Assembly: GCA_020048155.1 (NCBI GenBank) | Contig: JAIFMY010000022.1 | Location: 4,356 to 68,355, forward strand | Reading direction: 5' to 3' | Length of the DNA: 64,000 nt | Source: Bacteroidota bacterium | GTDB lineage: Bacteria; Bacteroidota; Bacteroidia; Bacteroidales; DYOH01 | Shown: positions 1-64,000 of the stretch, one piece after another | Numbering within the stretch: position 1 is the stretch's first letter | Layout: the number at the start of each line of letters is the position of its first letter | Program-made: the position numbers and the translations under genes | Notes under the pieces: model-generated | Told to the model about the DNA's origin: nothing | What the model saw: only the letters and a program-made list of their open reading frames with translations | The model's database searches: none

Positions 1-184
1 TAAAAGCAGTAATGGAAAAATCATCAATACACATATTGATATTTTTCAGAGCTTGAAAATCGCCATAAAATGTGTTTACCTGCTCAACTTGAATCTTGCT
101 ATATTGGTCTTGCAAATTGTCCATGTTATTTTCTATATCTGCAAATTTATTGATAAAAGTATTTGGACTTGTAATTGAAAACAT
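1..184 (-). CDS. pstB: Phosphate ABC transporter ATP-binding protein PstB, first 61 codons only (gene runs off the left edge)
   Basis: This ORF is not in the ORF track. My own minus-strand translation from the ATG at 184..182 gives MFSITSPNTFINKFADIENNMDNLQDQYSKIQVEQVNTFYGDFQALKNINMCIDDFSITAF, a typical PstB N-terminus just before the Walker A loop. It starts 3 nt after the pstA stop and completes the pstS-C-A-B order. Confidence 0.8.
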   Translation of the reverse strand, partial: MFSITSPNTFINKFADIENNMDNLQDQYSKIQVEQVNTFYGDFQALKNINMCIDDFSITAF

Positions 185-187
185 GAT

Positions 188-1045
188 TTAGTATTTAATT
201 TTTTTTTGCCATTTATACCTGAGATACATAGCAAAAGCATTCATCATAAAAGTAATAATAAGAAGAATGATAATAGCAGCAGCTGCATTGATGGCAAAAC
301 CAGCCTGAGGACGCGAAATCCAGTTAAAAATTTGAATTGGCATGGCAGAAAACTGGTCAAGTGGCGAACTAGGCGCAAAAGGTACATATGCGAGTGCTCC
401 CACCACTATGAGGGGCGCGGCTTCACCCACAGCGCGAGAGAGCGCAAGTATGACCCCTGTAAGTATTCCTCCAAATGAAGCGGGAAGAGTTTGATGCCAT
501 ATTGTTTGCCATTTGGTAGCACCAAGTGCATACGAAGCATCTTTAATCAGTTGAGGCACTGTGCGAATGGCCTCTCGGGTGGTAACTATGATGATGGGCA
601 ATATAAGTAGTGACAAAGTGAGAGCACCCGCAAGCAACGACGCATCGAGCATAAACGCACGAACAAAGATTTCAAGCCCAAGCAGGCCGTAAATAATAGA
701 AGGTACAGCTGCCAGGTTTGTAATATTCACTTCCAACAAATAGGCAAACACGCCATCTTCTTGATATTCTTCGAGATATATACCAGCCATAACGCCCAAT
801 GGGAAAGAGAATAATGCCGTAAGTACTAGTAGCCATACCGAGCCCAGCATAGCAGTATATATGCCACTATTTTCAGGTTTGCGCGATGGTAAGGAGGTGA
901 GAAAATCCCAATCGATACGCCCAATGCCATCTGCAAATATTTGACCTATAAAAAACAAGAGTAGGATAATACCTACAAAAGAACTCATGAGTCCCCAAAT
1001 CTCAAATAATTTATCAACAATTATATTTTTTCTCCTATTGCGCAT
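188..1045 (-). CDS. pstA: Phosphate ABC transporter permease PstA
   Basis: The 285-aa protein is polytopic and carries an ABC permease EAA-type loop (SYALGATKWQTIWHQTLP). It overlaps the pstC stop by 11 nt and is the third gene of pstSCAB. Confidence 0.9.
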   Translation of the reverse strand: MRNRRKNIIVDKLFEIWGLMSSFVGIILLLFFIGQIFADGIGRIDWDFLTSLPSRKPENSGIYTAMLGSVWLLVLTALFSFPLGVMAGIYLEEYQEDGVFAYLLEVNITNLAAVPSIIYGLLGLEIFVRAFMLDASLLAGALTLSLLILPIIIVTTREAIRTVPQLIKDASYALGATKWQTIWHQTLPASFGGILTGVILALSRAVGEAAPLIVVGALAYVPFAPSSPLDQFSAMPIQIFNWISRPQAGFAINAAAAIIILLIITFMMNAFAMYLRYKWQKKIKY

Positions 1046-1934
1046 ATTGTTTTCTGAATTTGGCTCTCAGATAAAAACTTATATTATTGAGTATAAAAGT
1101 AAAAATGAAGAGTGTAACCCCAGCTGCAAAAATAGTTCGATACTCAAGTGAATTTTGAGCCACATCCCCCAAGCTAACCTGCACAATATAGGAAGTAATG
1201 GTTTCTATTGGTACGGTGGGGTCGAATGTGAGTCGGGGTTGTTGGCCGGCAGCTATGGCCACAATCATGGTTTCGCCTACTGCACGCGAAATGGCCAGAA
1301 TAATGGCCACAATGACACCTGAGTTGGCAGCTGGCAAAGTAATGCGAAAAACAGTTTGAAAACGGGTAGCACCCATGCCATAGGAAGCTTCGCGCAAATT
1401 GTTTGGAACAGATGAAAGTGCATCTTCGCTGAGCGAAGTAACAAAGGGGACTATCATGAATCCCATTACCAAACCAGCAGACAAAGCATTGAATCCGGAT
1501 AGACTGGGAATAAACGACTGAAGTATAGGAGTAACTATTAATAATGCAAAAAAGCCATACACAACAGAAGGTACAGCAGCCAATAATTCGAGCGATGGCT
1601 TTACAATATTTCTATACCGTTTGTTTGCATATTCACTCAGATAAATCGCTATAGACAGGCCAATTGGAACTGCAAACCCTACAGCAATGGTTGTAGTAAG
1701 TATGGTGCCACTCAAGAGTGCCATTATACCATACTTTTTATTTTCAAAAAGTGGAGTCCACTCAGACTCAGTGAAAAATTGAACAATTGAAACTTCTTTA
1801 AAAAAATAAATTGCTTCATACACAAATATGAAGATTATACCCAAAGTAGTAAGAACAGTAATTCCAGCAGAGAACTGAAGCAACCGTTTTATGTAAAGTT
1901 CTTTTTTTCTTCTTTTTCTGTGGGAAGAAATCAT
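1035..1934 (-). CDS. pstC: Phosphate ABC transporter permease PstC
   Basis: The 299-aa protein is polytopic with a permease loop (ASYGMGATRFQTVFRITLP). It lies directly downstream of pstS. Confidence 0.9.
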   Translation of the reverse strand: MISSHRKRRKKELYIKRLLQFSAGITVLTTLGIIFIFVYEAIYFFKEVSIVQFFTESEWTPLFENKKYGIMALLSGTILTTTIAVGFAVPIGLSIAIYLSEYANKRYRNIVKPSLELLAAVPSVVYGFFALLIVTPILQSFIPSLSGFNALSAGLVMGFMIVPFVTSLSEDALSSVPNNLREASYGMGATRFQTVFRITLPAANSGVIVAIILAISRAVGETMIVAIAAGQQPRLTFDPTVPIETITSYIVQVSLGDVAQNSLEYRTIFAAGVTLFIFTFILNNISFYLRAKFRKQYAQ

Positions 1935-1955
1935 TTTATAAATATTGCTACAAAT

Positions 1956-2903
1956 TTAGTTCAGAGATTTTAAAAAATCTTCGAATTTCAGTTTTTGTTC
2001 GGCATACTTTCCAAGGGGTAGTGGATCGTATCCTACTTCTTTCACCAGAACAGGCGCATTGTCTAAATAGAATCTTACAAATGCCTGAACTTCTTCTTTT
2101 TTAGCAGCTTCACTATTTATATAAATGAGAAGAGGGCGAGATAGTGGGCTGTATGTACCATTGGTAATAGTTTCAAGTGATGGAAAAACAGGTCCTTTGC
2201 CATTGTCAACAGCAACTACCTTCAAATGAGCTTGGTTTTCTTCATAATAACCCAAACCGAAAAAGCCTAAAGACAACAAATCGCCCTTGATGCCTTGCAC
2301 CAAAACATTGTCGTCTTCGCTAGCAGTAAAATCGCCACGGCTCGAGCCACTTTTACCTACTATGGCATCTGTAAAATAGTCGAAAGTACCAGAAGCTACT
2401 CCAGGACCAAACAGATGTATTTCCTTATCGGGCCATTCGCTTCGTATTTGGTTCCATTTCATTATAGTACCTTGAGCTTCAGGCGACCATATTTTTTTTA
2501 ATTCCTCTACTGTCAGCGTTTCAACCCAGTTATTATCTTTGTTTACAACTACAGCCATGCCATCAATGGCGATCTCAAGTCCTATAAATTTTACATTATT
2601 TTCGTTACATAATTGTATCTCACTATCTTTTATCAATGTGGATGCGTTAGAAATATGTGTTTCTTTGCGGGCAAATTTCTTAAATCCTCCACCGGTGCCA
2701 GATACACCAATAGTAACTTTCACATCAGGATATACCATACGAAATTCTTCAGCTATAGCCTCAGTAATCGGGAATACAGTACTAGATCCATCAATATTTA
2801 TCTCACCTTTCAGCGCTTTGTCTGAGTCACTTTTACCCGAATTACACGAATAAGTAGTAACAACAAGTGCGAAAATGAGAATGATGCTCAATCGTTTTTT
2901 CAT
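1956..2903 (-). CDS. pstS: Phosphate-binding lipoprotein PstS
   Basis: The protein has a signal peptide with a lipobox-like TYSC and PstS-type motifs (DGSSTVFP, GVSGTGGGF, GPGVASGT). It is the first gene of the pst operon. Confidence 0.9.
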   Translation of the reverse strand: MKKRLSIILIFALVVTTYSCNSGKSDSDKALKGEINIDGSSTVFPITEAIAEEFRMVYPDVKVTIGVSGTGGGFKKFARKETHISNASTLIKDSEIQLCNENNVKFIGLEIAIDGMAVVVNKDNNWVETLTVEELKKIWSPEAQGTIMKWNQIRSEWPDKEIHLFGPGVASGTFDYFTDAIVGKSGSSRGDFTASEDDNVLVQGIKGDLLSLGFFGLGYYEENQAHLKVVAVDNGKGPVFPSLETITNGTYSPLSRPLLIYINSEAAKKEEVQAFVRFYLDNAPVLVKEVGYDPLPLGKYAEQKLKFEDFLKSLN

Positions 2904-3136
2904 AGTTATTGAAATTCAATTTTAATGTTACAAAGCTACCAAATTCCTACTTGTGAAAAACTAATCTTATATTATTATATTGTTACCTATTTCAACCCCA
3001 TTCGCCCAGCATCTTACAAGAAAATGCAGAAGCTAATAAACATTTTTGTTTAAAAAAATGTGGGTCACTGGTTCAGAATAATCTATTCCGTATACTTTTG
3101 TACCTGAAAATATAACCACATTAGTATTGAACACAA

Positions 3137-3691
3137 ATGAAGCTACAATCCGGAATATCAGCTATAGATTTTGAAACCCAAGATATACATGGGAATAAAA
3201 TCAAACTTTCAGATTTCATTGGTAAAAAGGTAATACTCACATTCATGCGAAACGTAAACTGTCCTTTTTGTAATGTCAGAGTAAACAGGCTTATAGGCCA
3301 TAGTGTAAGGTTGCAGAAAAGTGGAGTGCAGATGATTTTGTTTTTTGAAAGCGAAAAAGAACGTCTACTTAAAAGCGTATTGCATCAAGGCATAGCACCA
3401 TTTCCTATCATTTCAGATACCCACCTCAAAATATACAAACAATACGGTGTAGAGTCATCAGTAGTAAAAATGCTAAAAACATTTGTAAAATCAGATATAC
3501 GCAAAACCATGCAGGAAGCAAAAACACTGAATGTATCAGCGGAAAAAGAGAAAGGCGTAACCAACTCGCTTGTGCCAGCCGATTTTTTCATCAACGAGCA
3601 ATTTAAAATAGTAAAGGCACACTATGGCAAAAATATTGACGACCATGTAGACCTTGAAGAGCTTAAAAAATTTGCTGGTCTAACCTATTGA
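3137..3691 (+). CDS. Redoxin/AhpC-TSA family thioredoxin-fold protein (peroxiredoxin-like)
   Basis: The 184-aa protein has the motif RNVNCPFCNVR (CxxC-type) at the position expected for the peroxidatic/resolving Cys of thioredoxin-fold proteins. A TAnnTTTG box (tacttttg, 3093..3100) lies 36 nt upstream. Confidence 0.65.
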   Translation: MKLQSGISAIDFETQDIHGNKIKLSDFIGKKVILTFMRNVNCPFCNVRVNRLIGHSVRLQKSGVQMILFFESEKERLLKSVLHQGIAPFPIISDTHLKIYKQYGVESSVVKMLKTFVKSDIRKTMQEAKTLNVSAEKEKGVTNSLVPADFFINEQFKIVKAHYGKNIDDHVDLEELKKFAGLTY

Positions 3692-3701
3692 TAAACTGAG
3701 A

Positions 3702-4676
3702 ATGTCATCTAATTCAATATCCGGATATGCAATAGTAATTGCATGGCCTACTACTTTATGTAAACAAGTAAATTCATGGTACGATCCTATGATGAATGCC
3801 ATTGGAATAGCCAAAAACCATTTTTACAAAGTGGGGCATGCTGCAATAGTACTAATCGATTCAGAGACATCTGCAGCGCACTATTTCGATTTTGGCCGTT
3901 ACCATGCACCCTATGGATTTGGACGAGCCAGATGTGCCGATACCGACCCGGAATTGGCACTCAAGTCTAAGCCAGTAATAAACCTAAAGACAAACACTTT
4001 AGTTAATTATTCGCAGATACTGATAGAACTTCAAAGCAGCGATGTGTTTCATGGTTTTGGAAATCTGCATTCAGCGTATACTAGCATTGACTTCAAAAAT
4101 GCATATGATAAAGCAATGAGCCTGGTAAATGAGAGTCCTATAAAATATGGTCCTTTTCAGAAAGGTGGTTCAAACTGCTCTCGTTTTGTATGTGATATAC
4201 TGAATGCCGGAAGGTTAAATTGGTGGCAAAAAATAAAACTTAACTTTTTTATCCCCCTCACACCTACCACGCTGACTAATGTAAGGGCTTTCGGCAACAA
4301 AAGAGTGCTTGAAAAACAGTTTGACGAAATTAATTTCTGTCCTCCCAAACCAACAAAAGAATGGTTGAACAATACCCTACCGGCACCTGTTCGCCCAAAA
4401 AACTTACCAATACAAGCACAATGGCTTGCTGGAGAAGGACAAGGTTCGTGGTTTTGGGTAAAGCAGGTCTCAAATGCAAAAATCCGGTTAGGCAGGTATT
4501 CCGCCTTAGGTGCTACAGAATTTGAGGCAGATTTTGAAGAAGAAAACGGACATTTTATTAACCAGAATGCTCCTTTTTTTATCACTTATATGAGCGATTA
4601 CCGGCGTGTAACTATCAGGCAGAAAGGAATAAAATATATTTTCAATAGGGTGAAAAATAAAGTCACAATCAAGTAA
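3702..4676 (+). CDS. Hypothetical protein with a candidate permuted papain-fold (LRAT/NlpC-P60-like) H46..H60..C159 triad
   Basis: The 324-aa protein starts 10 nt after the redoxin gene. Its motifs YKVGHAAIVLID(x8)HYFDFG and GGSNCSRFVCDIL resemble the H-box and NCEHFV box of LRAT-like enzymes. The C-terminal ~90 aa are unassigned. Confidence 0.4.
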   Translation: MSSNSISGYAIVIAWPTTLCKQVNSWYDPMMNAIGIAKNHFYKVGHAAIVLIDSETSAAHYFDFGRYHAPYGFGRARCADTDPELALKSKPVINLKTNTLVNYSQILIELQSSDVFHGFGNLHSAYTSIDFKNAYDKAMSLVNESPIKYGPFQKGGSNCSRFVCDILNAGRLNWWQKIKLNFFIPLTPTTLTNVRAFGNKRVLEKQFDEINFCPPKPTKEWLNNTLPAPVRPKNLPIQAQWLAGEGQGSWFWVKQVSNAKIRLGRYSALGATEFEADFEEENGHFINQNAPFFITYMSDYRRVTIRQKGIKYIFNRVKNKVTIK

Positions 4677-4806
4677 AGCACGAGTAACCACTAGAGATAT
4701 AGGTGAAGCAATAAGATTTAAGCGCTTTGAACACCAATTGAAAATCGTATTCAGTTTCAAGCTTTCAGGAGATGAAAATGAAACCGAACGATTTTTTAAA
4801 AACAAA

Positions 4807-4834
4807 GCCCGACTGAAATACTATTCAGCCGGGC
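4807..4834. terminator. Hairpin between convergent genes (likely terminator, strongest for the minus-strand sigma-54 activator gene)
   Basis: The stem is gcccgactgaa / ttcagccgggc (10 of 11 bp) with a 6-nt loop. On the minus strand it is followed by TTTGTTTTTAAAAAA. Confidence 0.5.
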
Positions 4835-4895
4835 AAAATTATAATAAGATGCAAAATCTTATCTATAGATTTTTGCTGTAATGATACGTCAATAT

Positions 4896-6326
4896 TTATC
4901 GCAATTGATATTTACGAATTTTGCTTTTGAGCGTATTTAGCGCAATATCTAAAGCACGTGCAGTTTGGTTGAGGTTGCCATTGTAGTATGCCAAAGCTTT
5001 TTTAATATACCTTGCCTCAATTGCATCCATTGTTTCGGGTGCACTCGGATTTGAAACCTGATGAACTTTTTTTGGCAAATCTCTCAATTTTACATCTTTA
5101 TCGCAAAAGACATACAAATTATCGATCAAATTTTCCATTTCGCGCAAATTGCCCGGGAAAGGGTATTCAAGAATAGCATCGAGAGCTTCTTTCTTAAGAA
5201 TTAGCGCTTTAGTGCGCTTAAACAGAATTTGTTTATTGATGAGAAATTTTTCGAGGTAAATCTGTTTTTCAGCTTTGCCTCGGGCTTCGAGCGATGGCAA
5301 CTCCAACTCAGCCATAGCCATACGGTAGTACAAATCCCACCTGAATTTTCCTTGGTTGCAAAGAGTCACCAAATCCTTGTTGGTGGCAGCAATTACGCGA
5401 ACATCCACTTTTTTAACTTTCCCCATTATAGGCTGTATTTCACCTTCCTGCAAGAATCTCAAAAGCAATACCTGCATCATGGGAGATATATCGCCTATTT
5501 CGTCCAAAAATATTGTTCCCCCGTTTAAATACTCAAGCAAGCCCTCTCTGTCATCATTGGCACCGGTGAAAGCCCCTTTTTTGTATCCAAACAGTCTTGC
5601 TTCGAGCAGTTGATCGCTCATGGCAGCGCAATTAATAGCCTCGAATCGGTTCATTTTGCGGGGAGAACGCGCATGTATGGTGCGAGCCAGATGCTCTTTG
5701 CCTGTTCCAGACTCACCCTGTATGAGTACAGATACATGAGCAGCTTGCGCAATCCGATATGCTTTGTTATATATATCCTGAATACTATTGGTCATGATGA
5801 AATTATCATCGAGTGCAGGTTTTCTGCTCGATTCCATCTTGATGTAAGCTGTATATGGCTCTTTAACCTGCTCAACATCAATAGTCAGCAAATCAGGCTC
5901 AGCTTTGTTGTAAGAAAACTCAGGACGCATAAGTTGCACCAACCTGGTATGCAACCCAAGTGAAGTATGGCATATATACCAACCGACCTGCATGATGGAT
6001 GAGCCGGGCGAAAAATATATGTCAATCTGATAATCACGAAATTTGATAAGAAACTGTTCTTCGTAGCTTTTAACCAAATGTAAATCAGAAATATTGGCAA
6101 TATCTACCGGGAACAACTCTACCTTGTGAGCCGGAAAATCTGTTTTTAATTGTACCACAAGCTGATTGCCTTTCTCAATACTATCTTTGGTAAGCATGAT
6201 GTAATGCTTGTCGTAATCGATAAAATGATACCTGTGAAAATTCATGGTAGGACCTGCAGTATTTACTTCGGTACCTTTTATAAAATCATTCATGTTGGCC
6301 AACCATGATACCAATATTTTTTTCAT
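4896..6326 (-). CDS. Sigma-54-dependent transcriptional activator (bEBP) with an RtcR/CARF-like N-terminal domain
   Basis: The AAA+ core has Walker A GESGTGKE, an intact GAFTGA loop (KKGAFTGA) and Walker B FLDEIGD, followed by a C-terminal Fis-type HTH (NLNQTARALDIALNTLKSKIRKY). The N-terminal ~180 aa contain no receiver domain. They align at motif level with E. coli RtcR (KKILVSWL; IDIYFSPGSSIMQVGWYIC versus YLIHITTGTHVAQICWFLL; TRLVQ versus ARLIQ). Confidence 0.85.
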   Translation of the reverse strand: MKKILVSWLANMNDFIKGTEVNTAGPTMNFHRYHFIDYDKHYIMLTKDSIEKGNQLVVQLKTDFPAHKVELFPVDIANISDLHLVKSYEEQFLIKFRDYQIDIYFSPGSSIMQVGWYICHTSLGLHTRLVQLMRPEFSYNKAEPDLLTIDVEQVKEPYTAYIKMESSRKPALDDNFIMTNSIQDIYNKAYRIAQAAHVSVLIQGESGTGKEHLARTIHARSPRKMNRFEAINCAAMSDQLLEARLFGYKKGAFTGANDDREGLLEYLNGGTIFLDEIGDISPMMQVLLLRFLQEGEIQPIMGKVKKVDVRVIAATNKDLVTLCNQGKFRWDLYYRMAMAELELPSLEARGKAEKQIYLEKFLINKQILFKRTKALILKKEALDAILEYPFPGNLREMENLIDNLYVFCDKDVKLRDLPKKVHQVSNPSAPETMDAIEARYIKKALAYYNGNLNQTARALDIALNTLKSKIRKYQLR

Positions 6327-6346
6327 TCTATCAGATTTTTAAAGTT

Positions 6347-7207
6347 CTATGTTACTTTACGTTTACGAATAATTCTAGCAAAAATGGCAGGAAAAAATCT
6401 TTTCAGATACACCCCCAATACTTCTTTACTTCCTATGTAAGCCTCAAACTTACGTGCAGAAATAACCTTAAGTGCTTTCTTGGCAAAAGTTAGAGGCTCC
6501 ATACCATTTCTCTGGTTGTCGTCCATCTTATTGTGGGTTGTACCATTGGCAGTAAGGGCGTTTACAGAAATATTGGTACGTATATACCCCGGGCATATGA
6601 TTGTAATATCAATACCATTGTTGTACACTTCAGAGCGCAGGGCATCAAAGAACCCATGCAAAGCATGCTTAGAGGCAGCATAAGCTGAGCGCAATTGCGT
6701 AGCAAATTTGCCTACCACACTGCTGATAACCACTATTTGACCGTATTTCTGATTGAGCATATAAGGCAACACCAATTTGGTAAGCGAAATGGTGCCAAAA
6801 TAATTGACCTCCATGATACGACGATGTACATCCATAAGGGTTTCAGAAACCGCCCCCCTATGACTAATACCTCCATTGAGAATGAGCACATCTACCCTAT
6901 TGGTCAATTTGAATACCTTTTCAACCGCACTTTCAAGCGAAGGCTGTCTAGCGAGATCTAGCTCAACTACATGTATAGTAGCAGCACTATTGCTCAAATT
7001 GGCCGATACTCGGTTTAACTCATCGAGTCTGCGTGCTGAAATAATTATGTTACACCGGGTATTACTCAATTGGGTTGCAAGCGCTTCGCCAATTCCTGAG
7101 GAAGCACCTGTAATCCAAATGGTTTTATTCAAAAAATTATTCATAACAAACTTTTGAGGCGCTTCATAGTCGAGTGCAGGATACCTGCAGCATGATTTAG
7201 CTGCCAT
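6347..7207 (-). CDS. Short-chain dehydrogenase/reductase (SDR) family oxidoreductase
   Basis: The protein has the TGASSGIGEA Rossmann motif and the YAASKHAL catalytic Y-x3-K. The more likely start is the internal Met at 7144 (MNNFLNKTIWITGASSGIG), and the longer ORF is given here. Confidence 0.85.
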   Translation of the reverse strand: MAAKSCCRYPALDYEAPQKFVMNNFLNKTIWITGASSGIGEALATQLSNTRCNIIISARRLDELNRVSANLSNSAATIHVVELDLARQPSLESAVEKVFKLTNRVDVLILNGGISHRGAVSETLMDVHRRIMEVNYFGTISLTKLVLPYMLNQKYGQIVVISSVVGKFATQLRSAYAASKHALHGFFDALRSEVYNNGIDITIICPGYIRTNISVNALTANGTTHNKMDDNQRNGMEPLTFAKKALKVISARKFEAYIGSKEVLGVYLKRFFPAIFARIIRKRKVT

Positions 7208-7211
7208 AATT

Positions 7212-8336
7212 TTATTTTTTTACCAATGAAATTTCGTACAATTTAGGCCATTTCTTACCTGTGACAAATATACGCTTTTGTTTTACATCATAAGCAATTC
7301 CATTTAACACGTCGGTATCACTTCGTTTCTCATTTTCGGGCAACAAGCCTTTTAAATCGATATACGCTGTAACTACACCTGAATTTGGATTAATACGCAC
7401 TATATTGTCTGTCAAATAAACATTGGCATATATTTCACCTTCAATATATTCCAATTCATTCAATCTGTCTACCGGGCCATTGTAATCTACAACCTCAATT
7501 TTATGGGTTATTGTATACGTAACTGTATCGAGAAAATACAGATAGCTTGATCCATCAGACATTATAAGATTCCGTCCATCGAAAGTAAGTCCCCAACCTT
7601 CAGTATAATAATCAAATTTACGAATGAGTTTAAAAGTTTCCTTTTCATACACAAATCCAACTCTATTTTGCCAACTTAGCTGCGCAATTTTATTGTCAAA
7701 AAGGGCTATTCCTTCACCAAAAATATCGGAGGGTACAGCAAAACTTTTCACAACTTCACCATTATCAAGTTTTACTTTCCGGAGCGACGATTCACCAGTA
7801 AGTCCGGTGGCTTCGAGAAAGAAACCGTTGTCGTAAATAAGTCCCTGTGTAAAAGCACCTCGATCGTGTGGGTAAACTTTTAGGATTTTATACCCAAAAT
7901 TCAGGGGAGATGTATCGGGTAAAACCCTTACGCTTAAGAGATAACTTGTCTCTTGTCCATTGGTATACAGAATGCTTTTTAGCGCAGTAGTACCTGTTTT
8001 CAATCTTTTGGTGTCGAGAAATATATCTGTGACACGTTGTGTATATAACTCAAGTTTTTCAGGTCCGCTCCACACTGCAAGAGAGTCGAATTGAATGGTA
8101 TCAGGTAAAACAATGAGAATATGAATGGTATCTCCCATCCTAATCTTTGAGCTATTATCCGCAATTTTAGTACTAAATGGAATGGAAGTTTTGCTATTAG
8201 ACAAGGTGTTCTGGCTGTTATCTTCCGTATTAGATTCATTGGGGCTGCACTGCGGAAAGATTAAGGTTACATGAAAAAGCAGCACACCCAGAAAAAATAG
8301 GTTTACTTTAAAGGAAGGTATAAAAAATATTTTCAT
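7212..8336 (-). CDS. Glutaminyl-peptide cyclotransferase (plant/bacterial beta-propeller type) with an N-terminal ~150-aa extension
   Basis: The C-terminal ~230 aa (VYPHDRGAFTQGLIYDNGFFLEATGLTGESSLRKVKLDNGEV...NELEYIEGEIYANV...LNGIAYD) match the glutamine cyclotransferase family pattern. There is an N-terminal signal sequence. Confidence 0.75.
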   Translation of the reverse strand: MKIFFIPSFKVNLFFLGVLLFHVTLIFPQCSPNESNTEDNSQNTLSNSKTSIPFSTKIADNSSKIRMGDTIHILIVLPDTIQFDSLAVWSGPEKLELYTQRVTDIFLDTKRLKTGTTALKSILYTNGQETSYLLSVRVLPDTSPLNFGYKILKVYPHDRGAFTQGLIYDNGFFLEATGLTGESSLRKVKLDNGEVVKSFAVPSDIFGEGIALFDNKIAQLSWQNRVGFVYEKETFKLIRKFDYYTEGWGLTFDGRNLIMSDGSSYLYFLDTVTYTITHKIEVVDYNGPVDRLNELEYIEGEIYANVYLTDNIVRINPNSGVVTAYIDLKGLLPENEKRSDTDVLNGIAYDVKQKRIFVTGKKWPKLYEISLVKK

Positions 8337-8362
8337 TTAAAATTTCGATTTAAACTTAGAAA

Positions 8363-8854
8363 TTAAACAGCCGGACGAGTCATCCATTTCATTTGGCCTT
8401 GCCCTATTTTCAAATCACGCCAGTTTTCAATTTCAAATTCGAGACAAAAAACAGAAGCAGTAGGTACATCCATCAGGTTAGTATCTAGCCCGAGCAATAT
8501 GCGCAGCAAAAGTTCAATAATTGGATTGTGCCCAATGACCAAAACCCGTTCAAAATGATTATCGACTAACAAAACTCTGTTGATATAATCTTGGGGTTCA
8601 CCGTAGTAGAAATCAGACTCGTAAAATATTTCAGAAGTGTATTTGCAATGTTCAGCAACTAATTTTGCTGTTTTGCGGGCTCTTTTGGCAGGACTTGAGA
8701 TGATAATATCCGGAACTGCATCCCTTCTATGTATTTCAATCCCCATAGCCTGCGCATCGGTTTTCCCTTGCTTATTGAGTGTTCTGTCAAAATCGGGTTT
8801 CATAGTAGAACCCCAATCTGATTTTGCATGACGCATTATAATTAACTCTTTCAT
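8363..8854 (-). CDS. sixA: SixA-type phosphohistidine phosphatase (histidine phosphatase superfamily)
   Basis: The 163-aa protein has an N-terminal RHAKS catalytic motif, SSPAKRARKTA and VIGHNP. Confidence 0.7.
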   Translation of the reverse strand: MKELIIMRHAKSDWGSTMKPDFDRTLNKQGKTDAQAMGIEIHRRDAVPDIIISSPAKRARKTAKLVAEHCKYTSEIFYESDFYYGEPQDYINRVLLVDNHFERVLVIGHNPIIELLLRILLGLDTNLMDVPTASVFCLEFEIENWRDLKIGQGQMKWMTRPAV

Positions 8855-8881
8855 AATTGGCGAATGTTATAAAAATTTAAT

Positions 8882-10636
8882 CTATTTCCCATTCATAATT
8901 CTTAGTACAGGATACCTCATAAAACTGGGTTCTGCAAAAGGTGAATTATCGTAGATAAATTTTAGCTGAATGTAATGATTATTTGCGAATTCCGGATCAA
9001 TTTTCCGTTTTTGATCAAACTTTTCTTTCAATTCCGGATGATTTTTTAGATACTCAACTGCTCTTGGCTCAAAACCATATGGTGAGAAGTATTCTCGTCT
9101 TTCAAGTATCTCATCAAAAAAGTTCCATTGAAAAAAAGAATCTGCCCCTTTTGGTTCAAGCATTTGGACTATATACTTATTCGCATCTTGGTTTACTGGT
9201 ATTTTAATATCCCCCTTATAGATTTTCATCCATCGTTTTTCGGTTCGCAATTCTATATTGTTGATAGGGCGATGACCTCCAGTCTGATAGTTTGAGAACT
9301 CAAATTTATCTATAAAATATACTTCGGCCATGCAGACCGTGTCGCGCTGAATAACCTCAAATTTGACATTATTGAGCCTCAACCTTTCAATTACTTCATG
9401 CCATGCAAATGGAACAATATAATAATCAGGTGCTTCAATTTGAGCAGTAGTAACGAGTGTATTGTAAAAGGGGATTTTTTTGTTATATGGTTTTTCCAAG
9501 TCATACCCAAAAGTTTGGGCACCGGTTAGGCTGCTATTTTTCCATAGGGCTTCATAGCCTTTAAACCAAATACTATCAACTTGTGTAGTATCGGTTTCAA
9601 AATTAATTTCAAAAACTGACTGATTACTAACCTTTTTATTGGCAGCAGCGCGATATTGTCCTATTGGAAAATGGTATTTTTTCACCAAACCAAGCAATTG
9701 TTCCAAAAAAGCATAAGTGGCCTTCACCCGCAGATCGTAAGTTTTATACGAATGAGTTTCGGTGAGAAATGAAATGGTATTGAAAAGTGTGGCATATCCG
9801 GTTGAATATTTTGGTGAATCGTAGAAACCGAAAATCCCGGTAGAAGGGTCGTCAACTACCCAGTCTTTGGTTTGTACATAAGGTGCCATTTCAAAACCAA
9901 TCTTGGTCATTTTATTGTGAAACTCCGGCATCAGCACATCACCCATAAAATTCCCCAATGGTTCAGACAGAAAACGAGGATTGGAATGTATGAGTGTGAT
10001 TACGTACTGGTGTTCACTTCCGTCGGTGGTGTGGGTATCTACAAATACATCCGGATTCCATGCATGAAAAATCTGAGCAAAACTTCGGGCATTGTATGAA
10101 TCAGCTTTTACGAAATCGCGATTCAGGTCCAGGTTTCTTGCGTTGCCTCTAAAACCGTGTTCTAGGGGAAAAATTTGGTTGGCTCGGTTGTATGAACTTC
10201 GCATGAGAGCCCCGCCAATATTGTATATAGGAATGATGCACAAAACAGTACTATCGAGCAGTTTCATTTTATCATCCTTATTGGAAAGAAGGTCAGCAGC
10301 AAGCCACAACGAAGCATCTACACCTTCAGGTTCTCCTGAGTGAATGCCGTTGTTTATCAGCATGATCCTACGGTTTTTCTTTTTAATTTTAACAGGGTCA
10401 AACTCACCATCAGAGCTAATGACAAATAGATGAAGTGGCTTACCTACATCAGTATAGCCATATTCAATGAGCTTTGCTTGCTTGTACATTTTGTCAAGTT
10501 TCTGGTATTCAATAATCACAGAGTCGTAACTTAGCGTACGTTGTTGATTGAATACCAAGAAATCTTGCGCACTTGAGTTAAAAAAAGTCGCAAAAAAAAT
10601 AAAAAAACTGAGGAAGGTGAGTTTACTTAGTTCCAT
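8882..10636 (-). CDS. Secreted M14-family zinc carboxypeptidase
   Basis: The protein has a signal peptide (…FFNSSAQD) and the Zn-binding HxxE motif (NGIHSGEPEG), plus later DTHTT and ETHS motifs. It is 584 aa long. Confidence 0.7.
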   Translation of the reverse strand: MELSKLTFLSFFIFFATFFNSSAQDFLVFNQQRTLSYDSVIIEYQKLDKMYKQAKLIEYGYTDVGKPLHLFVISSDGEFDPVKIKKKNRRIMLINNGIHSGEPEGVDASLWLAADLLSNKDDKMKLLDSTVLCIIPIYNIGGALMRSSYNRANQIFPLEHGFRGNARNLDLNRDFVKADSYNARSFAQIFHAWNPDVFVDTHTTDGSEHQYVITLIHSNPRFLSEPLGNFMGDVLMPEFHNKMTKIGFEMAPYVQTKDWVVDDPSTGIFGFYDSPKYSTGYATLFNTISFLTETHSYKTYDLRVKATYAFLEQLLGLVKKYHFPIGQYRAAANKKVSNQSVFEINFETDTTQVDSIWFKGYEALWKNSSLTGAQTFGYDLEKPYNKKIPFYNTLVTTAQIEAPDYYIVPFAWHEVIERLRLNNVKFEVIQRDTVCMAEVYFIDKFEFSNYQTGGHRPINNIELRTEKRWMKIYKGDIKIPVNQDANKYIVQMLEPKGADSFFQWNFFDEILERREYFSPYGFEPRAVEYLKNHPELKEKFDQKRKIDPEFANNHYIQLKFIYDNSPFAEPSFMRYPVLRIMNGK

Positions 10637-11351
10637 AAATAATTACTGAGCCGGCTATTTCGCGTACCATAGGTATGCGCTCCAATGATTTACCGAGTTT
10701 ATCAACAAAAGAAATAAGAGACTGAGGTACATTAGGATGTAAAAAATCGTATGGGAACAACTCAATATTATTGAATCCGGTTTTGGCCATAAGTTTTGCA
10801 AATGGCCAACGAACAACAGCAGTTTCATCTGGAGAGTCGCCCAGCCATTTTTTTATGAAGGGTACATTTTTTTGAATAAAAATCTGTGGATTGAGCATAT
10901 TGGGTTCCGCAAAAATGATCCGTCCACCCGGTTTCAATACACGATATATCTCAGACAATGCTTTATCGAATTGTAGATGGTGCAAAATTGAACTTCCATA
11001 TACCACATCAAAAGTATTATCTGCAAAAGAGAGAGCCATCGCATCTTCAAGCCTGAAATCTACATCAGGAAGCTTTTTGCGGCCTTGGTCAAGCAGTTCC
11101 TGAGAAATATCGATGGCAGTAATGAGCGAATAAGTAGCAAAATAAATTTTTTCAGTAAACAGTGCCGTACCGCAACCTATTTCGAGTGCGTTGGTAGTGC
11201 GGTTTAGTTTACCAAGATCAATAAAGAAATTGGCTCTGCGTTGTGCTCTCAATTTTCCGGCCGGACTGCTCCAACCCCAAACTTCTTCAGCATTTTCGCT
11301 TATTTTCTTTCCATGTTCAATTTCGTTAGCAATTTTCTTATCAATTTCCAT
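10623..11351 (-). CDS. Class I SAM-dependent methyltransferase
   Basis: Motif I is LEIGCGTALF, followed by DVVYGSSILHH and LKPGGRIIF. Its 3' end overlaps the M14 start by 14 nt. Confidence 0.8.
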   Translation of the reverse strand: MEIDKKIANEIEHGKKISENAEEVWGWSSPAGKLRAQRRANFFIDLGKLNRTTNALEIGCGTALFTEKIYFATYSLITAIDISQELLDQGRKKLPDVDFRLEDAMALSFADNTFDVVYGSSILHHLQFDKALSEIYRVLKPGGRIIFAEPNMLNPQIFIQKNVPFIKKWLGDSPDETAVVRWPFAKLMAKTGFNNIELFPYDFLHPNVPQSLISFVDKLGKSLERIPMVREIAGSVIIYGTK

Positions 11352-11414
11352 TTTGAAATATTTATGATAGTCACTTTACAATTTAATAAATTAAAATACA
11401 GAAGCTGATCAAGA

Positions 11415-13457
11415 TTACAAAATTTGATATAAATAAGCCTCTTCATCGTCGCCCAAACGGTGCAACAATTTAATTTTCTCCGGGTACTTTCGTTGAATGT
11501 AAAATAAATAGCGTTGTATGGTATTTATTGTATATTCTGTTTTCTGCGTTTCAAATTTGCGCAATCTGGCGTCTACAACGTACTGAACATTATTTTCATA
11601 CAATTTATTCAATAAATCGTCGGGGTCTATGACACTGATTTCAACTTCGTGACCTTTGTTTTGGGCTTCTACTGTATCAAATTCTTTTTCGAGCAGCGTC
11701 AGATCATTGGCAGCCACCAAACCACTTTTTTCCATTAGTTTATTTAAGACAGTATCAGCACTATGCGTATATATTTCAAAAACATAGGTAGCCACGCTGT
11801 TTCCTTTATCATCTTTCTGATTAGCTGTAAGAAAGCCTACATTTTCTGTTTGCCACTTCATATAGTACGGCTGCATACTCACAACTTTTTCCCAGTCTTG
11901 AGCCCTTACGATGTAATAATTGTTTCCCAATTTGTTTAACTTAGCTTTCAGACTGTCAAGTGGCAAAGTAGGCAAATTGTACATTCCATAAAACCTTCGG
12001 TTGGTATATACAAACGAAATGCTGGGTTTCCGGCATCCAATGGTAACAGAATCAGGCACATTCTCGGCTGCATACTGGCTCATATGTATGTAGTTAATCC
12101 AATCAGGTGAAAAACCATATAATAAATCGCCTCTAAGATTGTGCGATATGGTATCTGAGTACGACTTAGTTTTGAGTATTGTACGCTGTAGGCTAGCAAA
12201 GATGAGCACTACAGCTATGAGTGGGAGTAAATATTGCATGAATGCCAATCGCTTATTTTTTCCGGCATAATAAAAAGCAGATAAAACAGCAACTACAATA
12301 AGCGGAAAATAAATAATGATAAGGCGCCTGGAATCCCAGAGGGTTTGAAGCGCAAGAAAAGTAGCTCCCAGCATGACTGCCAAATACAAGTATATAAACA
12401 ATACTTTGAGATTACGTTTGAAAACATGAATAATTCCGAGTATCAAAATACCATAAACCAGAAATACCAGAATATTTTGCACGTCAACTATTTCTTCGCG
12501 TAGCCCAAAAAAGGCAAAGAGGTGCTTAGATAAATATAACCCGGAGTTGTTCCAGAATCGTTCAATAAACCCAACAATATCTTCGTTGCCACGTGCAGGG
12601 TCATACGGATGTTTCAGAAGCAAGGTACCACCTTGTGCCTCAATCTGCGAAGTAGAATTTCCCCAAAGCAACAATTTGAGACCAGTCCATAAACTATAAA
12701 ATCCTACAAACGAGCCCAAGCTGAAAGCCAGGGGTTTCCACGCTTTGAGTAATATATAAAACAAAGCTAAGGCAACTGGCGCAGCAAATGCAATATTTTT
12801 GGTAATAGATAAAAGAAAGAGCAATAAACCTGTAATTACATGATACTTCCAATGCTGTTGAATTTGTATCTCAGCATTTTGGGTTTTCCAAACTTTCTCA
12901 AACAAAAAATAAAATAAGCCCATTTGCAAAGCCAGAAAGAAGGCTTCAGAATAAGTTTGGCTTGCATAATAAAGCACATATGCATTTAATCCCACTATAA
13001 GCATAGAAGCAACTAGTACAAAAGGCGGGATTGAATTTTGTAACGACTTGAAAAATAACCTTATATGTAAAAGTATAAAGGCAAAAGAAACAAATTTGAG
13101 CAGAGCCAGATTTATGCCAGCAATGGCTACAAATATAGACAGAACCATGGGATACAATGGCCCTTGAAAACTGGGGTACTTGAATTCCGAAACAAAATCT
13201 GCAGCACGAATCACATATTCAGAATCGTCGCCCCCAACACTGCTTTTCAAATCGAAGGTAAGGAGCGTAAAAATAAAAGTGGATGCAAATGCAACCAGAA
13301 ATACAAGATTAAGAAATTTCTCGGAGCGAAAATCTAAAGATTGTAAAAAATCTACATGCTCTAATGCTCGCTTCTTAGTGTTATTTTTAGATGCACCAGG
13401 TTGATTTGCAACATTTTTAGGTGCATTAATATTTTTTATTTTGTTTGTAGGCTTCAT
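11415..13457 (-). CDS. Polytopic membrane protein, GT-C (ArnT/PMT, GT39/83-like) glycosyltransferase candidate with a C-terminal soluble domain
   Basis: The 680-aa protein has many hydrophobic helices. An acidic first-loop motif (GGDDSEY) sits where GT-C enzymes carry their D/E motif. The C-terminal ~230 aa are hydrophilic. Confidence 0.45.
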   Translation of the reverse strand: MKPTNKIKNINAPKNVANQPGASKNNTKKRALEHVDFLQSLDFRSEKFLNLVFLVAFASTFIFTLLTFDLKSSVGGDDSEYVIRAADFVSEFKYPSFQGPLYPMVLSIFVAIAGINLALLKFVSFAFILLHIRLFFKSLQNSIPPFVLVASMLIVGLNAYVLYYASQTYSEAFFLALQMGLFYFLFEKVWKTQNAEIQIQQHWKYHVITGLLLFLLSITKNIAFAAPVALALFYILLKAWKPLAFSLGSFVGFYSLWTGLKLLLWGNSTSQIEAQGGTLLLKHPYDPARGNEDIVGFIERFWNNSGLYLSKHLFAFFGLREEIVDVQNILVFLVYGILILGIIHVFKRNLKVLFIYLYLAVMLGATFLALQTLWDSRRLIIIYFPLIVVAVLSAFYYAGKNKRLAFMQYLLPLIAVVLIFASLQRTILKTKSYSDTISHNLRGDLLYGFSPDWINYIHMSQYAAENVPDSVTIGCRKPSISFVYTNRRFYGMYNLPTLPLDSLKAKLNKLGNNYYIVRAQDWEKVVSMQPYYMKWQTENVGFLTANQKDDKGNSVATYVFEIYTHSADTVLNKLMEKSGLVAANDLTLLEKEFDTVEAQNKGHEVEISVIDPDDLLNKLYENNVQYVVDARLRKFETQKTEYTINTIQRYLFYIQRKYPEKIKLLHRLGDDEEAYLYQIL

Positions 13458-13546
13458 GCATATGAGTTTGAGGCGCTAAAATAGGTGATTTACTTGTCAT
13501 GAGCAAAGCCAATAAGCAAACAAAACAGATGATTTTGAAAAAGGGC

Positions 13547-13945
13547 TTAACTAAAGACAATAAGCGATTTCATTTTGGAAACAAGAATATCCAAGTTAAT
13601 AGGTTTGGTTACGTAATCGTCGCATCCAACTTCATACGCCCTATCTTTTTCGGAAGCCATAGCAAAAGCAGTTTGTACAATGATGGGGATATCATGATTA
13701 ATGCTTTTAATTATTTCGATGGCTTGATATCCATTCATAACAGGCATCTGAATATCCATGAGAATGATATGAATATGGTTGTTTTTTTTTACAAAATCTA
13801 CAGCCTCTTGTCCGTTATTGGCTCTAAAAATGTGAGCGCCGGTGCGTTTGAGGGCTACCCTAATAAGCTGATAGTTGATCTCCTCATCTTCAGCAATTAG
13901 AATATTCACATTTGTCCAATTCGGCAATTCTTTATTCATATTCAA
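13547..13945 (-). CDS. Stand-alone response-regulator receiver (CheY-like)
   Basis: The motifs ILIAEDEEIN, the phospho-acceptor context IILMDIQMPVMNG, and VQTA and TKP are present. No output domain follows. Confidence 0.9.
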   Translation of the reverse strand: MNMNKELPNWTNVNILIAEDEEINYQLIRVALKRTGAHIFRANNGQEAVDFVKKNNHIHIILMDIQMPVMNGYQAIEIIKSINHDIPIIVQTAFAMASEKDRAYEVGCDDYVTKPINLDILVSKMKSLIVFS

Positions 13946-14121
13946 TAAATTCGCTAATATCCAAGTATAATTCGCAAGGCGAAAAACGGAAATTTCAATT
14001 TATAATTAATAATAAAACAGTATTCAAAGATAAATACTTTATTTCCGAAAAATAGACATTTTTTACAGTTTAGCAAATATTATTGATTTTTTGCGATTTT
14101 GCTTAGAATAGAAATAATGGT

Positions 14122-16434
14122 TTAAGCTACGCTCTTGGCTTCATAACCTATAGCCACAATTTTAAAGGGCAATCCATCGGTATTTAATATAGGTGCTAAA
14201 ATGGCTTTATACCTTTTTTCTTTATCGCCTACCTGTATTTCCCAACCCGATTCAATAATTTCGCCATCGCGCAATCTGCTCCACATAACGTTAAATTCAT
14301 CAATGGTGTTAAATGGAATTTGAAAAATGCCCACCGCAGTTTTACCAAGCATGGCATCTTTAGATTTATCAAAAAATTCGGCGAACAAATCGTTGGCAAA
14401 TATAAGTACTCCTTCAAGGTCAAACTCGGCCATCAGGCTTATTTTGTCAACCGCATTCAACAAACTTTTTATTTCGGAATCCTGCTGAGCGAAACGTTCT
14501 TGGGTGGCTTGCAACTCTTCCATGTTTATGCGCATCTCGTCTTCTTGCAAAAGCATATCTTCAGATTGCTGTTTGGTTTTAACGAGTAATTTGTTGGTCT
14601 GATCGGCTATTTTTACAGAAGAAACCGTAGATGCAATATTCTCGGCCAGCGTTTCAACAAATGCAATTCGGAAAGGCTCGAGCTTATGAAGCATGGCTAT
14701 TTCAATCACACCGTATAATTTATCTTTGTAAATAAGGGGTACAAGTACTATCTGTTTGGGCTTTGTTTCGCCCAGGCCTGATGTAATGTAAACATACGAA
14801 TCGGGTACTTGATTAACGATGATGGTATTTTTCTCGATTGCGCATGTACCTACGAGTTCATTTCCAAAATCGATGACACGTTTCAGATATTTACGTTTTG
14901 AGTATGCAAAGGCACTCACCAATTCCAATTGTTTTTTATCGCCTTCAATATCTGTGACTATGAATAAAGCTCCTTGCACTGCTCCCACGTATTGTGTCAA
15001 TTCGCTGATAACATTGTATGCAAATTCTTCAATATTGTCGTTGTTTTGGCGAAGAATATTGCCAAACTTAGCCAAACCTTCGGTAGTCCAGTTCCTACGA
15101 TGATCTTCGTCTCTGCGTTTATCTTCCAAATTTTCAGCATCTATAAGACTCTGGCGCATGGCCAAAAGGGCATTTCCAAGAGAATCGTCTTTGCTAAGTG
15201 TTTCATATTCAGCATCAAGCTTGCCTTTACCTATCTGATTAGCGAATTCTGCCATCTTATTGAGGCTATCCAAAATCTGATTGAGTGAACTCGAAACTTT
15301 TCCTATTTCATCATTTCGTTCGGGCAATTTTTCCATCTGTATCTTGCCCAAAGATATTTCTTCTGCTATATCGGCAACTTTGGAAAGGGGCTTTATGAGG
15401 TAATTCAGGAAAAACACAATGATTAACCCACCAGAAAGCAACATCAGGAAACTAATGGTTATCATTTTTATTCTGAAAGACATAGCCTCATCAGCAATTT
15501 CAGATTTCAATGTAGAAGATAACACATAGAAAGATGAACGGAGGTTTGTGAGAGCTACAGGTTGTCCGATAATAAGTTTATCGTTTAAATCGTGTCTTGC
15601 AATCTTATTGCTTTGAATATCCACCAAAAGCTCTACAGATTCGGTATATACCTGATTTATATTCTGACCTACAAAAAAAGGTTGATTAGAATCGTAAATA
15701 ATAATCCCTCTGCTATTTGTAAGTTGCCAATGAGTATGAATACTTTCATTGCTGTAGGTAAAAAAATCTTTCAGTGGTGCATTGTTTACAACTACGGCCA
15801 CTACGCCTTTAAACTCATTGTTGAGCATTATAGGGGTGGCTTGCCAGAAAAGTAATTGCTCTACCCCATGAAAATTTAGAAATTCGGGTGAAGTAATTAT
15901 ATCACGCTGAAATTTACGCGGTTGTAAATAAAAATCGCCTTTCGGCTCTGAATCCAGATTAAGCAATTTCTCAAATCTGATTTTGCCAGATGGATCTCGC
16001 CAAAAATGAACTGCAAAACGGCCAAATGAATCGAAATAATCACGTATCTGATTAGTTGTATCTGAATAGCTAATAATTCCTTCTTCAAGCACAAGATTTA
16101 CACCGATTATATTTTCGTTGGTGCGCATGTAATTTCGAACCACCGGAAATATTTCGTCGATGCTTAGAGCCATGGGATAGATAGGATCGAAAGCTGCTTT
16201 TATTTGTGCAGACAAATAATTATTAAAATCGAAACCTTGTTTGTAATGAGATTGGGTTAGTACTGCAATTTCAGAAGACTTAGAGCTGATACCGGCTGTA
16301 TGCTGATTTTCAAGGCTATTTAAAGTAGAAACATAGGAAACCGAAGCTAAAACGGACATAACCACGGTAGCGGTGATGCCAACCAGCATGCCTATTTTGA
16401 ACTTTATACTTCCTGAAATTAGTTTCAGCTTCAT
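14122..16434 (-). CDS. Membrane sensor with TM, Cache-like periplasmic domain, TM, HAMP, GAF, coiled coil and PAS, and no recognisable output domain
   Basis: The 770-aa protein has a Cache-type segment (…FKGVVAVVV…), a HAMP region (LIKPLSKVADIAEEISLGKI…) and GAF (…LTQYVGAVQGALF…VPLIYKDKLYGVIEIA). It ends after one PAS. I found no H-box, HATPase, GGDEF or PP2C motifs. Confidence 0.75.
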   Translation of the reverse strand: MKLKLISGSIKFKIGMLVGITATVVMSVLASVSYVSTLNSLENQHTAGISSKSSEIAVLTQSHYKQGFDFNNYLSAQIKAAFDPIYPMALSIDEIFPVVRNYMRTNENIIGVNLVLEEGIISYSDTTNQIRDYFDSFGRFAVHFWRDPSGKIRFEKLLNLDSEPKGDFYLQPRKFQRDIITSPEFLNFHGVEQLLFWQATPIMLNNEFKGVVAVVVNNAPLKDFFTYSNESIHTHWQLTNSRGIIIYDSNQPFFVGQNINQVYTESVELLVDIQSNKIARHDLNDKLIIGQPVALTNLRSSFYVLSSTLKSEIADEAMSFRIKMITISFLMLLSGGLIIVFFLNYLIKPLSKVADIAEEISLGKIQMEKLPERNDEIGKVSSSLNQILDSLNKMAEFANQIGKGKLDAEYETLSKDDSLGNALLAMRQSLIDAENLEDKRRDEDHRRNWTTEGLAKFGNILRQNNDNIEEFAYNVISELTQYVGAVQGALFIVTDIEGDKKQLELVSAFAYSKRKYLKRVIDFGNELVGTCAIEKNTIIVNQVPDSYVYITSGLGETKPKQIVLVPLIYKDKLYGVIEIAMLHKLEPFRIAFVETLAENIASTVSSVKIADQTNKLLVKTKQQSEDMLLQEDEMRINMEELQATQERFAQQDSEIKSLLNAVDKISLMAEFDLEGVLIFANDLFAEFFDKSKDAMLGKTAVGIFQIPFNTIDEFNVMWSRLRDGEIIESGWEIQVGDKEKRYKAILAPILNTDGLPFKIVAIGYEAKSVA

Positions 16435-19400
16435 TGTCCATTTGTTTTATTGCCTCTCAATTCCTCTATAGCCTTTTTGTAGTTCATTTCGGCTACTTTG
16501 TAAGAGGTTATATCAAAACTCACCACTACTATCCGGTTTACTTGTTCATTCTTGTCGAGTACTGGAATATAATACTCAGAGAAATAGAAAGTTTTATTTT
16601 TAACTTCGTATCTATAAACCCTCTGTTGTGTAATACCTGTGCGTATTTTACTCCACAATACGTGATATTTCAGATAGTTCTCAATTACGGCCATATCTTT
16701 ATGCATTTTTCGCTTCATGTCCTTTTCTTCAAGTTCGAGAAGGCTCATCATTGGTTGGCTCATGCTTATGAGATTGGTTTCCAAGTCGTATTCTGTAAGT
16801 AAAAGGTTTCCACCAAGTGCATTCATAATTCCGTCGAGGCCGTCAAGCTCCGAGTTGCTGAATTCAACGCTTTCTTTGTACAAAACCAGGCTCTCAATCA
16901 GCTGTTTTTCATTACGTTCAGCTTCTTGTTTATATTGTTCAAATTGTTTAATTGTATCTATTTCGCTGGTTTTATTCCAACTCAGATTCAGAATTTTCAA
17001 AAGGTTCTTATTTTTATCAAGTATTGGTTTGTATATTTCCGACATGTAAAGACGTTCGTCTCCAAATTGCAATTCGAAATCTCGCGAAAGCATATTACCA
17101 CTGGCGAGTTCGTTCCAGAAATTTTCAAAATCGCGGCTATCGGTGATGGTTGTATAGTTTCTCAGATTCTTACCGAGTACATCATCGTTAATTCGATAAG
17201 TTTTCTTCAAAATGTCATTCACTTGCAAAATTGTACCGCCTTTATCGAAAATTGCAACACAAACTGTATCATTGAGCGATTCCATAAATGCATCATACAT
17301 AGCTGTATTTATATAACTATCTGTTTGTAGATTGACAAGTTGCAAGAAATAATTTTGCATTTCGAAATTGGTAATTTGCAATTCGTGTGTTTTGTGGTTG
17401 AGTTGCTGATGTATTTCTTTGTAGGTGGTAATATTGAGCGCTATAACCATAACTTTGTAAAAAGCTCCATCAGTATCGTAAAGCGGTGTATAGGTTTCCT
17501 TGAAGTATAGATTTTCTTTGCTGACTTTAATTCTCGAAATTACATTTTTCACAATACCGGCCTTCAAGTCGTTCCAGAATTGGAAATAGGATACTTCGTC
17601 AAAATCTTCAATTTCGCAAAAATCAGGATGATGGATTCCGGTGAGTACTTCGCGGGAAATTCCGAGTAACTTAAGTGTATTGGTGCTTATTTCGATAAGC
17701 GACCCAAACTGATTGAACTCATAGGTATAAGCAGCATTATCAATGGCAAGAATCAAACCTTGCATTTTGAATTCTTTGCGTGCCGATTCTTCTTGTGTAG
17801 CTTGCAATTCTTCAAGATTCTGCCTCATTTCTTCCTCTTGCGATGCCAGCTCTTCTGATTGTTTCTTAGACTGTTGCAAAAGCAACACGGTACGTTGATT
17901 GATGAGCACTGATGAAATGGTAAGGGCGATGCTTTCAGCAAGTTTTTCAACAAATCGAATTTTAAAATCTGCGATTTCTACCAGGGATGCAATCTCAATT
18001 ACACCTACAATATTATTGTCATATTTAAGCGGAACTATAAGCAAATTGCGGGGGGAAGTATTGCCAATACCAGAGGTGATAGATAGGTAATCTTCGGGCA
18101 AATTGGTTAAATGGATAATATCGCCTTCAACAGCGCACATGCCTACAAGACCTTCTTTCAGTTTCACTTGCTTCTGCAAATATTTCTTTCGGTTGTATGC
18201 AAATGCAGCTACAAGCTCAAGATATGGATCGCGTTTGTTTTCGTTCTGATATAAAAAAATACCACCTTGTATGGCCTCAAGATATCTTATAAGCTGGCTT
18301 ATAATACTATGCGTAAGTTTACTTATGTCATTGGTATCTTTGCGCAATAAATCGGAAAATTTGGAAAGGCCAATATTAGTCCAGTTTCGTATTTCGTCTT
18401 CTTGTCGTCTGTTCTTTTCTTGCTCTTCAGCTTGGTATAGTTCATTACGCATGTTGAGCAAGGCATTTCCGAGTGCATCATTCTCTGACAATACGGTGTA
18501 CTCAGCATTTAAATTGCCTGCACCTATTTCTTTAGCAAAACTGGTGGTTTGTCTAAGTCCGTCTATAATTTTATTGATATAATTGAGCATCAGATGCAAC
18601 TCAGCCGATGCTTCAATAGTAGGTATTTTTGTTATAAAAATATCGCCATTCGAAACCTTTTCAAGTAAAGTGTTGATTTGCATAAGTGGACGTACCAATC
18701 TTCTGGAAAGCAGGTATGACAAGAAAAAAGCCAATAAAACACCAAGAAATGTGAGTATATAAAATGTAAATCTCTGGTTCTGAAACAAATCTTTGTATGA
18801 TTTTGCAGAAACCAGCGATATAAGCGCCCACGATTTTCCGGTATTTCCAACTAAGAAAGGTGTAACACATATTTGTTGTTGTTCCTGCATGAATTCCAAT
18901 TCGTTTACGAATGTGAATTGGCGACCGCTCGGAATTTTGTCAATGACTTTGTGTTTCAAATTGAGCTCGCGATACATTTCACCAAACTGAGCATTCACAT
19001 TTCGGTCTTCATGGTGGGCAACAATCTGTCCGTTGTCTGAAATAATAAAAGAAGATGATTCCGAAACTGTATTTCCGCCGGCAATCATTTGCTTGAGCTG
19101 ATTTATAGGAATATCATATCCAACGACTCCTACAAAAACTCCATTGCTGAAAATGGGCACAGCCACCGAAATACACCATACTTCGTCTCTTACATCTCCT
19201 GTGTAAGAATAGCGGGTAGGCTCAATAATCACTTCGCGCTGTAAACTTCTTACTGTAAGATATTTATCGTTTTGGAGAAGAAAATTTTCTCTGTCAATAT
19301 TGATATTTTCCTGCCCTACAAAGTTTTTGTATTTATAAAAAGAAAGAATAAAACGTCCTGAATTTTTTTCATCCGGATTTACATATTGTTTGTCTAATGA

Positions 19401-19757
19401 ATCGAGAGCCATAGGTTCCCAAATCATCCATGCGCTGATGGCAGAGTTATTGCCTTCGAGTGTTGCTCCCATCAGGTGAGTGAAGAATTTTCGTCTTTCT
19501 GCAGTACTTACAGTATTATATTGCGATGAAAGTTCAGACAATTGTCTTGCCAATTGAAAAGTTTTATCAATCTCGTTAGAAATAAGTTTGGTCTGTGAGT
19601 TGGCAGTATTTATGAGTTCTGTAGATTGCCAACCCGAAGAAATATTATTGAGTATCAGCTCGCTATAAAAAACAATAAGCCCGAGTACAATAATAGCACC
19701 CGTACCAAAGAAGGTAAAAATAGCCAGGCTTATGGTTCGCAATCTGAGTTTCTTCAT
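16431..19757 (-). CDS. Membrane sensor with TM, dCache-like domain, TM, HAMP, GAF, coiled coil and about 4 PAS, and no recognisable output domain
   Basis: This 1108-aa protein is a paralog of the downstream 770-aa gene and shares the same HAMP/GAF core (AEYTVLSENDALGNALLNMR; RNWTNIGLSKF; IRYLEAIQGGIF; VPLKYDNNIVGVIEIA). Its stop overlaps the next ATG (ATGA at 16431..16434). Confidence 0.75.
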   Translation of the reverse strand: MKKLRLRTISLAIFTFFGTGAIIVLGLIVFYSELILNNISSGWQSTELINTANSQTKLISNEIDKTFQLARQLSELSSQYNTVSTAERRKFFTHLMGATLEGNNSAISAWMIWEPMALDSLDKQYVNPDEKNSGRFILSFYKYKNFVGQENINIDRENFLLQNDKYLTVRSLQREVIIEPTRYSYTGDVRDEVWCISVAVPIFSNGVFVGVVGYDIPINQLKQMIAGGNTVSESSSFIISDNGQIVAHHEDRNVNAQFGEMYRELNLKHKVIDKIPSGRQFTFVNELEFMQEQQQICVTPFLVGNTGKSWALISLVSAKSYKDLFQNQRFTFYILTFLGVLLAFFLSYLLSRRLVRPLMQINTLLEKVSNGDIFITKIPTIEASAELHLMLNYINKIIDGLRQTTSFAKEIGAGNLNAEYTVLSENDALGNALLNMRNELYQAEEQEKNRRQEDEIRNWTNIGLSKFSDLLRKDTNDISKLTHSIISQLIRYLEAIQGGIFLYQNENKRDPYLELVAAFAYNRKKYLQKQVKLKEGLVGMCAVEGDIIHLTNLPEDYLSITSGIGNTSPRNLLIVPLKYDNNIVGVIEIASLVEIADFKIRFVEKLAESIALTISSVLINQRTVLLLQQSKKQSEELASQEEEMRQNLEELQATQEESARKEFKMQGLILAIDNAAYTYEFNQFGSLIEISTNTLKLLGISREVLTGIHHPDFCEIEDFDEVSYFQFWNDLKAGIVKNVISRIKVSKENLYFKETYTPLYDTDGAFYKVMVIALNITTYKEIHQQLNHKTHELQITNFEMQNYFLQLVNLQTDSYINTAMYDAFMESLNDTVCVAIFDKGGTILQVNDILKKTYRINDDVLGKNLRNYTTITDSRDFENFWNELASGNMLSRDFELQFGDERLYMSEIYKPILDKNKNLLKILNLSWNKTSEIDTIKQFEQYKQEAERNEKQLIESLVLYKESVEFSNSELDGLDGIMNALGGNLLLTEYDLETNLISMSQPMMSLLELEEKDMKRKMHKDMAVIENYLKYHVLWSKIRTGITQQRVYRYEVKNKTFYFSEYYIPVLDKNEQVNRIVVVSFDITSYKVAEMNYKKAIEELRGNKTNGQ

Positions 19758-19877
19758 ATCAAATATAATTTGCTAAAATAAGTAATTGCAGGTTAAAATT
19801 ATCACAAATTCAGAATTTTGAAACATTTTTAGATAAAATTTGTAAATTAATCTCGTATGAGCGATTTCATAGACTTC

Positions 19878-20273
19878 CTAAACATTTGTTGAGTGCGCAT
19901 AATGCAGTATTATTTGTTGAATTTTGGTAAAAGCTTCCTGATCTTTTATTATAAATTCATTTATATTTTCTCTATTCAATTGGTAAATAGCTTCCAGATC
20001 ATTTTTAGCAGATAGAATGATGGTTCGAATGTTTTTATTGGTAGCCTTAATATCTTTCATAATCTCCAATCCGTTTCGGGCTGTATTTGAATGGTTGTTG
20101 AGATAATAGTCCATAATAACAAGCTGAGGGTTCAAGTGGAGATTGTTGAGGGCATCTTCACCATTCTGGAAAGGCACTATCTTAAACTCTTTCAATTCAG
20201 ATAAATAGTCTTTTAACATTTCCAGAAAAACCCAATCATCATCTACTATGAAAACGGTAAGTTTATCATTCAT
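19878..20273 (-). CDS. Stand-alone response-regulator receiver
   Basis: The motifs VFIVDDD, LVIMDYYL, ILSAK and IIKD are present. The gene starts 3 nt after the hybrid kinase stop. Confidence 0.85.
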   Translation of the reverse strand: MNDKLTVFIVDDDWVFLEMLKDYLSELKEFKIVPFQNGEDALNNLHLNPQLVIMDYYLNNHSNTARNGLEIMKDIKATNKNIRTIILSAKNDLEAIYQLNRENINEFIIKDQEAFTKIQQIILHYAHSTNV

Positions 20274-20276
20274 ACA

Positions 20277-22790
20277 TTACTTTATTTTAGTCCAGTCATC
20301 TATCAATCCTTCAAGCAGATGCGCTGCATGCATCCACATAATTTCAATATTACCGGCTTTTGCATTTACACTTAATCTAAATTGTTCGTTATCAATATTT
20401 TGTTCTATTTCAAGTGCGGATATGTGAATTTGCTTCATGCCCAAATAATTCATAGTACTTTTGATAGAGTGGGCAATAGTACGAACTTTTTTCCAATCAT
20501 TATTCACGCAAGCTTCCTTCAATCCATAGATTTGTAAAGGAATTTGCTCCAGATACAATCTCAGGATGTCAATCATTTTAACGTAATTGTGGTTGTATAA
20601 CGAAAGTAACATACTAAAATCGAAATCATTGGCAGTAAGAATACTGTTTGGAACATTTTCAGTACTATCTGCTATCGTAGTTTTCGGAATCCCTAAATTC
20701 AACTTATTACCTGAAAGCAATTTCTGAATTTCGGCATATAGTTCGTTTGGTATGAATGGTTTGGTGAAGTATGAATTCATTCCTATTTCCAGACATTTTT
20801 CGGCCTCATCTTTGAGCGCATGTGCAGTGAGAGCGATGATAGGAACTCTACATGCAGGTTCGTTTAAATGGTTTCGTATATATTTGGTGGCTTGCATGCC
20901 GTCCATTACTGGCATTCTAATGTCCATTATCACTATGTCTATTCTATTGGTTTGCATCATTTCTATCCCCTCTTTACCATTGTTGGCTATAAGAAAGACT
21001 AAGTTTTTGTCAAAAACCTGCAAACTATCAATAAGTAGCCGTTGATTTATAAGATTATCTTCAACCACTAGTACAGTATACTTATCAGAATTAATGGATT
21101 GAACTATAGACAGACCTTTGGGTATAACTTCGCTTTCGGAATTTCCCAATTTGAGTTCTATGATAAATGTAGTACCTAAGTTGGTTTTGGATTCTACATG
21201 CATTTCTCCCCCCAATCCTTCTATTAGGAATTTGGCAAGTGATAAACCAATACCCGTGCCAAGCGGATTGATGTATACACCGTTCTCAATTTTTCCGAAC
21301 TGGTTAAAAAGCATGCTAATTTTTTCTTCGGGAATGCCAATACCAGTATCTTTTATATAAAACTCAATTTTATTTTCTATACGCCTTCTTACCCCATATT
21401 CGATAAATCCCTTTGGAGTGTATTTTATTGCGTTAGATATGAGTATAAGCAATACTTGTTTTAGCCTAATATGGTCGGTAACAAAAGTATATCCTTCCGG
21501 AAATTCAATATTTACTTTTCGAAGTTCAACATTATTATTATTGCCAAATATTTTGATTTGGTTTTCGATAGAGACCTGCAAATCTTCGAAAAACTTACTC
21601 ATAACCACTGGCTTAGGGTTCAGGATGAGCTGCCCAGACTGAATTTTTGCAATGTCAATGATATCATTTATCAGAAAAAGCAAGTTGCGGGTGTTGCTGC
21701 TGATAAAGTCCAGATATTCTTCTTTCTGGTTTTCAATCAAATCTTTGGATTGAAGTAGTTTTGTGAATCCAATAATGGCATTAAGAGGCGTTTTTATTTC
21801 ATGGCTCATATTGGCCAGAAATATAGATTTTATGTGATCTGCTTCCTCGGCGCGCAATTTTGCAGTATTGAGGTTCTCTTCGAGCAGTTTTTGTTGTGTT
21901 ATATCTTGTATAATGCCTTGAACTTTGAAATTTTTCTGTTTCCCATTATTGTTGGATGCTATTAGCTTGGCATGTCTGATGCCGGCCAATGGATGATTTA
22001 TTACAAATTCGACTTCAAAATCCTTGTTATTGAGTATAGAATCATCGAAAGAAATAAAAATTCTTTGGGTATCGTCTTTAGAAAGATTCACAAAAAGATC
22101 CTTTATTGTAAATAAATCTATATCAGACTCTACACCTAATATATTTTGGGTTTCGTCGCTAGTTCTTATGGTTGCATTGCTTTCTATATATTCCCAGTGA
22201 CCTATTTTAGCAATGCGCTGTGCTTGCCGCAACCTTTCTGATGCCAACATGGCAGTCTCGTCCTTTATATATGCTATCAAACAATCAGACAAATATGAAC
22301 CAGCAAGCTTTAAAAAGTCGAGTATTAAATCGGGAATTATGTATGGTTTGGTGGAATGAACAATCTGTACAGCCCATATATGGTTCTCAACATAAATCGG
22401 AATATATACCTGATTGATTTTAACTTTTACCGAAACACCTTCATCTTTATTTATCCAGTTACTTACGAATGCAATTAAATATTTGTCAGTAAATACGTTG
22501 ACGAAAAATTTTTCAACAAAATTGCTAACCAATGGCGTATTTGAATGAAAATAGGCCAAATTAAAAGTATCGGTCACATATGTATGTTTACTAAAATATT
22601 GGTTGGAAGGATGATAAACCAATGAAACAGCTTCGGCATTACATTGTGAATTTATAATAGATAAATATTGATCAACTTTTTGCTGAATGGATAAATCGGA
22701 AGATAACAAAGTTGAAATTTCGATAAGAGCAGACCAAAGATTTGATATATTACCGCCGGATGATGAGTTATCTTGAAGATTTTTTTCCAT
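20277..22790 (-). CDS. Soluble hybrid sensor histidine kinase (N-terminal GAF-like region, PAS, HisKA, HATPase, REC, HPt)
   Basis: The protein has the H-box SHEIKTPLNAIIG and ATPase boxes (ISNAIKYTP, DTGIGI, GTGIGLS). The REC domain reads VLVVEDN…VIMDIRMPVMDG…TKP, and the C-terminal HPt reads HSIKSTMNYLG. I saw no TM segment. Confidence 0.9.
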   Translation of the reverse strand: MEKNLQDNSSSGGNISNLWSALIEISTLLSSDLSIQQKVDQYLSIINSQCNAEAVSLVYHPSNQYFSKHTYVTDTFNLAYFHSNTPLVSNFVEKFFVNVFTDKYLIAFVSNWINKDEGVSVKVKINQVYIPIYVENHIWAVQIVHSTKPYIIPDLILDFLKLAGSYLSDCLIAYIKDETAMLASERLRQAQRIAKIGHWEYIESNATIRTSDETQNILGVESDIDLFTIKDLFVNLSKDDTQRIFISFDDSILNNKDFEVEFVINHPLAGIRHAKLIASNNNGKQKNFKVQGIIQDITQQKLLEENLNTAKLRAEEADHIKSIFLANMSHEIKTPLNAIIGFTKLLQSKDLIENQKEEYLDFISSNTRNLLFLINDIIDIAKIQSGQLILNPKPVVMSKFFEDLQVSIENQIKIFGNNNNVELRKVNIEFPEGYTFVTDHIRLKQVLLILISNAIKYTPKGFIEYGVRRRIENKIEFYIKDTGIGIPEEKISMLFNQFGKIENGVYINPLGTGIGLSLAKFLIEGLGGEMHVESKTNLGTTFIIELKLGNSESEVIPKGLSIVQSINSDKYTVLVVEDNLINQRLLIDSLQVFDKNLVFLIANNGKEGIEMMQTNRIDIVIMDIRMPVMDGMQATKYIRNHLNEPACRVPIIALTAHALKDEAEKCLEIGMNSYFTKPFIPNELYAEIQKLLSGNKLNLGIPKTTIADSTENVPNSILTANDFDFSMLLSLYNHNYVKMIDILRLYLEQIPLQIYGLKEACVNNDWKKVRTIAHSIKSTMNYLGMKQIHISALEIEQNIDNEQFRLSVNAKAGNIEIMWMHAAHLLEGLIDDWTKIK

Positions 22791-22802
22791 GCTCAGCTCA
22801 AA

Positions 22803-25376
22803 TTAAAGATGCGCAAGATCGCATTTTATACCTATTACCAAAATATCATCCACCTGATCTCGGCTTCCCTTCCAATCTGTGTAGGACTGATGTAATATGT
22901 TTTTTTGTTCGTCGAAAGGTTTGAGATGTATATCTACCAAGAGTTCCTGCATTTTTTTTGCCATGAATTTTCGGTCTTTGGGTCCGCCAAACTGGTCGGC
23001 ATATCCATCTGAGTAAAGATAAATAACATCATCAGGCAAAAAAGTATCTTCTATACTATTGAACGACACCTCGTTCTGATGGTACACACCTATAGGCATG
23101 CGGTCAGCATCAAATTTAGTTAGCTCACCATTTCTTATCCGGTACATGCCATTATTGGCTCCTGAGAACTGAAGTGTACTGTTGCTTCTATCGAGTATCA
23201 CCATTGACATGTCCATTCCGTCTTTGGTTTCAGTACCCGTTTTATTCAATTGGTGCAAAGATTCTATCACCTTACGGCGCAACTCATTGAGCAGTTGGTC
23301 TGATTTAAAATTAGGGTTTACGGTGATAATTTCGTTGAGGAAAGAAATGCCAAGCATACTCATAAGAGCCCCAGGTACACCATGCCCAGTGCAATCTGCA
23401 GCAGCCACAATGATGCGCGAACCCACTTGTCGCGCCCAATAAAAGTCGCCACTCACAATATCACGTGGGTTGTAATAAATGAAAAACTGATTGATAGAGC
23501 CTTTTATAATTTCAAGTGGGGTAAGCAATGCTTGCTGTATGCGCGATGCATACTGAATACTATCAACAATTGCTTTTCTTTGTTCCGAAATTTTATCGCG
23601 CTGTTCAATCACATAATCGCGTTGTATTTCAATTTCATCACGCTGAGCTGTTATTTCTTCCTTTTGTTGCTCAAGCGCATGGTTCTGAAGGTTGATTTTA
23701 TCGTTTTGAAGTTGAATTTCATCGCGCTGCTTCTCAATTTCTTTTTTCTGAGCAAAAAGCAAAGCATTGTCGCGCTTTTTTTGTTGGTAGTTTTTGAATA
23801 TAAGAAAAGCAACAGCAATCATTAGCAGCAACCCAACCGAAACGGCATTTCTGATAAGTTTTTGTCTTTGCAATTCAGCTTGACTTTTTATATCTTTTTC
23901 GTGCTGCTCAAACTCAATCTGCTTTTGTTTTTGGTCGAATTGATACTGCATGGCCAGCTGAGTGATTGTCTTTGTCATTTCTTCGTTGTTGAGGCTATCA
24001 CGCATTTGCTGCGAAAGGGCCAACATATCAAATGCATTCTGATAATCGCCTGTAGCGGCATATGCCTGGCTCAGATGATAACTTGATTCTCGTTTTATAT
24101 CCATCAGTTTCATCTGATTTCCCATAGAAAGTGCTTGTTGCAGAATTATGATAGCATTTTTGAAGTCCTTCATTTTGTTGTATATACTGCCAATATTGTT
24201 GTATCCAACAGCCATTCCCTTTAAATCACCAATTTGTTCCATGAGTTGGGCCCCTACCCTATAGTTATTCAATGCATCGGCCGTTTTGTGCATGCGTTTA
24301 AAAACTTCGCCCAAATTGTATCTGGCGGAGGCTTCAATTTGTTTGATTCCAAATTGTGTGCTCATATCTAATGTTTTCTGAAAATAATTGAGCGCTTCAG
24401 CCAAGTGTGAAGTATCTTTGTCAGCCATTTTAAGGTAAACATTTCCGAGGTTGTTGTATATTTGGGTTATGCCTACCATATCCGAAAATTCTTCACGTAT
24501 TTTCAAACTTTTGAAATAATAATCGAGACTCGATTCGTAATTTTCTTGTTTCAGGTGAATATTGCCAACATTGTTCAGTGTAGTAGCCATGCCGGCTATA
24601 TCGCTAATTTCTTCGCTTATACGCAAGCTTCGCAGATAAAAATCAAGTGCTTTGTCGTATCCACCTTGTTTTTCGAAAATATTTCCAAGGTCGTTATATA
24701 CAAAGCCTATTCCCCTTTTCTCGCCAATTTCTTCAAAAAGAACGAGAGCCTTGTTTAGTTTTTCGAGAGCAGTGGTATAATCTCCCTTATTTAGGTGTAC
24801 CGTGCTGATGGTATAAAGTGAATACCCAATCCATTTTTTGTCACCCAGTTCTTCGTTTATGCGCAGCGAACGTTCGTAGTAATCGAGGGTTTTTGTAAAA
24901 TCGCTGAAATTAAGATAGATATTTCCAAGATTGTTATAAGATGACGCCAGACCTTCTTTATTTTCTCTATTGTCAGGCTCGTCTTCTACAATCTTCAATC
25001 TGATTTCAATGCTTTCTTCAAAACTTTTAATCGAATTATCGGCATCGAAACTATTGAGATAATGAATACCGATGGCATGCAATGCCCGGGCTTTTGCAGC
25101 AGGCATGGCATCTGGTGAAGATAAAATCTCGTTTACAAGAGCTTCGGTTTGGTCACTCCTCTGAAGTGCAAGTTCATATGCGTAGTCCGCTTTCAGCCTC
25201 ATTTGCTCAGATTTGTTGCTGGTTTTGAGGATGAGCGATTTCAATGAGTCAGCTTTGTTTTGTGCAAAAACTGAATTGCATAAAACTGTGATCAGCAGTA
25301 CTATATATATATGTTTGAATGACTTCATTCTTAAATGTTTATTTACTGATTTTTTTTTGCATATAAAACTAATCAT
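22803..25376 (-). CDS. Periplasmic TPR sensor, TM, long heptad helix and SpoIIE/PP2C phosphatase
   Basis: The 857-aa protein has a signal peptide (…NSVFAQNK), many TPR-like repeats (YNNLGNIY…) and a TM segment (AVSVGLLLMIAVAFLIF). PP2C motifs VSGDFYW, DCTGHGVPGA, SDGYADQFGG and QVDDILVIG are present. An alternative start at 25328 is possible. Confidence 0.85.
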   Translation of the reverse strand: MISFICKKKSVNKHLRMKSFKHIYIVLLITVLCNSVFAQNKADSLKSLILKTSNKSEQMRLKADYAYELALQRSDQTEALVNEILSSPDAMPAAKARALHAIGIHYLNSFDADNSIKSFEESIEIRLKIVEDEPDNRENKEGLASSYNNLGNIYLNFSDFTKTLDYYERSLRINEELGDKKWIGYSLYTISTVHLNKGDYTTALEKLNKALVLFEEIGEKRGIGFVYNDLGNIFEKQGGYDKALDFYLRSLRISEEISDIAGMATTLNNVGNIHLKQENYESSLDYYFKSLKIREEFSDMVGITQIYNNLGNVYLKMADKDTSHLAEALNYFQKTLDMSTQFGIKQIEASARYNLGEVFKRMHKTADALNNYRVGAQLMEQIGDLKGMAVGYNNIGSIYNKMKDFKNAIIILQQALSMGNQMKLMDIKRESSYHLSQAYAATGDYQNAFDMLALSQQMRDSLNNEEMTKTITQLAMQYQFDQKQKQIEFEQHEKDIKSQAELQRQKLIRNAVSVGLLLMIAVAFLIFKNYQQKKRDNALLFAQKKEIEKQRDEIQLQNDKINLQNHALEQQKEEITAQRDEIEIQRDYVIEQRDKISEQRKAIVDSIQYASRIQQALLTPLEIIKGSINQFFIYYNPRDIVSGDFYWARQVGSRIIVAAADCTGHGVPGALMSMLGISFLNEIITVNPNFKSDQLLNELRRKVIESLHQLNKTGTETKDGMDMSMVILDRSNSTLQFSGANNGMYRIRNGELTKFDADRMPIGVYHQNEVSFNSIEDTFLPDDVIYLYSDGYADQFGGPKDRKFMAKKMQELLVDIHLKPFDEQKNILHQSYTDWKGSRDQVDDILVIGIKCDLAHL
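23553..23741 (-). repeat. 21-nt periodic coding repeat encoding 8 consecutive I-x-x-Q-(R/N/K)-(D/E)-x heptads
   Basis: The translation reads IEKQRDE IQLQNDK INLQNHA LEQQKEE ITAQRDE IEIQRDY VIEQRDK ISEQRKA and then IVDSIQY. On the plus strand the DNA shows recurring atcgcg(c/t)tg units. Confidence 0.8.
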
Positions 25377-25679
25377 TTACTAAGTTGAAGCCAAATTTAT
25401 GTTTAACTGGCAAGATATTCAAAATGAACATGAATAAGACTGCCAACAGACTTTGTCTACATGATAAAGCCAGATATTGCAATACTAATATAGACTTTAT
25501 TTTTTACTCTACACGAAATTGGATTTGAAAAGTCTAATGCAATTTTTTCATTTTGGGAAACGTGTGGGTTATGAACTCAATTATATGTTGTAATACAATT
25601 TTTATACCATAGCCCAGGTTAAATGTGAATCATATTTGCAAACCATACAAAAGGATGATTTTCGTCAAGCGATAATTGC

Positions 25680-26708
25680 TTATTGTATCTTTATATCACT
25701 TTCATTTTCAAGGACTTTACTTTTAATATTGGTAAGTTCGCTTCTAAGCAAATCAAGTTCCTTGTTGGTAATATCTATTACAAATTTCAATTTGCGGTGT
25801 CGCCCCAATTGTATAACCAATACGATGATTATAGAAATTATAGAAATAAATATGGTTACAGCCAGATATACTTTAAACTGAGAAATCAACTCATTGCGTT
25901 GCTCCACATTTTGTTTGGTAACGTTGAGTTGTCGTCTGAGTTCGTCTTCAAGTTGGTGTTTAGATGCTTTGAGGATTGAGTCGCTCACCACTTTCAGAGA
26001 ATCGTTGAATATTTGAACAGATTGAAGCTCCGATTGCGAAGTATCTGTTTGTAGCGCATTTTTTGATTTAGAATTTACTTCAGATTTTTGTAATTGATTG
26101 AGTTTGCTTTTATAAAACGCAATATTTTTTTCGTCTTTCTTTACTGTATATATTTCAATCATATCAATGTAGCAGAGTGTTAACAATTGCACATTATCTT
26201 CAAGTGGCAATAGCAGTTCTTCAGCAATTTTGTATTTCATTAGCGCATCTTCTGTACGTAAGATTTTGGAAAGTATGCGCCCGAGGTTAATAAGCCCGGC
26301 AGCCTGACTGTGAAATGCTTTGGCTTTGGACATAGCCTCGCAGGCTTTTTCAAGAGGTTCTATTGCATTTTCATGCTGTCCTAGGTCCACAAAAAGCAGG
26401 CTAAGTTCTTGGTTAACATCGTGCACGAGATAATTATTTTCTGCTTTATTTGCAGAATATGCAGATTTTTTGAGAAACTGAATGGCAAGCCCTCTCAGGT
26501 TTTTTGATTTGTAAATAATGGCTATATCCTTGTAATGATTGGCCGCCTTCTCGTAGGCATTATCTTGCAGACTAATTTCAGCTTTTTGGTTGAGTTGCTC
26601 AATTTGTTGCTTTTCCTCAAGAGTCAAAAAAACTGTTTGAGTATACGCCAGTGTACTATATTTTAAGATTAATATACTAAATATGAGTGCTTTTATTATA
26701 AATTTCAT
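25680..26708 (-). CDS. TPR, coiled-coil and TM protein, a sensor-only paralog of the TPR-PP2C proteins that lacks the phosphatase
   Basis: The 342-aa protein has a signal peptide, TPR-like repeats and one C-terminal TM segment (YLAVTIFISIISIIIVLVIQL). It ends in a ~40-aa cytoplasmic tail with no PP2C motifs. Confidence 0.7.
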   Translation of the reverse strand: MKFIIKALIFSILILKYSTLAYTQTVFLTLEEKQQIEQLNQKAEISLQDNAYEKAANHYKDIAIIYKSKNLRGLAIQFLKKSAYSANKAENNYLVHDVNQELSLLFVDLGQHENAIEPLEKACEAMSKAKAFHSQAAGLINLGRILSKILRTEDALMKYKIAEELLLPLEDNVQLLTLCYIDMIEIYTVKKDEKNIAFYKSKLNQLQKSEVNSKSKNALQTDTSQSELQSVQIFNDSLKVVSDSILKASKHQLEDELRRQLNVTKQNVEQRNELISQFKVYLAVTIFISIISIIIVLVIQLGRHRKLKFVIDITNKELDLLRSELTNIKSKVLENESDIKIQ

Positions 26709-26752
26709 TACCTATAGGTGCTTGAGTGATGAGTTAAAGATAGGACAGATTT

Positions 26753-28750
26753 TTAAATTTTTACTCCCATAACTAAAATATCGTCAACTTGTTCGAAGTT
26801 GGCTTTCCAGTCTTCAAATTCAAAAACTATGGCTTCTTTCTGTTCCAACAAAGATTTGAAAGAAATCCGTTCAAGCATTTTGTCGAAACGGCTTGATAAA
26901 AACTTTTTATTATCTAAACCTCCAAACTGATCTAGTATTCCATCTGTGGTTAAGTATATCATATCGTTAGGTTTAATCTCTATCGTTTTCTCCTTGAATG
27001 GGTTTAATGTATCAAAAGAAATGCCAATAGGCATTTTATCTGGCTTGTATTTGGTAAGAATTTGATCGCGAACCAAATATACCGGTTGGTTGGCGCCTGC
27101 GTATTTTATGTTCATGGCATGATGATCAATGATGCACAGTGCCATATCCATGCCATCGTGGTTGTTGTAGTAGAAAGATCCCGTTTGTCGCAGAGTTTCT
27201 ATAAGTTTAGCCCTAAGCAGATCAAGTATATGATTTGCATTCTGGCTACTGGTTTTACTCATTATTTCATTCAGAAATGCAATACCAAGCATGCTCATAA
27301 GTGCCCCCGGGACTCCGTGTCCGGTACAATCTGCTACGGCCAAATATGTAAGGTTGTTGCGCTGATTTACCCAATAGAAGTCGCCACTGACTATATCGCG
27401 AGGCTTGAATATAATAAAATAATCGGTAAGAGTTTGTTTTAGAAGATCAGCAGGAGGGAATAGTGCTTGCTGAATGCGTTGGGCATAAATAATGCTATCA
27501 GTAATTTTTTTGTTTTGCTCGGCAATCTGGTTTATTTGTCTGATTGCAATTTCGTGCTGATGTTCAATTTTGTGCTTCTGTTGCCTGAGAGTTTCAAGTA
27601 GTGCTCTTTGGTTCGTAATATCAACGAAACTGATAAGAAAATACTGTTTTCCTCTGATTTCAAAATCGACATGGTTGAGCAGGATTGTCACTTTATTGTC
27701 TTTCTCAAGAATCAACTCGCACTCAATACCGTCATTCTGATTGTATTGACGAAGTTGCGCCAAGGAAGAGTCTATATTTAACCTCAGGTATTGAGTAAAC
27801 TCCTTGCCAATGATATCATCTTCAGAGCAACCCAGCATATTCATTGCCAATCGGTTGGTTTTAACTATTTCATTCGTTTCGGGAATTATGAGAAAAATGC
27901 CAGCCTGTATGGTATCAATAATTACTTTAAGAAAACGTTCATTTTCCCTAACTGCTTCTTCTTCTTTGCGTTTGGCGTCTATATCACGAATCAGACAAAA
28001 AATCTTTTTATCGCTTTCAGATCCTATTTTACTCAATTCTAACTCAGCTAAAAAGAATTTGCCATTTTGCTTTTTTACCACCCATTCTATAGAGGTTTGT
28101 CCCAAGGTAAGAGTTTTTCTCAAGGTTTCGGCCACGCCTTGGCTTATAGACTCGTAAGTGGGTTTTATAAAAAACTGGAGCGGAAAGCCTACCAGTTGGT
28201 TTCGGTTGTTGCACTCAAAAACGCTTTGCGCTTGGGTGTTGCAATCGGTAATAATGGAATCTTCGATGATAATAAACGGGGTGTGTGCATTTTCAAAAAC
28301 CAGCCTGAATTTATTTTCGCTTTGCAGCAAAGCCTGATGTTTTATGGCAAGTTTTTTTTCGATTTCCCGTTTGTTGATGGCCATTTCAATCACAACCCTG
28401 AGGTGCTTTTCATCAAAGGGTTTTATGAGAAAACCTAAAGGATCTGTTTTTTTAGCTTCATTTATGATATGAGCCTCTATGGACCCAGTCATAAAAATGA
28501 CTTTGAGCAAATATTTTTCGCGGATTATATTGGCAGTTTGAATGCCGTTGAGTTTAAATTTGAGGTGAATATCCATGAGTATGAGATCAACGGAATTGCT
28601 TTCGATGAATTCGAGCGCCTCTTCGCCGGACTCAATGATAACCATATTGGAATACCCAATCCCCCTGAGCATTTCTTTGAGCAGGATGCTTATGGGCGGG
28701 GAGTCCTCCACTATCAAAACCCGTTCATTCTGTCTATCCAGAAAATCCAT
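26753..28750 (-). CDS. Response-regulator receiver, 2 PAS and SpoIIE/PP2C phosphatase
   Basis: The REC domain reads VLIVEDSP…LILMDIHL…IKP, followed by two PAS-like modules. PP2C motifs VSGDFYW, DCTGHGVPGA, TDGILDQFGG and QVDDILVMG are present. Confidence 0.9.
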   Translation of the reverse strand: MDFLDRQNERVLIVEDSPPISILLKEMLRGIGYSNMVIIESGEEALEFIESNSVDLILMDIHLKFKLNGIQTANIIREKYLLKVIFMTGSIEAHIINEAKKTDPLGFLIKPFDEKHLRVVIEMAINKREIEKKLAIKHQALLQSENKFRLVFENAHTPFIIIEDSIITDCNTQAQSVFECNNRNQLVGFPLQFFIKPTYESISQGVAETLRKTLTLGQTSIEWVVKKQNGKFFLAELELSKIGSESDKKIFCLIRDIDAKRKEEEAVRENERFLKVIIDTIQAGIFLIIPETNEIVKTNRLAMNMLGCSEDDIIGKEFTQYLRLNIDSSLAQLRQYNQNDGIECELILEKDNKVTILLNHVDFEIRGKQYFLISFVDITNQRALLETLRQQKHKIEHQHEIAIRQINQIAEQNKKITDSIIYAQRIQQALFPPADLLKQTLTDYFIIFKPRDIVSGDFYWVNQRNNLTYLAVADCTGHGVPGALMSMLGIAFLNEIMSKTSSQNANHILDLLRAKLIETLRQTGSFYYNNHDGMDMALCIIDHHAMNIKYAGANQPVYLVRDQILTKYKPDKMPIGISFDTLNPFKEKTIEIKPNDMIYLTTDGILDQFGGLDNKKFLSSRFDKMLERISFKSLLEQKEAIVFEFEDWKANFEQVDDILVMGVKI

Positions 28751-28780
28751 TTGGTCAAACTAAATATGAATACTTTTGGT

Positions 28781-30997
28781 TTATACCTTATTTTTCCCGT
28801 TCAATTTCAACCCAATAAAAAGTATATCATCTACCTGTTCGTATTTTCCTTGCCACTTTTTGAGGGTTCTATCAATTTCATTTTTTTGTTGTGCTACAGA
28901 AATATTTTGTATAGATGTGAGCAATTCTTTAACTTGTTTTCTTGAGAATTTAAGCTTCTCATCGCCACCAAATTGATCTTGAAGACCATCGGTAAACAAA
29001 TATATAACAATTTCGTTATTGTGAGAATAGTTATAGGTTTGTTTGGTAAATTGTCTGTCCTGTTCTCTTTGCAAACCGCCAATAGAAATATTATCCCCTT
29101 TGAATTGATCAAACTCACCATCACGGAAAAAGAAAACAGGGTTTTTGGCTCCGGCAAATTCAAATATCTTGTTATGGTGATCAATCACGCATAAAGCCAT
29201 ATCCATTCCGTCTCTGTTATCGTTGTGCTCCTGATTAAGTGCTTTGCGTATAAGTTTATGCAATGAAAGTAGTATAAGGTCGGCACTGGTGATATCTTCG
29301 TAAGTAATTATTTGTTCGAGAAAAGAGTCGGCGAGCATACTCATAAAAGCGCCGGGCACACCATGTCCGGTGCAGTCTATTGCAGCTACTATGGTCATGT
29401 TTTTTTGTTTCAGATGCCTATACCAATAAAAATCACCACTCACCACTTCTTTGGGTTTCAAGAATATAAATGAGTCGGGTATAACAGTTTTCAAGCCTTC
29501 GGTATCAAGCAAAAGTGCATTTTGTATGCGGCTGGCATAGGTAATGGATGCAGTTATGTGCCTGTTCTGATTCTGGATTTCTTCTTTCTGAATGATTATT
29601 TCTTTGTTAGCAACTCCTAGTTCTTCCTTTTGTTTTAGAATTTCATCTTTCTGTTTGTTTATCTCCTCATTTTGCAAAACAAGCTTGTGGTTTGAACGGT
29701 TGAGTTTGCGGCTGCTGGTATAATAATAATATCCGAAAAATGCTATAAATATCAATCCTCCAAGCAAGCTATATGTTTGTATACGGCTCCTCTTCAGTTC
29801 TTCATTTTTGAGTGCCTGGTCGCGGCGCAAAATTTCAATTTCCTTTTCCTGCCTTTGCAATTCCAGACTTACTTGCATTTCAGTAAGTCTCTCCTTCTCT
29901 CTCTCTTCGGTTATCTCATTCATGGTGGATACCAGTTTCTCAAGATTGGTGTTTGCCTCTTTCAGATTGCCATTTTCTGAATATAAAGTAGATAAAAGGG
30001 CGTAGCTACTCTTATACTCTTCCAGAAACCCGCTGTTAGCTTCTATGGATTTATGAGCGAAATCTATGGCTTTATTGCTATTTCCTTGTTGATATGAAAG
30101 GTGGGCAAACTTATTATAAATGAGCGTAATGTTTTCATTCTGATTTGTTTCTTGACTAATGATAAGTGCCCTGTCGTAATAATCTATTGCTTCAGCATAT
30201 TCTTCATTCTCGAAATGCATATCACCGTAAAGTACATATATTTCGGCAACTCTGTCTTTGTCTGCTTCAATTTTATGGCGTATCAGTGCTTCTTTCAATT
30301 TAAGTTTGGCACCATCAAAATCTTCTTGCTGTATTTTTAGTTTGGCTAAGTGAAACAAAGATTCTGCAATGTCCTTATTTACTTTGCTTTTCATGCGATA
30401 AGCCAAAGCACTCTCAAGTTTTTGTTTAGCGGTTTCTATTTGCTCAAGCTGAAGATATACAAGCCCAGCGCGATCGTCGGCAAGTGCTATTCCCGAAAAA
30501 TTATTTGTTTGTTTGAATAAGTCGGCGGCTTTGCTATAATACTCAATAGCCACTTCTTCCACCTTTTGAATGGCATAGAGGTTCCCGACATGTATATAAC
30601 ATATGCCCATTTCATTTTTATCGCCAAGCTGATCGAACAACTTAAAAGCTTTGAAATAATAATCCATGGCCAAATAGTATACCTTTTGCTCGTTGTAAAT
30701 AGCTGCAATATTCTGGAACATACTGGCTTGCAAATGAGGCAAATTCAAGGATTCGGCCAGAATCAAGGCTTCTGCGGCAATTTCGATAGCTAAATAAGGT
30801 TTATCGGTACGGGCCAACTGAAACATATGCCCGAGTTTTTTAATAGCCACGGTATCTTGCCCATTCTCTTGAATATGCTGCTCATACTCAATACGCAGAG
30901 AGTCGAGATCTGCCTGAGCCGATGCTTGTGAATGAAACAAAAGAATGAATGTTATATAAACAAATACACTCCAGATATGGACTAAAAAATATTTCAT
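28781..30997 (-). CDS. Periplasmic TPR sensor, TM, heptad helix and SpoIIE/PP2C phosphatase
   Basis: The 738-aa protein has a signal peptide (…SQASAQADLD), TPR-like repeats and a TM segment (LLGGLIFIAFFGYYYY). PP2C motifs VSGDFYW, DCTGHGVPGA, TDGLQDQFGG and QVDDILFIG are present. Confidence 0.85.
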   Translation of the reverse strand: MKYFLVHIWSVFVYITFILLFHSQASAQADLDSLRIEYEQHIQENGQDTVAIKKLGHMFQLARTDKPYLAIEIAAEALILAESLNLPHLQASMFQNIAAIYNEQKVYYLAMDYYFKAFKLFDQLGDKNEMGICYIHVGNLYAIQKVEEVAIEYYSKAADLFKQTNNFSGIALADDRAGLVYLQLEQIETAKQKLESALAYRMKSKVNKDIAESLFHLAKLKIQQEDFDGAKLKLKEALIRHKIEADKDRVAEIYVLYGDMHFENEEYAEAIDYYDRALIISQETNQNENITLIYNKFAHLSYQQGNSNKAIDFAHKSIEANSGFLEEYKSSYALLSTLYSENGNLKEANTNLEKLVSTMNEITEEREKERLTEMQVSLELQRQEKEIEILRRDQALKNEELKRSRIQTYSLLGGLIFIAFFGYYYYTSSRKLNRSNHKLVLQNEEINKQKDEILKQKEELGVANKEIIIQKEEIQNQNRHITASITYASRIQNALLLDTEGLKTVIPDSFIFLKPKEVVSGDFYWYRHLKQKNMTIVAAIDCTGHGVPGAFMSMLADSFLEQIITYEDITSADLILLSLHKLIRKALNQEHNDNRDGMDMALCVIDHHNKIFEFAGAKNPVFFFRDGEFDQFKGDNISIGGLQREQDRQFTKQTYNYSHNNEIVIYLFTDGLQDQFGGDEKLKFSRKQVKELLTSIQNISVAQQKNEIDRTLKKWQGKYEQVDDILFIGLKLNGKNKV

Positions 30998-31167
30998 CTG
31001 GTATTAATTCTCAAAATATAAACTTAATTTCCGATGCAGTATGTTAATGGTAAAAGTAACTAAATTGTTTTTAAATAGAAAGTATGTTTCACGATAATAC
31101 AAAAAACCATTCAGTATTTTATAAGTGAGGGAAATATAGAAAAGTAAATAGAAATTTAAAACAGATT

Positions 31168-34100
31168 TCAGATTGAAATACCTACAACCAAAATATCATC
31201 AATCTGCGATGTTCCGTGCATCCACTTATCCATTTCATTCTCAAAAATAGTATATTGCTGTTGCATAGGCAAGCAAGCGGTTTGGTTGAGTAAAAGTTCA
31301 AGTCGTTTGGTAAGAAATTTTTTGCCCAAAGGTCCCCCAAACTGGTCGCGATATCCATCGGTAAAAAGATATAATTTATTACCAGGAATGTAAGGAAACG
31401 TATTGACTGTAAAAGCAGCCGGAAGCTCTTGCGAATAAAACCCAATAGGCATTTTATCTGGCTTTAGCTTAAACAGTTCATTGGTTTTGCAGGTATACAA
31501 ATAAGCAGCATTGTTAGCCCCTGCAAATTGTACGATTCCCTCAGATTTGTTTATGGTTATCATAGCAATATCAAGCCCATCTCGTGTTTCCCCGTCTTTT
31601 CCGCGCTGATGAAGAGCAAGAATGAACCTCTCGCGCAATTGGTTGAGTAATTCTGCCGGATTCAAATCTTCGAGTCGTTGTATCAGGTCATTGAGATAGG
31701 CCATACCCAGGAGGCTGAGAAAAGCTCCGGGAATGCCATGACCTGTGCAATCTGCAACGGCTATAAATGCAACTCCATTTTTGTTGGCAGCCCAATAAAA
31801 ATCACCGCTCACAATATCTCTTGGTCTATTGAGTATGAAATAATCGTCGAAAAGTGCTTCGAAGAGCAGATCGAGCGGCAACATGGCTTGCTGTATACGA
31901 CTTGCATACAATATGCTATCGCGCATTTCCTTGTTTTGCTTAAAAATCTGATCTCTTTGGGCTTCAATTTCAGCATTTTTGCGCATTATCTCTTGCTCAG
32001 CAGATTTTACATTGCTAATATCGGTATCTACGGCAATCCATCTGAAAATGGTTCCATCGTCGTTGAAAATGGGAGTAATATTGGTCTGATACCAAAAACT
32101 TTCGCCTTCAACTACATCGTGGGTTACGTAATTGGCAGATTTAAGGTTGAAATCAAAATTATTGATGATTTCTTCTAAATCTGGACGAACTAAATGCTTG
32201 ATTTTATTAAAATTAGAACCTTTAAAATTTCGAAATTTAAACTTAAATAACCGCATAAAACCTTCGTTCCACCATTCAAAATCCCCTTTCTCGTTCAGAA
32301 TTACAAAAGAAGAATCTGCTTGTTTGGTAATAAGTGAAAACTGACGCAATTCATTTACCGATAATTTGAGCATTTCTGCCTGGGATCTTAGTTTGTTGGC
32401 TTGCAATTCTATTTCTTCCTTTTGTTTCGTTATTTCGGCGGTGCGATCCTGAATTATTTTCTCCAACTCAATTTTCTTTAACATGTATCGTCTTTGATAC
32501 ATTTTCTGCCCCAAATAAAAAACAACAATGATAACCAACACATAGAAACCGTATGCAGCAAAAGTCCTGTAAAAAGGAGGGCTCACGCCAAAATGAAACT
32601 CCGTATCTCCGGTAACCTGCCCGTCTATATTTCTGGCTCTTACTTTGAAAATATATTTCCCCTCAGGCAAAGCATTGTACACTACTACATTCTGAGAGTT
32701 CACCATATTCCACCCAATATCCAGTCCTTCAAGTTTATACTCGAAATAGGGTTTATTCCCGGGCACGTAAGTTGGTAATCCGAATTCAAATTTTATTTTA
32801 CTCCTTTTGTAAGCCAATTCATCATTAAGTATCAACTTATTTGGGCTTATGGTCGAAATTTTGCTCAAGTCAAATTCCATATTCTCTTGGTTCTTTTGGT
32901 TCCAAAAGGTTATTTTACTGAAAACTACACTCGGAAGTTGAATTTTTGTCTGCTTATTGAGAATTCTGTTGATGAGCAAAAAATTATCGTAATCACCTAT
33001 ACAATACTCATTTTCATTAATTTCGGCAAAAACAATATTGTCAGAATTCGGGTTATATCCAGCAGAGTATTCGGGAGTGATATTAAAAATCTTATTCTTG
33101 TCGTAACAACCAGTATAATAACCACTCACTGTAATAATCCAGATTTTGTCATATTTTCCACTTTTCAATGATTTTATATGCAAACGTTTGCCGTTTATTA
33201 TACGATTAAACTCCTGCGCCAACTCAAAGCCACCAGCTTTGTCACCACTCGAGTGGACATATTTATAAACATTTTCATTGGCCAAAACAAAAAGATTATT
33301 GTGGAACCAAACCGGGGAATACAATTCGTTGGGGGGTAATCCATCCTTTTGGGTAAATCTTGTAATACGTGGGGATTTAAAATCTGAATTTGCATCAAAT
33401 TGCAAACGGTAGACTCCACTGTTGTCTACTCCCAACCAAATATTCCCGTCGTTATCCTCAGCTATTTGACGAATTTCACCTTCTATATCAGCAAATTTCC
33501 CTAGGCTGTCTAGTTTCACTGCATTTTGATCACTTCGTATTTTATACAAATAAATGCCTGAAGGATTGCCAACAAAAAGAATTTTGTGATTAATGCTATA
33601 CTGATGCGCAAAAAGAGGACTATATATGCTGGCAAGTTGCACAATACGGCTCTCTTCTGCCAAACAAATGCCTCGCAGATATAACCCAAGTAATATTTTG
33701 CGATTTTCGGTCAATTTTACTTCAACAAAACCTTGGTTATATATATTTTTACTATCTACTTGGCTGAGTTCGCCAGAATTCATCCCCAGGTTGGTGTCGC
33801 TTATATCCAATTTATATGTAGCTCCATGAGTACCTAAGTACAAAACATGATTGAAAAAGTATGCATTGCTAAGTAAGTGTTGCAACCCATCATTGCGCGT
33901 ATAGCTATTTATCGGAATATTTAGAAACACTTTATAAATTTCATCTTCCGTTGCAAGCCAGAGTGTCTGATTAGCATCCACAAACATTTCATATATTGCG
34001 TCCACTGTAAGGCCGTTATTTCTATTCAACTCATAGAGTTTATCGCCGTTTTTAGATACTACTACCATTCCGCCATTGAGCGAGCTATACGCAAAATTTC

Positions 34101-34902
34101 CATCGGGCAATAGTTCACCCGAATACACCATTTTGGTATTAAAAAACTCACTGGCTGTTGTTTTGAATGCTTGCGTTTTATATGGTGGCTTTTTAGAAGC
34201 CAGAAATAAACCATGCTGCGAGGTGGCAATTATAAGATTATCTGCGTTGTAGTTCAAAATACTAGATATCCGGTATTTAGCCAAATCTGCACCTATTGGA
34301 GTCAATTTTACAGTATCATTTTCAATGATTGCAATACCAGAGTTTTCAGTAGCAATGAAAATACTATCACCACATTTAAATCCGCTAAAAATGCTAAAAT
34401 CCTTATCGTGCTTCAGAAGTGTCAGATTATTCTCTGCATACTTAAATACCTTCTTGGTGCCCACAATAAAATAGATTGCCCCCCCATATTCAATGATTTT
34501 CCAGACATCACCATTCTTGTCTTTTATCCGTTCAGAAATATTAGTATATCTCAGACCAGCCGGAGAGATGGTAAAATATCCGAACTCGCCGGTTCCACCT
34601 ACATACAACTTATCATCAATCAATAGCATAGATCTGACCAATGACTTGTTGCTAAGTTTAAAGAGAGTCCAATTATTGCCATCGAACCTCAGCAAACCTG
34701 AACCGTTTCCGAAGTACATAACTCCGGAAGAATCTTGAGCAATATCCCAATTCTGAGCACTTGCCCGATGTTGGGCATGCGAGTAGTTTTGTATGATAGG
34801 CTTCAATGATTGTATAAAAGGCGCACGGGATTGTGCCCAGATTTGGGATTCGGAGATGAAAATGAGAAATAAAACCAATATTTTTAGCAGTTTGGCCGGC
34901 AT
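31168..34902 (-). CDS. Periplasmic two-component-regulator beta-propeller with a Y_Y_Y-like domain, then TM, PAS and SpoIIE/PP2C phosphatase
   Basis: The 1244-aa protein has a signal peptide (…QIWAQSRAP) and ~750 aa of propeller-like repeats of the kind found in Bacteroides hybrid two-component sensors. An Ig-like segment (KPYFEYKLEGLDIGWN…GKYIFKVRARN) and a TM segment follow, then PAS. PP2C motifs VSGDFYW, DCTGHGIPGA, TDGYRDQFGG and QIDDILVVG are present. Confidence 0.8.
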   Translation of the reverse strand: MPAKLLKILVLFLIFISESQIWAQSRAPFIQSLKPIIQNYSHAQHRASAQNWDIAQDSSGVMYFGNGSGLLRFDGNNWTLFKLSNKSLVRSMLLIDDKLYVGGTGEFGYFTISPAGLRYTNISERIKDKNGDVWKIIEYGGAIYFIVGTKKVFKYAENNLTLLKHDKDFSIFSGFKCGDSIFIATENSGIAIIENDTVKLTPIGADLAKYRISSILNYNADNLIIATSQHGLFLASKKPPYKTQAFKTTASEFFNTKMVYSGELLPDGNFAYSSLNGGMVVVSKNGDKLYELNRNNGLTVDAIYEMFVDANQTLWLATEDEIYKVFLNIPINSYTRNDGLQHLLSNAYFFNHVLYLGTHGATYKLDISDTNLGMNSGELSQVDSKNIYNQGFVEVKLTENRKILLGLYLRGICLAEESRIVQLASIYSPLFAHQYSINHKILFVGNPSGIYLYKIRSDQNAVKLDSLGKFADIEGEIRQIAEDNDGNIWLGVDNSGVYRLQFDANSDFKSPRITRFTQKDGLPPNELYSPVWFHNNLFVLANENVYKYVHSSGDKAGGFELAQEFNRIINGKRLHIKSLKSGKYDKIWIITVSGYYTGCYDKNKIFNITPEYSAGYNPNSDNIVFAEINENEYCIGDYDNFLLINRILNKQTKIQLPSVVFSKITFWNQKNQENMEFDLSKISTISPNKLILNDELAYKRSKIKFEFGLPTYVPGNKPYFEYKLEGLDIGWNMVNSQNVVVYNALPEGKYIFKVRARNIDGQVTGDTEFHFGVSPPFYRTFAAYGFYVLVIIVVFYLGQKMYQRRYMLKKIELEKIIQDRTAEITKQKEEIELQANKLRSQAEMLKLSVNELRQFSLITKQADSSFVILNEKGDFEWWNEGFMRLFKFKFRNFKGSNFNKIKHLVRPDLEEIINNFDFNLKSANYVTHDVVEGESFWYQTNITPIFNDDGTIFRWIAVDTDISNVKSAEQEIMRKNAEIEAQRDQIFKQNKEMRDSILYASRIQQAMLPLDLLFEALFDDYFILNRPRDIVSGDFYWAANKNGVAFIAVADCTGHGIPGAFLSLLGMAYLNDLIQRLEDLNPAELLNQLRERFILALHQRGKDGETRDGLDIAMITINKSEGIVQFAGANNAAYLYTCKTNELFKLKPDKMPIGFYSQELPAAFTVNTFPYIPGNKLYLFTDGYRDQFGGPLGKKFLTKRLELLLNQTACLPMQQQYTIFENEMDKWMHGTSQIDDILVVGISI

Positions 34903-34938
34903 CCGATTGTAAAGTGTATCATATTTTACACCAAATAT

Positions 34939-36255
34939 TTATAATTTAATACCTATCACAAGAATATCGTCAAGTTGACCATACTCCAGCATCCAGTCAC
35001 TGATAGTATTATCAAGTATATTCACTTGTAGGGTAAAATCGTGTGGATGCAATTTCACCAAAAGTTCCTTAAATTGTTTAGCCAGAAATTTTCTTCCCGA
35101 TGGGCCTCCAAATTGGTCAATATAGCCATCTGTAGTGAGATACATGAAATCACCAGGTTTATAAAAATGTTCTGTTTCGGTAAACGAATTATGAATTCTG
35201 AACGTAATACCAATCGGCATTTTATCACCACGGTACTCAGTAAGTTCACCCTCCGAAATAAAATAAACACTGTGATAAGCCCCGCTGAATGTTACTTTAC
35301 GCTCAGTAGTATTTACAATACATAGACTTATATCTAAACCATCTTTTGTCTCAATATCCTTTCCGGTCTGATTCAAAGATTTGATGACCATATTCCGAAG
35401 TTCAAACAGGATTTCGGAAGGTTTCCATTCATTAATTTTCAAGAAAATCTCATTGAGCAACGAAATGCCCAAAACGCTCATAAGTGCCCCGGGTACTCCG
35501 TGTCCGGTGCAATCTGCGGCTGCAATTGCAATCAAATCATCTTTCTGATTGATCCAATAAAAATCACCACTTACTATATCACGTGGTTTATAAAGGATAA
35601 AGGAATCGGGGAAAAGGTTTTTGAAATTTTGCTCTGGCACCAACATCGCTTGTTGTATGCGTCTGGCGTAAAATATACTGTCCGTTATTTCTCTCTTTTG
35701 CTCAAGTATCTGGTCGCGTTGTTGTTCGGCCATATCACGTTGTGCTTCTATTTCATCTCTTTGCGATTCAATTTCTTCTTTTTGGCGCACTATTTCGGCG
35801 TTGCGTGAGGCAAGTTCCTCTTCGAGCCTATCTTTATCTTTTACGCGTTGCACCATAGCCTTCATTACACTTTGCATGAGTTCCTGGTGCGTTGACATAA
35901 GGTTGAAAAAACTACTTTGGCTAAGTGCTATAAGCGTAACCGGTGTAATGGTTGTTACCGAGGCGGTGCGCAATGAAGAGTCGATGATGGAATACTCGCC
36001 AAAAGTACTTGGGGCATCAAGCTGTGTAAAAGTGACGTATTCATCATGCACCCTCACGCTGCCTTCTTTCAGAATGAACATAGAGTCAGATACATCATTC
36101 TTAGCAAAAATAATTTTGTATGCATCCAAGCGAATGGTCACTAATTCACGGGCTATTTTGATCAGAATATCATCAGCAATAGATGCAAACAGGGAAGTTT
36201 GCTTCAGCGCAAGCATCTCGGCTTCATGTTCCATATGGGTGTATGCATCTGCCAT
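34939..36255 (-). CDS. Cyclic-nucleotide-binding domain, heptad helix and SpoIIE/PP2C phosphatase
   Basis: The cNMP-binding signature reads FILKEGSVRV…FGEYSIIDSSLRTASVTTITP. PP2C motifs VSGDFYW, DCTGHGVPGA, TDGYIDQFGG and QLDDILVIG are present. Confidence 0.85.
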   Translation of the reverse strand: MADAYTHMEHEAEMLALKQTSLFASIADDILIKIARELVTIRLDAYKIIFAKNDVSDSMFILKEGSVRVHDEYVTFTQLDAPSTFGEYSIIDSSLRTASVTTITPVTLIALSQSSFFNLMSTHQELMQSVMKAMVQRVKDKDRLEEELASRNAEIVRQKEEIESQRDEIEAQRDMAEQQRDQILEQKREITDSIFYARRIQQAMLVPEQNFKNLFPDSFILYKPRDIVSGDFYWINQKDDLIAIAAADCTGHGVPGALMSVLGISLLNEIFLKINEWKPSEILFELRNMVIKSLNQTGKDIETKDGLDISLCIVNTTERKVTFSGAYHSVYFISEGELTEYRGDKMPIGITFRIHNSFTETEHFYKPGDFMYLTTDGYIDQFGGPSGRKFLAKQFKELLVKLHPHDFTLQVNILDNTISDWMLEYGQLDDILVIGIKL

Positions 36256-36467
36256 TTGCTGATATTTAATTTAAGTATATTATGCTTCTGATAAAACTCT
36301 AAAGTAACAAAAACATTGTATGCAATAAAATCTGTTTAGTATTTTTTTGGCACAAATATTACTCGGCGTATTCACTTTATAAAAATACACTTGATTGCAA
36401 CGAGCTATTATACTAAATATGTAACACATACGCAAGTAAATACCCATTAGTTTTTCCCTAAAACACA

Positions 36468-36504
36468 ATACCCATATTATCACAGAATAGGATAATACGG
36501 GTAT
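36468..36504 (-). terminator. Hairpin downstream of the GH24 gene (putative terminator)
   Basis: The stem is atacccatattatc / gataatacgggtat (13 of 14 bp) with a 9-nt loop. On the minus strand it is followed by TGTGTTTTAGGG. Confidence 0.4.
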
Positions 36505-36531
36505 GAAACTATGCAAAAAAAATTAAGCGAT

Positions 36532-37221
36532 TTACCTTTTTATATAGGTACGCTTGCCTTCATTGTACAAATTGAGCTCCCACATCCTGATTTTGTAGGC
36601 ATGCTTGCTTTTTATTTTCTTGCCATTGCGGGTATAATATGCCCATGCAAGTATTTCATCGTCGATATTTTCGTTACCAGAAATTTTATTCTTCAAATCA
36701 CTTCTATAAAAATTTCCAGTACCTACCGAAAATACGAAGTGTGCAATGGCCAGTTTCTGAAGCCCCTCAAGTGTAGTGTTTCTTTCAACAGCCTTCAGTG
36801 CTTTGGCAAAATCTTTACGTAAAAGGCTGTCTGCTGTTTTGCGGCTAATGGGCTCCTGAAAGCTTTCACCTTCTAATATTACATGCCCGTATCCAATGGT
36901 AGGCTGGCCGGCAGCACAAGTATAAATCAATCCCCCATTATACCCTTCGTGCTTTTTAATATATTCTATGGTTTCAATATAATATCGATTCCAAAGATAG
37001 TCTTCAGTTGCATAGTTTCGTTTGATTGACAAGGCATCGTTATCATCGTTTTTACTTGCCGGCACAACACTCCATCCAAGTATTACGATTATAGTAAGCC
37101 CAATAGCAATGAACGATCTTTTCATAAGTCGGTTTTTAAAATTACGTTGCAAAGGTACGCTACCCTTTCGGTGGTAAGGTCGTTTTTTACAAGGTTCATT
37201 CTTTTTTAACACACTTTTCAT
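36532..37221 (-). CDS. Membrane-anchored or secreted GH24 (T4-lysozyme family) muramidase
   Basis: The segment IKKHEGYNGGLIYTCAAGQPTIGYGH gives an E-x9-C-x5-T arrangement, close to the family E-x8-[D/C]-x5-T triad. There is an N-terminal TM or signal segment (MKRSFIAIGLTIIVILGWSVVPA). The start may be the internal Met at 37125. Confidence 0.7.
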   Translation of the reverse strand: MKSVLKKNEPCKKRPYHRKGSVPLQRNFKNRLMKRSFIAIGLTIIVILGWSVVPASKNDDNDALSIKRNYATEDYLWNRYYIETIEYIKKHEGYNGGLIYTCAAGQPTIGYGHVILEGESFQEPISRKTADSLLRKDFAKALKAVERNTTLEGLQKLAIAHFVFSVGTGNFYRSDLKNKISGNENIDDEILAWAYYTRNGKKIKSKHAYKIRMWELNLYNEGKRTYIKR

Positions 37222-37524
37222 GCTATATATTTATTATACTGACACTTACATCAAATTGGCCATATTAGCACTTCATTTACAAATATCGGCACTTGCTATT
37301 TAACCATCATTAATATCTGATTAAGTGTGCTTTACCATTTTCACACCTACACTTTATTAAGTATACATTTTCAAAATATCCCTATAATAAGCATCTTTTT
37401 ATGGTTAACAAAATGTTAAGGATGAATAGAAATTTTAAAACTTTCGTGTAATTTAATGAAAAAAAGGATAATATTTAGTAACTTTGGTAACGATTGAAAA
37501 ATTTAACACCTAAATTAAAAGATT

Positions 37525-37857
37525 ATGGCCAATGTTTACAAAGGTAGAAATGGCAGTACCGGAATTGGCAGAGTAGGCGCTGATGGTATTATCTACAACA
37601 AAATAAACACTTGTAGTCCGGTAGGCCGCATAGATACTCCCGAAAATTACATTTACGATAGCCAAGGAAATTTCATGGGACGAATAGACCGCGATGGCAA
37701 AGTATACAAATCCAGAACTGGCATTAAGCGCTGTGTGGGACGTATTGATTATAACGGTTTTTTGTACAATACTCCCGAAGGACATGAGTGCATAGCCCAT
37801 GTGCAGCGTGGCGAGGAAATGTATGGTGCTGCATATTTCCTTTTACATGAAATGTAA
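37525..37857 (+). CDS. Small hypothetical protein built from five ~19-aa repeats
   Basis: The 110-aa protein has a recurring (V/I/L)Y-x(3-7)-G-x(2-3)-(I/V)GR(I/V)D-x-x-G unit. The GR dipeptide falls at residues 15, 34, 52 and 72, and Y at 5, 24, 44, 61, 81 and 100. A TAnnTTTG box (taactttg, 37479..37486) lies 38 nt upstream. Confidence 0.55.
   Translation: MANVYKGRNGSTGIGRVGADGIIYNKINTCSPVGRIDTPENYIYDSQGNFMGRIDRDGKVYKSRTGIKRCVGRIDYNGFLYNTPEGHECIAHVQRGEEMYGAAYFLLHEM
37534..37821 (+). repeat. Five tandem ~19-codon repeats within the 110-aa ORF
   Basis: The units are VYKGRNGSTGIGRVGADGI, IYNKINTCSPVGRIDTPENY, IYDSQGNFMGRIDRDGK, VYKSRTGIKRCVGRIDYNGF and LYNTPEGHECIAHVQRGEEM. Confidence 0.75.
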
Positions 37858-37862
37858 GCTTT

Positions 37863-38642
37863 TTGAATCTTTTATTTTCATATAACTCAATTGCCATGCA
37901 TTTACATGGAAAGTACAATTTTTTTATCAAAAATCTGGCTGTTTTTTTGGCCATTTGTGCATTATTTATTTCCCACGTTTTCGCACAAGGAACCTACAAA
38001 ACCTTAGCTGCTATGGAAGCGGAGCTAAAAGCTCTTCAAAATGATAAGCAAAACGTAAAGCTAGTAGAATCAGGTGCCGGAGCTTGGGTAATATTGTACG
38101 GGGAAAATGGTTATTCACAAAACAATTTGCCTTTGCATATATCCAAAAAACTCGATGAAATATATACTTCGAACAAAAATATAAAGCAGATTTGGTGGAA
38201 CGAGGCAGGTGCAAATCTTATATTGTATGGCAACAATTCTTTTTCGGCATACAATATTCCAAAAGCTATGCTTAATAAACTTAAAGAACTCAATGACAAA
38301 AGAAAAGTCATAAATTTTGCATGGATAAATTCAGATAATGCATGGCTCATATTGTATGAAGATTCTGATTTTGCATGCAGCAACATTCCAAACGCCATGA
38401 TGCTCGAACTAAAAAAACTATCAGATGCAAAAGCAAAATGGATTCAGGCAGTATTTACAAATGAAACAAATTGGTTTGTACTCTACGACAAGCACAAGTT
38501 TGTAAATTCGCAAATGCCAATCAGTTTGGTATCCAATATAGAATCGTTGGCTACAACAGACGCAAGTATAGAATACATATATACTCTAGGGAAAAACTGG
38601 ATTTTGATTTACAATTCTAATCAATATGTAACCAGTTTTTAA
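37863..38642 (+). CDS. Secreted hypothetical protein with exact 43-aa periodicity (4.5 repeats)
   Basis: The signal peptide ends …ISHVFA|QG. The unit W-x-(I/V)-L-Y…(N/Q)-(L/I/M)-P…(helix)… recurs with Tyr at 79, 122, 165, 208 and 250 and Pro at 90, 133, 176 and 219. The gene starts 5 nt after the 110-aa gene (alternative start at 37896). Confidence 0.6.
   Translation: MNLLFSYNSIAMHLHGKYNFFIKNLAVFLAICALFISHVFAQGTYKTLAAMEAELKALQNDKQNVKLVESGAGAWVILYGENGYSQNNLPLHISKKLDEIYTSNKNIKQIWWNEAGANLILYGNNSFSAYNIPKAMLNKLKELNDKRKVINFAWINSDNAWLILYEDSDFACSNIPNAMMLELKKLSDAKAKWIQAVFTNETNWFVLYDKHKFVNSQMPISLVSNIESLATTDASIEYIYTLGKNWILIYNSNQYVTSF
38085..38639 (+). repeat. Tandem 129-nt (43-codon) coding repeats, four full units plus a terminal half unit
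   Basis: The units are WVILYGENGYSQNNLPLHISKKLDEI…, LILYGNNSFSAYNIPKAMLNKLKEL…, WLILYEDSDFACSNIPNAMMLELKKL…, WFVLYDKHKFVNSQMPISLVSNIESL… and WILIYNSNQYVTSF. Confidence 0.8.
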
Positions 38643-39291
38643 TTTGATTATTAAGCAAGGTATTTTTTTCAGTTTGCTTGTAATATGTTTCGTTATTTTT
38701 AAATACAATTTCCAAAACCCTAAGCACTACTAAGGATGAAAGAATATCTATGGCCTCGCTACGCCGAATCAGACACAATTTTATAAAGCGCGATAGTGTT
38801 ATAAATTCATTTTCATGCAAATACTTAAATAAAGCATGCTCGGTTTCGGAGAATGACATCTTTATACCATCTACCCTTTTGTGCTTCTTCCATACGTTTA
38901 TCATCACCAAATTGGCCAATTGGTTTTCGTCGGCAACCCTAATGTATGCCCACCATTTACCTTCACGTTCGGCCATGTGAGGTTTATTCGTACTTTCAGG
39001 TACAACTATTTCAAGTACAGTTTTACCATCAATATACCAAGGTTTTGTAGTAAAAAGCACTTCTGGTTTGCAATACAATTGAGCAGCCGCCTGCACCATA
39101 TAATATTCTTCGTCGGACGAAACACCAACAATATTGCCATTATCTTTGACACCAATAAGAAGTTTACCTCCTTGTGTATTGGCAAATGCAACCAGACTGC
39201 GGGCAATTTTACGGGAATCAGTTATAGCGTATTTAAAATCGAGATTCAGACCTTCACCCGAAAAAATCAGATCTTTTATATATTTGGACAT
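38617..39291 (-). CDS. AlbA_2 (Schlafen-like divergent AAA) domain protein with a C-terminal winged-helix-like tail
   Basis: The segment EGLNLDFKYAITDSRKIARSLVAFANTQGGKLLIGVKDNGNIVGV is the characteristic AlbA_2 N-terminal pattern. The protein is 224 aa, and its 3' end overlaps the convergent 259-aa gene by 26 nt. Confidence 0.65.
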   Translation of the reverse strand: MSKYIKDLIFSGEGLNLDFKYAITDSRKIARSLVAFANTQGGKLLIGVKDNGNIVGVSSDEEYYMVQAAAQLYCKPEVLFTTKPWYIDGKTVLEIVVPESTNKPHMAEREGKWWAYIRVADENQLANLVMINVWKKHKRVDGIKMSFSETEHALFKYLHENEFITLSRFIKLCLIRRSEAIDILSSLVVLRVLEIVFKNNETYYKQTEKNTLLNNQIKNWLHID

Positions 39292-39313
39292 ACTTCAAGA
39301 AGCCGAAAGTAAT

Positions 39314-40057
39314 CTAAGAATCGCTTTTAAGTGCGGCCATACATGCTGCTCCAATAATACCAGCATTATTTTCAAGTGCGGCTGCGGTCACCGGTGTGTA
39401 TACCGTGAAATTATGGATAAATTTGTCAAGTTTTTTGCTTGCACCACCCCCTAAAATAAACAATTCGGGTGAAAAAAGAAATTCCAGATACTTCAAATAC
39501 TCATTGAATCTTCTTCCCCATTCGTCCCATGTGAGATCTAGTTTTTTTCGTGTTGCGTCAGAGGCATATTGCTCAGCAACTACTCCTTTAAACTGTAGAT
39601 GTCCAAATTCTGTATTCGGAACCAGAATACCATCAGTGAATATAGCTGTACCAAGCCCGGTACCTATAGTAATGACTATAACTACCCCTTTGGTTTTGGC
39701 AACATGTCCATATAAGAATTCGGCATATCCGGCAGCATCAGCATCATTCAGTACATATACTTTGTTTCCGGTTTTTGCTTCAAAAATTGCAGATGCATTT
39801 GTGCCTATCCAGCTTTTATCGATATTGGAGGCAGTATATACTATCCCATTACGAACCACGGCCGGAAAACCTACTCCAACCAAACCTTTCCACTGAAAAT
39901 TATTGCTAATTGCAGATATTGCATCGGCGACAAGCGCGGGTGTAGATGGCTTTGGTGTATCTACCCTATATCTTTCAGTTATAAATGCACCTGTTTCTGT
40001 ATTTATAATGGCCCCCTTAATTCCTGATCCGCCAACATCTATACCTAAAACATTCAT
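39314..40057 (-). CDS. ppgK: ROK-family polyphosphate/ATP glucokinase
   Basis: The protein begins MNVLGIDVGGSGIKGAIIN (ATP-binding DxGGT/S-type) and has the ROK core (VLNDADAAGYAE, TIGTGLGTAIF, EFGH). The ORF-track start at 40141 adds a non-homologous 28-aa leader, so I chose the internal ATG at 40057. Confidence 0.8.
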   Translation of the reverse strand: MNVLGIDVGGSGIKGAIINTETGAFITERYRVDTPKPSTPALVADAISAISNNFQWKGLVGVGFPAVVRNGIVYTASNIDKSWIGTNASAIFEAKTGNKVYVLNDADAAGYAEFLYGHVAKTKGVVIVITIGTGLGTAIFTDGILVPNTEFGHLQFKGVVAEQYASDATRKKLDLTWDEWGRRFNEYLKYLEFLFSPELFILGGGASKKLDKFIHNFTVYTPVTAAALENNAGIIGAACMAALKSDS

Positions 40058-40355
40058 AGCTATGAGTTTTAAATTTAATATACTCCTAAACTGGATTCTA
40101 AAAATCAAAAATAAGATTTTTATACCTTTTAAACAAACCAAAGCTACATAAAAATAGAAACAAAATTTAAATAATTATAACAAATATTTTTCAACCCCCT
40201 TCATATATGCTTTCATCTGCATTTTTTTACTCTTTATTCATATCTTACCCCATTTTTTTTATGGGTATAAATATTTTTTTTACTTTTTTTTTATACACAT
40301 ACCCCTTATTTATTAAAACTAAATCATTATTTTTGCCGAGTATAAAAATTGATTT

Positions 40356-41657
40356 ATGAAAGCAAGATTAACAATTCTCTTAGTTATTTTCTTAGGTTTT
40401 AGTTTGCTAGGGGCAGTTATAAGCTACCCTACAGGAAGCGCAGATACCTCAAGTCTGGTAGGTGCAGATATAGCTTGGATGCTCACAGCAACTGCATTGG
40501 TTCTGCTTATGACTCCCGGCCTCTCCTTTTTTTATGGAGGTATGGTTCAAAAGAAAAACATAATATCTACTATGCTTCAGAGTTTCATATCAATGGGTGT
40601 AGTCAGTATTTTGTGGGTTGTAGTAGGGTTCAGCTTAGCATTTGGCGAAAGCATAGGAGGCGCAGGCACGGGTATTTTCGGAAATCCGCTCACTTTTTTT
40701 ATGTTTAAAAACGTAGGTATAGCACCGGATGGAGCACTTTCACCGACCATTCCTTTAGCGCTCTTTGCTATGTTTCAATTAAAATTTGCTATAATCACTC
40801 CTGCTCTTATAACAGGTTCTTTTGCCGAAAGAGTAAGGTTCTCAAGCTATCTGTTGTTCATATGTTTGTTCATAATATTTATATATGCCCCACTCGCACA
40901 TATGACCTGGCATCCGAATGGCTTGTTCAGAAATTGGGGAGTACTTGATTTTGCAGGAGGTACTGTAGTACACATGTCAGCCGGATTTGCAGCACTGGCA
41001 GGTGCGTTTTATCTAGGCCCCCGCATGGAACAACGACAAATTCAGCCAAATATCCCTTATGTATTGCTGGGCACCGGAATGCTATGGTTTGGTTGGTTCG
41101 GATTCAATGCTGGTTCAGCTCTGCAAGCGTCTGGTTTGGCAGTTACTGCTTTTATTAATACCAATATTGCATCGGCCTCTGCCATGCTGGCATGGATTTT
41201 TCTGGAAGGTGCAAAAGGAAAAAAACCAGGTGCATTAGGAGCTAGTATTGCGGCTGTAGTAGGCTTGGTAGCCATAACCCCTGCAGCAGGATATGTGAGC
41301 GTGGGGGCAAGTATTTTCATTGGTGCAGCGGCCTCACTTGTTAGCAATTTTGCCATTAGTATGAAAAGCAAAACTACACTTGACGATACACTTGATGTAT
41401 TCCCTGCTCATGGCATGGGTGGCATAGTAGGTATGTTACTAACAGCAGTATTTGCAAAGGATGTAGGTCTTATATTTGGAGAAACAACCACATTTCTAAA
41501 CCATTTGCTTGCATTGGTAATAGTAGGTACATTTACATTTGGAGGCTCATATGCACTTTATTGGTTAACCGATAAAATTTGGAAAATAAGGGTAACAAAA
41601 GAACAGGAAGAAGAAGGTTTAGATTTAAGCCAGCATAACGAAACCATATATCGCTAA
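40356..41657 (+). CDS. amt: Ammonium transporter (Amt family)
   Basis: The 433-aa polytopic protein has Amt signatures (DFAGGTVVHMSAGFAALAGA, WFGWFGFNAGSAL, DDTLDVFPAHGMGGIVG). Confidence 0.95.
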   Translation: MKARLTILLVIFLGFSLLGAVISYPTGSADTSSLVGADIAWMLTATALVLLMTPGLSFFYGGMVQKKNIISTMLQSFISMGVVSILWVVVGFSLAFGESIGGAGTGIFGNPLTFFMFKNVGIAPDGALSPTIPLALFAMFQLKFAIITPALITGSFAERVRFSSYLLFICLFIIFIYAPLAHMTWHPNGLFRNWGVLDFAGGTVVHMSAGFAALAGAFYLGPRMEQRQIQPNIPYVLLGTGMLWFGWFGFNAGSALQASGLAVTAFINTNIASASAMLAWIFLEGAKGKKPGALGASIAAVVGLVAITPAAGYVSVGASIFIGAAASLVSNFAISMKSKTTLDDTLDVFPAHGMGGIVGMLLTAVFAKDVGLIFGETTTFLNHLLALVIVGTFTFGGSYALYWLTDKIWKIRVTKEQEEEGLDLSQHNETIYR

Positions 41658-41683
41658 AAGCAAAGTCACCCAATAGTTAACAC

Positions 41684-41735
41684 ACGAAACCACGAATTGT
41701 TGATTAAGCGTACAATCAATAATTCGTGGTTTCGT
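41684..41735. terminator. Strong bidirectional rho-independent terminator between amt and the DUF3467 gene
   Basis: A 22-bp stem (acgaaaccacgaattgttgatt / aatcaataattcgtggtttcgt, one G-T pair) has an 8-nt loop and is followed by tgttatttt. Confidence 0.8.
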
Positions 41736-41756
41736 TGTTATTTTAGATTAAGAAAA

Positions 41757-42074
41757 TTAAGCCTCTGCAGTAGGTCCGCCAAAATTAAGGGGAAAGGCCA
41801 TTACTGCTTCGGCATTTTTAATTTTGCCAAAATTCTCTTCATACTTGATAACGTTTTCCGATAAAGCTTTGAGCATTCGTTTTGCGTGTTCAGGTGTCAG
41901 AATAATGCGTGAAACAACTTTTGCTTTGGGCATACCGGGCATAACCCTGATGTAGTCCATTACAAATTCCGACGATGAATGGGTAATAATAGCAAGGTTG
42001 GCATATTCACCCATTGCATTTTCTTCAGGCAATTCTATGCTTATCTGTTGCTGTTTGTTTTTGTCTTCGTTCAT
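41757..42074 (-). CDS. DUF3467-family small protein
   Basis: The 105-aa protein has the pattern …GEYANLAIITHSSSEFVMDYIRVMPGMPKAKVVSRIILTPEHAKRMLKAL…YEENFG. It sits directly downstream of rpoC, as in other Bacteroidota (recalled synteny). Confidence 0.6.
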   Translation of the reverse strand: MNEDKNKQQQISIELPEENAMGEYANLAIITHSSSEFVMDYIRVMPGMPKAKVVSRIILTPEHAKRMLKALSENVIKYEENFGKIKNAEAVMAFPLNFGGPTAEA

Positions 42075-42097
42075 ACGATATAATGTATAATGTGTTA

Positions 42098-42135
42098 TTA
42101 AAAAAGTATAGCAAGCACACTTGGCTTGCTATACT
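42098..42135 (-). terminator. Hairpin with T-run after rpoC (terminator or attenuator)
   Basis: A perfect 12-bp stem (agtatagcaagc / gcttgctatact) has a 7-nt loop. On the minus strand it is followed by TTTTTAA. Confidence 0.6.
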
Positions 42136-42186
42136 TAGAATATCGGTTAAATTCTTCGCAATTTTTTCACGAAGGATCCATGCATA

Positions 42187-45100
42187 TTAGTGTTGCTTAG
42201 CTGAAATCAGAGAATCGTAATGTTCCTTTGATCCAACAATAATATCAGTGTAAAGTCTTATGCCAGAACCAGCAGGAATCTGATGTCCAACTATAACGTT
42301 CTCTTTCAAACCTTCCAGACCATCTGTTTTGCCCATAATGGCCGCTTCGTTCAGCACTTTGGTAGTTTCCTGGAAGGAAGCTGCACTGATAAAGCTTTGG
42401 GTTTGCAATGCTGCACGGGTTATACCTTGCAGAATCTGGCTGGAAGTAGCAGGCGATGCATCGCGAGCCACTATAAGTTTCAAATCTTTACGCTTAAGTA
42501 TAGAATTTTCATCTCGCAATTTACGTACAGTGATAATCTGACCGGGACGCAAGTCTGAATCACCTTGATCATCAATCACTTTTTTACCATAAATACGGTC
42601 ATTTTCTTCCATGAAATCCCATTTGTCAACAATCTGTTTCTCAAGAAATTCTGTATCCCCAGGTTCGTCAATTTGCACCTTACGCATCATTTGGCGTACA
42701 ATCACTTCAAAGTGCTTATCGTTAATTTTCACACCTTGTAAGCGGTAAACCTCTTGAACTTCGTTCACAATATACTCTTGTACTTCAGTAGGACCTTTAA
42801 TAGATAGAATATCTGAAGGCGTAATAGATCCGTCTGACAAAGCCATACCAGCACGAACATAATCGTTTTCCTGCACCAAAATCTGTTTGGAAAGTGGTAC
42901 TAAATAACGTTTGATATCTTCGCCTGATTTGGAGGTAATGATAATTTCGCGTTGTCCACGCTTGATTTTATTACCAAAACTTACTTCACCGTCAATTTCA
43001 GAAACTATGGCCGGATTGCTCGGATTACGAGCTTCGAAAAGCTCCGTTACACGAGGCAAACCACCGGTGATATCACCTACTTTACCAACTGCCCTGGGAA
43101 TTTTTGCCAACACCATACCTGCAACCAAAGGTTGATCATCGTCTACTGAAATGTGTGCACCAACCGGAAGGTTGTATGTACGAATAACCATACCATCAGT
43201 ATCAACAATACGCAAGGCCGCATTCTTAGATTTATCTTTGGTTTCAATAACTACCTTCTCGCGGAAACCGGTTTGTTCGTCGGCTTCTTCCTTATAAGTT
43301 ATACCACCAATAAGACTATCATACTCAATTTTACCGCTGGCCTCAGTAACTATAACGGCGTTGAAAGGATCCCACTCGCAAATAAGTGTACCACTTTTTA
43401 CTTCGTCACCATTTTTCACATATAGCTTGGCACCATAAGGAATATGTTGAGTTGTAAGAGCAATTTTTGTGTTTTTATCGAGCATACGCAAGTCGGCCAT
43501 ACGACCAATAACTACATCGTATTTTTCTTCGGTATTCGGATCTTTGTATTCTACTGTACGTAACTCGTCTATTTGAACTATACCATCGTATTTAGCAATG
43601 ATAGTAGATTCAGTAGCGATGTTACCTGCAGTACCCCCCACGTGGAACGTACGAAGAGTAAGCTGAGTACCAGGTTCACCGATAGACTGAGCAGCAATAA
43701 CTCCCACAGCTTCACCAATCTGAACTTTACGTCCTGTGGCTAGGTTGCGGCCATAACATTTGGCACAAACACCTTTTCTCGATTCGCAGGTTAATACCGA
43801 GCGAATCTCAATGCGGTCAATAGGAGAATTCTCAATGCGAGCAGCAATCTCATCACTAATTTCTTCACCAGAAGAAACTATCATTTCGCCTGTATTCGGA
43901 TGGAAAATATCATGTACCGAAGTGCGGCCAATGATACGTTCATACAATTTCTCAACTATTTCATCATTCTTACGCAACGCAGTGGCTTCAATACCACGTA
44001 AAGTACCGCAATCGTCCTGAGTAATAATTACATCCTGAGCTACATCTACCAAACGACGAGTCAAATAACCCGCATCAGCTGTTTTGAGGGCAGTATCGGC
44101 CAAACCTTTACGTGCACCGTGTGTAGATATAAAATACTCAAGTACCGATAGACCTTCTTTAAAGTTAGAAAGAATAGGATTTTCGATAATCTCAGCACCG
44201 GCAGCTCCAGATTTTTGAGGTTTGGCCATAAGACCCCTCATACCAGAAAGCTGACGAATTTGCTCTTTAGAACCACGGGCTCCGGAGTCGAGCATCATAA
44301 ATACAGAGTTGAAGCCTTGTTGGTCGCTTGTTAAGCGAGTCATAAGGGTATCAGTAAGACGCGCGTTTATGTGCGTCCAGATATCGATAATCTGGTTGTA
44401 GCGTTCGTTGTTGGTTATAACACCATTTTCATAGTTGTCCAATACCTCTTCTACTTGCTTGTAACCATCGTCTACCATCCTTTGTTTATCTTCAGGTATA
44501 ATCACATCGTTCAGGTTGAACGAGAGACCACCTTTGAAAGCCATACGGAAACCTAATTCTTTGATGTCATCAAGGAATTCGGCAGTACGGGCAGTACCAC
44601 ATATTTTAAGCACATTACCTATGATATCGCGAAGTGCCTTTTTGGTAAGCAGTGTATTGATATATCCAACCTCAACAGGAACCGACTGGTTGAAAATGAT
44701 TCTACCTACAGTAGTTTCAATAATTTTACCATAAGGTGTGCGACTTACTTCAGGCGAAATCTTCACTTTTACATTGGCGTGTAAGTCAACTTTACCCTCG
44801 TTGTATGCAATGATGGCTTCTTCAGCAGAGTAAAAAATAAGCCCTTGACCTTTTACAAAGTGCTCAGGGGAACTTTTCCGCGGTTTGGTAATATAGTACA
44901 AACCAAGAACCATGTCTTGCGATGGAACTGTGATAGGTGCACCGTTTGCAGGGTTAAGAATATTGTGTGAGGCAAGCATGAGCAACTGAGCTTCCAAAAC
45001 TGCAGCATTGCCTAAAGGCAAATGCACAGCCATTTGGTCACCGTCAAAGTCGGCATTGAATGCGGTACATACCAGCGGGTGCAACTGTATAGCCTTACCT

Positions 45101-46467
45101 TCAATAAGTTTAGGCTGGAAAGCCTGAATACCTAGTCGGTGAAGCGTAGGGGCACGGTTTAGCATTACCGGGTGACCTTTCAGAATATTTTCGAGAATAT
45201 CCCAAATAACAGGATCACGTCTATCAACTATTTTCTTTGCAGATTTAACAGTCTTTACAATGCCTCTTTCAATAAGTTTACGAATAACAAAAGGCTTATA
45301 CAGCTCTGCAGCCATATCTTTTGGTATACCGCATTCATGAAGTTTCAGTTCAGGACCAACAACAATAACAGAACGAGCAGAGTAGTCGACACGTTTACCA
45401 AGAAGGTTTTGGCGGAAACGACCTTGCTTGCCTTTCAAGCTATCTGACAAAGACTTGAGAGCACGATTGGCTTCAGTCTTCACAGCATTCACTTTACGTG
45501 AGTTATCGAACAATGAGTCTACTGCTTCCTGAAGCATCCTTTTTTCGTTTCGAAGAATCACCTCAGGGGCTTTTATTTCAATAAGTCTTTTCAGACGATT
45601 ATTGCGTATAATCACACGACGATATAAATCATTCAGGTCGGATGTAGCAAAACGTCCGCCATCCAAAGGTACCAGAGGACGCAATTCGGGTGGAATTACC
45701 GGAACTACCTTTATAACCATCCATTCCGGACGATTAGTTATTCTGGAAGCTTTGAAAGCACTTACCACTTGAAGGCGTTTTAGTGCGTCATTTTTGCGTT
45801 GCTGTGAGGCTTCTTTTCCTGCAGAATAGCGCAATTGATCGGCCAAAACATCCAAATCAATAGAAGTAAGAAGATCATACAACGCTTCTGCACCCATTTT
45901 AGCAATAAACTTATTTGGGTCGGAATCGTCGAGAGAGAAATTTTCTTTAGGAAGAGATTCAGTAATTTCAAGAAACTCTTCTTCAGTTAGAAAATCGAGC
46001 GTTTTGATACCGCCATCCGCGCCCTTTATACCGGGCTGGATTACAATATAACGTTCATAATAAATAACGGCATCAAGTTTTTTGCTTGAAAGTCCGAGCA
46101 AATAACCAATTTTATTAGGTAAAGATCTGAAATACCAGATGTGAGCCACCGGCACTACCAGTTGGATGTGCCCCATACGTTCACGTCTTACTTTCTTTTC
46201 GGTAACTTCTACACCGCAACGGTCGCAAACGATACCTTTGTATCTGATACGTTTGTATTTACCGCAGTGGCACTCGTAGTCTTTTACCGGGCCGAAAATA
46301 CGCTCGCAAAACAAACCATCACGTTCAGGTTTGTAAGTACGATAGTTGATTGTCTCAGGTTTAAGAACTTCACCACTCGAACGTTCAAGAATTTCTTCTG
46401 GTGAAGCTAAACTAATAGTTATACTGGTAAAATCAGCGTTTACTTTATTATCTTTTCTGAAAGCCAT
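42187..46467 (-). CDS. rpoC: DNA-directed RNA polymerase subunit beta'
   Basis: The 1426-aa protein has a zinc-binding N-terminus ([23 protein letters not shown]) and the catalytic NADFDGDQM. Confidence 0.99.
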
Positions 46468-46539
46468 GGGCCGAAATTAATTGACGGTTAAAGATATTGG
46501 CCGGAACAAAAATTATCCCGGCCTGTATCAACTTATTCA

Positions 46540-49500
46540 TTAAGCCAGATTTATACTTAAACCAAGGCCACGCAACTCGTGCAACAATACATTGAACGAT
46601 TCAGGTATACCAGGATTAGGCATAGATTCGCCTTTAACAATAGCCTCGTATGCTTTGGCACGACCAACAACATCGTCTGACTTAATTGTGAGAATTTCTT
46701 GCAGTATATTGGCAGCACCGAAAGCTTCGAGTGCCCAAACCTCCATTTCACCAAAACGCTGACCACCAAACTGAGCTTTACCACCAAGCGGTTGCTGCGT
46801 TATAAGCGAATAAGGACCAATAGAACGAGCATGCATTTTGTCATCAACCATGTGACCCAGTTTAAGCATATAAATGACACCTACTGTTGCAGGTTGGTCA
46901 AAACGCTCACCTGTACCACCATCATGAAGATAAGTTCGTCCAAATCGAGGAACACCTGCTTTATCCGTCAGATTGTTGATATCGTCAATAGACGCACCAT
47001 CAAAAATAGGTGTCGCAAATTTTACTCCCAGCTTTTTACCAGCCCAGCCCAACACAGTTTCATAAATCTGTCCAAGGTTCATACGGCTAGGTACACCAAG
47101 CGGATTCAATACGATATCTACCGGCGTTCCATCGGCTAAGAAAGGCATGTCTTCGTCTCTTACAATACGAGCCACTATACCTTTATTTCCGTGTCTACCC
47201 GCCATTTTATCACCTACTGTGATTTTGCGTTTCTTGGCCACATATACTTTTGCCAGCTGTAAAATACCAATTGGAAGTTCATCACCAATGGTAATATTAT
47301 ATTTCTGACGTCTGTAGTTACTTTCAATTTCTTTAAATTTCACTACGTAATTGTGAAGCAATTCGCGTATGGTTTCGTTCTTAGACTTATCTGTAGTCCA
47401 CTTGTTAGGGTTTATGTTCAGATAATCAATATCCTGCAGCATCTTATTGGTAAATTTCACACCTTTGGCTATAACGTCTACGTTGTAGTAGTCTTTTACA
47501 CCTTGGGATGTTTTACCATTGACAAGCTCAAACAGTTTCTCAATAAGTTTGCTGTTGAGTTCTTCTCTATGCCTTTCAAATTCTTTGTCGATTTTGGCAA
47601 GAACATTTTTCTCAGCTGTTTTGGATTTTCTTTCCTTATTGGCTTTAGAGAATAGTTTCCTGTCAATAACCACGCCATATAATGAGGGTGGTGCCTTAAG
47701 GGAGGCATCTTTCACATCGCCGGCTTTATCCCCAAATATGGCCCGCAAGAGTTTCTCTTCGGGCGAAGGATCTGATTCGCCTTTAGGGGTAATTTTACCA
47801 ATGAGTATATCACCTGGTTTAACATATGCACCTACGCGAATGATACCATTCTCATCCAGATTTTTTGTTGCCTCTTCACTTACGTTCGGTATATCAGAAG
47901 TCAACTCTTCAGCTCCACGCTTTGTATCGCGCACTTCAAGTATATACTCATCTATGTGTAATGAAGTGAAAATATCGTCGCGAACTACTCTCTCTGAAAG
48001 CACAATAGCATCCTCAAAATTGTAACCTTTCCAAGGCATGAACGCAACCATAAGGTTACGACCAAGGGCAAGTTCACCATTTTGAGTACCATAACCTTCA
48101 GTAAGGATATCGTTTTCGACAACTTTGTCGCCTTTTTTTACTAAGGGTGTTAAGTTCAAACAAGTATTCTGGTTAGTCTTTTTGAATTTGGGCATTCTGT
48201 AACGAACCACTTCATCGTCAAAACTAACAAATCTTTCATCTTCAGTTCTGGAGTAGCGAACTACAACTTCATCTGCATCCACATACTCAACTACACCATC
48301 GCCTTTTGCCAGAAACATAACACGAGAGTCGCGAGCCACAAGAGCCTCAATACCAGTACCTACAATAGGTGAATCAGGCTTCATAAGTGGAACTGCCTGG
48401 CGCATCATGTTAGAACCCATAAGAGCACGGTTGGCATCATCATGTTCCAAGAAAGGAATAAGAGATGCAGCAATAGAGGCAATTTGATTAGGAGCTACGT
48501 CCATAAAATTTACCTCATTGATCTCCGCCAGCGGGAAGTCACCATTCAAACGTGATTTTACGCGTGGATTGATGAATTTACCCTCAGCATTGATAAGTGC
48601 ATTCGCTTGCGCGATGATTTTGTTTTCCTCCTCCTCCGCAGTCATATATACGACTTCAGCATGAGCAAGCTCAACTTTACCTTCTGCAACTTTACGATAT
48701 GGGGTTTCAATAAAACCCAATTCGTTTACTTTTGCAAAAACACAAAGAGATGAAATAAGACCGATGTTAGGGCCTTCAGGGGTTTCTATCGGACACAATC
48801 TACCATAGTGAGTATAGTGTACGTCACGAACCTCAAAACCAGCACGTTCACGTGAAAGACCACCCGGGCCTAACGCAGACATACGGCGTTTGTGGGTCAT
48901 CTCAGCCAATGGATTTGTTTGATCCATAAACTGCGATAGCTGATTGGTACCGAAGAAAGAATTGATAACAGATGAGAGTGTTTTTGAATTGATAAGATCT
49001 ATAGGTGTAAATACCTCATTATCTCTAACATTCATTCGTTCACGTATGGTTCTGGACATACGAGCCAAACCTACGCCAAATTGGGCGTAAAGTTGCTCGC
49101 CTACTGTACGAACCCTACGATTGCTAAGGTGATCAATATCATCTACATCAGTTTTTGAATTGATGAGTTGAATCAAGTATTTTATGATCTCTATAATATC
49201 GGCTTTAGTGAGCACTTTCGTGTCCATTGGAATTTCGAGACCCAATTTTTTGTTGATTCTGTATCGTCCAACCTCACCCAAATCGTATCTTTTATCAGAA
49301 AAGAACAATTTGTCGATAACATCGCGGGCAGTTGCCTCATCAGGAGGCTCTGCATTACGCAACTGACGATAAATATAAACCATGGCCTCCTTTTCAGAGT
49401 TGCATGGGTCTTTTTGTAATGTGTTATAGATGATGGAAAAGTCATTCTGACCTTCGGCCTCCTTCTGTAAAATTACAGATTTGGCACCAGAATCGACAAT

Positions 49501-50346
49501 CTGATCTATATGATCATTTTCAAGAATGGTTTCCCTCTCAAGAATAATACGATTACGTTCTATTGAAACAACTTCACCTGTATCTTCGTCAACAAAGTCC
49601 TCAATCCAAGTAGTAAGCACCCTAGCGGCGATTTTACGGCCAATATATTTTTTTAACCCGGCTTTAGAAACTTTAATTTCATCCGAAAGTTGAAAAATAT
49701 CAAGTATGTCTTTATCAGATTCGAAACCAATTGCACGAAGCAAGGTAGTTACAGGTAACTTTTTTTTGCGGTCGATGTAGGCATACATCACGTTGTTGAT
49801 ATCTGTAGTAAACTCAATCCAACTGCCTTTGAAAGGAATAACCCTGGCAGAATGAAGTTTCATACGAGAAGCGTGAATAGTTTGGCCAAAGAAAACACCG
49901 GGAGATCGGTGTAACTGAGAAACCACAACTCTTTCAGCCCCATTTACAACAAACGAACCTCTGGGTGACATATAAGGTACTGTGCCGAGATATACATCTT
50001 GGATAACAGTATCAAAATCCTCATGCTCAGGGTCGGTACAATATAATTTTAATTTTGCCTTAAGAGGCACACTATATGTCAAACCCCTCTCAATACATTC
50101 TTCTTCTGAATATCTTGGAGGGTCAATATAGTAATCTATAAATTCTAAAACGAAATTATTACGGGTGTCGGTAATCGGAAAATTCTCCTGAAATACCTTG
50201 TACAACCCTTCATTTTTGCGCTGCTCTGGGGTAGTACCTAGCTGAAAAAATTCTTTGAAAGACTTAATCTGAACTTCCAAAAAATCAGGATAGGTAAGTT
50301 GGTCCTTTGCAGATGAAAAATTATGACGTTGGTTATTTTGGGCCAT
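46540..50346 (-). CDS. rpoB: DNA-directed RNA polymerase subunit beta
   Basis: The 1268-aa protein has conserved blocks ([29 protein letters not shown]). Confidence 0.99.
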
Positions 50347-50390
50347 TTAATCTGGTTATTAATTGAACTTAATAATAACAACAAATAGGC

Positions 50391-50411
50391 TTAGAGCCAA
50401 TGAGGCTCTAA
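50391..50411 (-). terminator. rplL-rpoB intergenic hairpin (attenuator-type)
   Basis: The stem is ttagagcc / ggctctaa (8 bp) with a 5-nt loop. This is the classical position of the partial terminator between rplL and rpoB. Confidence 0.45.
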
Positions 50412-50439
50412 ACCTAATATAATAAACGCTAACTAGCGG

Positions 50440-50820
50440 TTACTTAAGTTCAACTTCGGCACCAGCGTCAACCAACTGTGATTTAATTGCTTCTGCTTCT
50501 TGTTTAGATACTTTTTCTTTGATTGCTTTAGGAGCTGCATCAACAAGTTCTTTGGCTTCTTTCAAACCGATACCGGTAAGTTCTTTCACCAATTTCACGA
50601 TTTGTAATTTCTGGCCACCGGCACTTTTAAGAATTACATCAAATTCGGTTTGTTCTTGAACTACAGGAGCTTCAGCAGCACCAGCACCTGCTGGAGCGGC
50701 AACTACAGCGGCTGCAGCTGGTTCAATACCGTAATCATTTTTCAAAATGCCAGCTAATTCGTTAACTTCTTTAACAGTTAAGTTTACTAATTGTTCTGCA
50801 AGAGCTTTAAGATCTGCCAT
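50440..50820 (-). CDS. rplL: 50S ribosomal protein L7/L12
   Basis: The 126-aa protein has an Ala/Val-rich hinge and a C-terminal [24 protein letters not shown]. Confidence 0.98.
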
Positions 50821-50890
50821 TGTATTTAGATTTTAAAATTATTTTTATTCTTTAAATTTGTTTGTATAGCAATATGCTATGAAAAAAAAA

Positions 50891-51412
50891 TTACTCACGT
50901 TCTGAAAGGGTGGTGAGCACGCCATGAATAGTGTTTTTTCCCGATTCGAGAGCCGACATCACGTTGTTCATAGGAGATTTCAACATGAGAATAACGTCTG
51001 CTATCATTTCGTCGCGAGATTTTACAGCTACCAGGTTATCTAACTGGTTATCGCCAATGTATACTGACTCCTGAACGAAAGCACCTTTTAAAATAGGTTT
51101 AGGCAGACGTTTTCTACGCATTTCTTTGATAAGTTTTGCGGGAGCTGTAGGACTTTGGGAAAACATGATAGATGTACTGCCTTTTAAAACAGAAGTAAGT
51201 TCGCTCAGATTTTTACCGGATTTTTCAAAAGCTTTTTCAATGAGGGTATTCTTAACCGACATAAGTATGATATCACTTTTGAAGCAAGTACGGCGAAGAG
51301 CCGTAGTAGCAGCAGCGTTCAAATCTGCAACATCTGTCAGGTAAAAATGAGAGTAGGTGTTCATTTTATCGACGATGTCGTTTATAATCAAATCTTTCTT
51401 ATCACGTGTCAT
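50891..51412 (-). CDS. rplJ: 50S ribosomal protein L10
   Basis: The 173-aa protein lies between rplA and rplL and has an L10-like sequence. Confidence 0.95.
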   Translation of the reverse strand: MTRDKKDLIINDIVDKMNTYSHFYLTDVADLNAAATTALRRTCFKSDIILMSVKNTLIEKAFEKSGKNLSELTSVLKGSTSIMFSQSPTAPAKLIKEMRRKRLPKPILKGAFVQESVYIGDNQLDNLVAVKSRDEMIADVILMLKSPMNNVMSALESGKNTIHGVLTTLSERE

Positions 51413-51431
51413 TTGTGTAAATTTTTGATTG

Positions 51432-52127
51432 TTATTCGTCGATGGTTTTCACATCAATTGCAAGCCCTGGACTCATAGTGCTAGACAAGAAAATGGATCT
51501 CATATAAGTTCCTTTTGCTGTACTAGGTTTGAGTTTCAAAACCGTGTGCAATACTTCTTTAGCATTGTCCACTATTTTTTCTGGGCTAAAAGATACCTTG
51601 CCAATAGAAGCGTGTATAATACCAGTTTTGTCAACTTTAAAGTCGATTTTACCAGCTTTGACTTCTTTTACTGCAGTACCAAGATCCATAGTAACTGTGC
51701 CAGACTTTGGGTTAGGCATCAGACCACGAGGACCAAGAATTTTACCGAGCGCACCAATTTTACCCATAACACTGGGCATGGTGATGATAACATCAACATC
51801 AGTCCAACCACCTTTGATTTTCTCGATATATTCTTCGAGACCAACGAAGTCGGCACCAGCATTTGTTGCTTCTTCAGCTTTATCGGGAGTACAGAGTACA
51901 AGTACTTTTTTGTCTTTACCTGTACCGTGGGGTAATGCAACAATACCACGCACCATTTGGTTAGATTTCCGAGGGTCTACACCCAAGCGGATATCAATAT
52001 CAACAGATGCATCGAATTTTGCATAGTTTACGTCCTTAAGTAAGGAAGCAGCTTCAGAAAGTTTGTAGAGCTTACCAACTTCGATTTTAGCGGCTGCTTT
52101 CTTTTGGTTCTTTGTCAACTTTGCCAT
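51432..52127 (-). CDS. rplA: 50S ribosomal protein L1
   Basis: The protein begins [10 protein letters not shown]… and contains GTGK and [10 protein letters not shown] motifs. I chose the start at 52127, because the longer ORF-track start (52154) would overlap rplK. Confidence 0.95.
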
Positions 52128-52140
52128 TTTTATTCGTACA

Positions 52141-52587
52141 TTAGTTGTTATCAAATGGAGGAGTTCCTGTTACAGTAATACCCATACTACGGGCAGTTCC
52201 GGCAACCATTTTCATTGCAGATTCTAAGGTAAACGCATTTAGGTCTACCATTTTGTCATCAGCAATGGCGCGTATTTGTTCCCAAGTGATGGACGCAACT
52301 TTTTTTCGGTTAGGTTCGGGTGAACCAGACTTCAAACTAGTGACTTCTTTTAACTGTATAGACACGGGAGGTGTCTTGGTAACAAATTCAAATGATTTGT
52401 CAGCATATACAGTTATCACAACGGGAATAATTTTACCGGCCTTGTCTTGTGTTCTGGCATTGAATTGCTTGCAGAAGTCCATGATATTGACTCCCTTAGA
52501 ACCCAAAGCAGGACCTACCGGTGGGGAAGGATTTGCGGCTGCCCCTTTAATTTGTAATTTAATTATTCCAGTGACTTCTTTTGCCAT
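52141..52587 (-). CDS. rplK: 50S ribosomal protein L11
   Basis: The sequence [44 protein letters not shown] is diagnostic. Confidence 0.98.
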
Positions 52588-52659
52588 ATATTGATTTATT
52601 TAAATGCGACGCTCTTGAGTGCTTGATTTTAGGAAGCATCAATCAATCAATCGTGTACG

Positions 52660-53208
52660 TCATTCTTTTTCAACTTGCATAAAACCTAATTCTAAAGGTG
52701 TTTTCCTGCCAAAAATTTTGACCATCACCTTTAGCTTTTTCTTCTCGTAATTTACTTCTTCAATAGTAGCAGTAAAATTATTGAAAGGCCCATCAATTAC
52801 TTTTACACTTTCACCAATGGTGAAAGAGGTCGTAAGTACTTCATCGGCTTCAGCCAGTTCATCCACCTTACCAAGTATTCTGTTTACTTCAGATTGGCGC
52901 AATGGGATGGGCATTCCACTTTTTTCCCCCAAAAAACCAACTACATAGTTGATATTTCGAAGTACGTGTGGTACCTCACCTTCCATAATAGCTTCAACAA
53001 GTACGTAACCGGGGAAATATATTTTTTCCTTAGATACGCGCTTACCATTTTTAAACTGAATTATTTTCTCCATAGGAATTAAAACCTGTGTGACGTAATC
53101 CTGAAGTTTAAGAATAGCTATTTCGCTCTCAATCAACTCTTTTACTTTTTTTTCTTTTCCACCGATAGCACGCAATACGTACCATCTTTTTTCAGGCTGA
53201 TTTTCCAT
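52660..53208 (-). CDS. nusG: Transcription termination/antitermination factor NusG
   Basis: The NGN domain starts [14 protein letters not shown], with a C-terminal KOW ([21 protein letters not shown]). The gene lies between secE and rplK. Confidence 0.97.
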
Positions 53209-53236
53209 TTATGGGTAACGGTAGGTACTATTTTTA

Positions 53237-53449
53237 CTAAAATAACTGATAGATAAATCCGAGTATACCTTTCCAAGCTGATGTTGTATGTATACCGAAA
53301 ATAAGATCCATGAAGAAAATAACAATAGCAATAAGCAAAGATGTAACCATCACGATTATTGCACTGCTTTGCAACTCAGGCCAAGTTGGCCAAGTTACTT
53401 TATTCATTAACTCATTGTACGATTCTTGAAGATAAGCACGTACTTTCAT
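53237..53449 (-). CDS. secE: Preprotein translocase subunit SecE
   Basis: The 70-aa protein has a single TM and the conserved motif NELMNKVTWPTWPEL. It occupies the canonical position upstream of nusG. Confidence 0.9.
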   Translation of the reverse strand: MKVRAYLQESYNELMNKVTWPTWPELQSSAIIVMVTSLLIAIVIFFMDLIFGIHTTSAWKGILGFIYQLF

Positions 53450-53500
53450 TGTATTAATTTATTATAACCTATTAAATTTAATGTCTTACAACAAAAAAAG

Positions 53501-53573
53501 CACGGGAGGAGCGACTCGAACGCCCGACACTTGGTTTTGGAGACCAATGCTCTACCAACTGAGCTACACCCGT
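53501..53573 (-). tRNA. tRNA-Trp (anticodon CCA)
   Basis: I folded the cloverleaf by hand as ACGGGTG-TA-GCTC-AGTTGGTA-GAGC-A-TTGGT-CTCCAAA-ACCAA-GTGTC-GGGCG-TTCGAGT-CGCTC-CTCCCGT-G, 73 nt. There is one U6-U67 acceptor mismatch. No CCA is encoded. Confidence 0.9.
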
Positions 53574-53579
53574 ATTTAA

Positions 53580-53608
53580 ATGGCCGACAAAGATACTAAG
53601 TCGGCCAT
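53580..53608 (-). other. Hairpin between tuf and tRNA-Trp (weak terminator or processing structure)
   Basis: The stem is atggccgac / gtcggccat (9 bp) with an 11-nt loop. The trailing U-run is poor, and the hairpin abuts the tRNA 5' end. Confidence 0.35.
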
Positions 53609-53623
53609 ATATTTCAAAGAATA

Positions 53624-54811
53624 TTATTCTAAAATTTCAGTTACCTGACCAGCACCAACTGTACGACCACCTTCGCGGATTGCAAAACGAAGTGCTTGGT
53701 TGATAGCTACTGGGTAGATAAGTTCAACTTCGATAGTAAGGTTATCACCAGGCATTACCATCTCACGACCTTCGAGCAGGTGTATTTCACCAGTTACGTC
53801 GAGGGTACGGATAAAGAATTGAGGGCGATATCTGTTGTGGAAAGGAGTGTGACGACCACCTTCTTCTTTTTTCAGGATATACACCTCAGCTTTAAAGCGT
53901 TTGTGAGGTTTGATTGAACCAGGTTTTGCGATAACTTGACCACGGCTGATTTGCTCTTTGTCAACACCACGAAGGAGAAGACCAACGTTGTCACCAGCTT
54001 GACCATCGTCAAGAATTTTGCGGAACATTTCCACACCAGTTACAACTGATTTCAAACCATCTGAGGTAAGACCAACGATTTCAACTTGGTCGCCAGTGTG
54101 AATAAGACCAGTTTCGATACGACCTGTAGCAACTGTACCACGACCAGTGATAGAGAATACGTCTTCAACAGGCATCAAGAACGGTTTTTCAGTCTCACGA
54201 GGAGGAAGTGGAATCCAAACGTCCACAGCGTCCATAAGTTCATATACTTTGTCCATCCATTTAGGCTCTTTGTTAAGTGCACCTAGTGCAGAACCTAAAA
54301 TAACTGGAGTATTGTCACCATCAAATTCATAGAAGCTCAATAGCTCACGAACTTCCATTTCAACAAGTTCTAATAGCTCAGGGTCATCAACTAAATCCAC
54401 TTTGTTGATAAACACAACAAGCTTAGGAACGTTCACCTGACGAGCAAGCAGAATGTGCTCACGGGTTTGAGGCATTGGACCATCAGTACCTGCAACTACA
54501 ATAATTGCACCGTCCATCTGGGCAGCACCAGTAACCATGTTCTTAACGTAGTCAGCGTGTCCAGGACAGTCAACGTGCGCATAGTGACGTTTGGCGGTCT
54601 GATACTCCACGTGAGCAGTGTTAATTGTTATACCACGAGCTTTTTCCTCGGGTGCATTGTCGATTGAATCGAACGACTTTACTTCTGACAATCCTTTTTC
54701 TGCAAGGCATATAGTAATTGCCGAAGTGAGTGTAGTCTTACCGTGGTCAACGTGCCCTATCGTTCCGATATTCACGTGTGGCTTGGACCTATCAAACTTC
54801 TCTTTTGCCAT
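53624..54811 (-). CDS. tuf: Elongation factor Tu
   Basis: The 395-aa protein has the GTPase motifs [17 protein letters not shown] and NKVD. Confidence 0.99.
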
Positions 54812-54863
54812 GTTGTTTTAATTTGTTTACCGTTTATGAAAAATTTTTATGCTAAACATGAAG

Positions 54864-54935
<72 letters not shown>

Positions 54936-54944
54936 AAAAAAAAG

Positions 54945-55017
54945 AGCGGGAAACGAGGTTCGAACCCGCGACCTTCAGCTTGGAAGGCTGACGCTCTACC
55001 AACTGAGCTAATCCCGC
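54945..55017 (-). tRNA. tRNA-Gly (anticodon TCC)
   Basis: Hand-folded as GCGGGAT-TA-GCTC-AGTTGGTA-GAGC-G-TCAGC-CTTCCAA-GCTGA-AGGTC-GCGGG-TTCGAAC-CTCGT-TTCCCGC-T, 73 nt. Confidence 0.88.
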
Positions 55018-55029
55018 TTCTTATTTTTG

Positions 55030-55112
55030 TGGGGAGAGGAGGATTCGAACCTCCGAAGACGTACGTCAACAGATTTACAGTCTGCCCCATTTGGCCGCTC
55101 TGGAATCTCCCC
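55030..55112 (-). tRNA. tRNA-Tyr (anticodon GTA), class II with a long variable arm
   Basis: The acceptor stem GGGGAGA / TCTCCCC is perfect. The anticodon arm is GCAGA-CTGTAAA-TCTGT, the variable arm is 14 nt, and the T arm is GGAGG-TTCGAAT-CCTCC. The total length is 83 nt. Confidence 0.9.
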
Positions 55113-55145
55113 AATCAAGTATTTCAAGTATTCGTTTCCTAAGTG

Positions 55146-55219
55146 AGCCGGTGGAGGGATTCGAACCCCCGACCAGCTGATTACAAATCAGCTGCTCTGG
55201 CCAACTGAGCTACACCGGC
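55146..55219 (-). tRNA. tRNA-Thr (anticodon TGT)
   Basis: Hand-folded as GCCGGTG-TA-GCTC-AGTTGGCCA-GAGC-A-GCTGA-TTTGTAA-TCAGC-TGGTC-GGGGG-TTCGAAT-CCCTC-CACCGGC-T, 74 nt. Confidence 0.9.
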
Positions 55220-55263
55220 AACCTCTTATCTTTTCGTCCTCGGTCGTTTCCGATTTCGGTGTG

Positions 55264-55294
55264 CAAATGTAGAGGTTATTTTATATTCACCAAA
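55264..55294 (-). promoter_or_regulatory. Bacteroidota-type sigma-A promoter (TTTG-N19-TAcaTTTG) for the tRNA(Thr-Tyr-Gly-Thr)-tuf unit
   Basis: The minus strand reads TTTG gtgaatataaaataacctc TACATTTG. This matches the Bacteroides -33 TTTG / -7 TAnnTTTG consensus with 19-nt spacing. It lies 45 nt upstream of the first tRNA. Confidence 0.55.
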
Positions 55295-55322
55295 TATTTT
55301 TACACTTTTTTTCAAAAAAATA

Positions 55323-55619
55323 TCACTCTTTTGTTTGTTCCTTGTACTTCTTCAGTTGCCTTTTTATTGCTTCTATCGATAAATCAGTTGCTTCCTCAAA
55401 TGTTTTGGCTTGTTTGCGGGCAAATAATTCTTGTTTTGGAACCGATAATTTCACCTCTGCGATTTTATTTTCGGCGTTTTCACTTTTTTGTAATCGCAAA
55501 AAAACTTCTGCTGACGTTATTTCTTCATGTTTTTTAATCAACTTTCCTACTTTTTCGGTTACAAAATCATGTAACTGCTGGCTTGCATCGAAATGCACGG
55601 AATTAATTCTAACATCCAT
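55323..55619 (-). CDS. hpf: Ribosome hibernation factor, HPF/RaiA family (short form)
   Basis: The 98-aa protein starts MDVRINSVHFDASQQLHDFVTEKVGKL and ends in a KE-rich tail, a typical sigma-54-modulation/HPF fold pattern. Confidence 0.8.
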   Translation of the reverse strand: MDVRINSVHFDASQQLHDFVTEKVGKLIKKHEEITSAEVFLRLQKSENAENKIAEVKLSVPKQELFARKQAKTFEEATDLSIEAIKRQLKKYKEQTKE

Positions 55620-55633
55620 ATAATCCTCCTTTT

Positions 55634-56521
55634 TTATGCTCTGGGATGAGCTTGTTTGTAAATTGATTTTAACTGTTCGAACGAGTTGTGAGTATATACT
55701 TGAGTAGCTGCTAGGCTACTATGACCAAGCAGGGTTTTAATGGCATACAAATTTGCTCCTGAATTGAGCAGATGGGTGGCATAAGTGTGCCTCAACACAT
55801 GCGGGCTGCATTTCTCAACAGTGGTATGTTGTAACAGAAATTGATGTACTATGGTATATATGCGGCGGCGTGTGCATGGGGCCTGATTATTGTAGGTGAT
55901 GATGAAACTTTCGGGCAGGGTGCCATATTTTTGACTAAAGGCGTGAAGATAATCTTCGATGGCAGTGATTGCGGGCAATGTAAGTGGCACGAACCTTTCT
56001 TTGTTGCGTTTACCCAATACTTTAATCTGCTTTTGAGACAAATATATATCTTTCATTTTCAGACCGCATAGTTCAGAAACACGTATGCCGGTTCCATATA
56101 GCAATTCTATTACTAATCTCACCTCCAGATTTTCAAAACTTTCTGGATACTCTGAATCTTTTTCGAGGGATTGGTTTAGCTGCTTTTGATCCACAAAAAC
56201 AGGCAGGTGATGTTTTATTTTAGGCAGAATAATTCTGCTACCAGGCGATGATTTGATGAAATCATTGCGCAGCAAAAATTTGTAATAGCTCTTGAGGGTA
56301 GAAAGTTTGCGTCTGATGGTTGTAGGCTCCATTTTATTTCTAGCCATCTGGCTTATCCATGATCGCAACTGCTTGGCAGTTGCTTCGTGAATTTCAAGCA
56401 CTAGACCTTCGGTATTCAGAAATACCCGGAATTGTTCCAGATCTGCTTGGTAAGCAGAAACAGTATTTTCAGAATAGCGTTTTTGGTTTTGGATATATTG
56501 TAAAAATAATTTTTCGTACAT
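55634..56521 (-). CDS. Tyrosine site-specific recombinase, XerC/XerD family
   Basis: The N-terminal SAM-like domain reads TVSAYQADLEQF. Catalytic residues appear in LLYGTGIRVSEL (R), HVLRHTYATHLL (H-x-x-R) and LLGHSSLAATQVYTH (H, Y). Confidence 0.85.
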   Translation of the reverse strand: MYEKLFLQYIQNQKRYSENTVSAYQADLEQFRVFLNTEGLVLEIHEATAKQLRSWISQMARNKMEPTTIRRKLSTLKSYYKFLLRNDFIKSSPGSRIILPKIKHHLPVFVDQKQLNQSLEKDSEYPESFENLEVRLVIELLYGTGIRVSELCGLKMKDIYLSQKQIKVLGKRNKERFVPLTLPAITAIEDYLHAFSQKYGTLPESFIITYNNQAPCTRRRIYTIVHQFLLQHTTVEKCSPHVLRHTYATHLLNSGANLYAIKTLLGHSSLAATQVYTHNSFEQLKSIYKQAHPRA

Positions 56522-56664
56522 TCAGAAAAAGCCGTTTGGTAATTGAAAGCTGATGTATTGGCTCAATCCAAATATATAAAAAATTTAATGATTCTCCATG
56601 TATATTTTGTTAAAAAAAAAGATGAATATTCGGAAGTGTCGAATGATTGTTTGAGAAACGGGTA

Positions 56665-56700
56665 TTAAAAACAAAACGTTCAGGTTTTTGGCCTGAACGT
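56665..56700 (-). terminator. Rho-independent terminator of rpsU
   Basis: The stem is acgttcagg / cctgaacgt (9 bp) with a 7-nt loop. On the minus strand it is followed by TTTTGTTTTT. Confidence 0.75.
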
Positions 56701-56708
56701 CTGTATGC

Positions 56709-56906
56709 TTATTCATTTTCTTTATCTTGATGCAGTTGCTGTACGTATACTGCTTTGATCATTTTCTCGCGTTTGCGAATGGATCTGCTTCTAAAAGCCT
56801 GACGATCACGCAATTCTTTGATAACGCCTGTCTTTTCAAATTTTCTTTTAAACTTTTTGAGAGCTCTTTCCAGATTCTCTCCTTCTTTTAGTGGTACAAT
56901 TATCAT
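56709..56906 (-). CDS. rpsU: 30S ribosomal protein S21
   Basis: The 65-aa basic protein (LERALKKFKRKFEKTGVIKELRDRQAF…) has the S21 pattern. Confidence 0.95.
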   Translation of the reverse strand: MIIVPLKEGENLERALKKFKRKFEKTGVIKELRDRQAFRSRSIRKREKMIKAVYVQQLHQDKENE

Positions 56907-56981
56907 TCGTTAGTATATTTTAGTTTCGAGCGGCAAATTTATGACTTTCTATCCTCTTTTACAATATTTTTTCATATTTTT

Positions 56982-58100
56982 TTAATATATGAAATATGGA
57001 TTGACTTTTTGAAAGACTGAGTCAGGTAATAACTTAGCATTCTGAAGTTTGGAGGCATCTGTAAACATACCATATTTGCTTCGATGGTTGATGATTGCTT
57101 TGACCTGATCATAACTGAGATAAGGATGTTTAAGTTCTTTAAAGTCAGCAAAATTTATTTTAATCTTTTTTAAAGCCGTTTTGCTTGAGATGGGTTTAAT
57201 GAGTGTATCGAGGCTTGATAAAAGTTTCTGGTTGAAGCCATACACTTCTAGTAGTTGATTTTTGGAGGCAAAACCACCAAGTTTGTTACGATAAGCTATA
57301 ATACGTGCTGCCAAGGTCTGACCAATTCCCGGTAATGCATTTAGCGAGCTGGTGTCTGCCTCATTTAAGTCTACAGCAGTGTATTTTCTTTCGTATACGG
57401 TCACTTTCTTTGTTTGAGCGTTTATTTCAAGTTCATGTCTCAAATCTTCTGGAATGAAGGTTATTTTGGCAATATCGCTGCTTTTTTTGAAACCTCCGGA
57501 TTTGTCGCGGAACTTTATAAATGCATCTGCTTGCTTCTCAGATAGCCCCCATTTGATGAGTTGCTGCTTCGAGATTGTATCTGGAGAATATGGATAGACT
57601 TTGCTACTTTCGATTTGCTGGATAGTGGCGAGTTTTGTTGCACTATTGTGCTCAGGTAGTTGTATATACGGTTTAAGCAAATCAAATTGTATTTGGCGCA
57701 GCCCATACATTTTCTTAAAATCATCTTTTTGATAAAATCTTCCCCCTTTTTCGCGGTAATTGATGATGGTTGCAACTTGTTTTTCGGTAAGGCCTAGTTT
57801 AAGAAATTGCACGTTGGTAGCAGTATTGGGATCGAAATTAAAAAGTTGGAGTGAGTCATATTTTTCCAAAATAAATTTATCAACGCGTGAAAGGTTTTCA
57901 TAAGAACTTCGTTTACTGAGACCTGCAATGAAACTGTCTGCCTCTTCTTTAGATATGGGCGAAATGCTGTATGGTTTTGAGTTGAGATAGATTTGGTAAC
58001 CATGCCTGAGACCGTAGAAGGTAAAAATAATAATGAGCAATACTATGACAGATTTTCGCTCACGTTTATTCATAATAAAATACTCTCGCCAGTTCACCAT
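56982..58100 (-). CDS. Membrane-anchored helix-hairpin-helix repeat protein (ComEA-like DNA-binding)
   Basis: The protein has an N-terminal TM segment and several HhH units (for example LNALPGIGQTLAARIIAYRNKLGGF and LGLTEKQVATIINYREKGGRF). Confidence 0.65.
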   Translation of the reverse strand: MVNWREYFIMNKRERKSVIVLLIIIFTFYGLRHGYQIYLNSKPYSISPISKEEADSFIAGLSKRSSYENLSRVDKFILEKYDSLQLFNFDPNTATNVQFLKLGLTEKQVATIINYREKGGRFYQKDDFKKMYGLRQIQFDLLKPYIQLPEHNSATKLATIQQIESSKVYPYSPDTISKQQLIKWGLSEKQADAFIKFRDKSGGFKKSSDIAKITFIPEDLRHELEINAQTKKVTVYERKYTAVDLNEADTSSLNALPGIGQTLAARIIAYRNKLGGFASKNQLLEVYGFNQKLLSSLDTLIKPISSKTALKKIKINFADFKELKHPYLSYDQVKAIINHRSKYGMFTDASKLQNAKLLPDSVFQKVNPYFIY

Positions 58101-58248
58101 ATTTGATCATTTGTGAAAAGTATTAAAAAAAATAAAGGTCTGTAAATCATTTTATTCTGATTCCAAACCTTCTACTAATTTCTACAAGCATTACAAAAAT
58201 GTAAGTATGTACAAAGATAGTATATAATGCAAATATTCAATCGTTTAA

Positions 58249-59094
58249 CTAAGCCATAAGAAACCTAAGCTGCTGTGCTAGTCGCAGTTTAAGCTCGCGC
58301 CTATCTACAATAAAATCAATAAAACCATGATCCAACAAGAATTCGGAACGCTGAAACCCTTCAGGTAAATCACGTTTAATGGTTTCCTTGATAACCCGAG
58401 GTCCGGCAAATCCTATAAGTGCTTCGGGTTCGGCAATATTCAAATCACCAAGCATAGCAAAAGAAGCAGTAACGCCGCCTGTGGTAGGGTCAGTCATGAG
58501 TGAAACATATGGTAGTCTGGCATCGGCAAGAAGGGTGAGTTTTGCAGAGGTTTTAGCCATCTGCATAAGTGAGAAACCAGCTTCCATCATACGAGCTCCC
58601 CCGGATTTAGAAATGATAAGCAATGCAGAACGTGTTTTGATAGCATGGTCTATGGCTCGGCTGATTTTTTCGCCTACAACGGCTCCCATACTGCCACCAA
58701 TAAATTCAAAATTCATGCTTGCCACCACCAGGTTCAAATCGTCAATTTTTCCGGCAGCTACACTCATGGCTTCGTTTATGCCGGTGCTCTTGGTTGTAAT
58801 TTTTATCCGGTCTACATACTTTTTGGTATCCACGAAACGCAATGGATCTGCAGGATATAAGTTATTGAACAATACTGTATAATCCTGATTATCAAATAGC
58901 AATTCGAAATAATGTTGACTATTGGTTTTATCGTGATAATTGCACTCACTGCATACATTTGCACTCGCATAATGATCGTCGGAGGTAACAATTTTCTTAC
59001 AACGTGGACATTTGTACCATAGCCCTTCACGAATGTCCTTTTTATCTTTTGTTTCGGTTATAATACCTTTTTTCAGTCTTGTAAACCAACCCAT
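58249..59094 (-). CDS. accD: Acetyl-CoA carboxylase carboxyltransferase subunit beta
   Basis: The protein has an N-terminal zinc ribbon (CPRCKKIV…CSECNYH) and a carboxyltransferase core (GGSMGAVVGEK, SGGARMMEAG). Confidence 0.95.
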   Translation of the reverse strand: MGWFTRLKKGIITETKDKKDIREGLWYKCPRCKKIVTSDDHYASANVCSECNYHDKTNSQHYFELLFDNQDYTVLFNNLYPADPLRFVDTKKYVDRIKITTKSTGINEAMSVAAGKIDDLNLVVASMNFEFIGGSMGAVVGEKISRAIDHAIKTRSALLIISKSGGARMMEAGFSLMQMAKTSAKLTLLADARLPYVSLMTDPTTGGVTASFAMLGDLNIAEPEALIGFAGPRVIKETIKRDLPEGFQRSEFLLDHGFIDFIVDRRELKLRLAQQLRFLMA

Positions 59095-59206
59095 AATTCA
59101 CTTTTGATTTCTTTTGGCAAATGTATAAATAATATTTAAATGAACGAATGTTCGAGATTTTTACATATAATACTGATATATAATTTTTTACAATTGGTAT
59201 AAGCTC

Positions 59207-61819
59207 TTAGAACGGATAGCCGATACTAAAAGTATAATTAGAAATAGAGCTAAATGAAGCAGGATAAGTTCCCAGCCATCGATGCCCTTGAGCACGCGAT
59301 GGATCGAAAATCTTGATGCCCACATCGGCTCTGAAAACGAAGAATGTGAAATCGAAACGCAACCCTGCACCAGCACCCACAGCTATTTGTTTATAAAACT
59401 TGTTGAGTTCAAATTTTCCTTCGCTTATATCGGTAGTATATGCCCAGTCCCAAACATTGCCAGCATCAATAAAGATGGCAGATTCGAGCATCCAGTATAT
59501 GTCTTGGCGGTATTCGAAGTTGGCTTCCAATTTCAAATCGCCGGCCTGATTTGGTGCAAGTGAAACAGTATCGGCATGGCTACCCGGACCGATGCCACGT
59601 ACCGGCCAAGCTCTAATGCTATTGGCTCCACCAGAGTAGTACTTTTTACCAAAAGGAAGTACTTTTTTATTGCCATAAGGCAAACCGAGTCCACCATAAA
59701 ACCTGAATACCAATGTATTGGTTTTGCTCATGGCTTTATAATACCTCAAATCAATATCGGTTTTCAGAAACTGGGTATAAACTTTGTTGAGGAGCGTGTA
59801 ACTTCCTGTAGAATCGGGTTCGGCAAAAAGCGGATGTACGGTTCTGAGTAAATTTCCACTGGATTCAACCGAAAAACGGACATAGGGAAAGCTTTTATTC
59901 ACACCAATTTCTTGCTCATTATACAGAAACGAGTAGTTTGTAACGGCAACCACATGATCCTCGTAACTTTCGCGCAGAGAAGGCTTGGTTGAAAGTATCT
60001 CGCTGAATTTGCTGCTGATTGCATAAAGCTCAACGGTATTGAATTCAACAACATTCAGGTTGTGTATGAAATATTTTCCGGTACGCCATCCGTAACCATA
60101 GCCAAAGTTGAGATAATCGCGCGTATAATCTGGTCGTTGCAGATAATTGTAACTGGCCGTAAGATAGGTTTTGGGATAGTTAGTTTTTTTGTATTCCTGA
60201 AAAATATTCCGGAAAAGAAACTGTGGTGACAAACTAGGAAAAGTAAGCCTAGCCTCAAACCCATATTCTAAAGTATTAAAGGAGCCTGTCTCCGAATCCT
60301 CAAGTACATCAATTCGCTTTTCGCGAGCCCCCTTCACTTTGATAGATAAATTTGTAGCACTCCGAAATAAATTGCGATGTTGGTAAACCACACTTCCAGC
60401 CATACCAAAATTTGAGGAGAAATTGCTACCTTCGAGTTCAGTAGTGATAGATTGTAAAGAGGCGGGAGTTAGTTGAATGTGGCAATTGAGTTTACCGGGT
60501 TTGTTCTGATAATTGAATGTTTTGTGCTGCAAAACAGAATCAGATAGCTCTTCGAACTGAATATTCACAATTTTGAAGATACGTAACGCGGAAAGATGCT
60601 GATAGGTCTTTTCGACATCCGTTAATATGTATAAACTATCTGCCGAAGTTTTTTGTTTGCGACCAAGATAAATTTCATCAAAAATTATTTCTGGTTTTAT
60701 AGCCAGTGATTTAAGCACTTTATAATCGGTATTATTTTCATCTTCTAAATAAGGTTGATAAGCAAAGTAGTATCCTTCATATTGAATGGTATCAAATGTG
60801 GATGTATATTCCTGTTTTTCGCGAATAGCACGTTTTGCATCGTAATCGGTGGTAAGTATAACCTTATTGATGTTGTATACCTGGTGATTTCGTTCAATGT
60901 TCTGGAGATACTCCCCCACCTTTATTTTCTCTTTACGTTGCAGTACTTCAAGTGTCAGATTTACATTATTTTCGAAAGTATAGAGCGTATCGGCTTTGTA
61001 TCTTATATACTCTTTAGAAAATTTGAAGTAACCCTTGTTTCGAAGAAGTGCGGTAATGCGATCGCGTTCGGCGTCCAATACATTCAAATCGTATCGCATA
61101 CCTTTTTTTACAAGGCAATTCTTTGCATCATTCATAAGTATGGAGTCGATAGAAGGATCGTATATCTTGTAGCTTAGCCCATTGATAATAGTGGCTTCAC
61201 CAGGCTCAATAAAATATTTGACAGCCACTTTCTTCGCACCCACAATAGTAGTATCCGATGTAACTTTTGCTCGAAAAAATCCTTCATTTTTGAGGTACTG
61301 AGAAATTTGCGCAGCGCTATTTTTCGATATTTTTTCGCTGTATATTACAGGCGCTTCACCTACGGTTTCCATCCCCCAGCGCCGAAACCTGCAACGTGCG
61401 GTTCGCATACTACCACCAAAATCGCTAAAAAGTCTATCCATGCGTATGCGAAAAACAGATTGGCCCAACTCTTTAGCTACTTCATCTTTCTCGCGATTTA
61501 CTTCGTAAGCATCCAAGCAGTCAGTACACTTTTCTTTATAATTTTTGCGGTGAATTGCATTATATACAAATAAGTGAAAAGGGAAAAACACAAATACTTT
61601 GCGGTTTGGGCGTTGCTTGATGAAGGTTTCAAGGTTGTCAACACCCTCTGTCGAAAAATTGCTAGGATATTCAATATCCATCTTCTTTACAAGATACTCA
61701 TTATCTGACAATAAATACGAAGTACTGCATGAAGACAAAGACCAGGCGAATAAAAGGATGAAAGAATATTTTTGCAAATCGGCAAATTGCTTCAATTTTG
61801 TTATCAATATGCTGTGCAT
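59207..61819 (-). CDS. BamA/TamA (Omp85, surface antigen D15) family outer-membrane protein
   Basis: The 870-aa protein has a lipoprotein-type signal (…WSLSSCS). The C-terminal beta-barrel pattern ends in an aromatic terminus (…FSIGYPF), with GGANSIRAW and LRFDF motifs. Confidence 0.7.
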   Translation of the reverse strand: MHSILITKLKQFADLQKYSFILLFAWSLSSCSTSYLLSDNEYLVKKMDIEYPSNFSTEGVDNLETFIKQRPNRKVFVFFPFHLFVYNAIHRKNYKEKCTDCLDAYEVNREKDEVAKELGQSVFRIRMDRLFSDFGGSMRTARCRFRRWGMETVGEAPVIYSEKISKNSAAQISQYLKNEGFFRAKVTSDTTIVGAKKVAVKYFIEPGEATIINGLSYKIYDPSIDSILMNDAKNCLVKKGMRYDLNVLDAERDRITALLRNKGYFKFSKEYIRYKADTLYTFENNVNLTLEVLQRKEKIKVGEYLQNIERNHQVYNINKVILTTDYDAKRAIREKQEYTSTFDTIQYEGYYFAYQPYLEDENNTDYKVLKSLAIKPEIIFDEIYLGRKQKTSADSLYILTDVEKTYQHLSALRIFKIVNIQFEELSDSVLQHKTFNYQNKPGKLNCHIQLTPASLQSITTELEGSNFSSNFGMAGSVVYQHRNLFRSATNLSIKVKGAREKRIDVLEDSETGSFNTLEYGFEARLTFPSLSPQFLFRNIFQEYKKTNYPKTYLTASYNYLQRPDYTRDYLNFGYGYGWRTGKYFIHNLNVVEFNTVELYAISSKFSEILSTKPSLRESYEDHVVAVTNYSFLYNEQEIGVNKSFPYVRFSVESSGNLLRTVHPLFAEPDSTGSYTLLNKVYTQFLKTDIDLRYYKAMSKTNTLVFRFYGGLGLPYGNKKVLPFGKKYYSGGANSIRAWPVRGIGPGSHADTVSLAPNQAGDLKLEANFEYRQDIYWMLESAIFIDAGNVWDWAYTTDISEGKFELNKFYKQIAVGAGAGLRFDFTFFVFRADVGIKIFDPSRAQGHRWLGTYPASFSSISNYTFSIGYPF

Positions 61820-61837
61820 AAAGCAAAAAATTTGTAG

Positions 61838-62593
61838 ATGAATATAAGTAAAGCAAAAGTAAAATTAATTCGCTCATTAGATAGTAAAAATGCACGAAGT
61901 GAAGCCGGATTATTTGTAGCTGAAGGGGAAAAACTAGTAAAAGATTTATTGAAAACATCATTAAAATGCAAGTTCCTGGTGCATAGTGATGCAGTAAAAT
62001 TCCAAAAAGATAATCCTGAAACTGAATATTATGTAGCCGATACAGCCACGATGAAACAAATCAGTTTTCTGGCTACACCACCCGAATTATTAGGAGTTTT
62101 TGAGATACCCATACTTATTGAAAAAACAGATGCACATCAAGCACCTATCATATGCCTCGACGGCATACGAGACCCGGGAAATTTCGGAACCATAGTACGT
62201 ACCGCAGATTGGTTTGGTTTTCATCATATTATATGTTCCAAGGATTGTGTTGATGCCTACAACCCCAAGTGTATACAAGCAAGTATGGGTGCCATAGCTT
62301 CGGTAAAAATTGAATATACTGATTTGGTATCATACATATCTTCCTTCGGGAAAAGCCTACCTGTAGCGGGTACTTTTATGGAAGGGGCAAATATATATAC
62401 ACATGACTTGCAAAAAAATGGATTCATAGTGTTTGGAAATGAAGGAACCGGAATTTCGCGGGAAGTGCTTCCACTCATTACCCATAAAATTTCGATCCCT
62501 TCATTCGGAAAAAAACAGGCAGAATCGCTGAACGTTGCAAGTTCGGTGGCTATCATTGCATCTGAATTTCGTCGCCAGAATACAGTGTTTTAA
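61838..62593 (+). CDS. TrmH/SpoU-family RNA 2'-O-methyltransferase
   Basis: SpoU motifs are present (LDGIRDPGNFGTIVRTA, IVFGNEGTGIS, IPSFGKKQAESLNVASSVAI). Confidence 0.85.
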   Translation: MNISKAKVKLIRSLDSKNARSEAGLFVAEGEKLVKDLLKTSLKCKFLVHSDAVKFQKDNPETEYYVADTATMKQISFLATPPELLGVFEIPILIEKTDAHQAPIICLDGIRDPGNFGTIVRTADWFGFHHIICSKDCVDAYNPKCIQASMGAIASVKIEYTDLVSYISSFGKSLPVAGTFMEGANIYTHDLQKNGFIVFGNEGTGISREVLPLITHKISIPSFGKKQAESLNVASSVAIIASEFRRQNTVF

Positions 62594-62621
62594 CCCATTA
62601 CGAAAGTGTCAAAAAAAAATA

Positions 62622-62655
62622 AACCCTCTCGGACATATTAAATGCCGAAAGGGTT
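62622..62655. terminator. Bidirectional hairpin between the TrmH-like and GH3 genes
   Basis: The stem is aaccctctcgg / ccgaaagggtt (10 of 11 bp). It is flanked by an A9 run on the plus strand, which is a T-run for the minus-strand GH3 transcript. Confidence 0.6.
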
Positions 62656-62716
62656 ATTATTAAACTAAATTACAATAAAACAACTTATTAACTAACTCAT
62701 TTATAAATCAAGTAAA

Positions 62717-64000
62717 TTATTGCAATTTGAAAGATGCATTAATTACATCTACCGAATTTCCACCTACAAATACCATAAAATCGCCATTCTCAGGTTTGAA
62801 AGTAAGATCTGAATGATAGAAAGCCAAATCTGAAGCTTTGATCGTAAAACTGATGGTCTGCTCTTCTCCTTTTTTCAGGAAAACTTTTTTGTATCCTTTC
62901 AATTCCTTTACCGGACGGGTAACATTGCCAACCAGGTCACGCACATAAAGCTGTACCACTTCTTCACCATCGAAATTGCCCGTATTGGCCAGTTTCACTG
63001 AAACAACAATAGAATCGTTGCTATGCAATAAAGAATCGGAAAGTGCAAGATTGGAATAAGCAAAAGTAGTATAGCTCAGACCGAAACCAAATGGGAAAAG
63101 AGGTGTATTACTCACGTCCAGGTATTTGGATGTATACTTACTCTCACTAATAGGACGTCCTGTATTTTTCATATTATAAAAAATAGGAATCTGCCCCACG
63201 TTGCGAGGAAAGGTAATTGGCAATTTTCCTGAAGGATTATACCTTCCGGTAAGCACATCGGCAATGGCATATCCGGCTTGCGTTCCTGCAAACCAAGTTT
63301 CGAGCACTGCATCGGCCATATCCACTTCTTTTTCGATGGTAATTGGGCGGCCATTCATGAGCACCAGTACTATGGGTTTGCCCAATTTTTTGAGTTCAGC
63401 CAGCAATTCGGATTGAACTCCCGGAATGGAAATATTGGTACGGCATGCAGCTTCGCCACTCATTTCAGCGGTTTCGCCTATAGCTAATACAATTATATCA
63501 GCAGCCCGTGCTGCAGCTATTGCTTTTGCAAAACCAGATTTATCGGTACCTTCAATATCGCACCCTTTTTCAAACACCACTTTGAAACCCGGCTCTTGCT
63601 GCAAAGCCATAAGCAGTGACACTGCTTTGGCATTGTCGCCGGCAGCACGCCATGTACCGAGTATGTGATGCTGGGTATCACCAAGCGGGCCAATGAGGGC
63701 CACATTTTTAACATTTGCTCCAAAAGGCAAAGTTTGGTTATTATTTTTGAGTAGCACAAAAGATTTACGGGCTATATCGCGTGCAGCATCAAGGTGCTCA
63801 GGAGCATAAATCAATTGTTTTTCACGTTCTTCATCGGAATACCTATACGGATCATCAAACAAGCCAAGCTGAAATTTGAGTTTCAAAATACGGCGCACAG
63901 CATCATCAATCTGAGCTACAGTTACCTTTTTCTCATCTACCAATTCTTTCAAAAATCTCAGGTATGCAGTGCCTTGCATATCCATATCTACGCCAGCATT
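62717..64000 (-). CDS. Glycoside hydrolase family 3 beta-glucosidase (BglX-like), C-terminal part; gene continues past the right edge
   Basis: GH3 C-terminal domain blocks are present (VALIGPLG, VLAIGETAEMSGEA, LVLMNGRP, FPFGFGLSYT), followed by an FnIII-like tail. The reading frame stays open upstream of the listed Met to position 64000 (…NAGVDMDMQG). Confidence 0.9.
   Translation of the reverse strand, partial: NAGVDMDMQGTAYLRFLKELVDEKKVTVAQIDDAVRRILKLKFQLGLFDDPYRYSDEEREKQLIYAPEHLDAARDIARKSFVLLKNNNQTLPFGANVKNVALIGPLGDTQHHILGTWRAAGDNAKAVSLLMALQQEPGFKVVFEKGCDIEGTDKSGFAKAIAAARAADIIVLAIGETAEMSGEAACRTNISIPGVQSELLAELKKLGKPIVLVLMNGRPITIEKEVDMADAVLETWFAGTQAGYAIADVLTGRYNPSGKLPITFPRNVGQIPIFYNMKNTGRPISESKYTSKYLDVSNTPLFPFGFGLSYTTFAYSNLALSDSLLHSNDSIVVSVKLANTGNFDGEEVVQLYVRDLVGNVTRPVKELKGYKKVFLKKGEEQTISFTIKASDLAFYHSDLTFKPENGDFMVFVGGNSVDVINASFKLQ

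What the first reader, a model, noticed from the sequence alone, without database searches (positions are those of the whole stretch)
36532..38642. Divergent cassette of a membrane-anchored GH24 muramidase facing a two-gene operon of repeat proteins (possible enzyme/inhibitor or toxin/immunity module)
A stand-alone T4-lysozyme-family enzyme carries an N-terminal TM or signal segment and an E-x9-C-x5-T arrangement, close to the family E-x8-[D/C]-x5-T triad. It is transcribed divergently, across a 303-nt AT-rich spacer, from a 110-aa cytoplasmic repeat protein and, 5 nt later, a secreted 259-aa repeat protein. No phage structural, holin or integrase genes accompany the muramidase, so it is not an obvious prophage lysis cassette. 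A periplasm-directed repeat protein next to a periplasm-directed muramidase fits the logic of lysozyme-inhibitor or effector-immunity pairs. I cannot show any homology to known inhibitors. The cassette sits between the signalling island and housekeeping genes, flanked by an AlbA_2-domain gene, which is consistent with accessory DNA.
Basis: inference. Interest (0 to 1): 0.55.

Follow-up and report, generated by a model that had tools for sequence, protein, structure and literature searches.

The report
Exported GH24 muramidase beside beta-flower gene
A chromosomal, phage-derived cell-wall-cutting enzyme that this Bacteroidales lineage has kept for its own use sits head-to-head with a small "beta-flower" protein gene and a secreted repeat protein, but nothing shows that either neighbour is its inhibitor.

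Summary
The three ORFs are real. The minus-strand gene is a true GH24 (T4-lysozyme family) muramidase with an invariant Glu/Cys/Thr triad. Its real start is most likely Met33 (197 aa), which gives an ordinary cleavable Sec signal peptide rather than a membrane anchor.

The 110-aa protein is a cytoplasmic 5-fold beta-flower protein (near Pfam PF21785, function unknown). The "259-aa" protein is probably 248 aa and is secreted. It has five repeats of three strands plus a helix. It belongs to a large extracytoplasmic repeat family with no Pfam model, found fused to kinases, caspases and beta-lactamase-fold domains.

About 35 orthologous Bacteroidota lysozyme loci have neither neighbour. In one lysozyme sub-clade the lysozyme/beta-flower head-to-head pair is kept wherever the DNA upstream of the beta-flower gene is visible, even where both flanks differ. 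The 248-aa gene evolves two to three times faster than the lysozyme and is absent from one lineage that keeps an intact lysozyme.

So the inhibitor or immunity reading, which rests on the 248-aa protein, is not supported. The "accessory DNA" reading is not supported either. The finding is an ordinary domesticated muramidase with a modest lead: a conserved link to a beta-flower protein. Interest is low to moderate.

The parts
36532..37125 (-). Exported GH24 (T4-lysozyme family) muramidase. The likely true CDS starts at Met33 of the ORF and gives 197 aa. It has a signal peptide (MKRSFIAIGLTIIVILGWSVVPA|SK), catalytic Glu92, Cys102 and Thr108 (229-aa numbering), and a single Cys.
   Evidence: Pfam PF00959 at 58.4 bits. 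The triad is invariant in alignment A1. It aligns to the E/D/T of solved endolysins. The start is inferred.
37126..37221 (-). The in-frame 32-codon 'N-terminal extension' of the 229-aa ORF. It is probably the 5' leader and promoter, not coding sequence. It contains the -7 box TACCTTTG at 37150-37157.
   Evidence: Codon changes against L001 are 2 synonymous and 13 non-synonymous here, versus 73 and 45 in the rest of the gene. The motif was found. GCAAA[GA][GA]TA (its reverse complement) is conserved in five lineages.
37222..37524 (.). AT-rich divergent intergenic spacer. It holds a Bacteroidetes-type -7 box, TAACTTTG, at 37479-37486 (+), 39 nt before the beta-flower ATG. Apart from the two -7 boxes it is not conserved between lineages.
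   Evidence: No Rfam family matched.
37525..37857 (+). A 110-aa cytoplasmic 5-fold beta-flower protein. It has four clear GR(I/V)..G..Y hairpin units, a fifth degenerate unit and a C-terminal hydrophobic helix. It is the most conserved of the three genes (58-82% identity across the clade).
   Evidence: Pfam Bflower_2 PF21785 at 26.5 bits, below the 38-bit cut-off. PHROG phrog_18536 at 2.5e-10. The AF2 model has 10 strands plus a helix at 98-109, pLDDT 78.8. The fold is described in PMC10584680.
37896..38642 (+). A 248-aa secreted repeat protein (the ORF opens at TTG 37863). It has a signal peptide (…FISHVFA|QG), a helix, then five ~43-aa repeats of three strands plus a helix. The fold is propeller-like. 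It evolves fast (23-47% identity across the clade).
   Evidence: AF2 pLDDT 94.2. Only weak Foldseek propeller hits, TM about 0.4. 359 distant cluster representatives. No Pfam or NCBIfam model matches.
38617..39291 (-). Flanking AlbA_2 (Schlafen-type) gene. It is convergent with the repeat gene and overlaps its 3' end by 26 nt. It is part of the conserved neighbourhood in some lineages but is not shown to belong to the module.
   Evidence: Pfam PF04326 at 80 bits. It is syntenic in L001, L002 and L004. In L174 it lies directly 3' of the lysozyme. It is absent from L172 and L084.

Best explanation
The minus-strand gene is a domesticated phage-type GH24 muramidase that these bacteria inherit vertically and use themselves.

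**How the enzyme most likely works**
- It is made from its own Bacteroidetes-type promoter as a ~197-aa precursor.
- It is exported by Sec and its signal peptide is probably cleaved.
- In the periplasm it cuts the MurNAc-GlcNAc backbone of peptidoglycan with a Glu/Cys/Thr triad. The likely role is wall remodelling or turnover (inferred).
- It does not need a dedicated inhibitor. The same enzyme, with the same triad, occurs alone in most lineages that have it.

**The neighbours**
- The plus-strand operon encodes a strongly constrained cytoplasmic 5-fold beta-flower protein of unknown function.
- It also encodes a fast-evolving, dispensable periplasmic protein. This is a solo copy of a widespread extracytoplasmic binding/sensor repeat domain.
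- In one Bacteroidales clade the lysozyme and beta-flower genes have stayed head-to-head through several rearrangements. This points to shared regulation or a loose envelope-related functional link. It does not point to an enzyme/inhibitor or toxin/immunity pair.

**Shown:** family membership, intact triad, export signals, the repeat folds, and the pattern of co-occurrence.
**Inferred:** enzymatic activity, signal cleavage, the housekeeping role, and any coupling to the beta-flower protein.
For: **GH24 membership and an activity-compatible triad**
- Searches give the family hit and the aligned triad.
- D20C substitutions keep activity in T4 and P22 lysozymes. The attenuated SpmX domain has D20L/R instead (10.1101/418723).

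**Chromosomal and vertically inherited**
- 68 word-index homologues were found, on contigs up to 6.4 Mb.
- 395 relatives were found in GTDB species genomes. The top ~40 form a ~200-aa exported Bacteroidota family.
- Phage relatives are at most 45% identical, and only over parts of the catalytic domain.
- Neighbours differ from lineage to lineage and are housekeeping or signalling genes.

**Start codon, promoter and signal peptide**
-.

**Beta-flower and repeat gene near the lysozyme in only one clade**
- tblastn and an HMM search of six-frame ORFs of all loci agree.
- In an NJ tree the lysozymes with a beta-flower neighbour form one clade.

**The pair is kept while the flanks change**
- SpoIIE | AlbA_2-ROK flanks.
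- LigA | AlbA_2-ROK flanks.
- DUF1573 | DUF6913-DHDPS-PriA flanks, with no repeat gene.

**The repeat protein is generic and extracytoplasmic**
-.
Against: - No activity, localisation or expression data exist.
- The lysozyme/beta-flower adjacency survives rearrangement on both sides. That is more than plain synteny predicts, so the two may be more tightly coupled than 'neighbours'.
- The clade holds only about four or five distinct lineages, all from metagenomic contigs.
- The NJ tree has no support values.
- Genome-wide presence or absence of the partner genes could not be checked, because only loci were available.
- A lineage-specific, non-essential modulatory role for the 248-aa protein is not excluded.
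Confidence: 0.55

Rival explanations
1. Beta-flower coupling. The cytoplasmic beta-flower protein and the exported muramidase form a functional pair. The beta-flower protein might be a regulator, a pre-export chaperone or holdase, or a lipid- or precursor-binding factor of the Tubby clan that tunes wall hydrolysis. The 248-aa protein would be an optional accessory.
For: - The head-to-head pair is present in every locus where the DNA upstream of the beta-flower gene is visible. These are the window, L001, L002, L004, L086-88, L172/173, L255 and L256-L259, L262, L263.
- This holds across three different flank combinations.
- The beta-flower protein is under the strongest constraint of the three genes, at 58-82% identity.
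Against: - The association arose once (one clade) and covers few lineages.
- About 35 other orthologous lysozymes lack it.
- The protein has no export signal, so it is in a different compartment from the mature enzyme.
- Each gene has its own -7 box and the rest of the spacer is not conserved.
- No relative of the beta-flower protein was found in phage records or IMG/VR contigs, so phage lysis cassettes gave no support.
Confidence: 0.22
2. The secreted 248-aa repeat protein is a periplasmic inhibitor or immunity protein for the exported muramidase. Known analogues are T4 Spackle, which inhibits the gp5 lysozyme, and Pim, which protects against pesticin. The module would be self-protection, or a toxin/immunity pair used against competitors.
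For: - Both proteins carry Sec signals.
- The genes are adjacent in four lineages.
- The 248-aa protein evolves fast, as many immunity proteins do.
- Periplasmic protein inhibitors of GH24 domains do exist: Spackle (PMC7677548 and PMC7650644).
Against: - The 248-aa gene is missing in L172, L173 and L254. The lysozyme in L172/L173 (P0007) keeps the E/C/T triad.
- About 35 other lineages carry the intact exported lysozyme with no such neighbour.
- The domain is generic and is fused to many unrelated effector and signalling domains. A solo homologue sits in an unrelated context.
- No Pfam, NCBIfam, PADLOC or PDB match links it to any inhibitor family.
- No secretion-system or toxin-delivery domains were seen among the neighbouring genes scanned.
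- The lysozyme is a core, vertically inherited gene, not a mobile toxin.
Confidence: 0.1
3. Chance neighbours. All three genes are functionally unrelated, and the adjacency is residual synteny inside one family of Bacteroidales.
For: - ROK and AlbA_2 are conserved alongside them in L001, L002 and L004.
- There are few independent lineages.
- No regulatory element is shared in the spacer beyond two separate promoters.
Against: The lysozyme/beta-flower junction is the only adjacency in this neighbourhood that survives in all three flank contexts.
Confidence: 0.1
4. Decayed prophage lysis cassette. The lysozyme would be an endolysin, and the neighbours would be remnants of lysis or lysis-control genes.
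For: - The GH24 domain is of phage origin (phrog_7).
- The beta-flower protein matches a PHROG of unknown function at 2.5e-10.
Against: - There are no phage genes in the neighbourhood.
- Orthologues are conserved across Bacteroidota in core contexts.
- The leader is a classical hydrophobic signal peptide, not a SAR domain.
- Phage homologues are at most 45% identical over parts of the catalytic domain.
- No phage or IMG/VR relatives of the beta-flower protein were found.
Confidence: 0.03

Closest known systems
Bacterial 'autolysin/endolysin'-class GH24 lysozymes (P22 gp19, R21 and P1 Lyz type; Pfam PF00959)
   Same: - Same fold family.
- Same Glu-x8/9-Cys/Asp-x5-Thr triad, with Cys as in P1 Lyz.
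- Same C-terminal conserved segment as endolysin 7m5i.
   Different: - Chromosomal and vertically inherited, with no holin or spanin genes nearby.
- A classical hydrophobic Sec signal instead of a Gly/Ala-rich SAR anchor.
- Only one Cys in the window protein, so no P1-type disulfide caging.
SpmX muramidase domain of Caulobacterales (domesticated GH24; PDB 6H9D)
   Same: - It is a phage GH24 lysin co-opted as a core cellular gene.
- It is the best-scoring solved structure for the family profile (10.1101/418723).
   Different: - SpmX is a multidomain polar localisation factor whose triad is degraded (D20L/R, T26 free) and whose activity is attenuated.
- Here the protein is a single exported domain with the triad fully kept.
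- The NCBIfam SpmX model scores 27 bits against a 700-bit cut-off.
Beta-flower fold proteins (Pfam PF21784-PF21786, clan CL0395 with Tubby C-terminal domain; Durairaj et al. 2023)
   Same: - Ten short strands in five hairpins enclosing a C-terminal hydrophobic helix.
- The semi-conserved [DNEQ]xxG hairpin tips are seen as DSQG, DRDG and DYNG.
- No PDB neighbour.
   Different: - It scores below the Pfam gathering threshold (26.5 against 38 bits).
- No function is known for any member.
- The lysozyme linkage was not mentioned in the passages of the defining paper that I read.
Periplasmic protein inhibitors of lysozymes (T4 Spackle against the gp5 GH24 domain; also Ivy, MliC/PliC, PliI, PliG and Pim, recalled from my own knowledge)
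   Same: A small periplasmic protein encoded by the organism that has to cope with a muramidase in its periplasm (Spackle: PMC7677548).
   Different: - No sequence or profile similarity to any of them.
- The 248-aa protein is a five-repeat toroid-like fold from a generic sensor-domain family.
- It is dispensable in a sister lineage.
Beta-propeller sensor/scaffold domains of bacterial signalling and conflict proteins (WD40-like, bpX, Reg_prop)
   Same: - Repeated blades of about 43 aa.
- Fusion to kinases, caspases, EAD11, TIR and TPR domains.
- Weak Foldseek hits to Ycf48 and to the periplasmic propellers of Bacteroides hybrid two-component sensors.
   Different: - Each blade is predicted as three strands plus a helix.
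- TM-scores are only about 0.3-0.44.
- No existing Pfam model matches.

Membership tests
GH24 / T4-lysozyme family (Pfam PF00959) | Profile match above the curated threshold | tested here: met
   58.4 bits against a 22.3-bit cut-off. The family profile hits many solved GH24 structures.
GH24 / T4-lysozyme family (Pfam PF00959) | Catalytic Glu, then Asp/Cys about 8 residues later, then Thr 5 residues after that | tested here: met
   E92, C102 and T108 are invariant in 20 sequences. Some members have exactly x8. The residues align to the E/D/T of 7m5i. The motif definition is in PMC3556154.
GH24 / T4-lysozyme family (Pfam PF00959) | Muramidase activity on peptidoglycan | not testable with these tools
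   Needs an enzyme assay. D20C is reported to be compatible with activity (10.1101/418723).
SAR (signal-arrest-release) endolysin | Weakly hydrophobic Gly/Ala/Ser-rich N-terminal TM segment that can leave the membrane (criterion from my own knowledge) | tested here: not met
   The h-region IAIGLTIIVILGWSV has mean Kyte-Doolittle hydropathy 2.47 and is rich in Ile/Leu/Val. It is followed by a VPA|S cleavage-type site.
SAR (signal-arrest-release) endolysin | Phage lysis-cassette context (holin/pinholin, spanins) | tested here: not met
   Neighbours are SpoIIE phosphatases, the beta-flower gene, AlbA_2, ROK and AmtB.
SAR (signal-arrest-release) endolysin | Regulatory Cys in the leader that pairs with the catalytic Cys (P1 Lyz type) | tested here: not met
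   The 197-aa protein has a single Cys, C102 (sequence).
Beta-flower, 5-fold (Pfam PF21785 Bflower_2) | Profile match above the gathering threshold | tested here: inconclusive
   26.5 bits against 38 bits, E = 6e-06. The collection's precomputed Pfam hits list PF21785 for six of its seven word-index homologues.
Beta-flower, 5-fold (Pfam PF21785 Bflower_2) | Ten short antiparallel strands in five hairpins, often enclosing a C-terminal hydrophobic helix; [DNEQ]xxG at hairpin tips | tested here: met
   The AF2 model has 10 strands plus a helix at 98-109, pLDDT 78.8 and pTM 0.72. Motifs DSQG, DRDG and DYNG are present. The description is in PMC10584680.
Known proteinaceous lysozyme inhibitors / immunity proteins (Ivy, MliC/PliC, PliI, PliG, Spackle, Pim) | Sequence or profile similarity to one of these families | tested here: not met
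   Neither neighbour gives a hit in Pfam, NCBIfam, PADLOC or the PDB sequences.
Known proteinaceous lysozyme inhibitors / immunity proteins (Ivy, MliC/PliC, PliI, PliG, Spackle, Pim) | Obligate co-occurrence of the inhibitor with the enzyme it controls | tested here: not met
   The repeat gene is absent in L172, L173 and L254, and from about 35 other lysozyme loci.
Known proteinaceous lysozyme inhibitors / immunity proteins (Ivy, MliC/PliC, PliI, PliG, Spackle, Pim) | Physical binding to and inhibition of the muramidase | not testable with these tools
It needs AlphaFold-Multimer, pull-down and an activity assay.
Beta-propeller repeat domains | Closed toroid of 4-stranded antiparallel blades | tested here: inconclusive
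   The model has five units of three strands plus a helix. The best Foldseek matches are propellers, but only at TM about 0.4 and rmsd 6-8 Å. I could not inspect the coordinates.

The most novel reading that the evidence does not exclude
The conserved head-to-head pairing could mean that the cytoplasmic 5-fold beta-flower protein works with the exported GH24 muramidase. It might control the enzyme's synthesis or export, or sense a membrane or wall precursor. That would give the first functional context for the beta-flower fold, which was described in 2023 with no known function. The 248-aa protein would then be a lineage-specific periplasmic accessory from a new extracytoplasmic repeat-domain family.
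Probability: 0.15. Interest if true: 0.6.

Novelty: new member of a known kind. Interest (0 to 1): 0.3.

Why it matters
If the ordinary reading is right, this adds one more case of a phage lysin kept as a host gene. Unlike SpmX, it keeps a fully intact catalytic triad and an ordinary export signal. It also corrects a likely start-codon error.

Two by-products have some value:
1. There is a reproducible genomic link between an exported muramidase and a beta-flower protein. This is a testable lead for a fold family with no known function.
2. There is a large, confidently modelled extracytoplasmic repeat domain that matches no Pfam model. It is attached to kinases, caspases and beta-lactamase-fold enzymes and deserves a family definition.

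None of this is very surprising to a specialist.

Tried and rejected
- **Word-index search with the 248-aa protein found nothing.** Proteins 99-100% identical are in the collection, so this was a tool miss. The exhaustive search replaced it.
- **The metagenome scan with the beta-flower alignment confirmed no locus.** The second scan, with the lysozyme sub-clade alignment, returned almost only distant lysozymes. It gave one useful contig, L174.
- **L174 and L085 could not be joined.** They come from the same assembly, but their ends show no overlap.
- **No phage link for the beta-flower protein.** Phage records (tblastn), IMG/VR and BFVD all gave nothing significant.
- **No solved neighbour for the beta-flower model** by Foldseek against the PDB. 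This agrees with the paper that defined the fold.
- **Nothing notable in the spacer.** Rfam and the generic sigma-70 promoter and terminator scans of 36200-39400 gave nothing above chance.
- **PADLOC gave no defence-system hit**.
- **Prophage remnant considered and rejected:** there are no phage genes, and the context is core.
- **SAR endolysin considered and rejected:** the leader is too hydrophobic and there is no second Cys.
- **T6SS effector considered and rejected:** the protein has a Sec signal, and no secretion-system domains were seen among the neighbouring genes scanned.
Full report
**1. What is in the sequence**

ORF listing confirms three ORFs at 36532-37221(-), 37525-37857(+) and 37863-38642(+).

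- **First ORF.** It matches Pfam Phage_lysozyme (PF00959, 58.4 bits against a cut-off of 22.3) and the PHROG endolysin family phrog_7.
  - In an alignment of 20 family members, E92, C102 and T108 are invariant.
  - A profile of that alignment aligns them to the Glu/Asp/Thr of solved GH24 endolysins.
[quoted passage not shown] Asp-to-Cys at this position is one of the few substitutions reported to keep activity (10.1101/418723).
- **Second ORF.** It has no leader and scores below threshold on Pfam Bflower_2 (PF21785, 26.5 against 38 bits).
  - An AlphaFold2 model gives ten short strands plus a C-terminal helix (pLDDT 78.8).
  - That is the 5-fold beta-flower architecture described in 2023 (PMC10584680). 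It has no PDB neighbour.
- **Third ORF.** It has no Pfam, NCBIfam or PDB sequence match.
  - Its model is very confident (pLDDT 94.2). It shows a leader and helix, then five ~43-aa units of three strands plus a helix.
  - Foldseek finds only weak propeller matches, at TM about 0.4.

**2. Corrections to the observation**

*The 229-aa reading is probably too long.*
- Against the 77%-identical orthologue in L001, the first 32 codons show 2 synonymous and 13 non-synonymous differences. The remaining 197 codons show 73 and 45.
- More distant orthologues start at the equivalent of Met33, with stop codons upstream.
- A Bacteroidetes-type -7 box (TAnnTTTG; TACCTTTG at 37150-37157, minus strand) sits about 25 nt upstream of Met33. 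It is conserved in all five lineages compared.
- The 8-mer is common (108 matches in the window, 85 expected). The conservation across lineages is what gives it weight.
- The protein then begins MKRSFIAIGLTIIVILGWSVVPA|SK. This is a strongly hydrophobic h-region (mean hydropathy 2.47) followed by a signal-peptidase-type site. An exported, probably soluble enzyme is more likely than a membrane-anchored one.

*The third gene is shorter than read.*
- Gene callers start it at ATG 37896 (248 aa), 38 nt after the beta-flower stop.

- On one side are five tandem SpoIIE-phosphatase sensor genes.
- On the other are AlbA_2, ROK, AmtB, DUF3467, rpoC and rpoB.
- There are no phage genes and no compositional anomaly.

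**3. The lysozyme family**

- The word-index search found 68 homologues of about 190-215 aa. All carry PF00959, and some lie on contigs up to 6.4 Mb.
- A scan of GTDB species genomes found 395 relatives. The top ~40 (35-53% identity) are from Bacteroidales, Draconibacterium and 'Chlorobi'-labelled MAGs. Alphaproteobacterial, gammaproteobacterial and other lysozymes follow.
- Members have N-terminal signal peptides. Some have what look like lipoboxes (…ALSC, …LISC; my reading of the alignment).
- Phage relatives in IMG/VR reach at most 45% identity, and only over parts of the catalytic domain.
- I clustered all neighbouring ORFs in 40 loci. No partner recurs across the family. Neighbours change from lineage to lineage. 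By Pfam they include L-aspartate oxidase-type flavoproteins (FAD_binding_2), Mur ligase and GreA. By my reading of the sequences they also include a PhoD-like metallophosphatase, a saccharopine-dehydrogenase-like protein and histidine kinases.
- This is the pattern of a domesticated, vertically inherited gene. The known precedent for a co-opted GH24 is SpmX. SpmX has a degraded triad, whereas this family keeps its triad.

**4. Co-occurrence test**

- tblastn of the window proteins and HMM searches of all six-frame ORFs find beta-flower and repeat-protein genes next to the lysozyme only in a small set of loci.

| Context | Loci | Gene order |
|---|---|---|
| A | window species (L002, L256-L263), sister L001 | SpoIIE< lys< >Bfl >rep <AlbA_2 <ROK |
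| B | L004 (Acetofilamentum sp.), L086-88, L255 | LigA> <lys >Bfl >rep; AlbA_2 and ROK follow in L004 |
| C | L172/L173 | DUF1573, lys, Bfl, then directly DUF6913-DHDPS-PriA, no rep |
| C (partial) | L254 | Bfl then DUF6913, no rep; upstream cut by contig end |
| D | L084/L085 | Bfl-rep-DUF6913-DHDPS-PriA; upstream cut by contig end |

- In L004 the gene after the lysozyme is a 667-aa ORF. I take it to be LigA by analogy with L086 and did not scan it.
- In an NJ tree the lysozymes with a beta-flower neighbour form one clade. Its sister, L170, lacks the neighbour.
- Three conclusions follow:
  - The lysozyme/beta-flower junction is the only adjacency kept in all contexts.
  - The beta-flower/repeat operon is frequent but not obligatory.
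  - The association arose once.
- Pairwise identities across the clade are 58-82% for the beta-flower protein, 45-77% for the lysozyme and 23-47% for the repeat protein.

**5. What the 248-aa protein is**

- The exhaustive search found 359 cluster representatives at E ≤ 1e-3, mostly 22-33% identical.
- Among 87 multidomain homologues, the partner domains are caspase (11), beta-lactamase fold (7), EAD11 (6), Ser/Thr kinase (4), reprolysin, TPR, FGE-sulfatase, transglutaminase and TIR.
- In the kinases a TM segment separates the kinase from the repeat domain. 55 of 63 solo homologues have an N-terminal hydrophobic leader.
- A 28%-identical solo homologue sits among unrelated genes, with no lysozyme or beta-flower gene nearby.
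- It is therefore a generic extracytoplasmic binding/sensor module. It is not a dedicated lysozyme partner.

**6. Interpretation**

- *Best reading (about 0.55).* The lysozyme is an exported, catalytically competent, housekeeping-type muramidase that needs no dedicated inhibitor. It stands next to a lineage-specific operon of unknown function.
- *First rival (about 0.22).* The conserved divergent pairing with the beta-flower gene may reflect real coupling. The beta-flower protein is cytoplasmic, each gene has its own promoter box, and the rest of the spacer is not conserved. I therefore rate it second.
  - For it: both proteins are exported, they are adjacent in four lineages, the repeat protein diverges fast, and periplasmic GH24 inhibitors such as T4 Spackle exist (PMC7677548).
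  - Against it: the candidate inhibitor was lost in a lineage whose lysozyme stays intact. The same lysozyme lives alone in about 35 other lineages. No similarity to any inhibitor family was found.
- *'Accessory DNA'.* This reading is not supported.
- *Prophage remnant.* This is effectively excluded.

**7. Limits**

- All relatives are metagenomic contigs or MAGs, so the number of independent lineages is small.
- I could not check genome-wide presence or absence of the partner genes.
- Enzyme activity, signal cleavage and localisation are inferred.

**8. Verdict**

The lysozyme is an ordinary new member of a known kind. The proposed mechanism is not supported. What remains of interest is a modest lead that links a beta-flower protein to a muramidase, and an uncurated repeat-domain family.

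Noticed in passing
window 37896-38642; homologues P0069-P0218: The 248-aa protein defines a large repeat family with no Pfam or NCBIfam model. It has ~43-aa repeats with consensus AFxPxGGWxILxxxNGxxxxxIPxxLxxxLxxLxxxxxxIK. There are 359 cluster representatives. It is extracytoplasmic and is fused to Ser/Thr kinases, caspases, beta-lactamase-fold, EAD11, reprolysin and TIR domains. The AF2 model has pLDDT 94 and no close PDB fold.
   Followed up: partly
window 36532-37221 (-): The 229-aa ORF, also called as such by automatic annotation in L001 and L256, is probably 32 codons too long. The extension carries a conserved Bacteroidetes -7 promoter box and evolves like non-coding DNA.
   Followed up: yes
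window 22803-36255; L013, L020, L026, L029, L031, L035, L036, L039: SpoIIE/PP2C-phosphatase sensor genes lie beside the exported GH24 gene in three separate lysozyme sub-clades. The window itself has five such genes in tandem (22.8-36.3 kb). This may be chance, given how many paralogues these genomes carry.
   Followed up: partly
L025/L029, L027/L036, L028/L031, L034/L039, L030/L032: Several rumen and gut Bacteroidales MAGs carry two paralogous copies of the exported GH24 gene on different contigs.
   Followed up: no
window 38617-39291 (-); L174 666-1301: The AlbA_2 (Schlafen-type) gene overlaps the 3' end of the repeat gene by 26 nt. In another lineage (L174) its homologue lies directly 3' of the lysozyme, so it also tends to stay in this neighbourhood. 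It is absent from L172 and L084.
   Followed up: partly
window 37525-37857: The beta-flower protein matches PHROG phrog_18536 (unknown function) at 2.5e-10. However, tblastn against 50,697 phage records, the IMG/VR scan and BFVD Foldseek found no relative.
   Followed up: yes
window 36256-36531: The 276-nt gap between the lysozyme stop and the downstream cNMP-binding SpoIIE phosphatase gene (same strand) has no -7 box match and no terminator-like site. The two genes might be co-transcribed.
   Followed up: no
tool behaviour: The word-index protein search returned nothing for the 248-aa protein, although 99-100% identical proteins are in the collection. The first metagenome scan with the beta-flower alignment confirmed none of 599 pattern matches. 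'No homologue' results from these tools should not be taken at face value for repeat proteins.
   Followed up: yes
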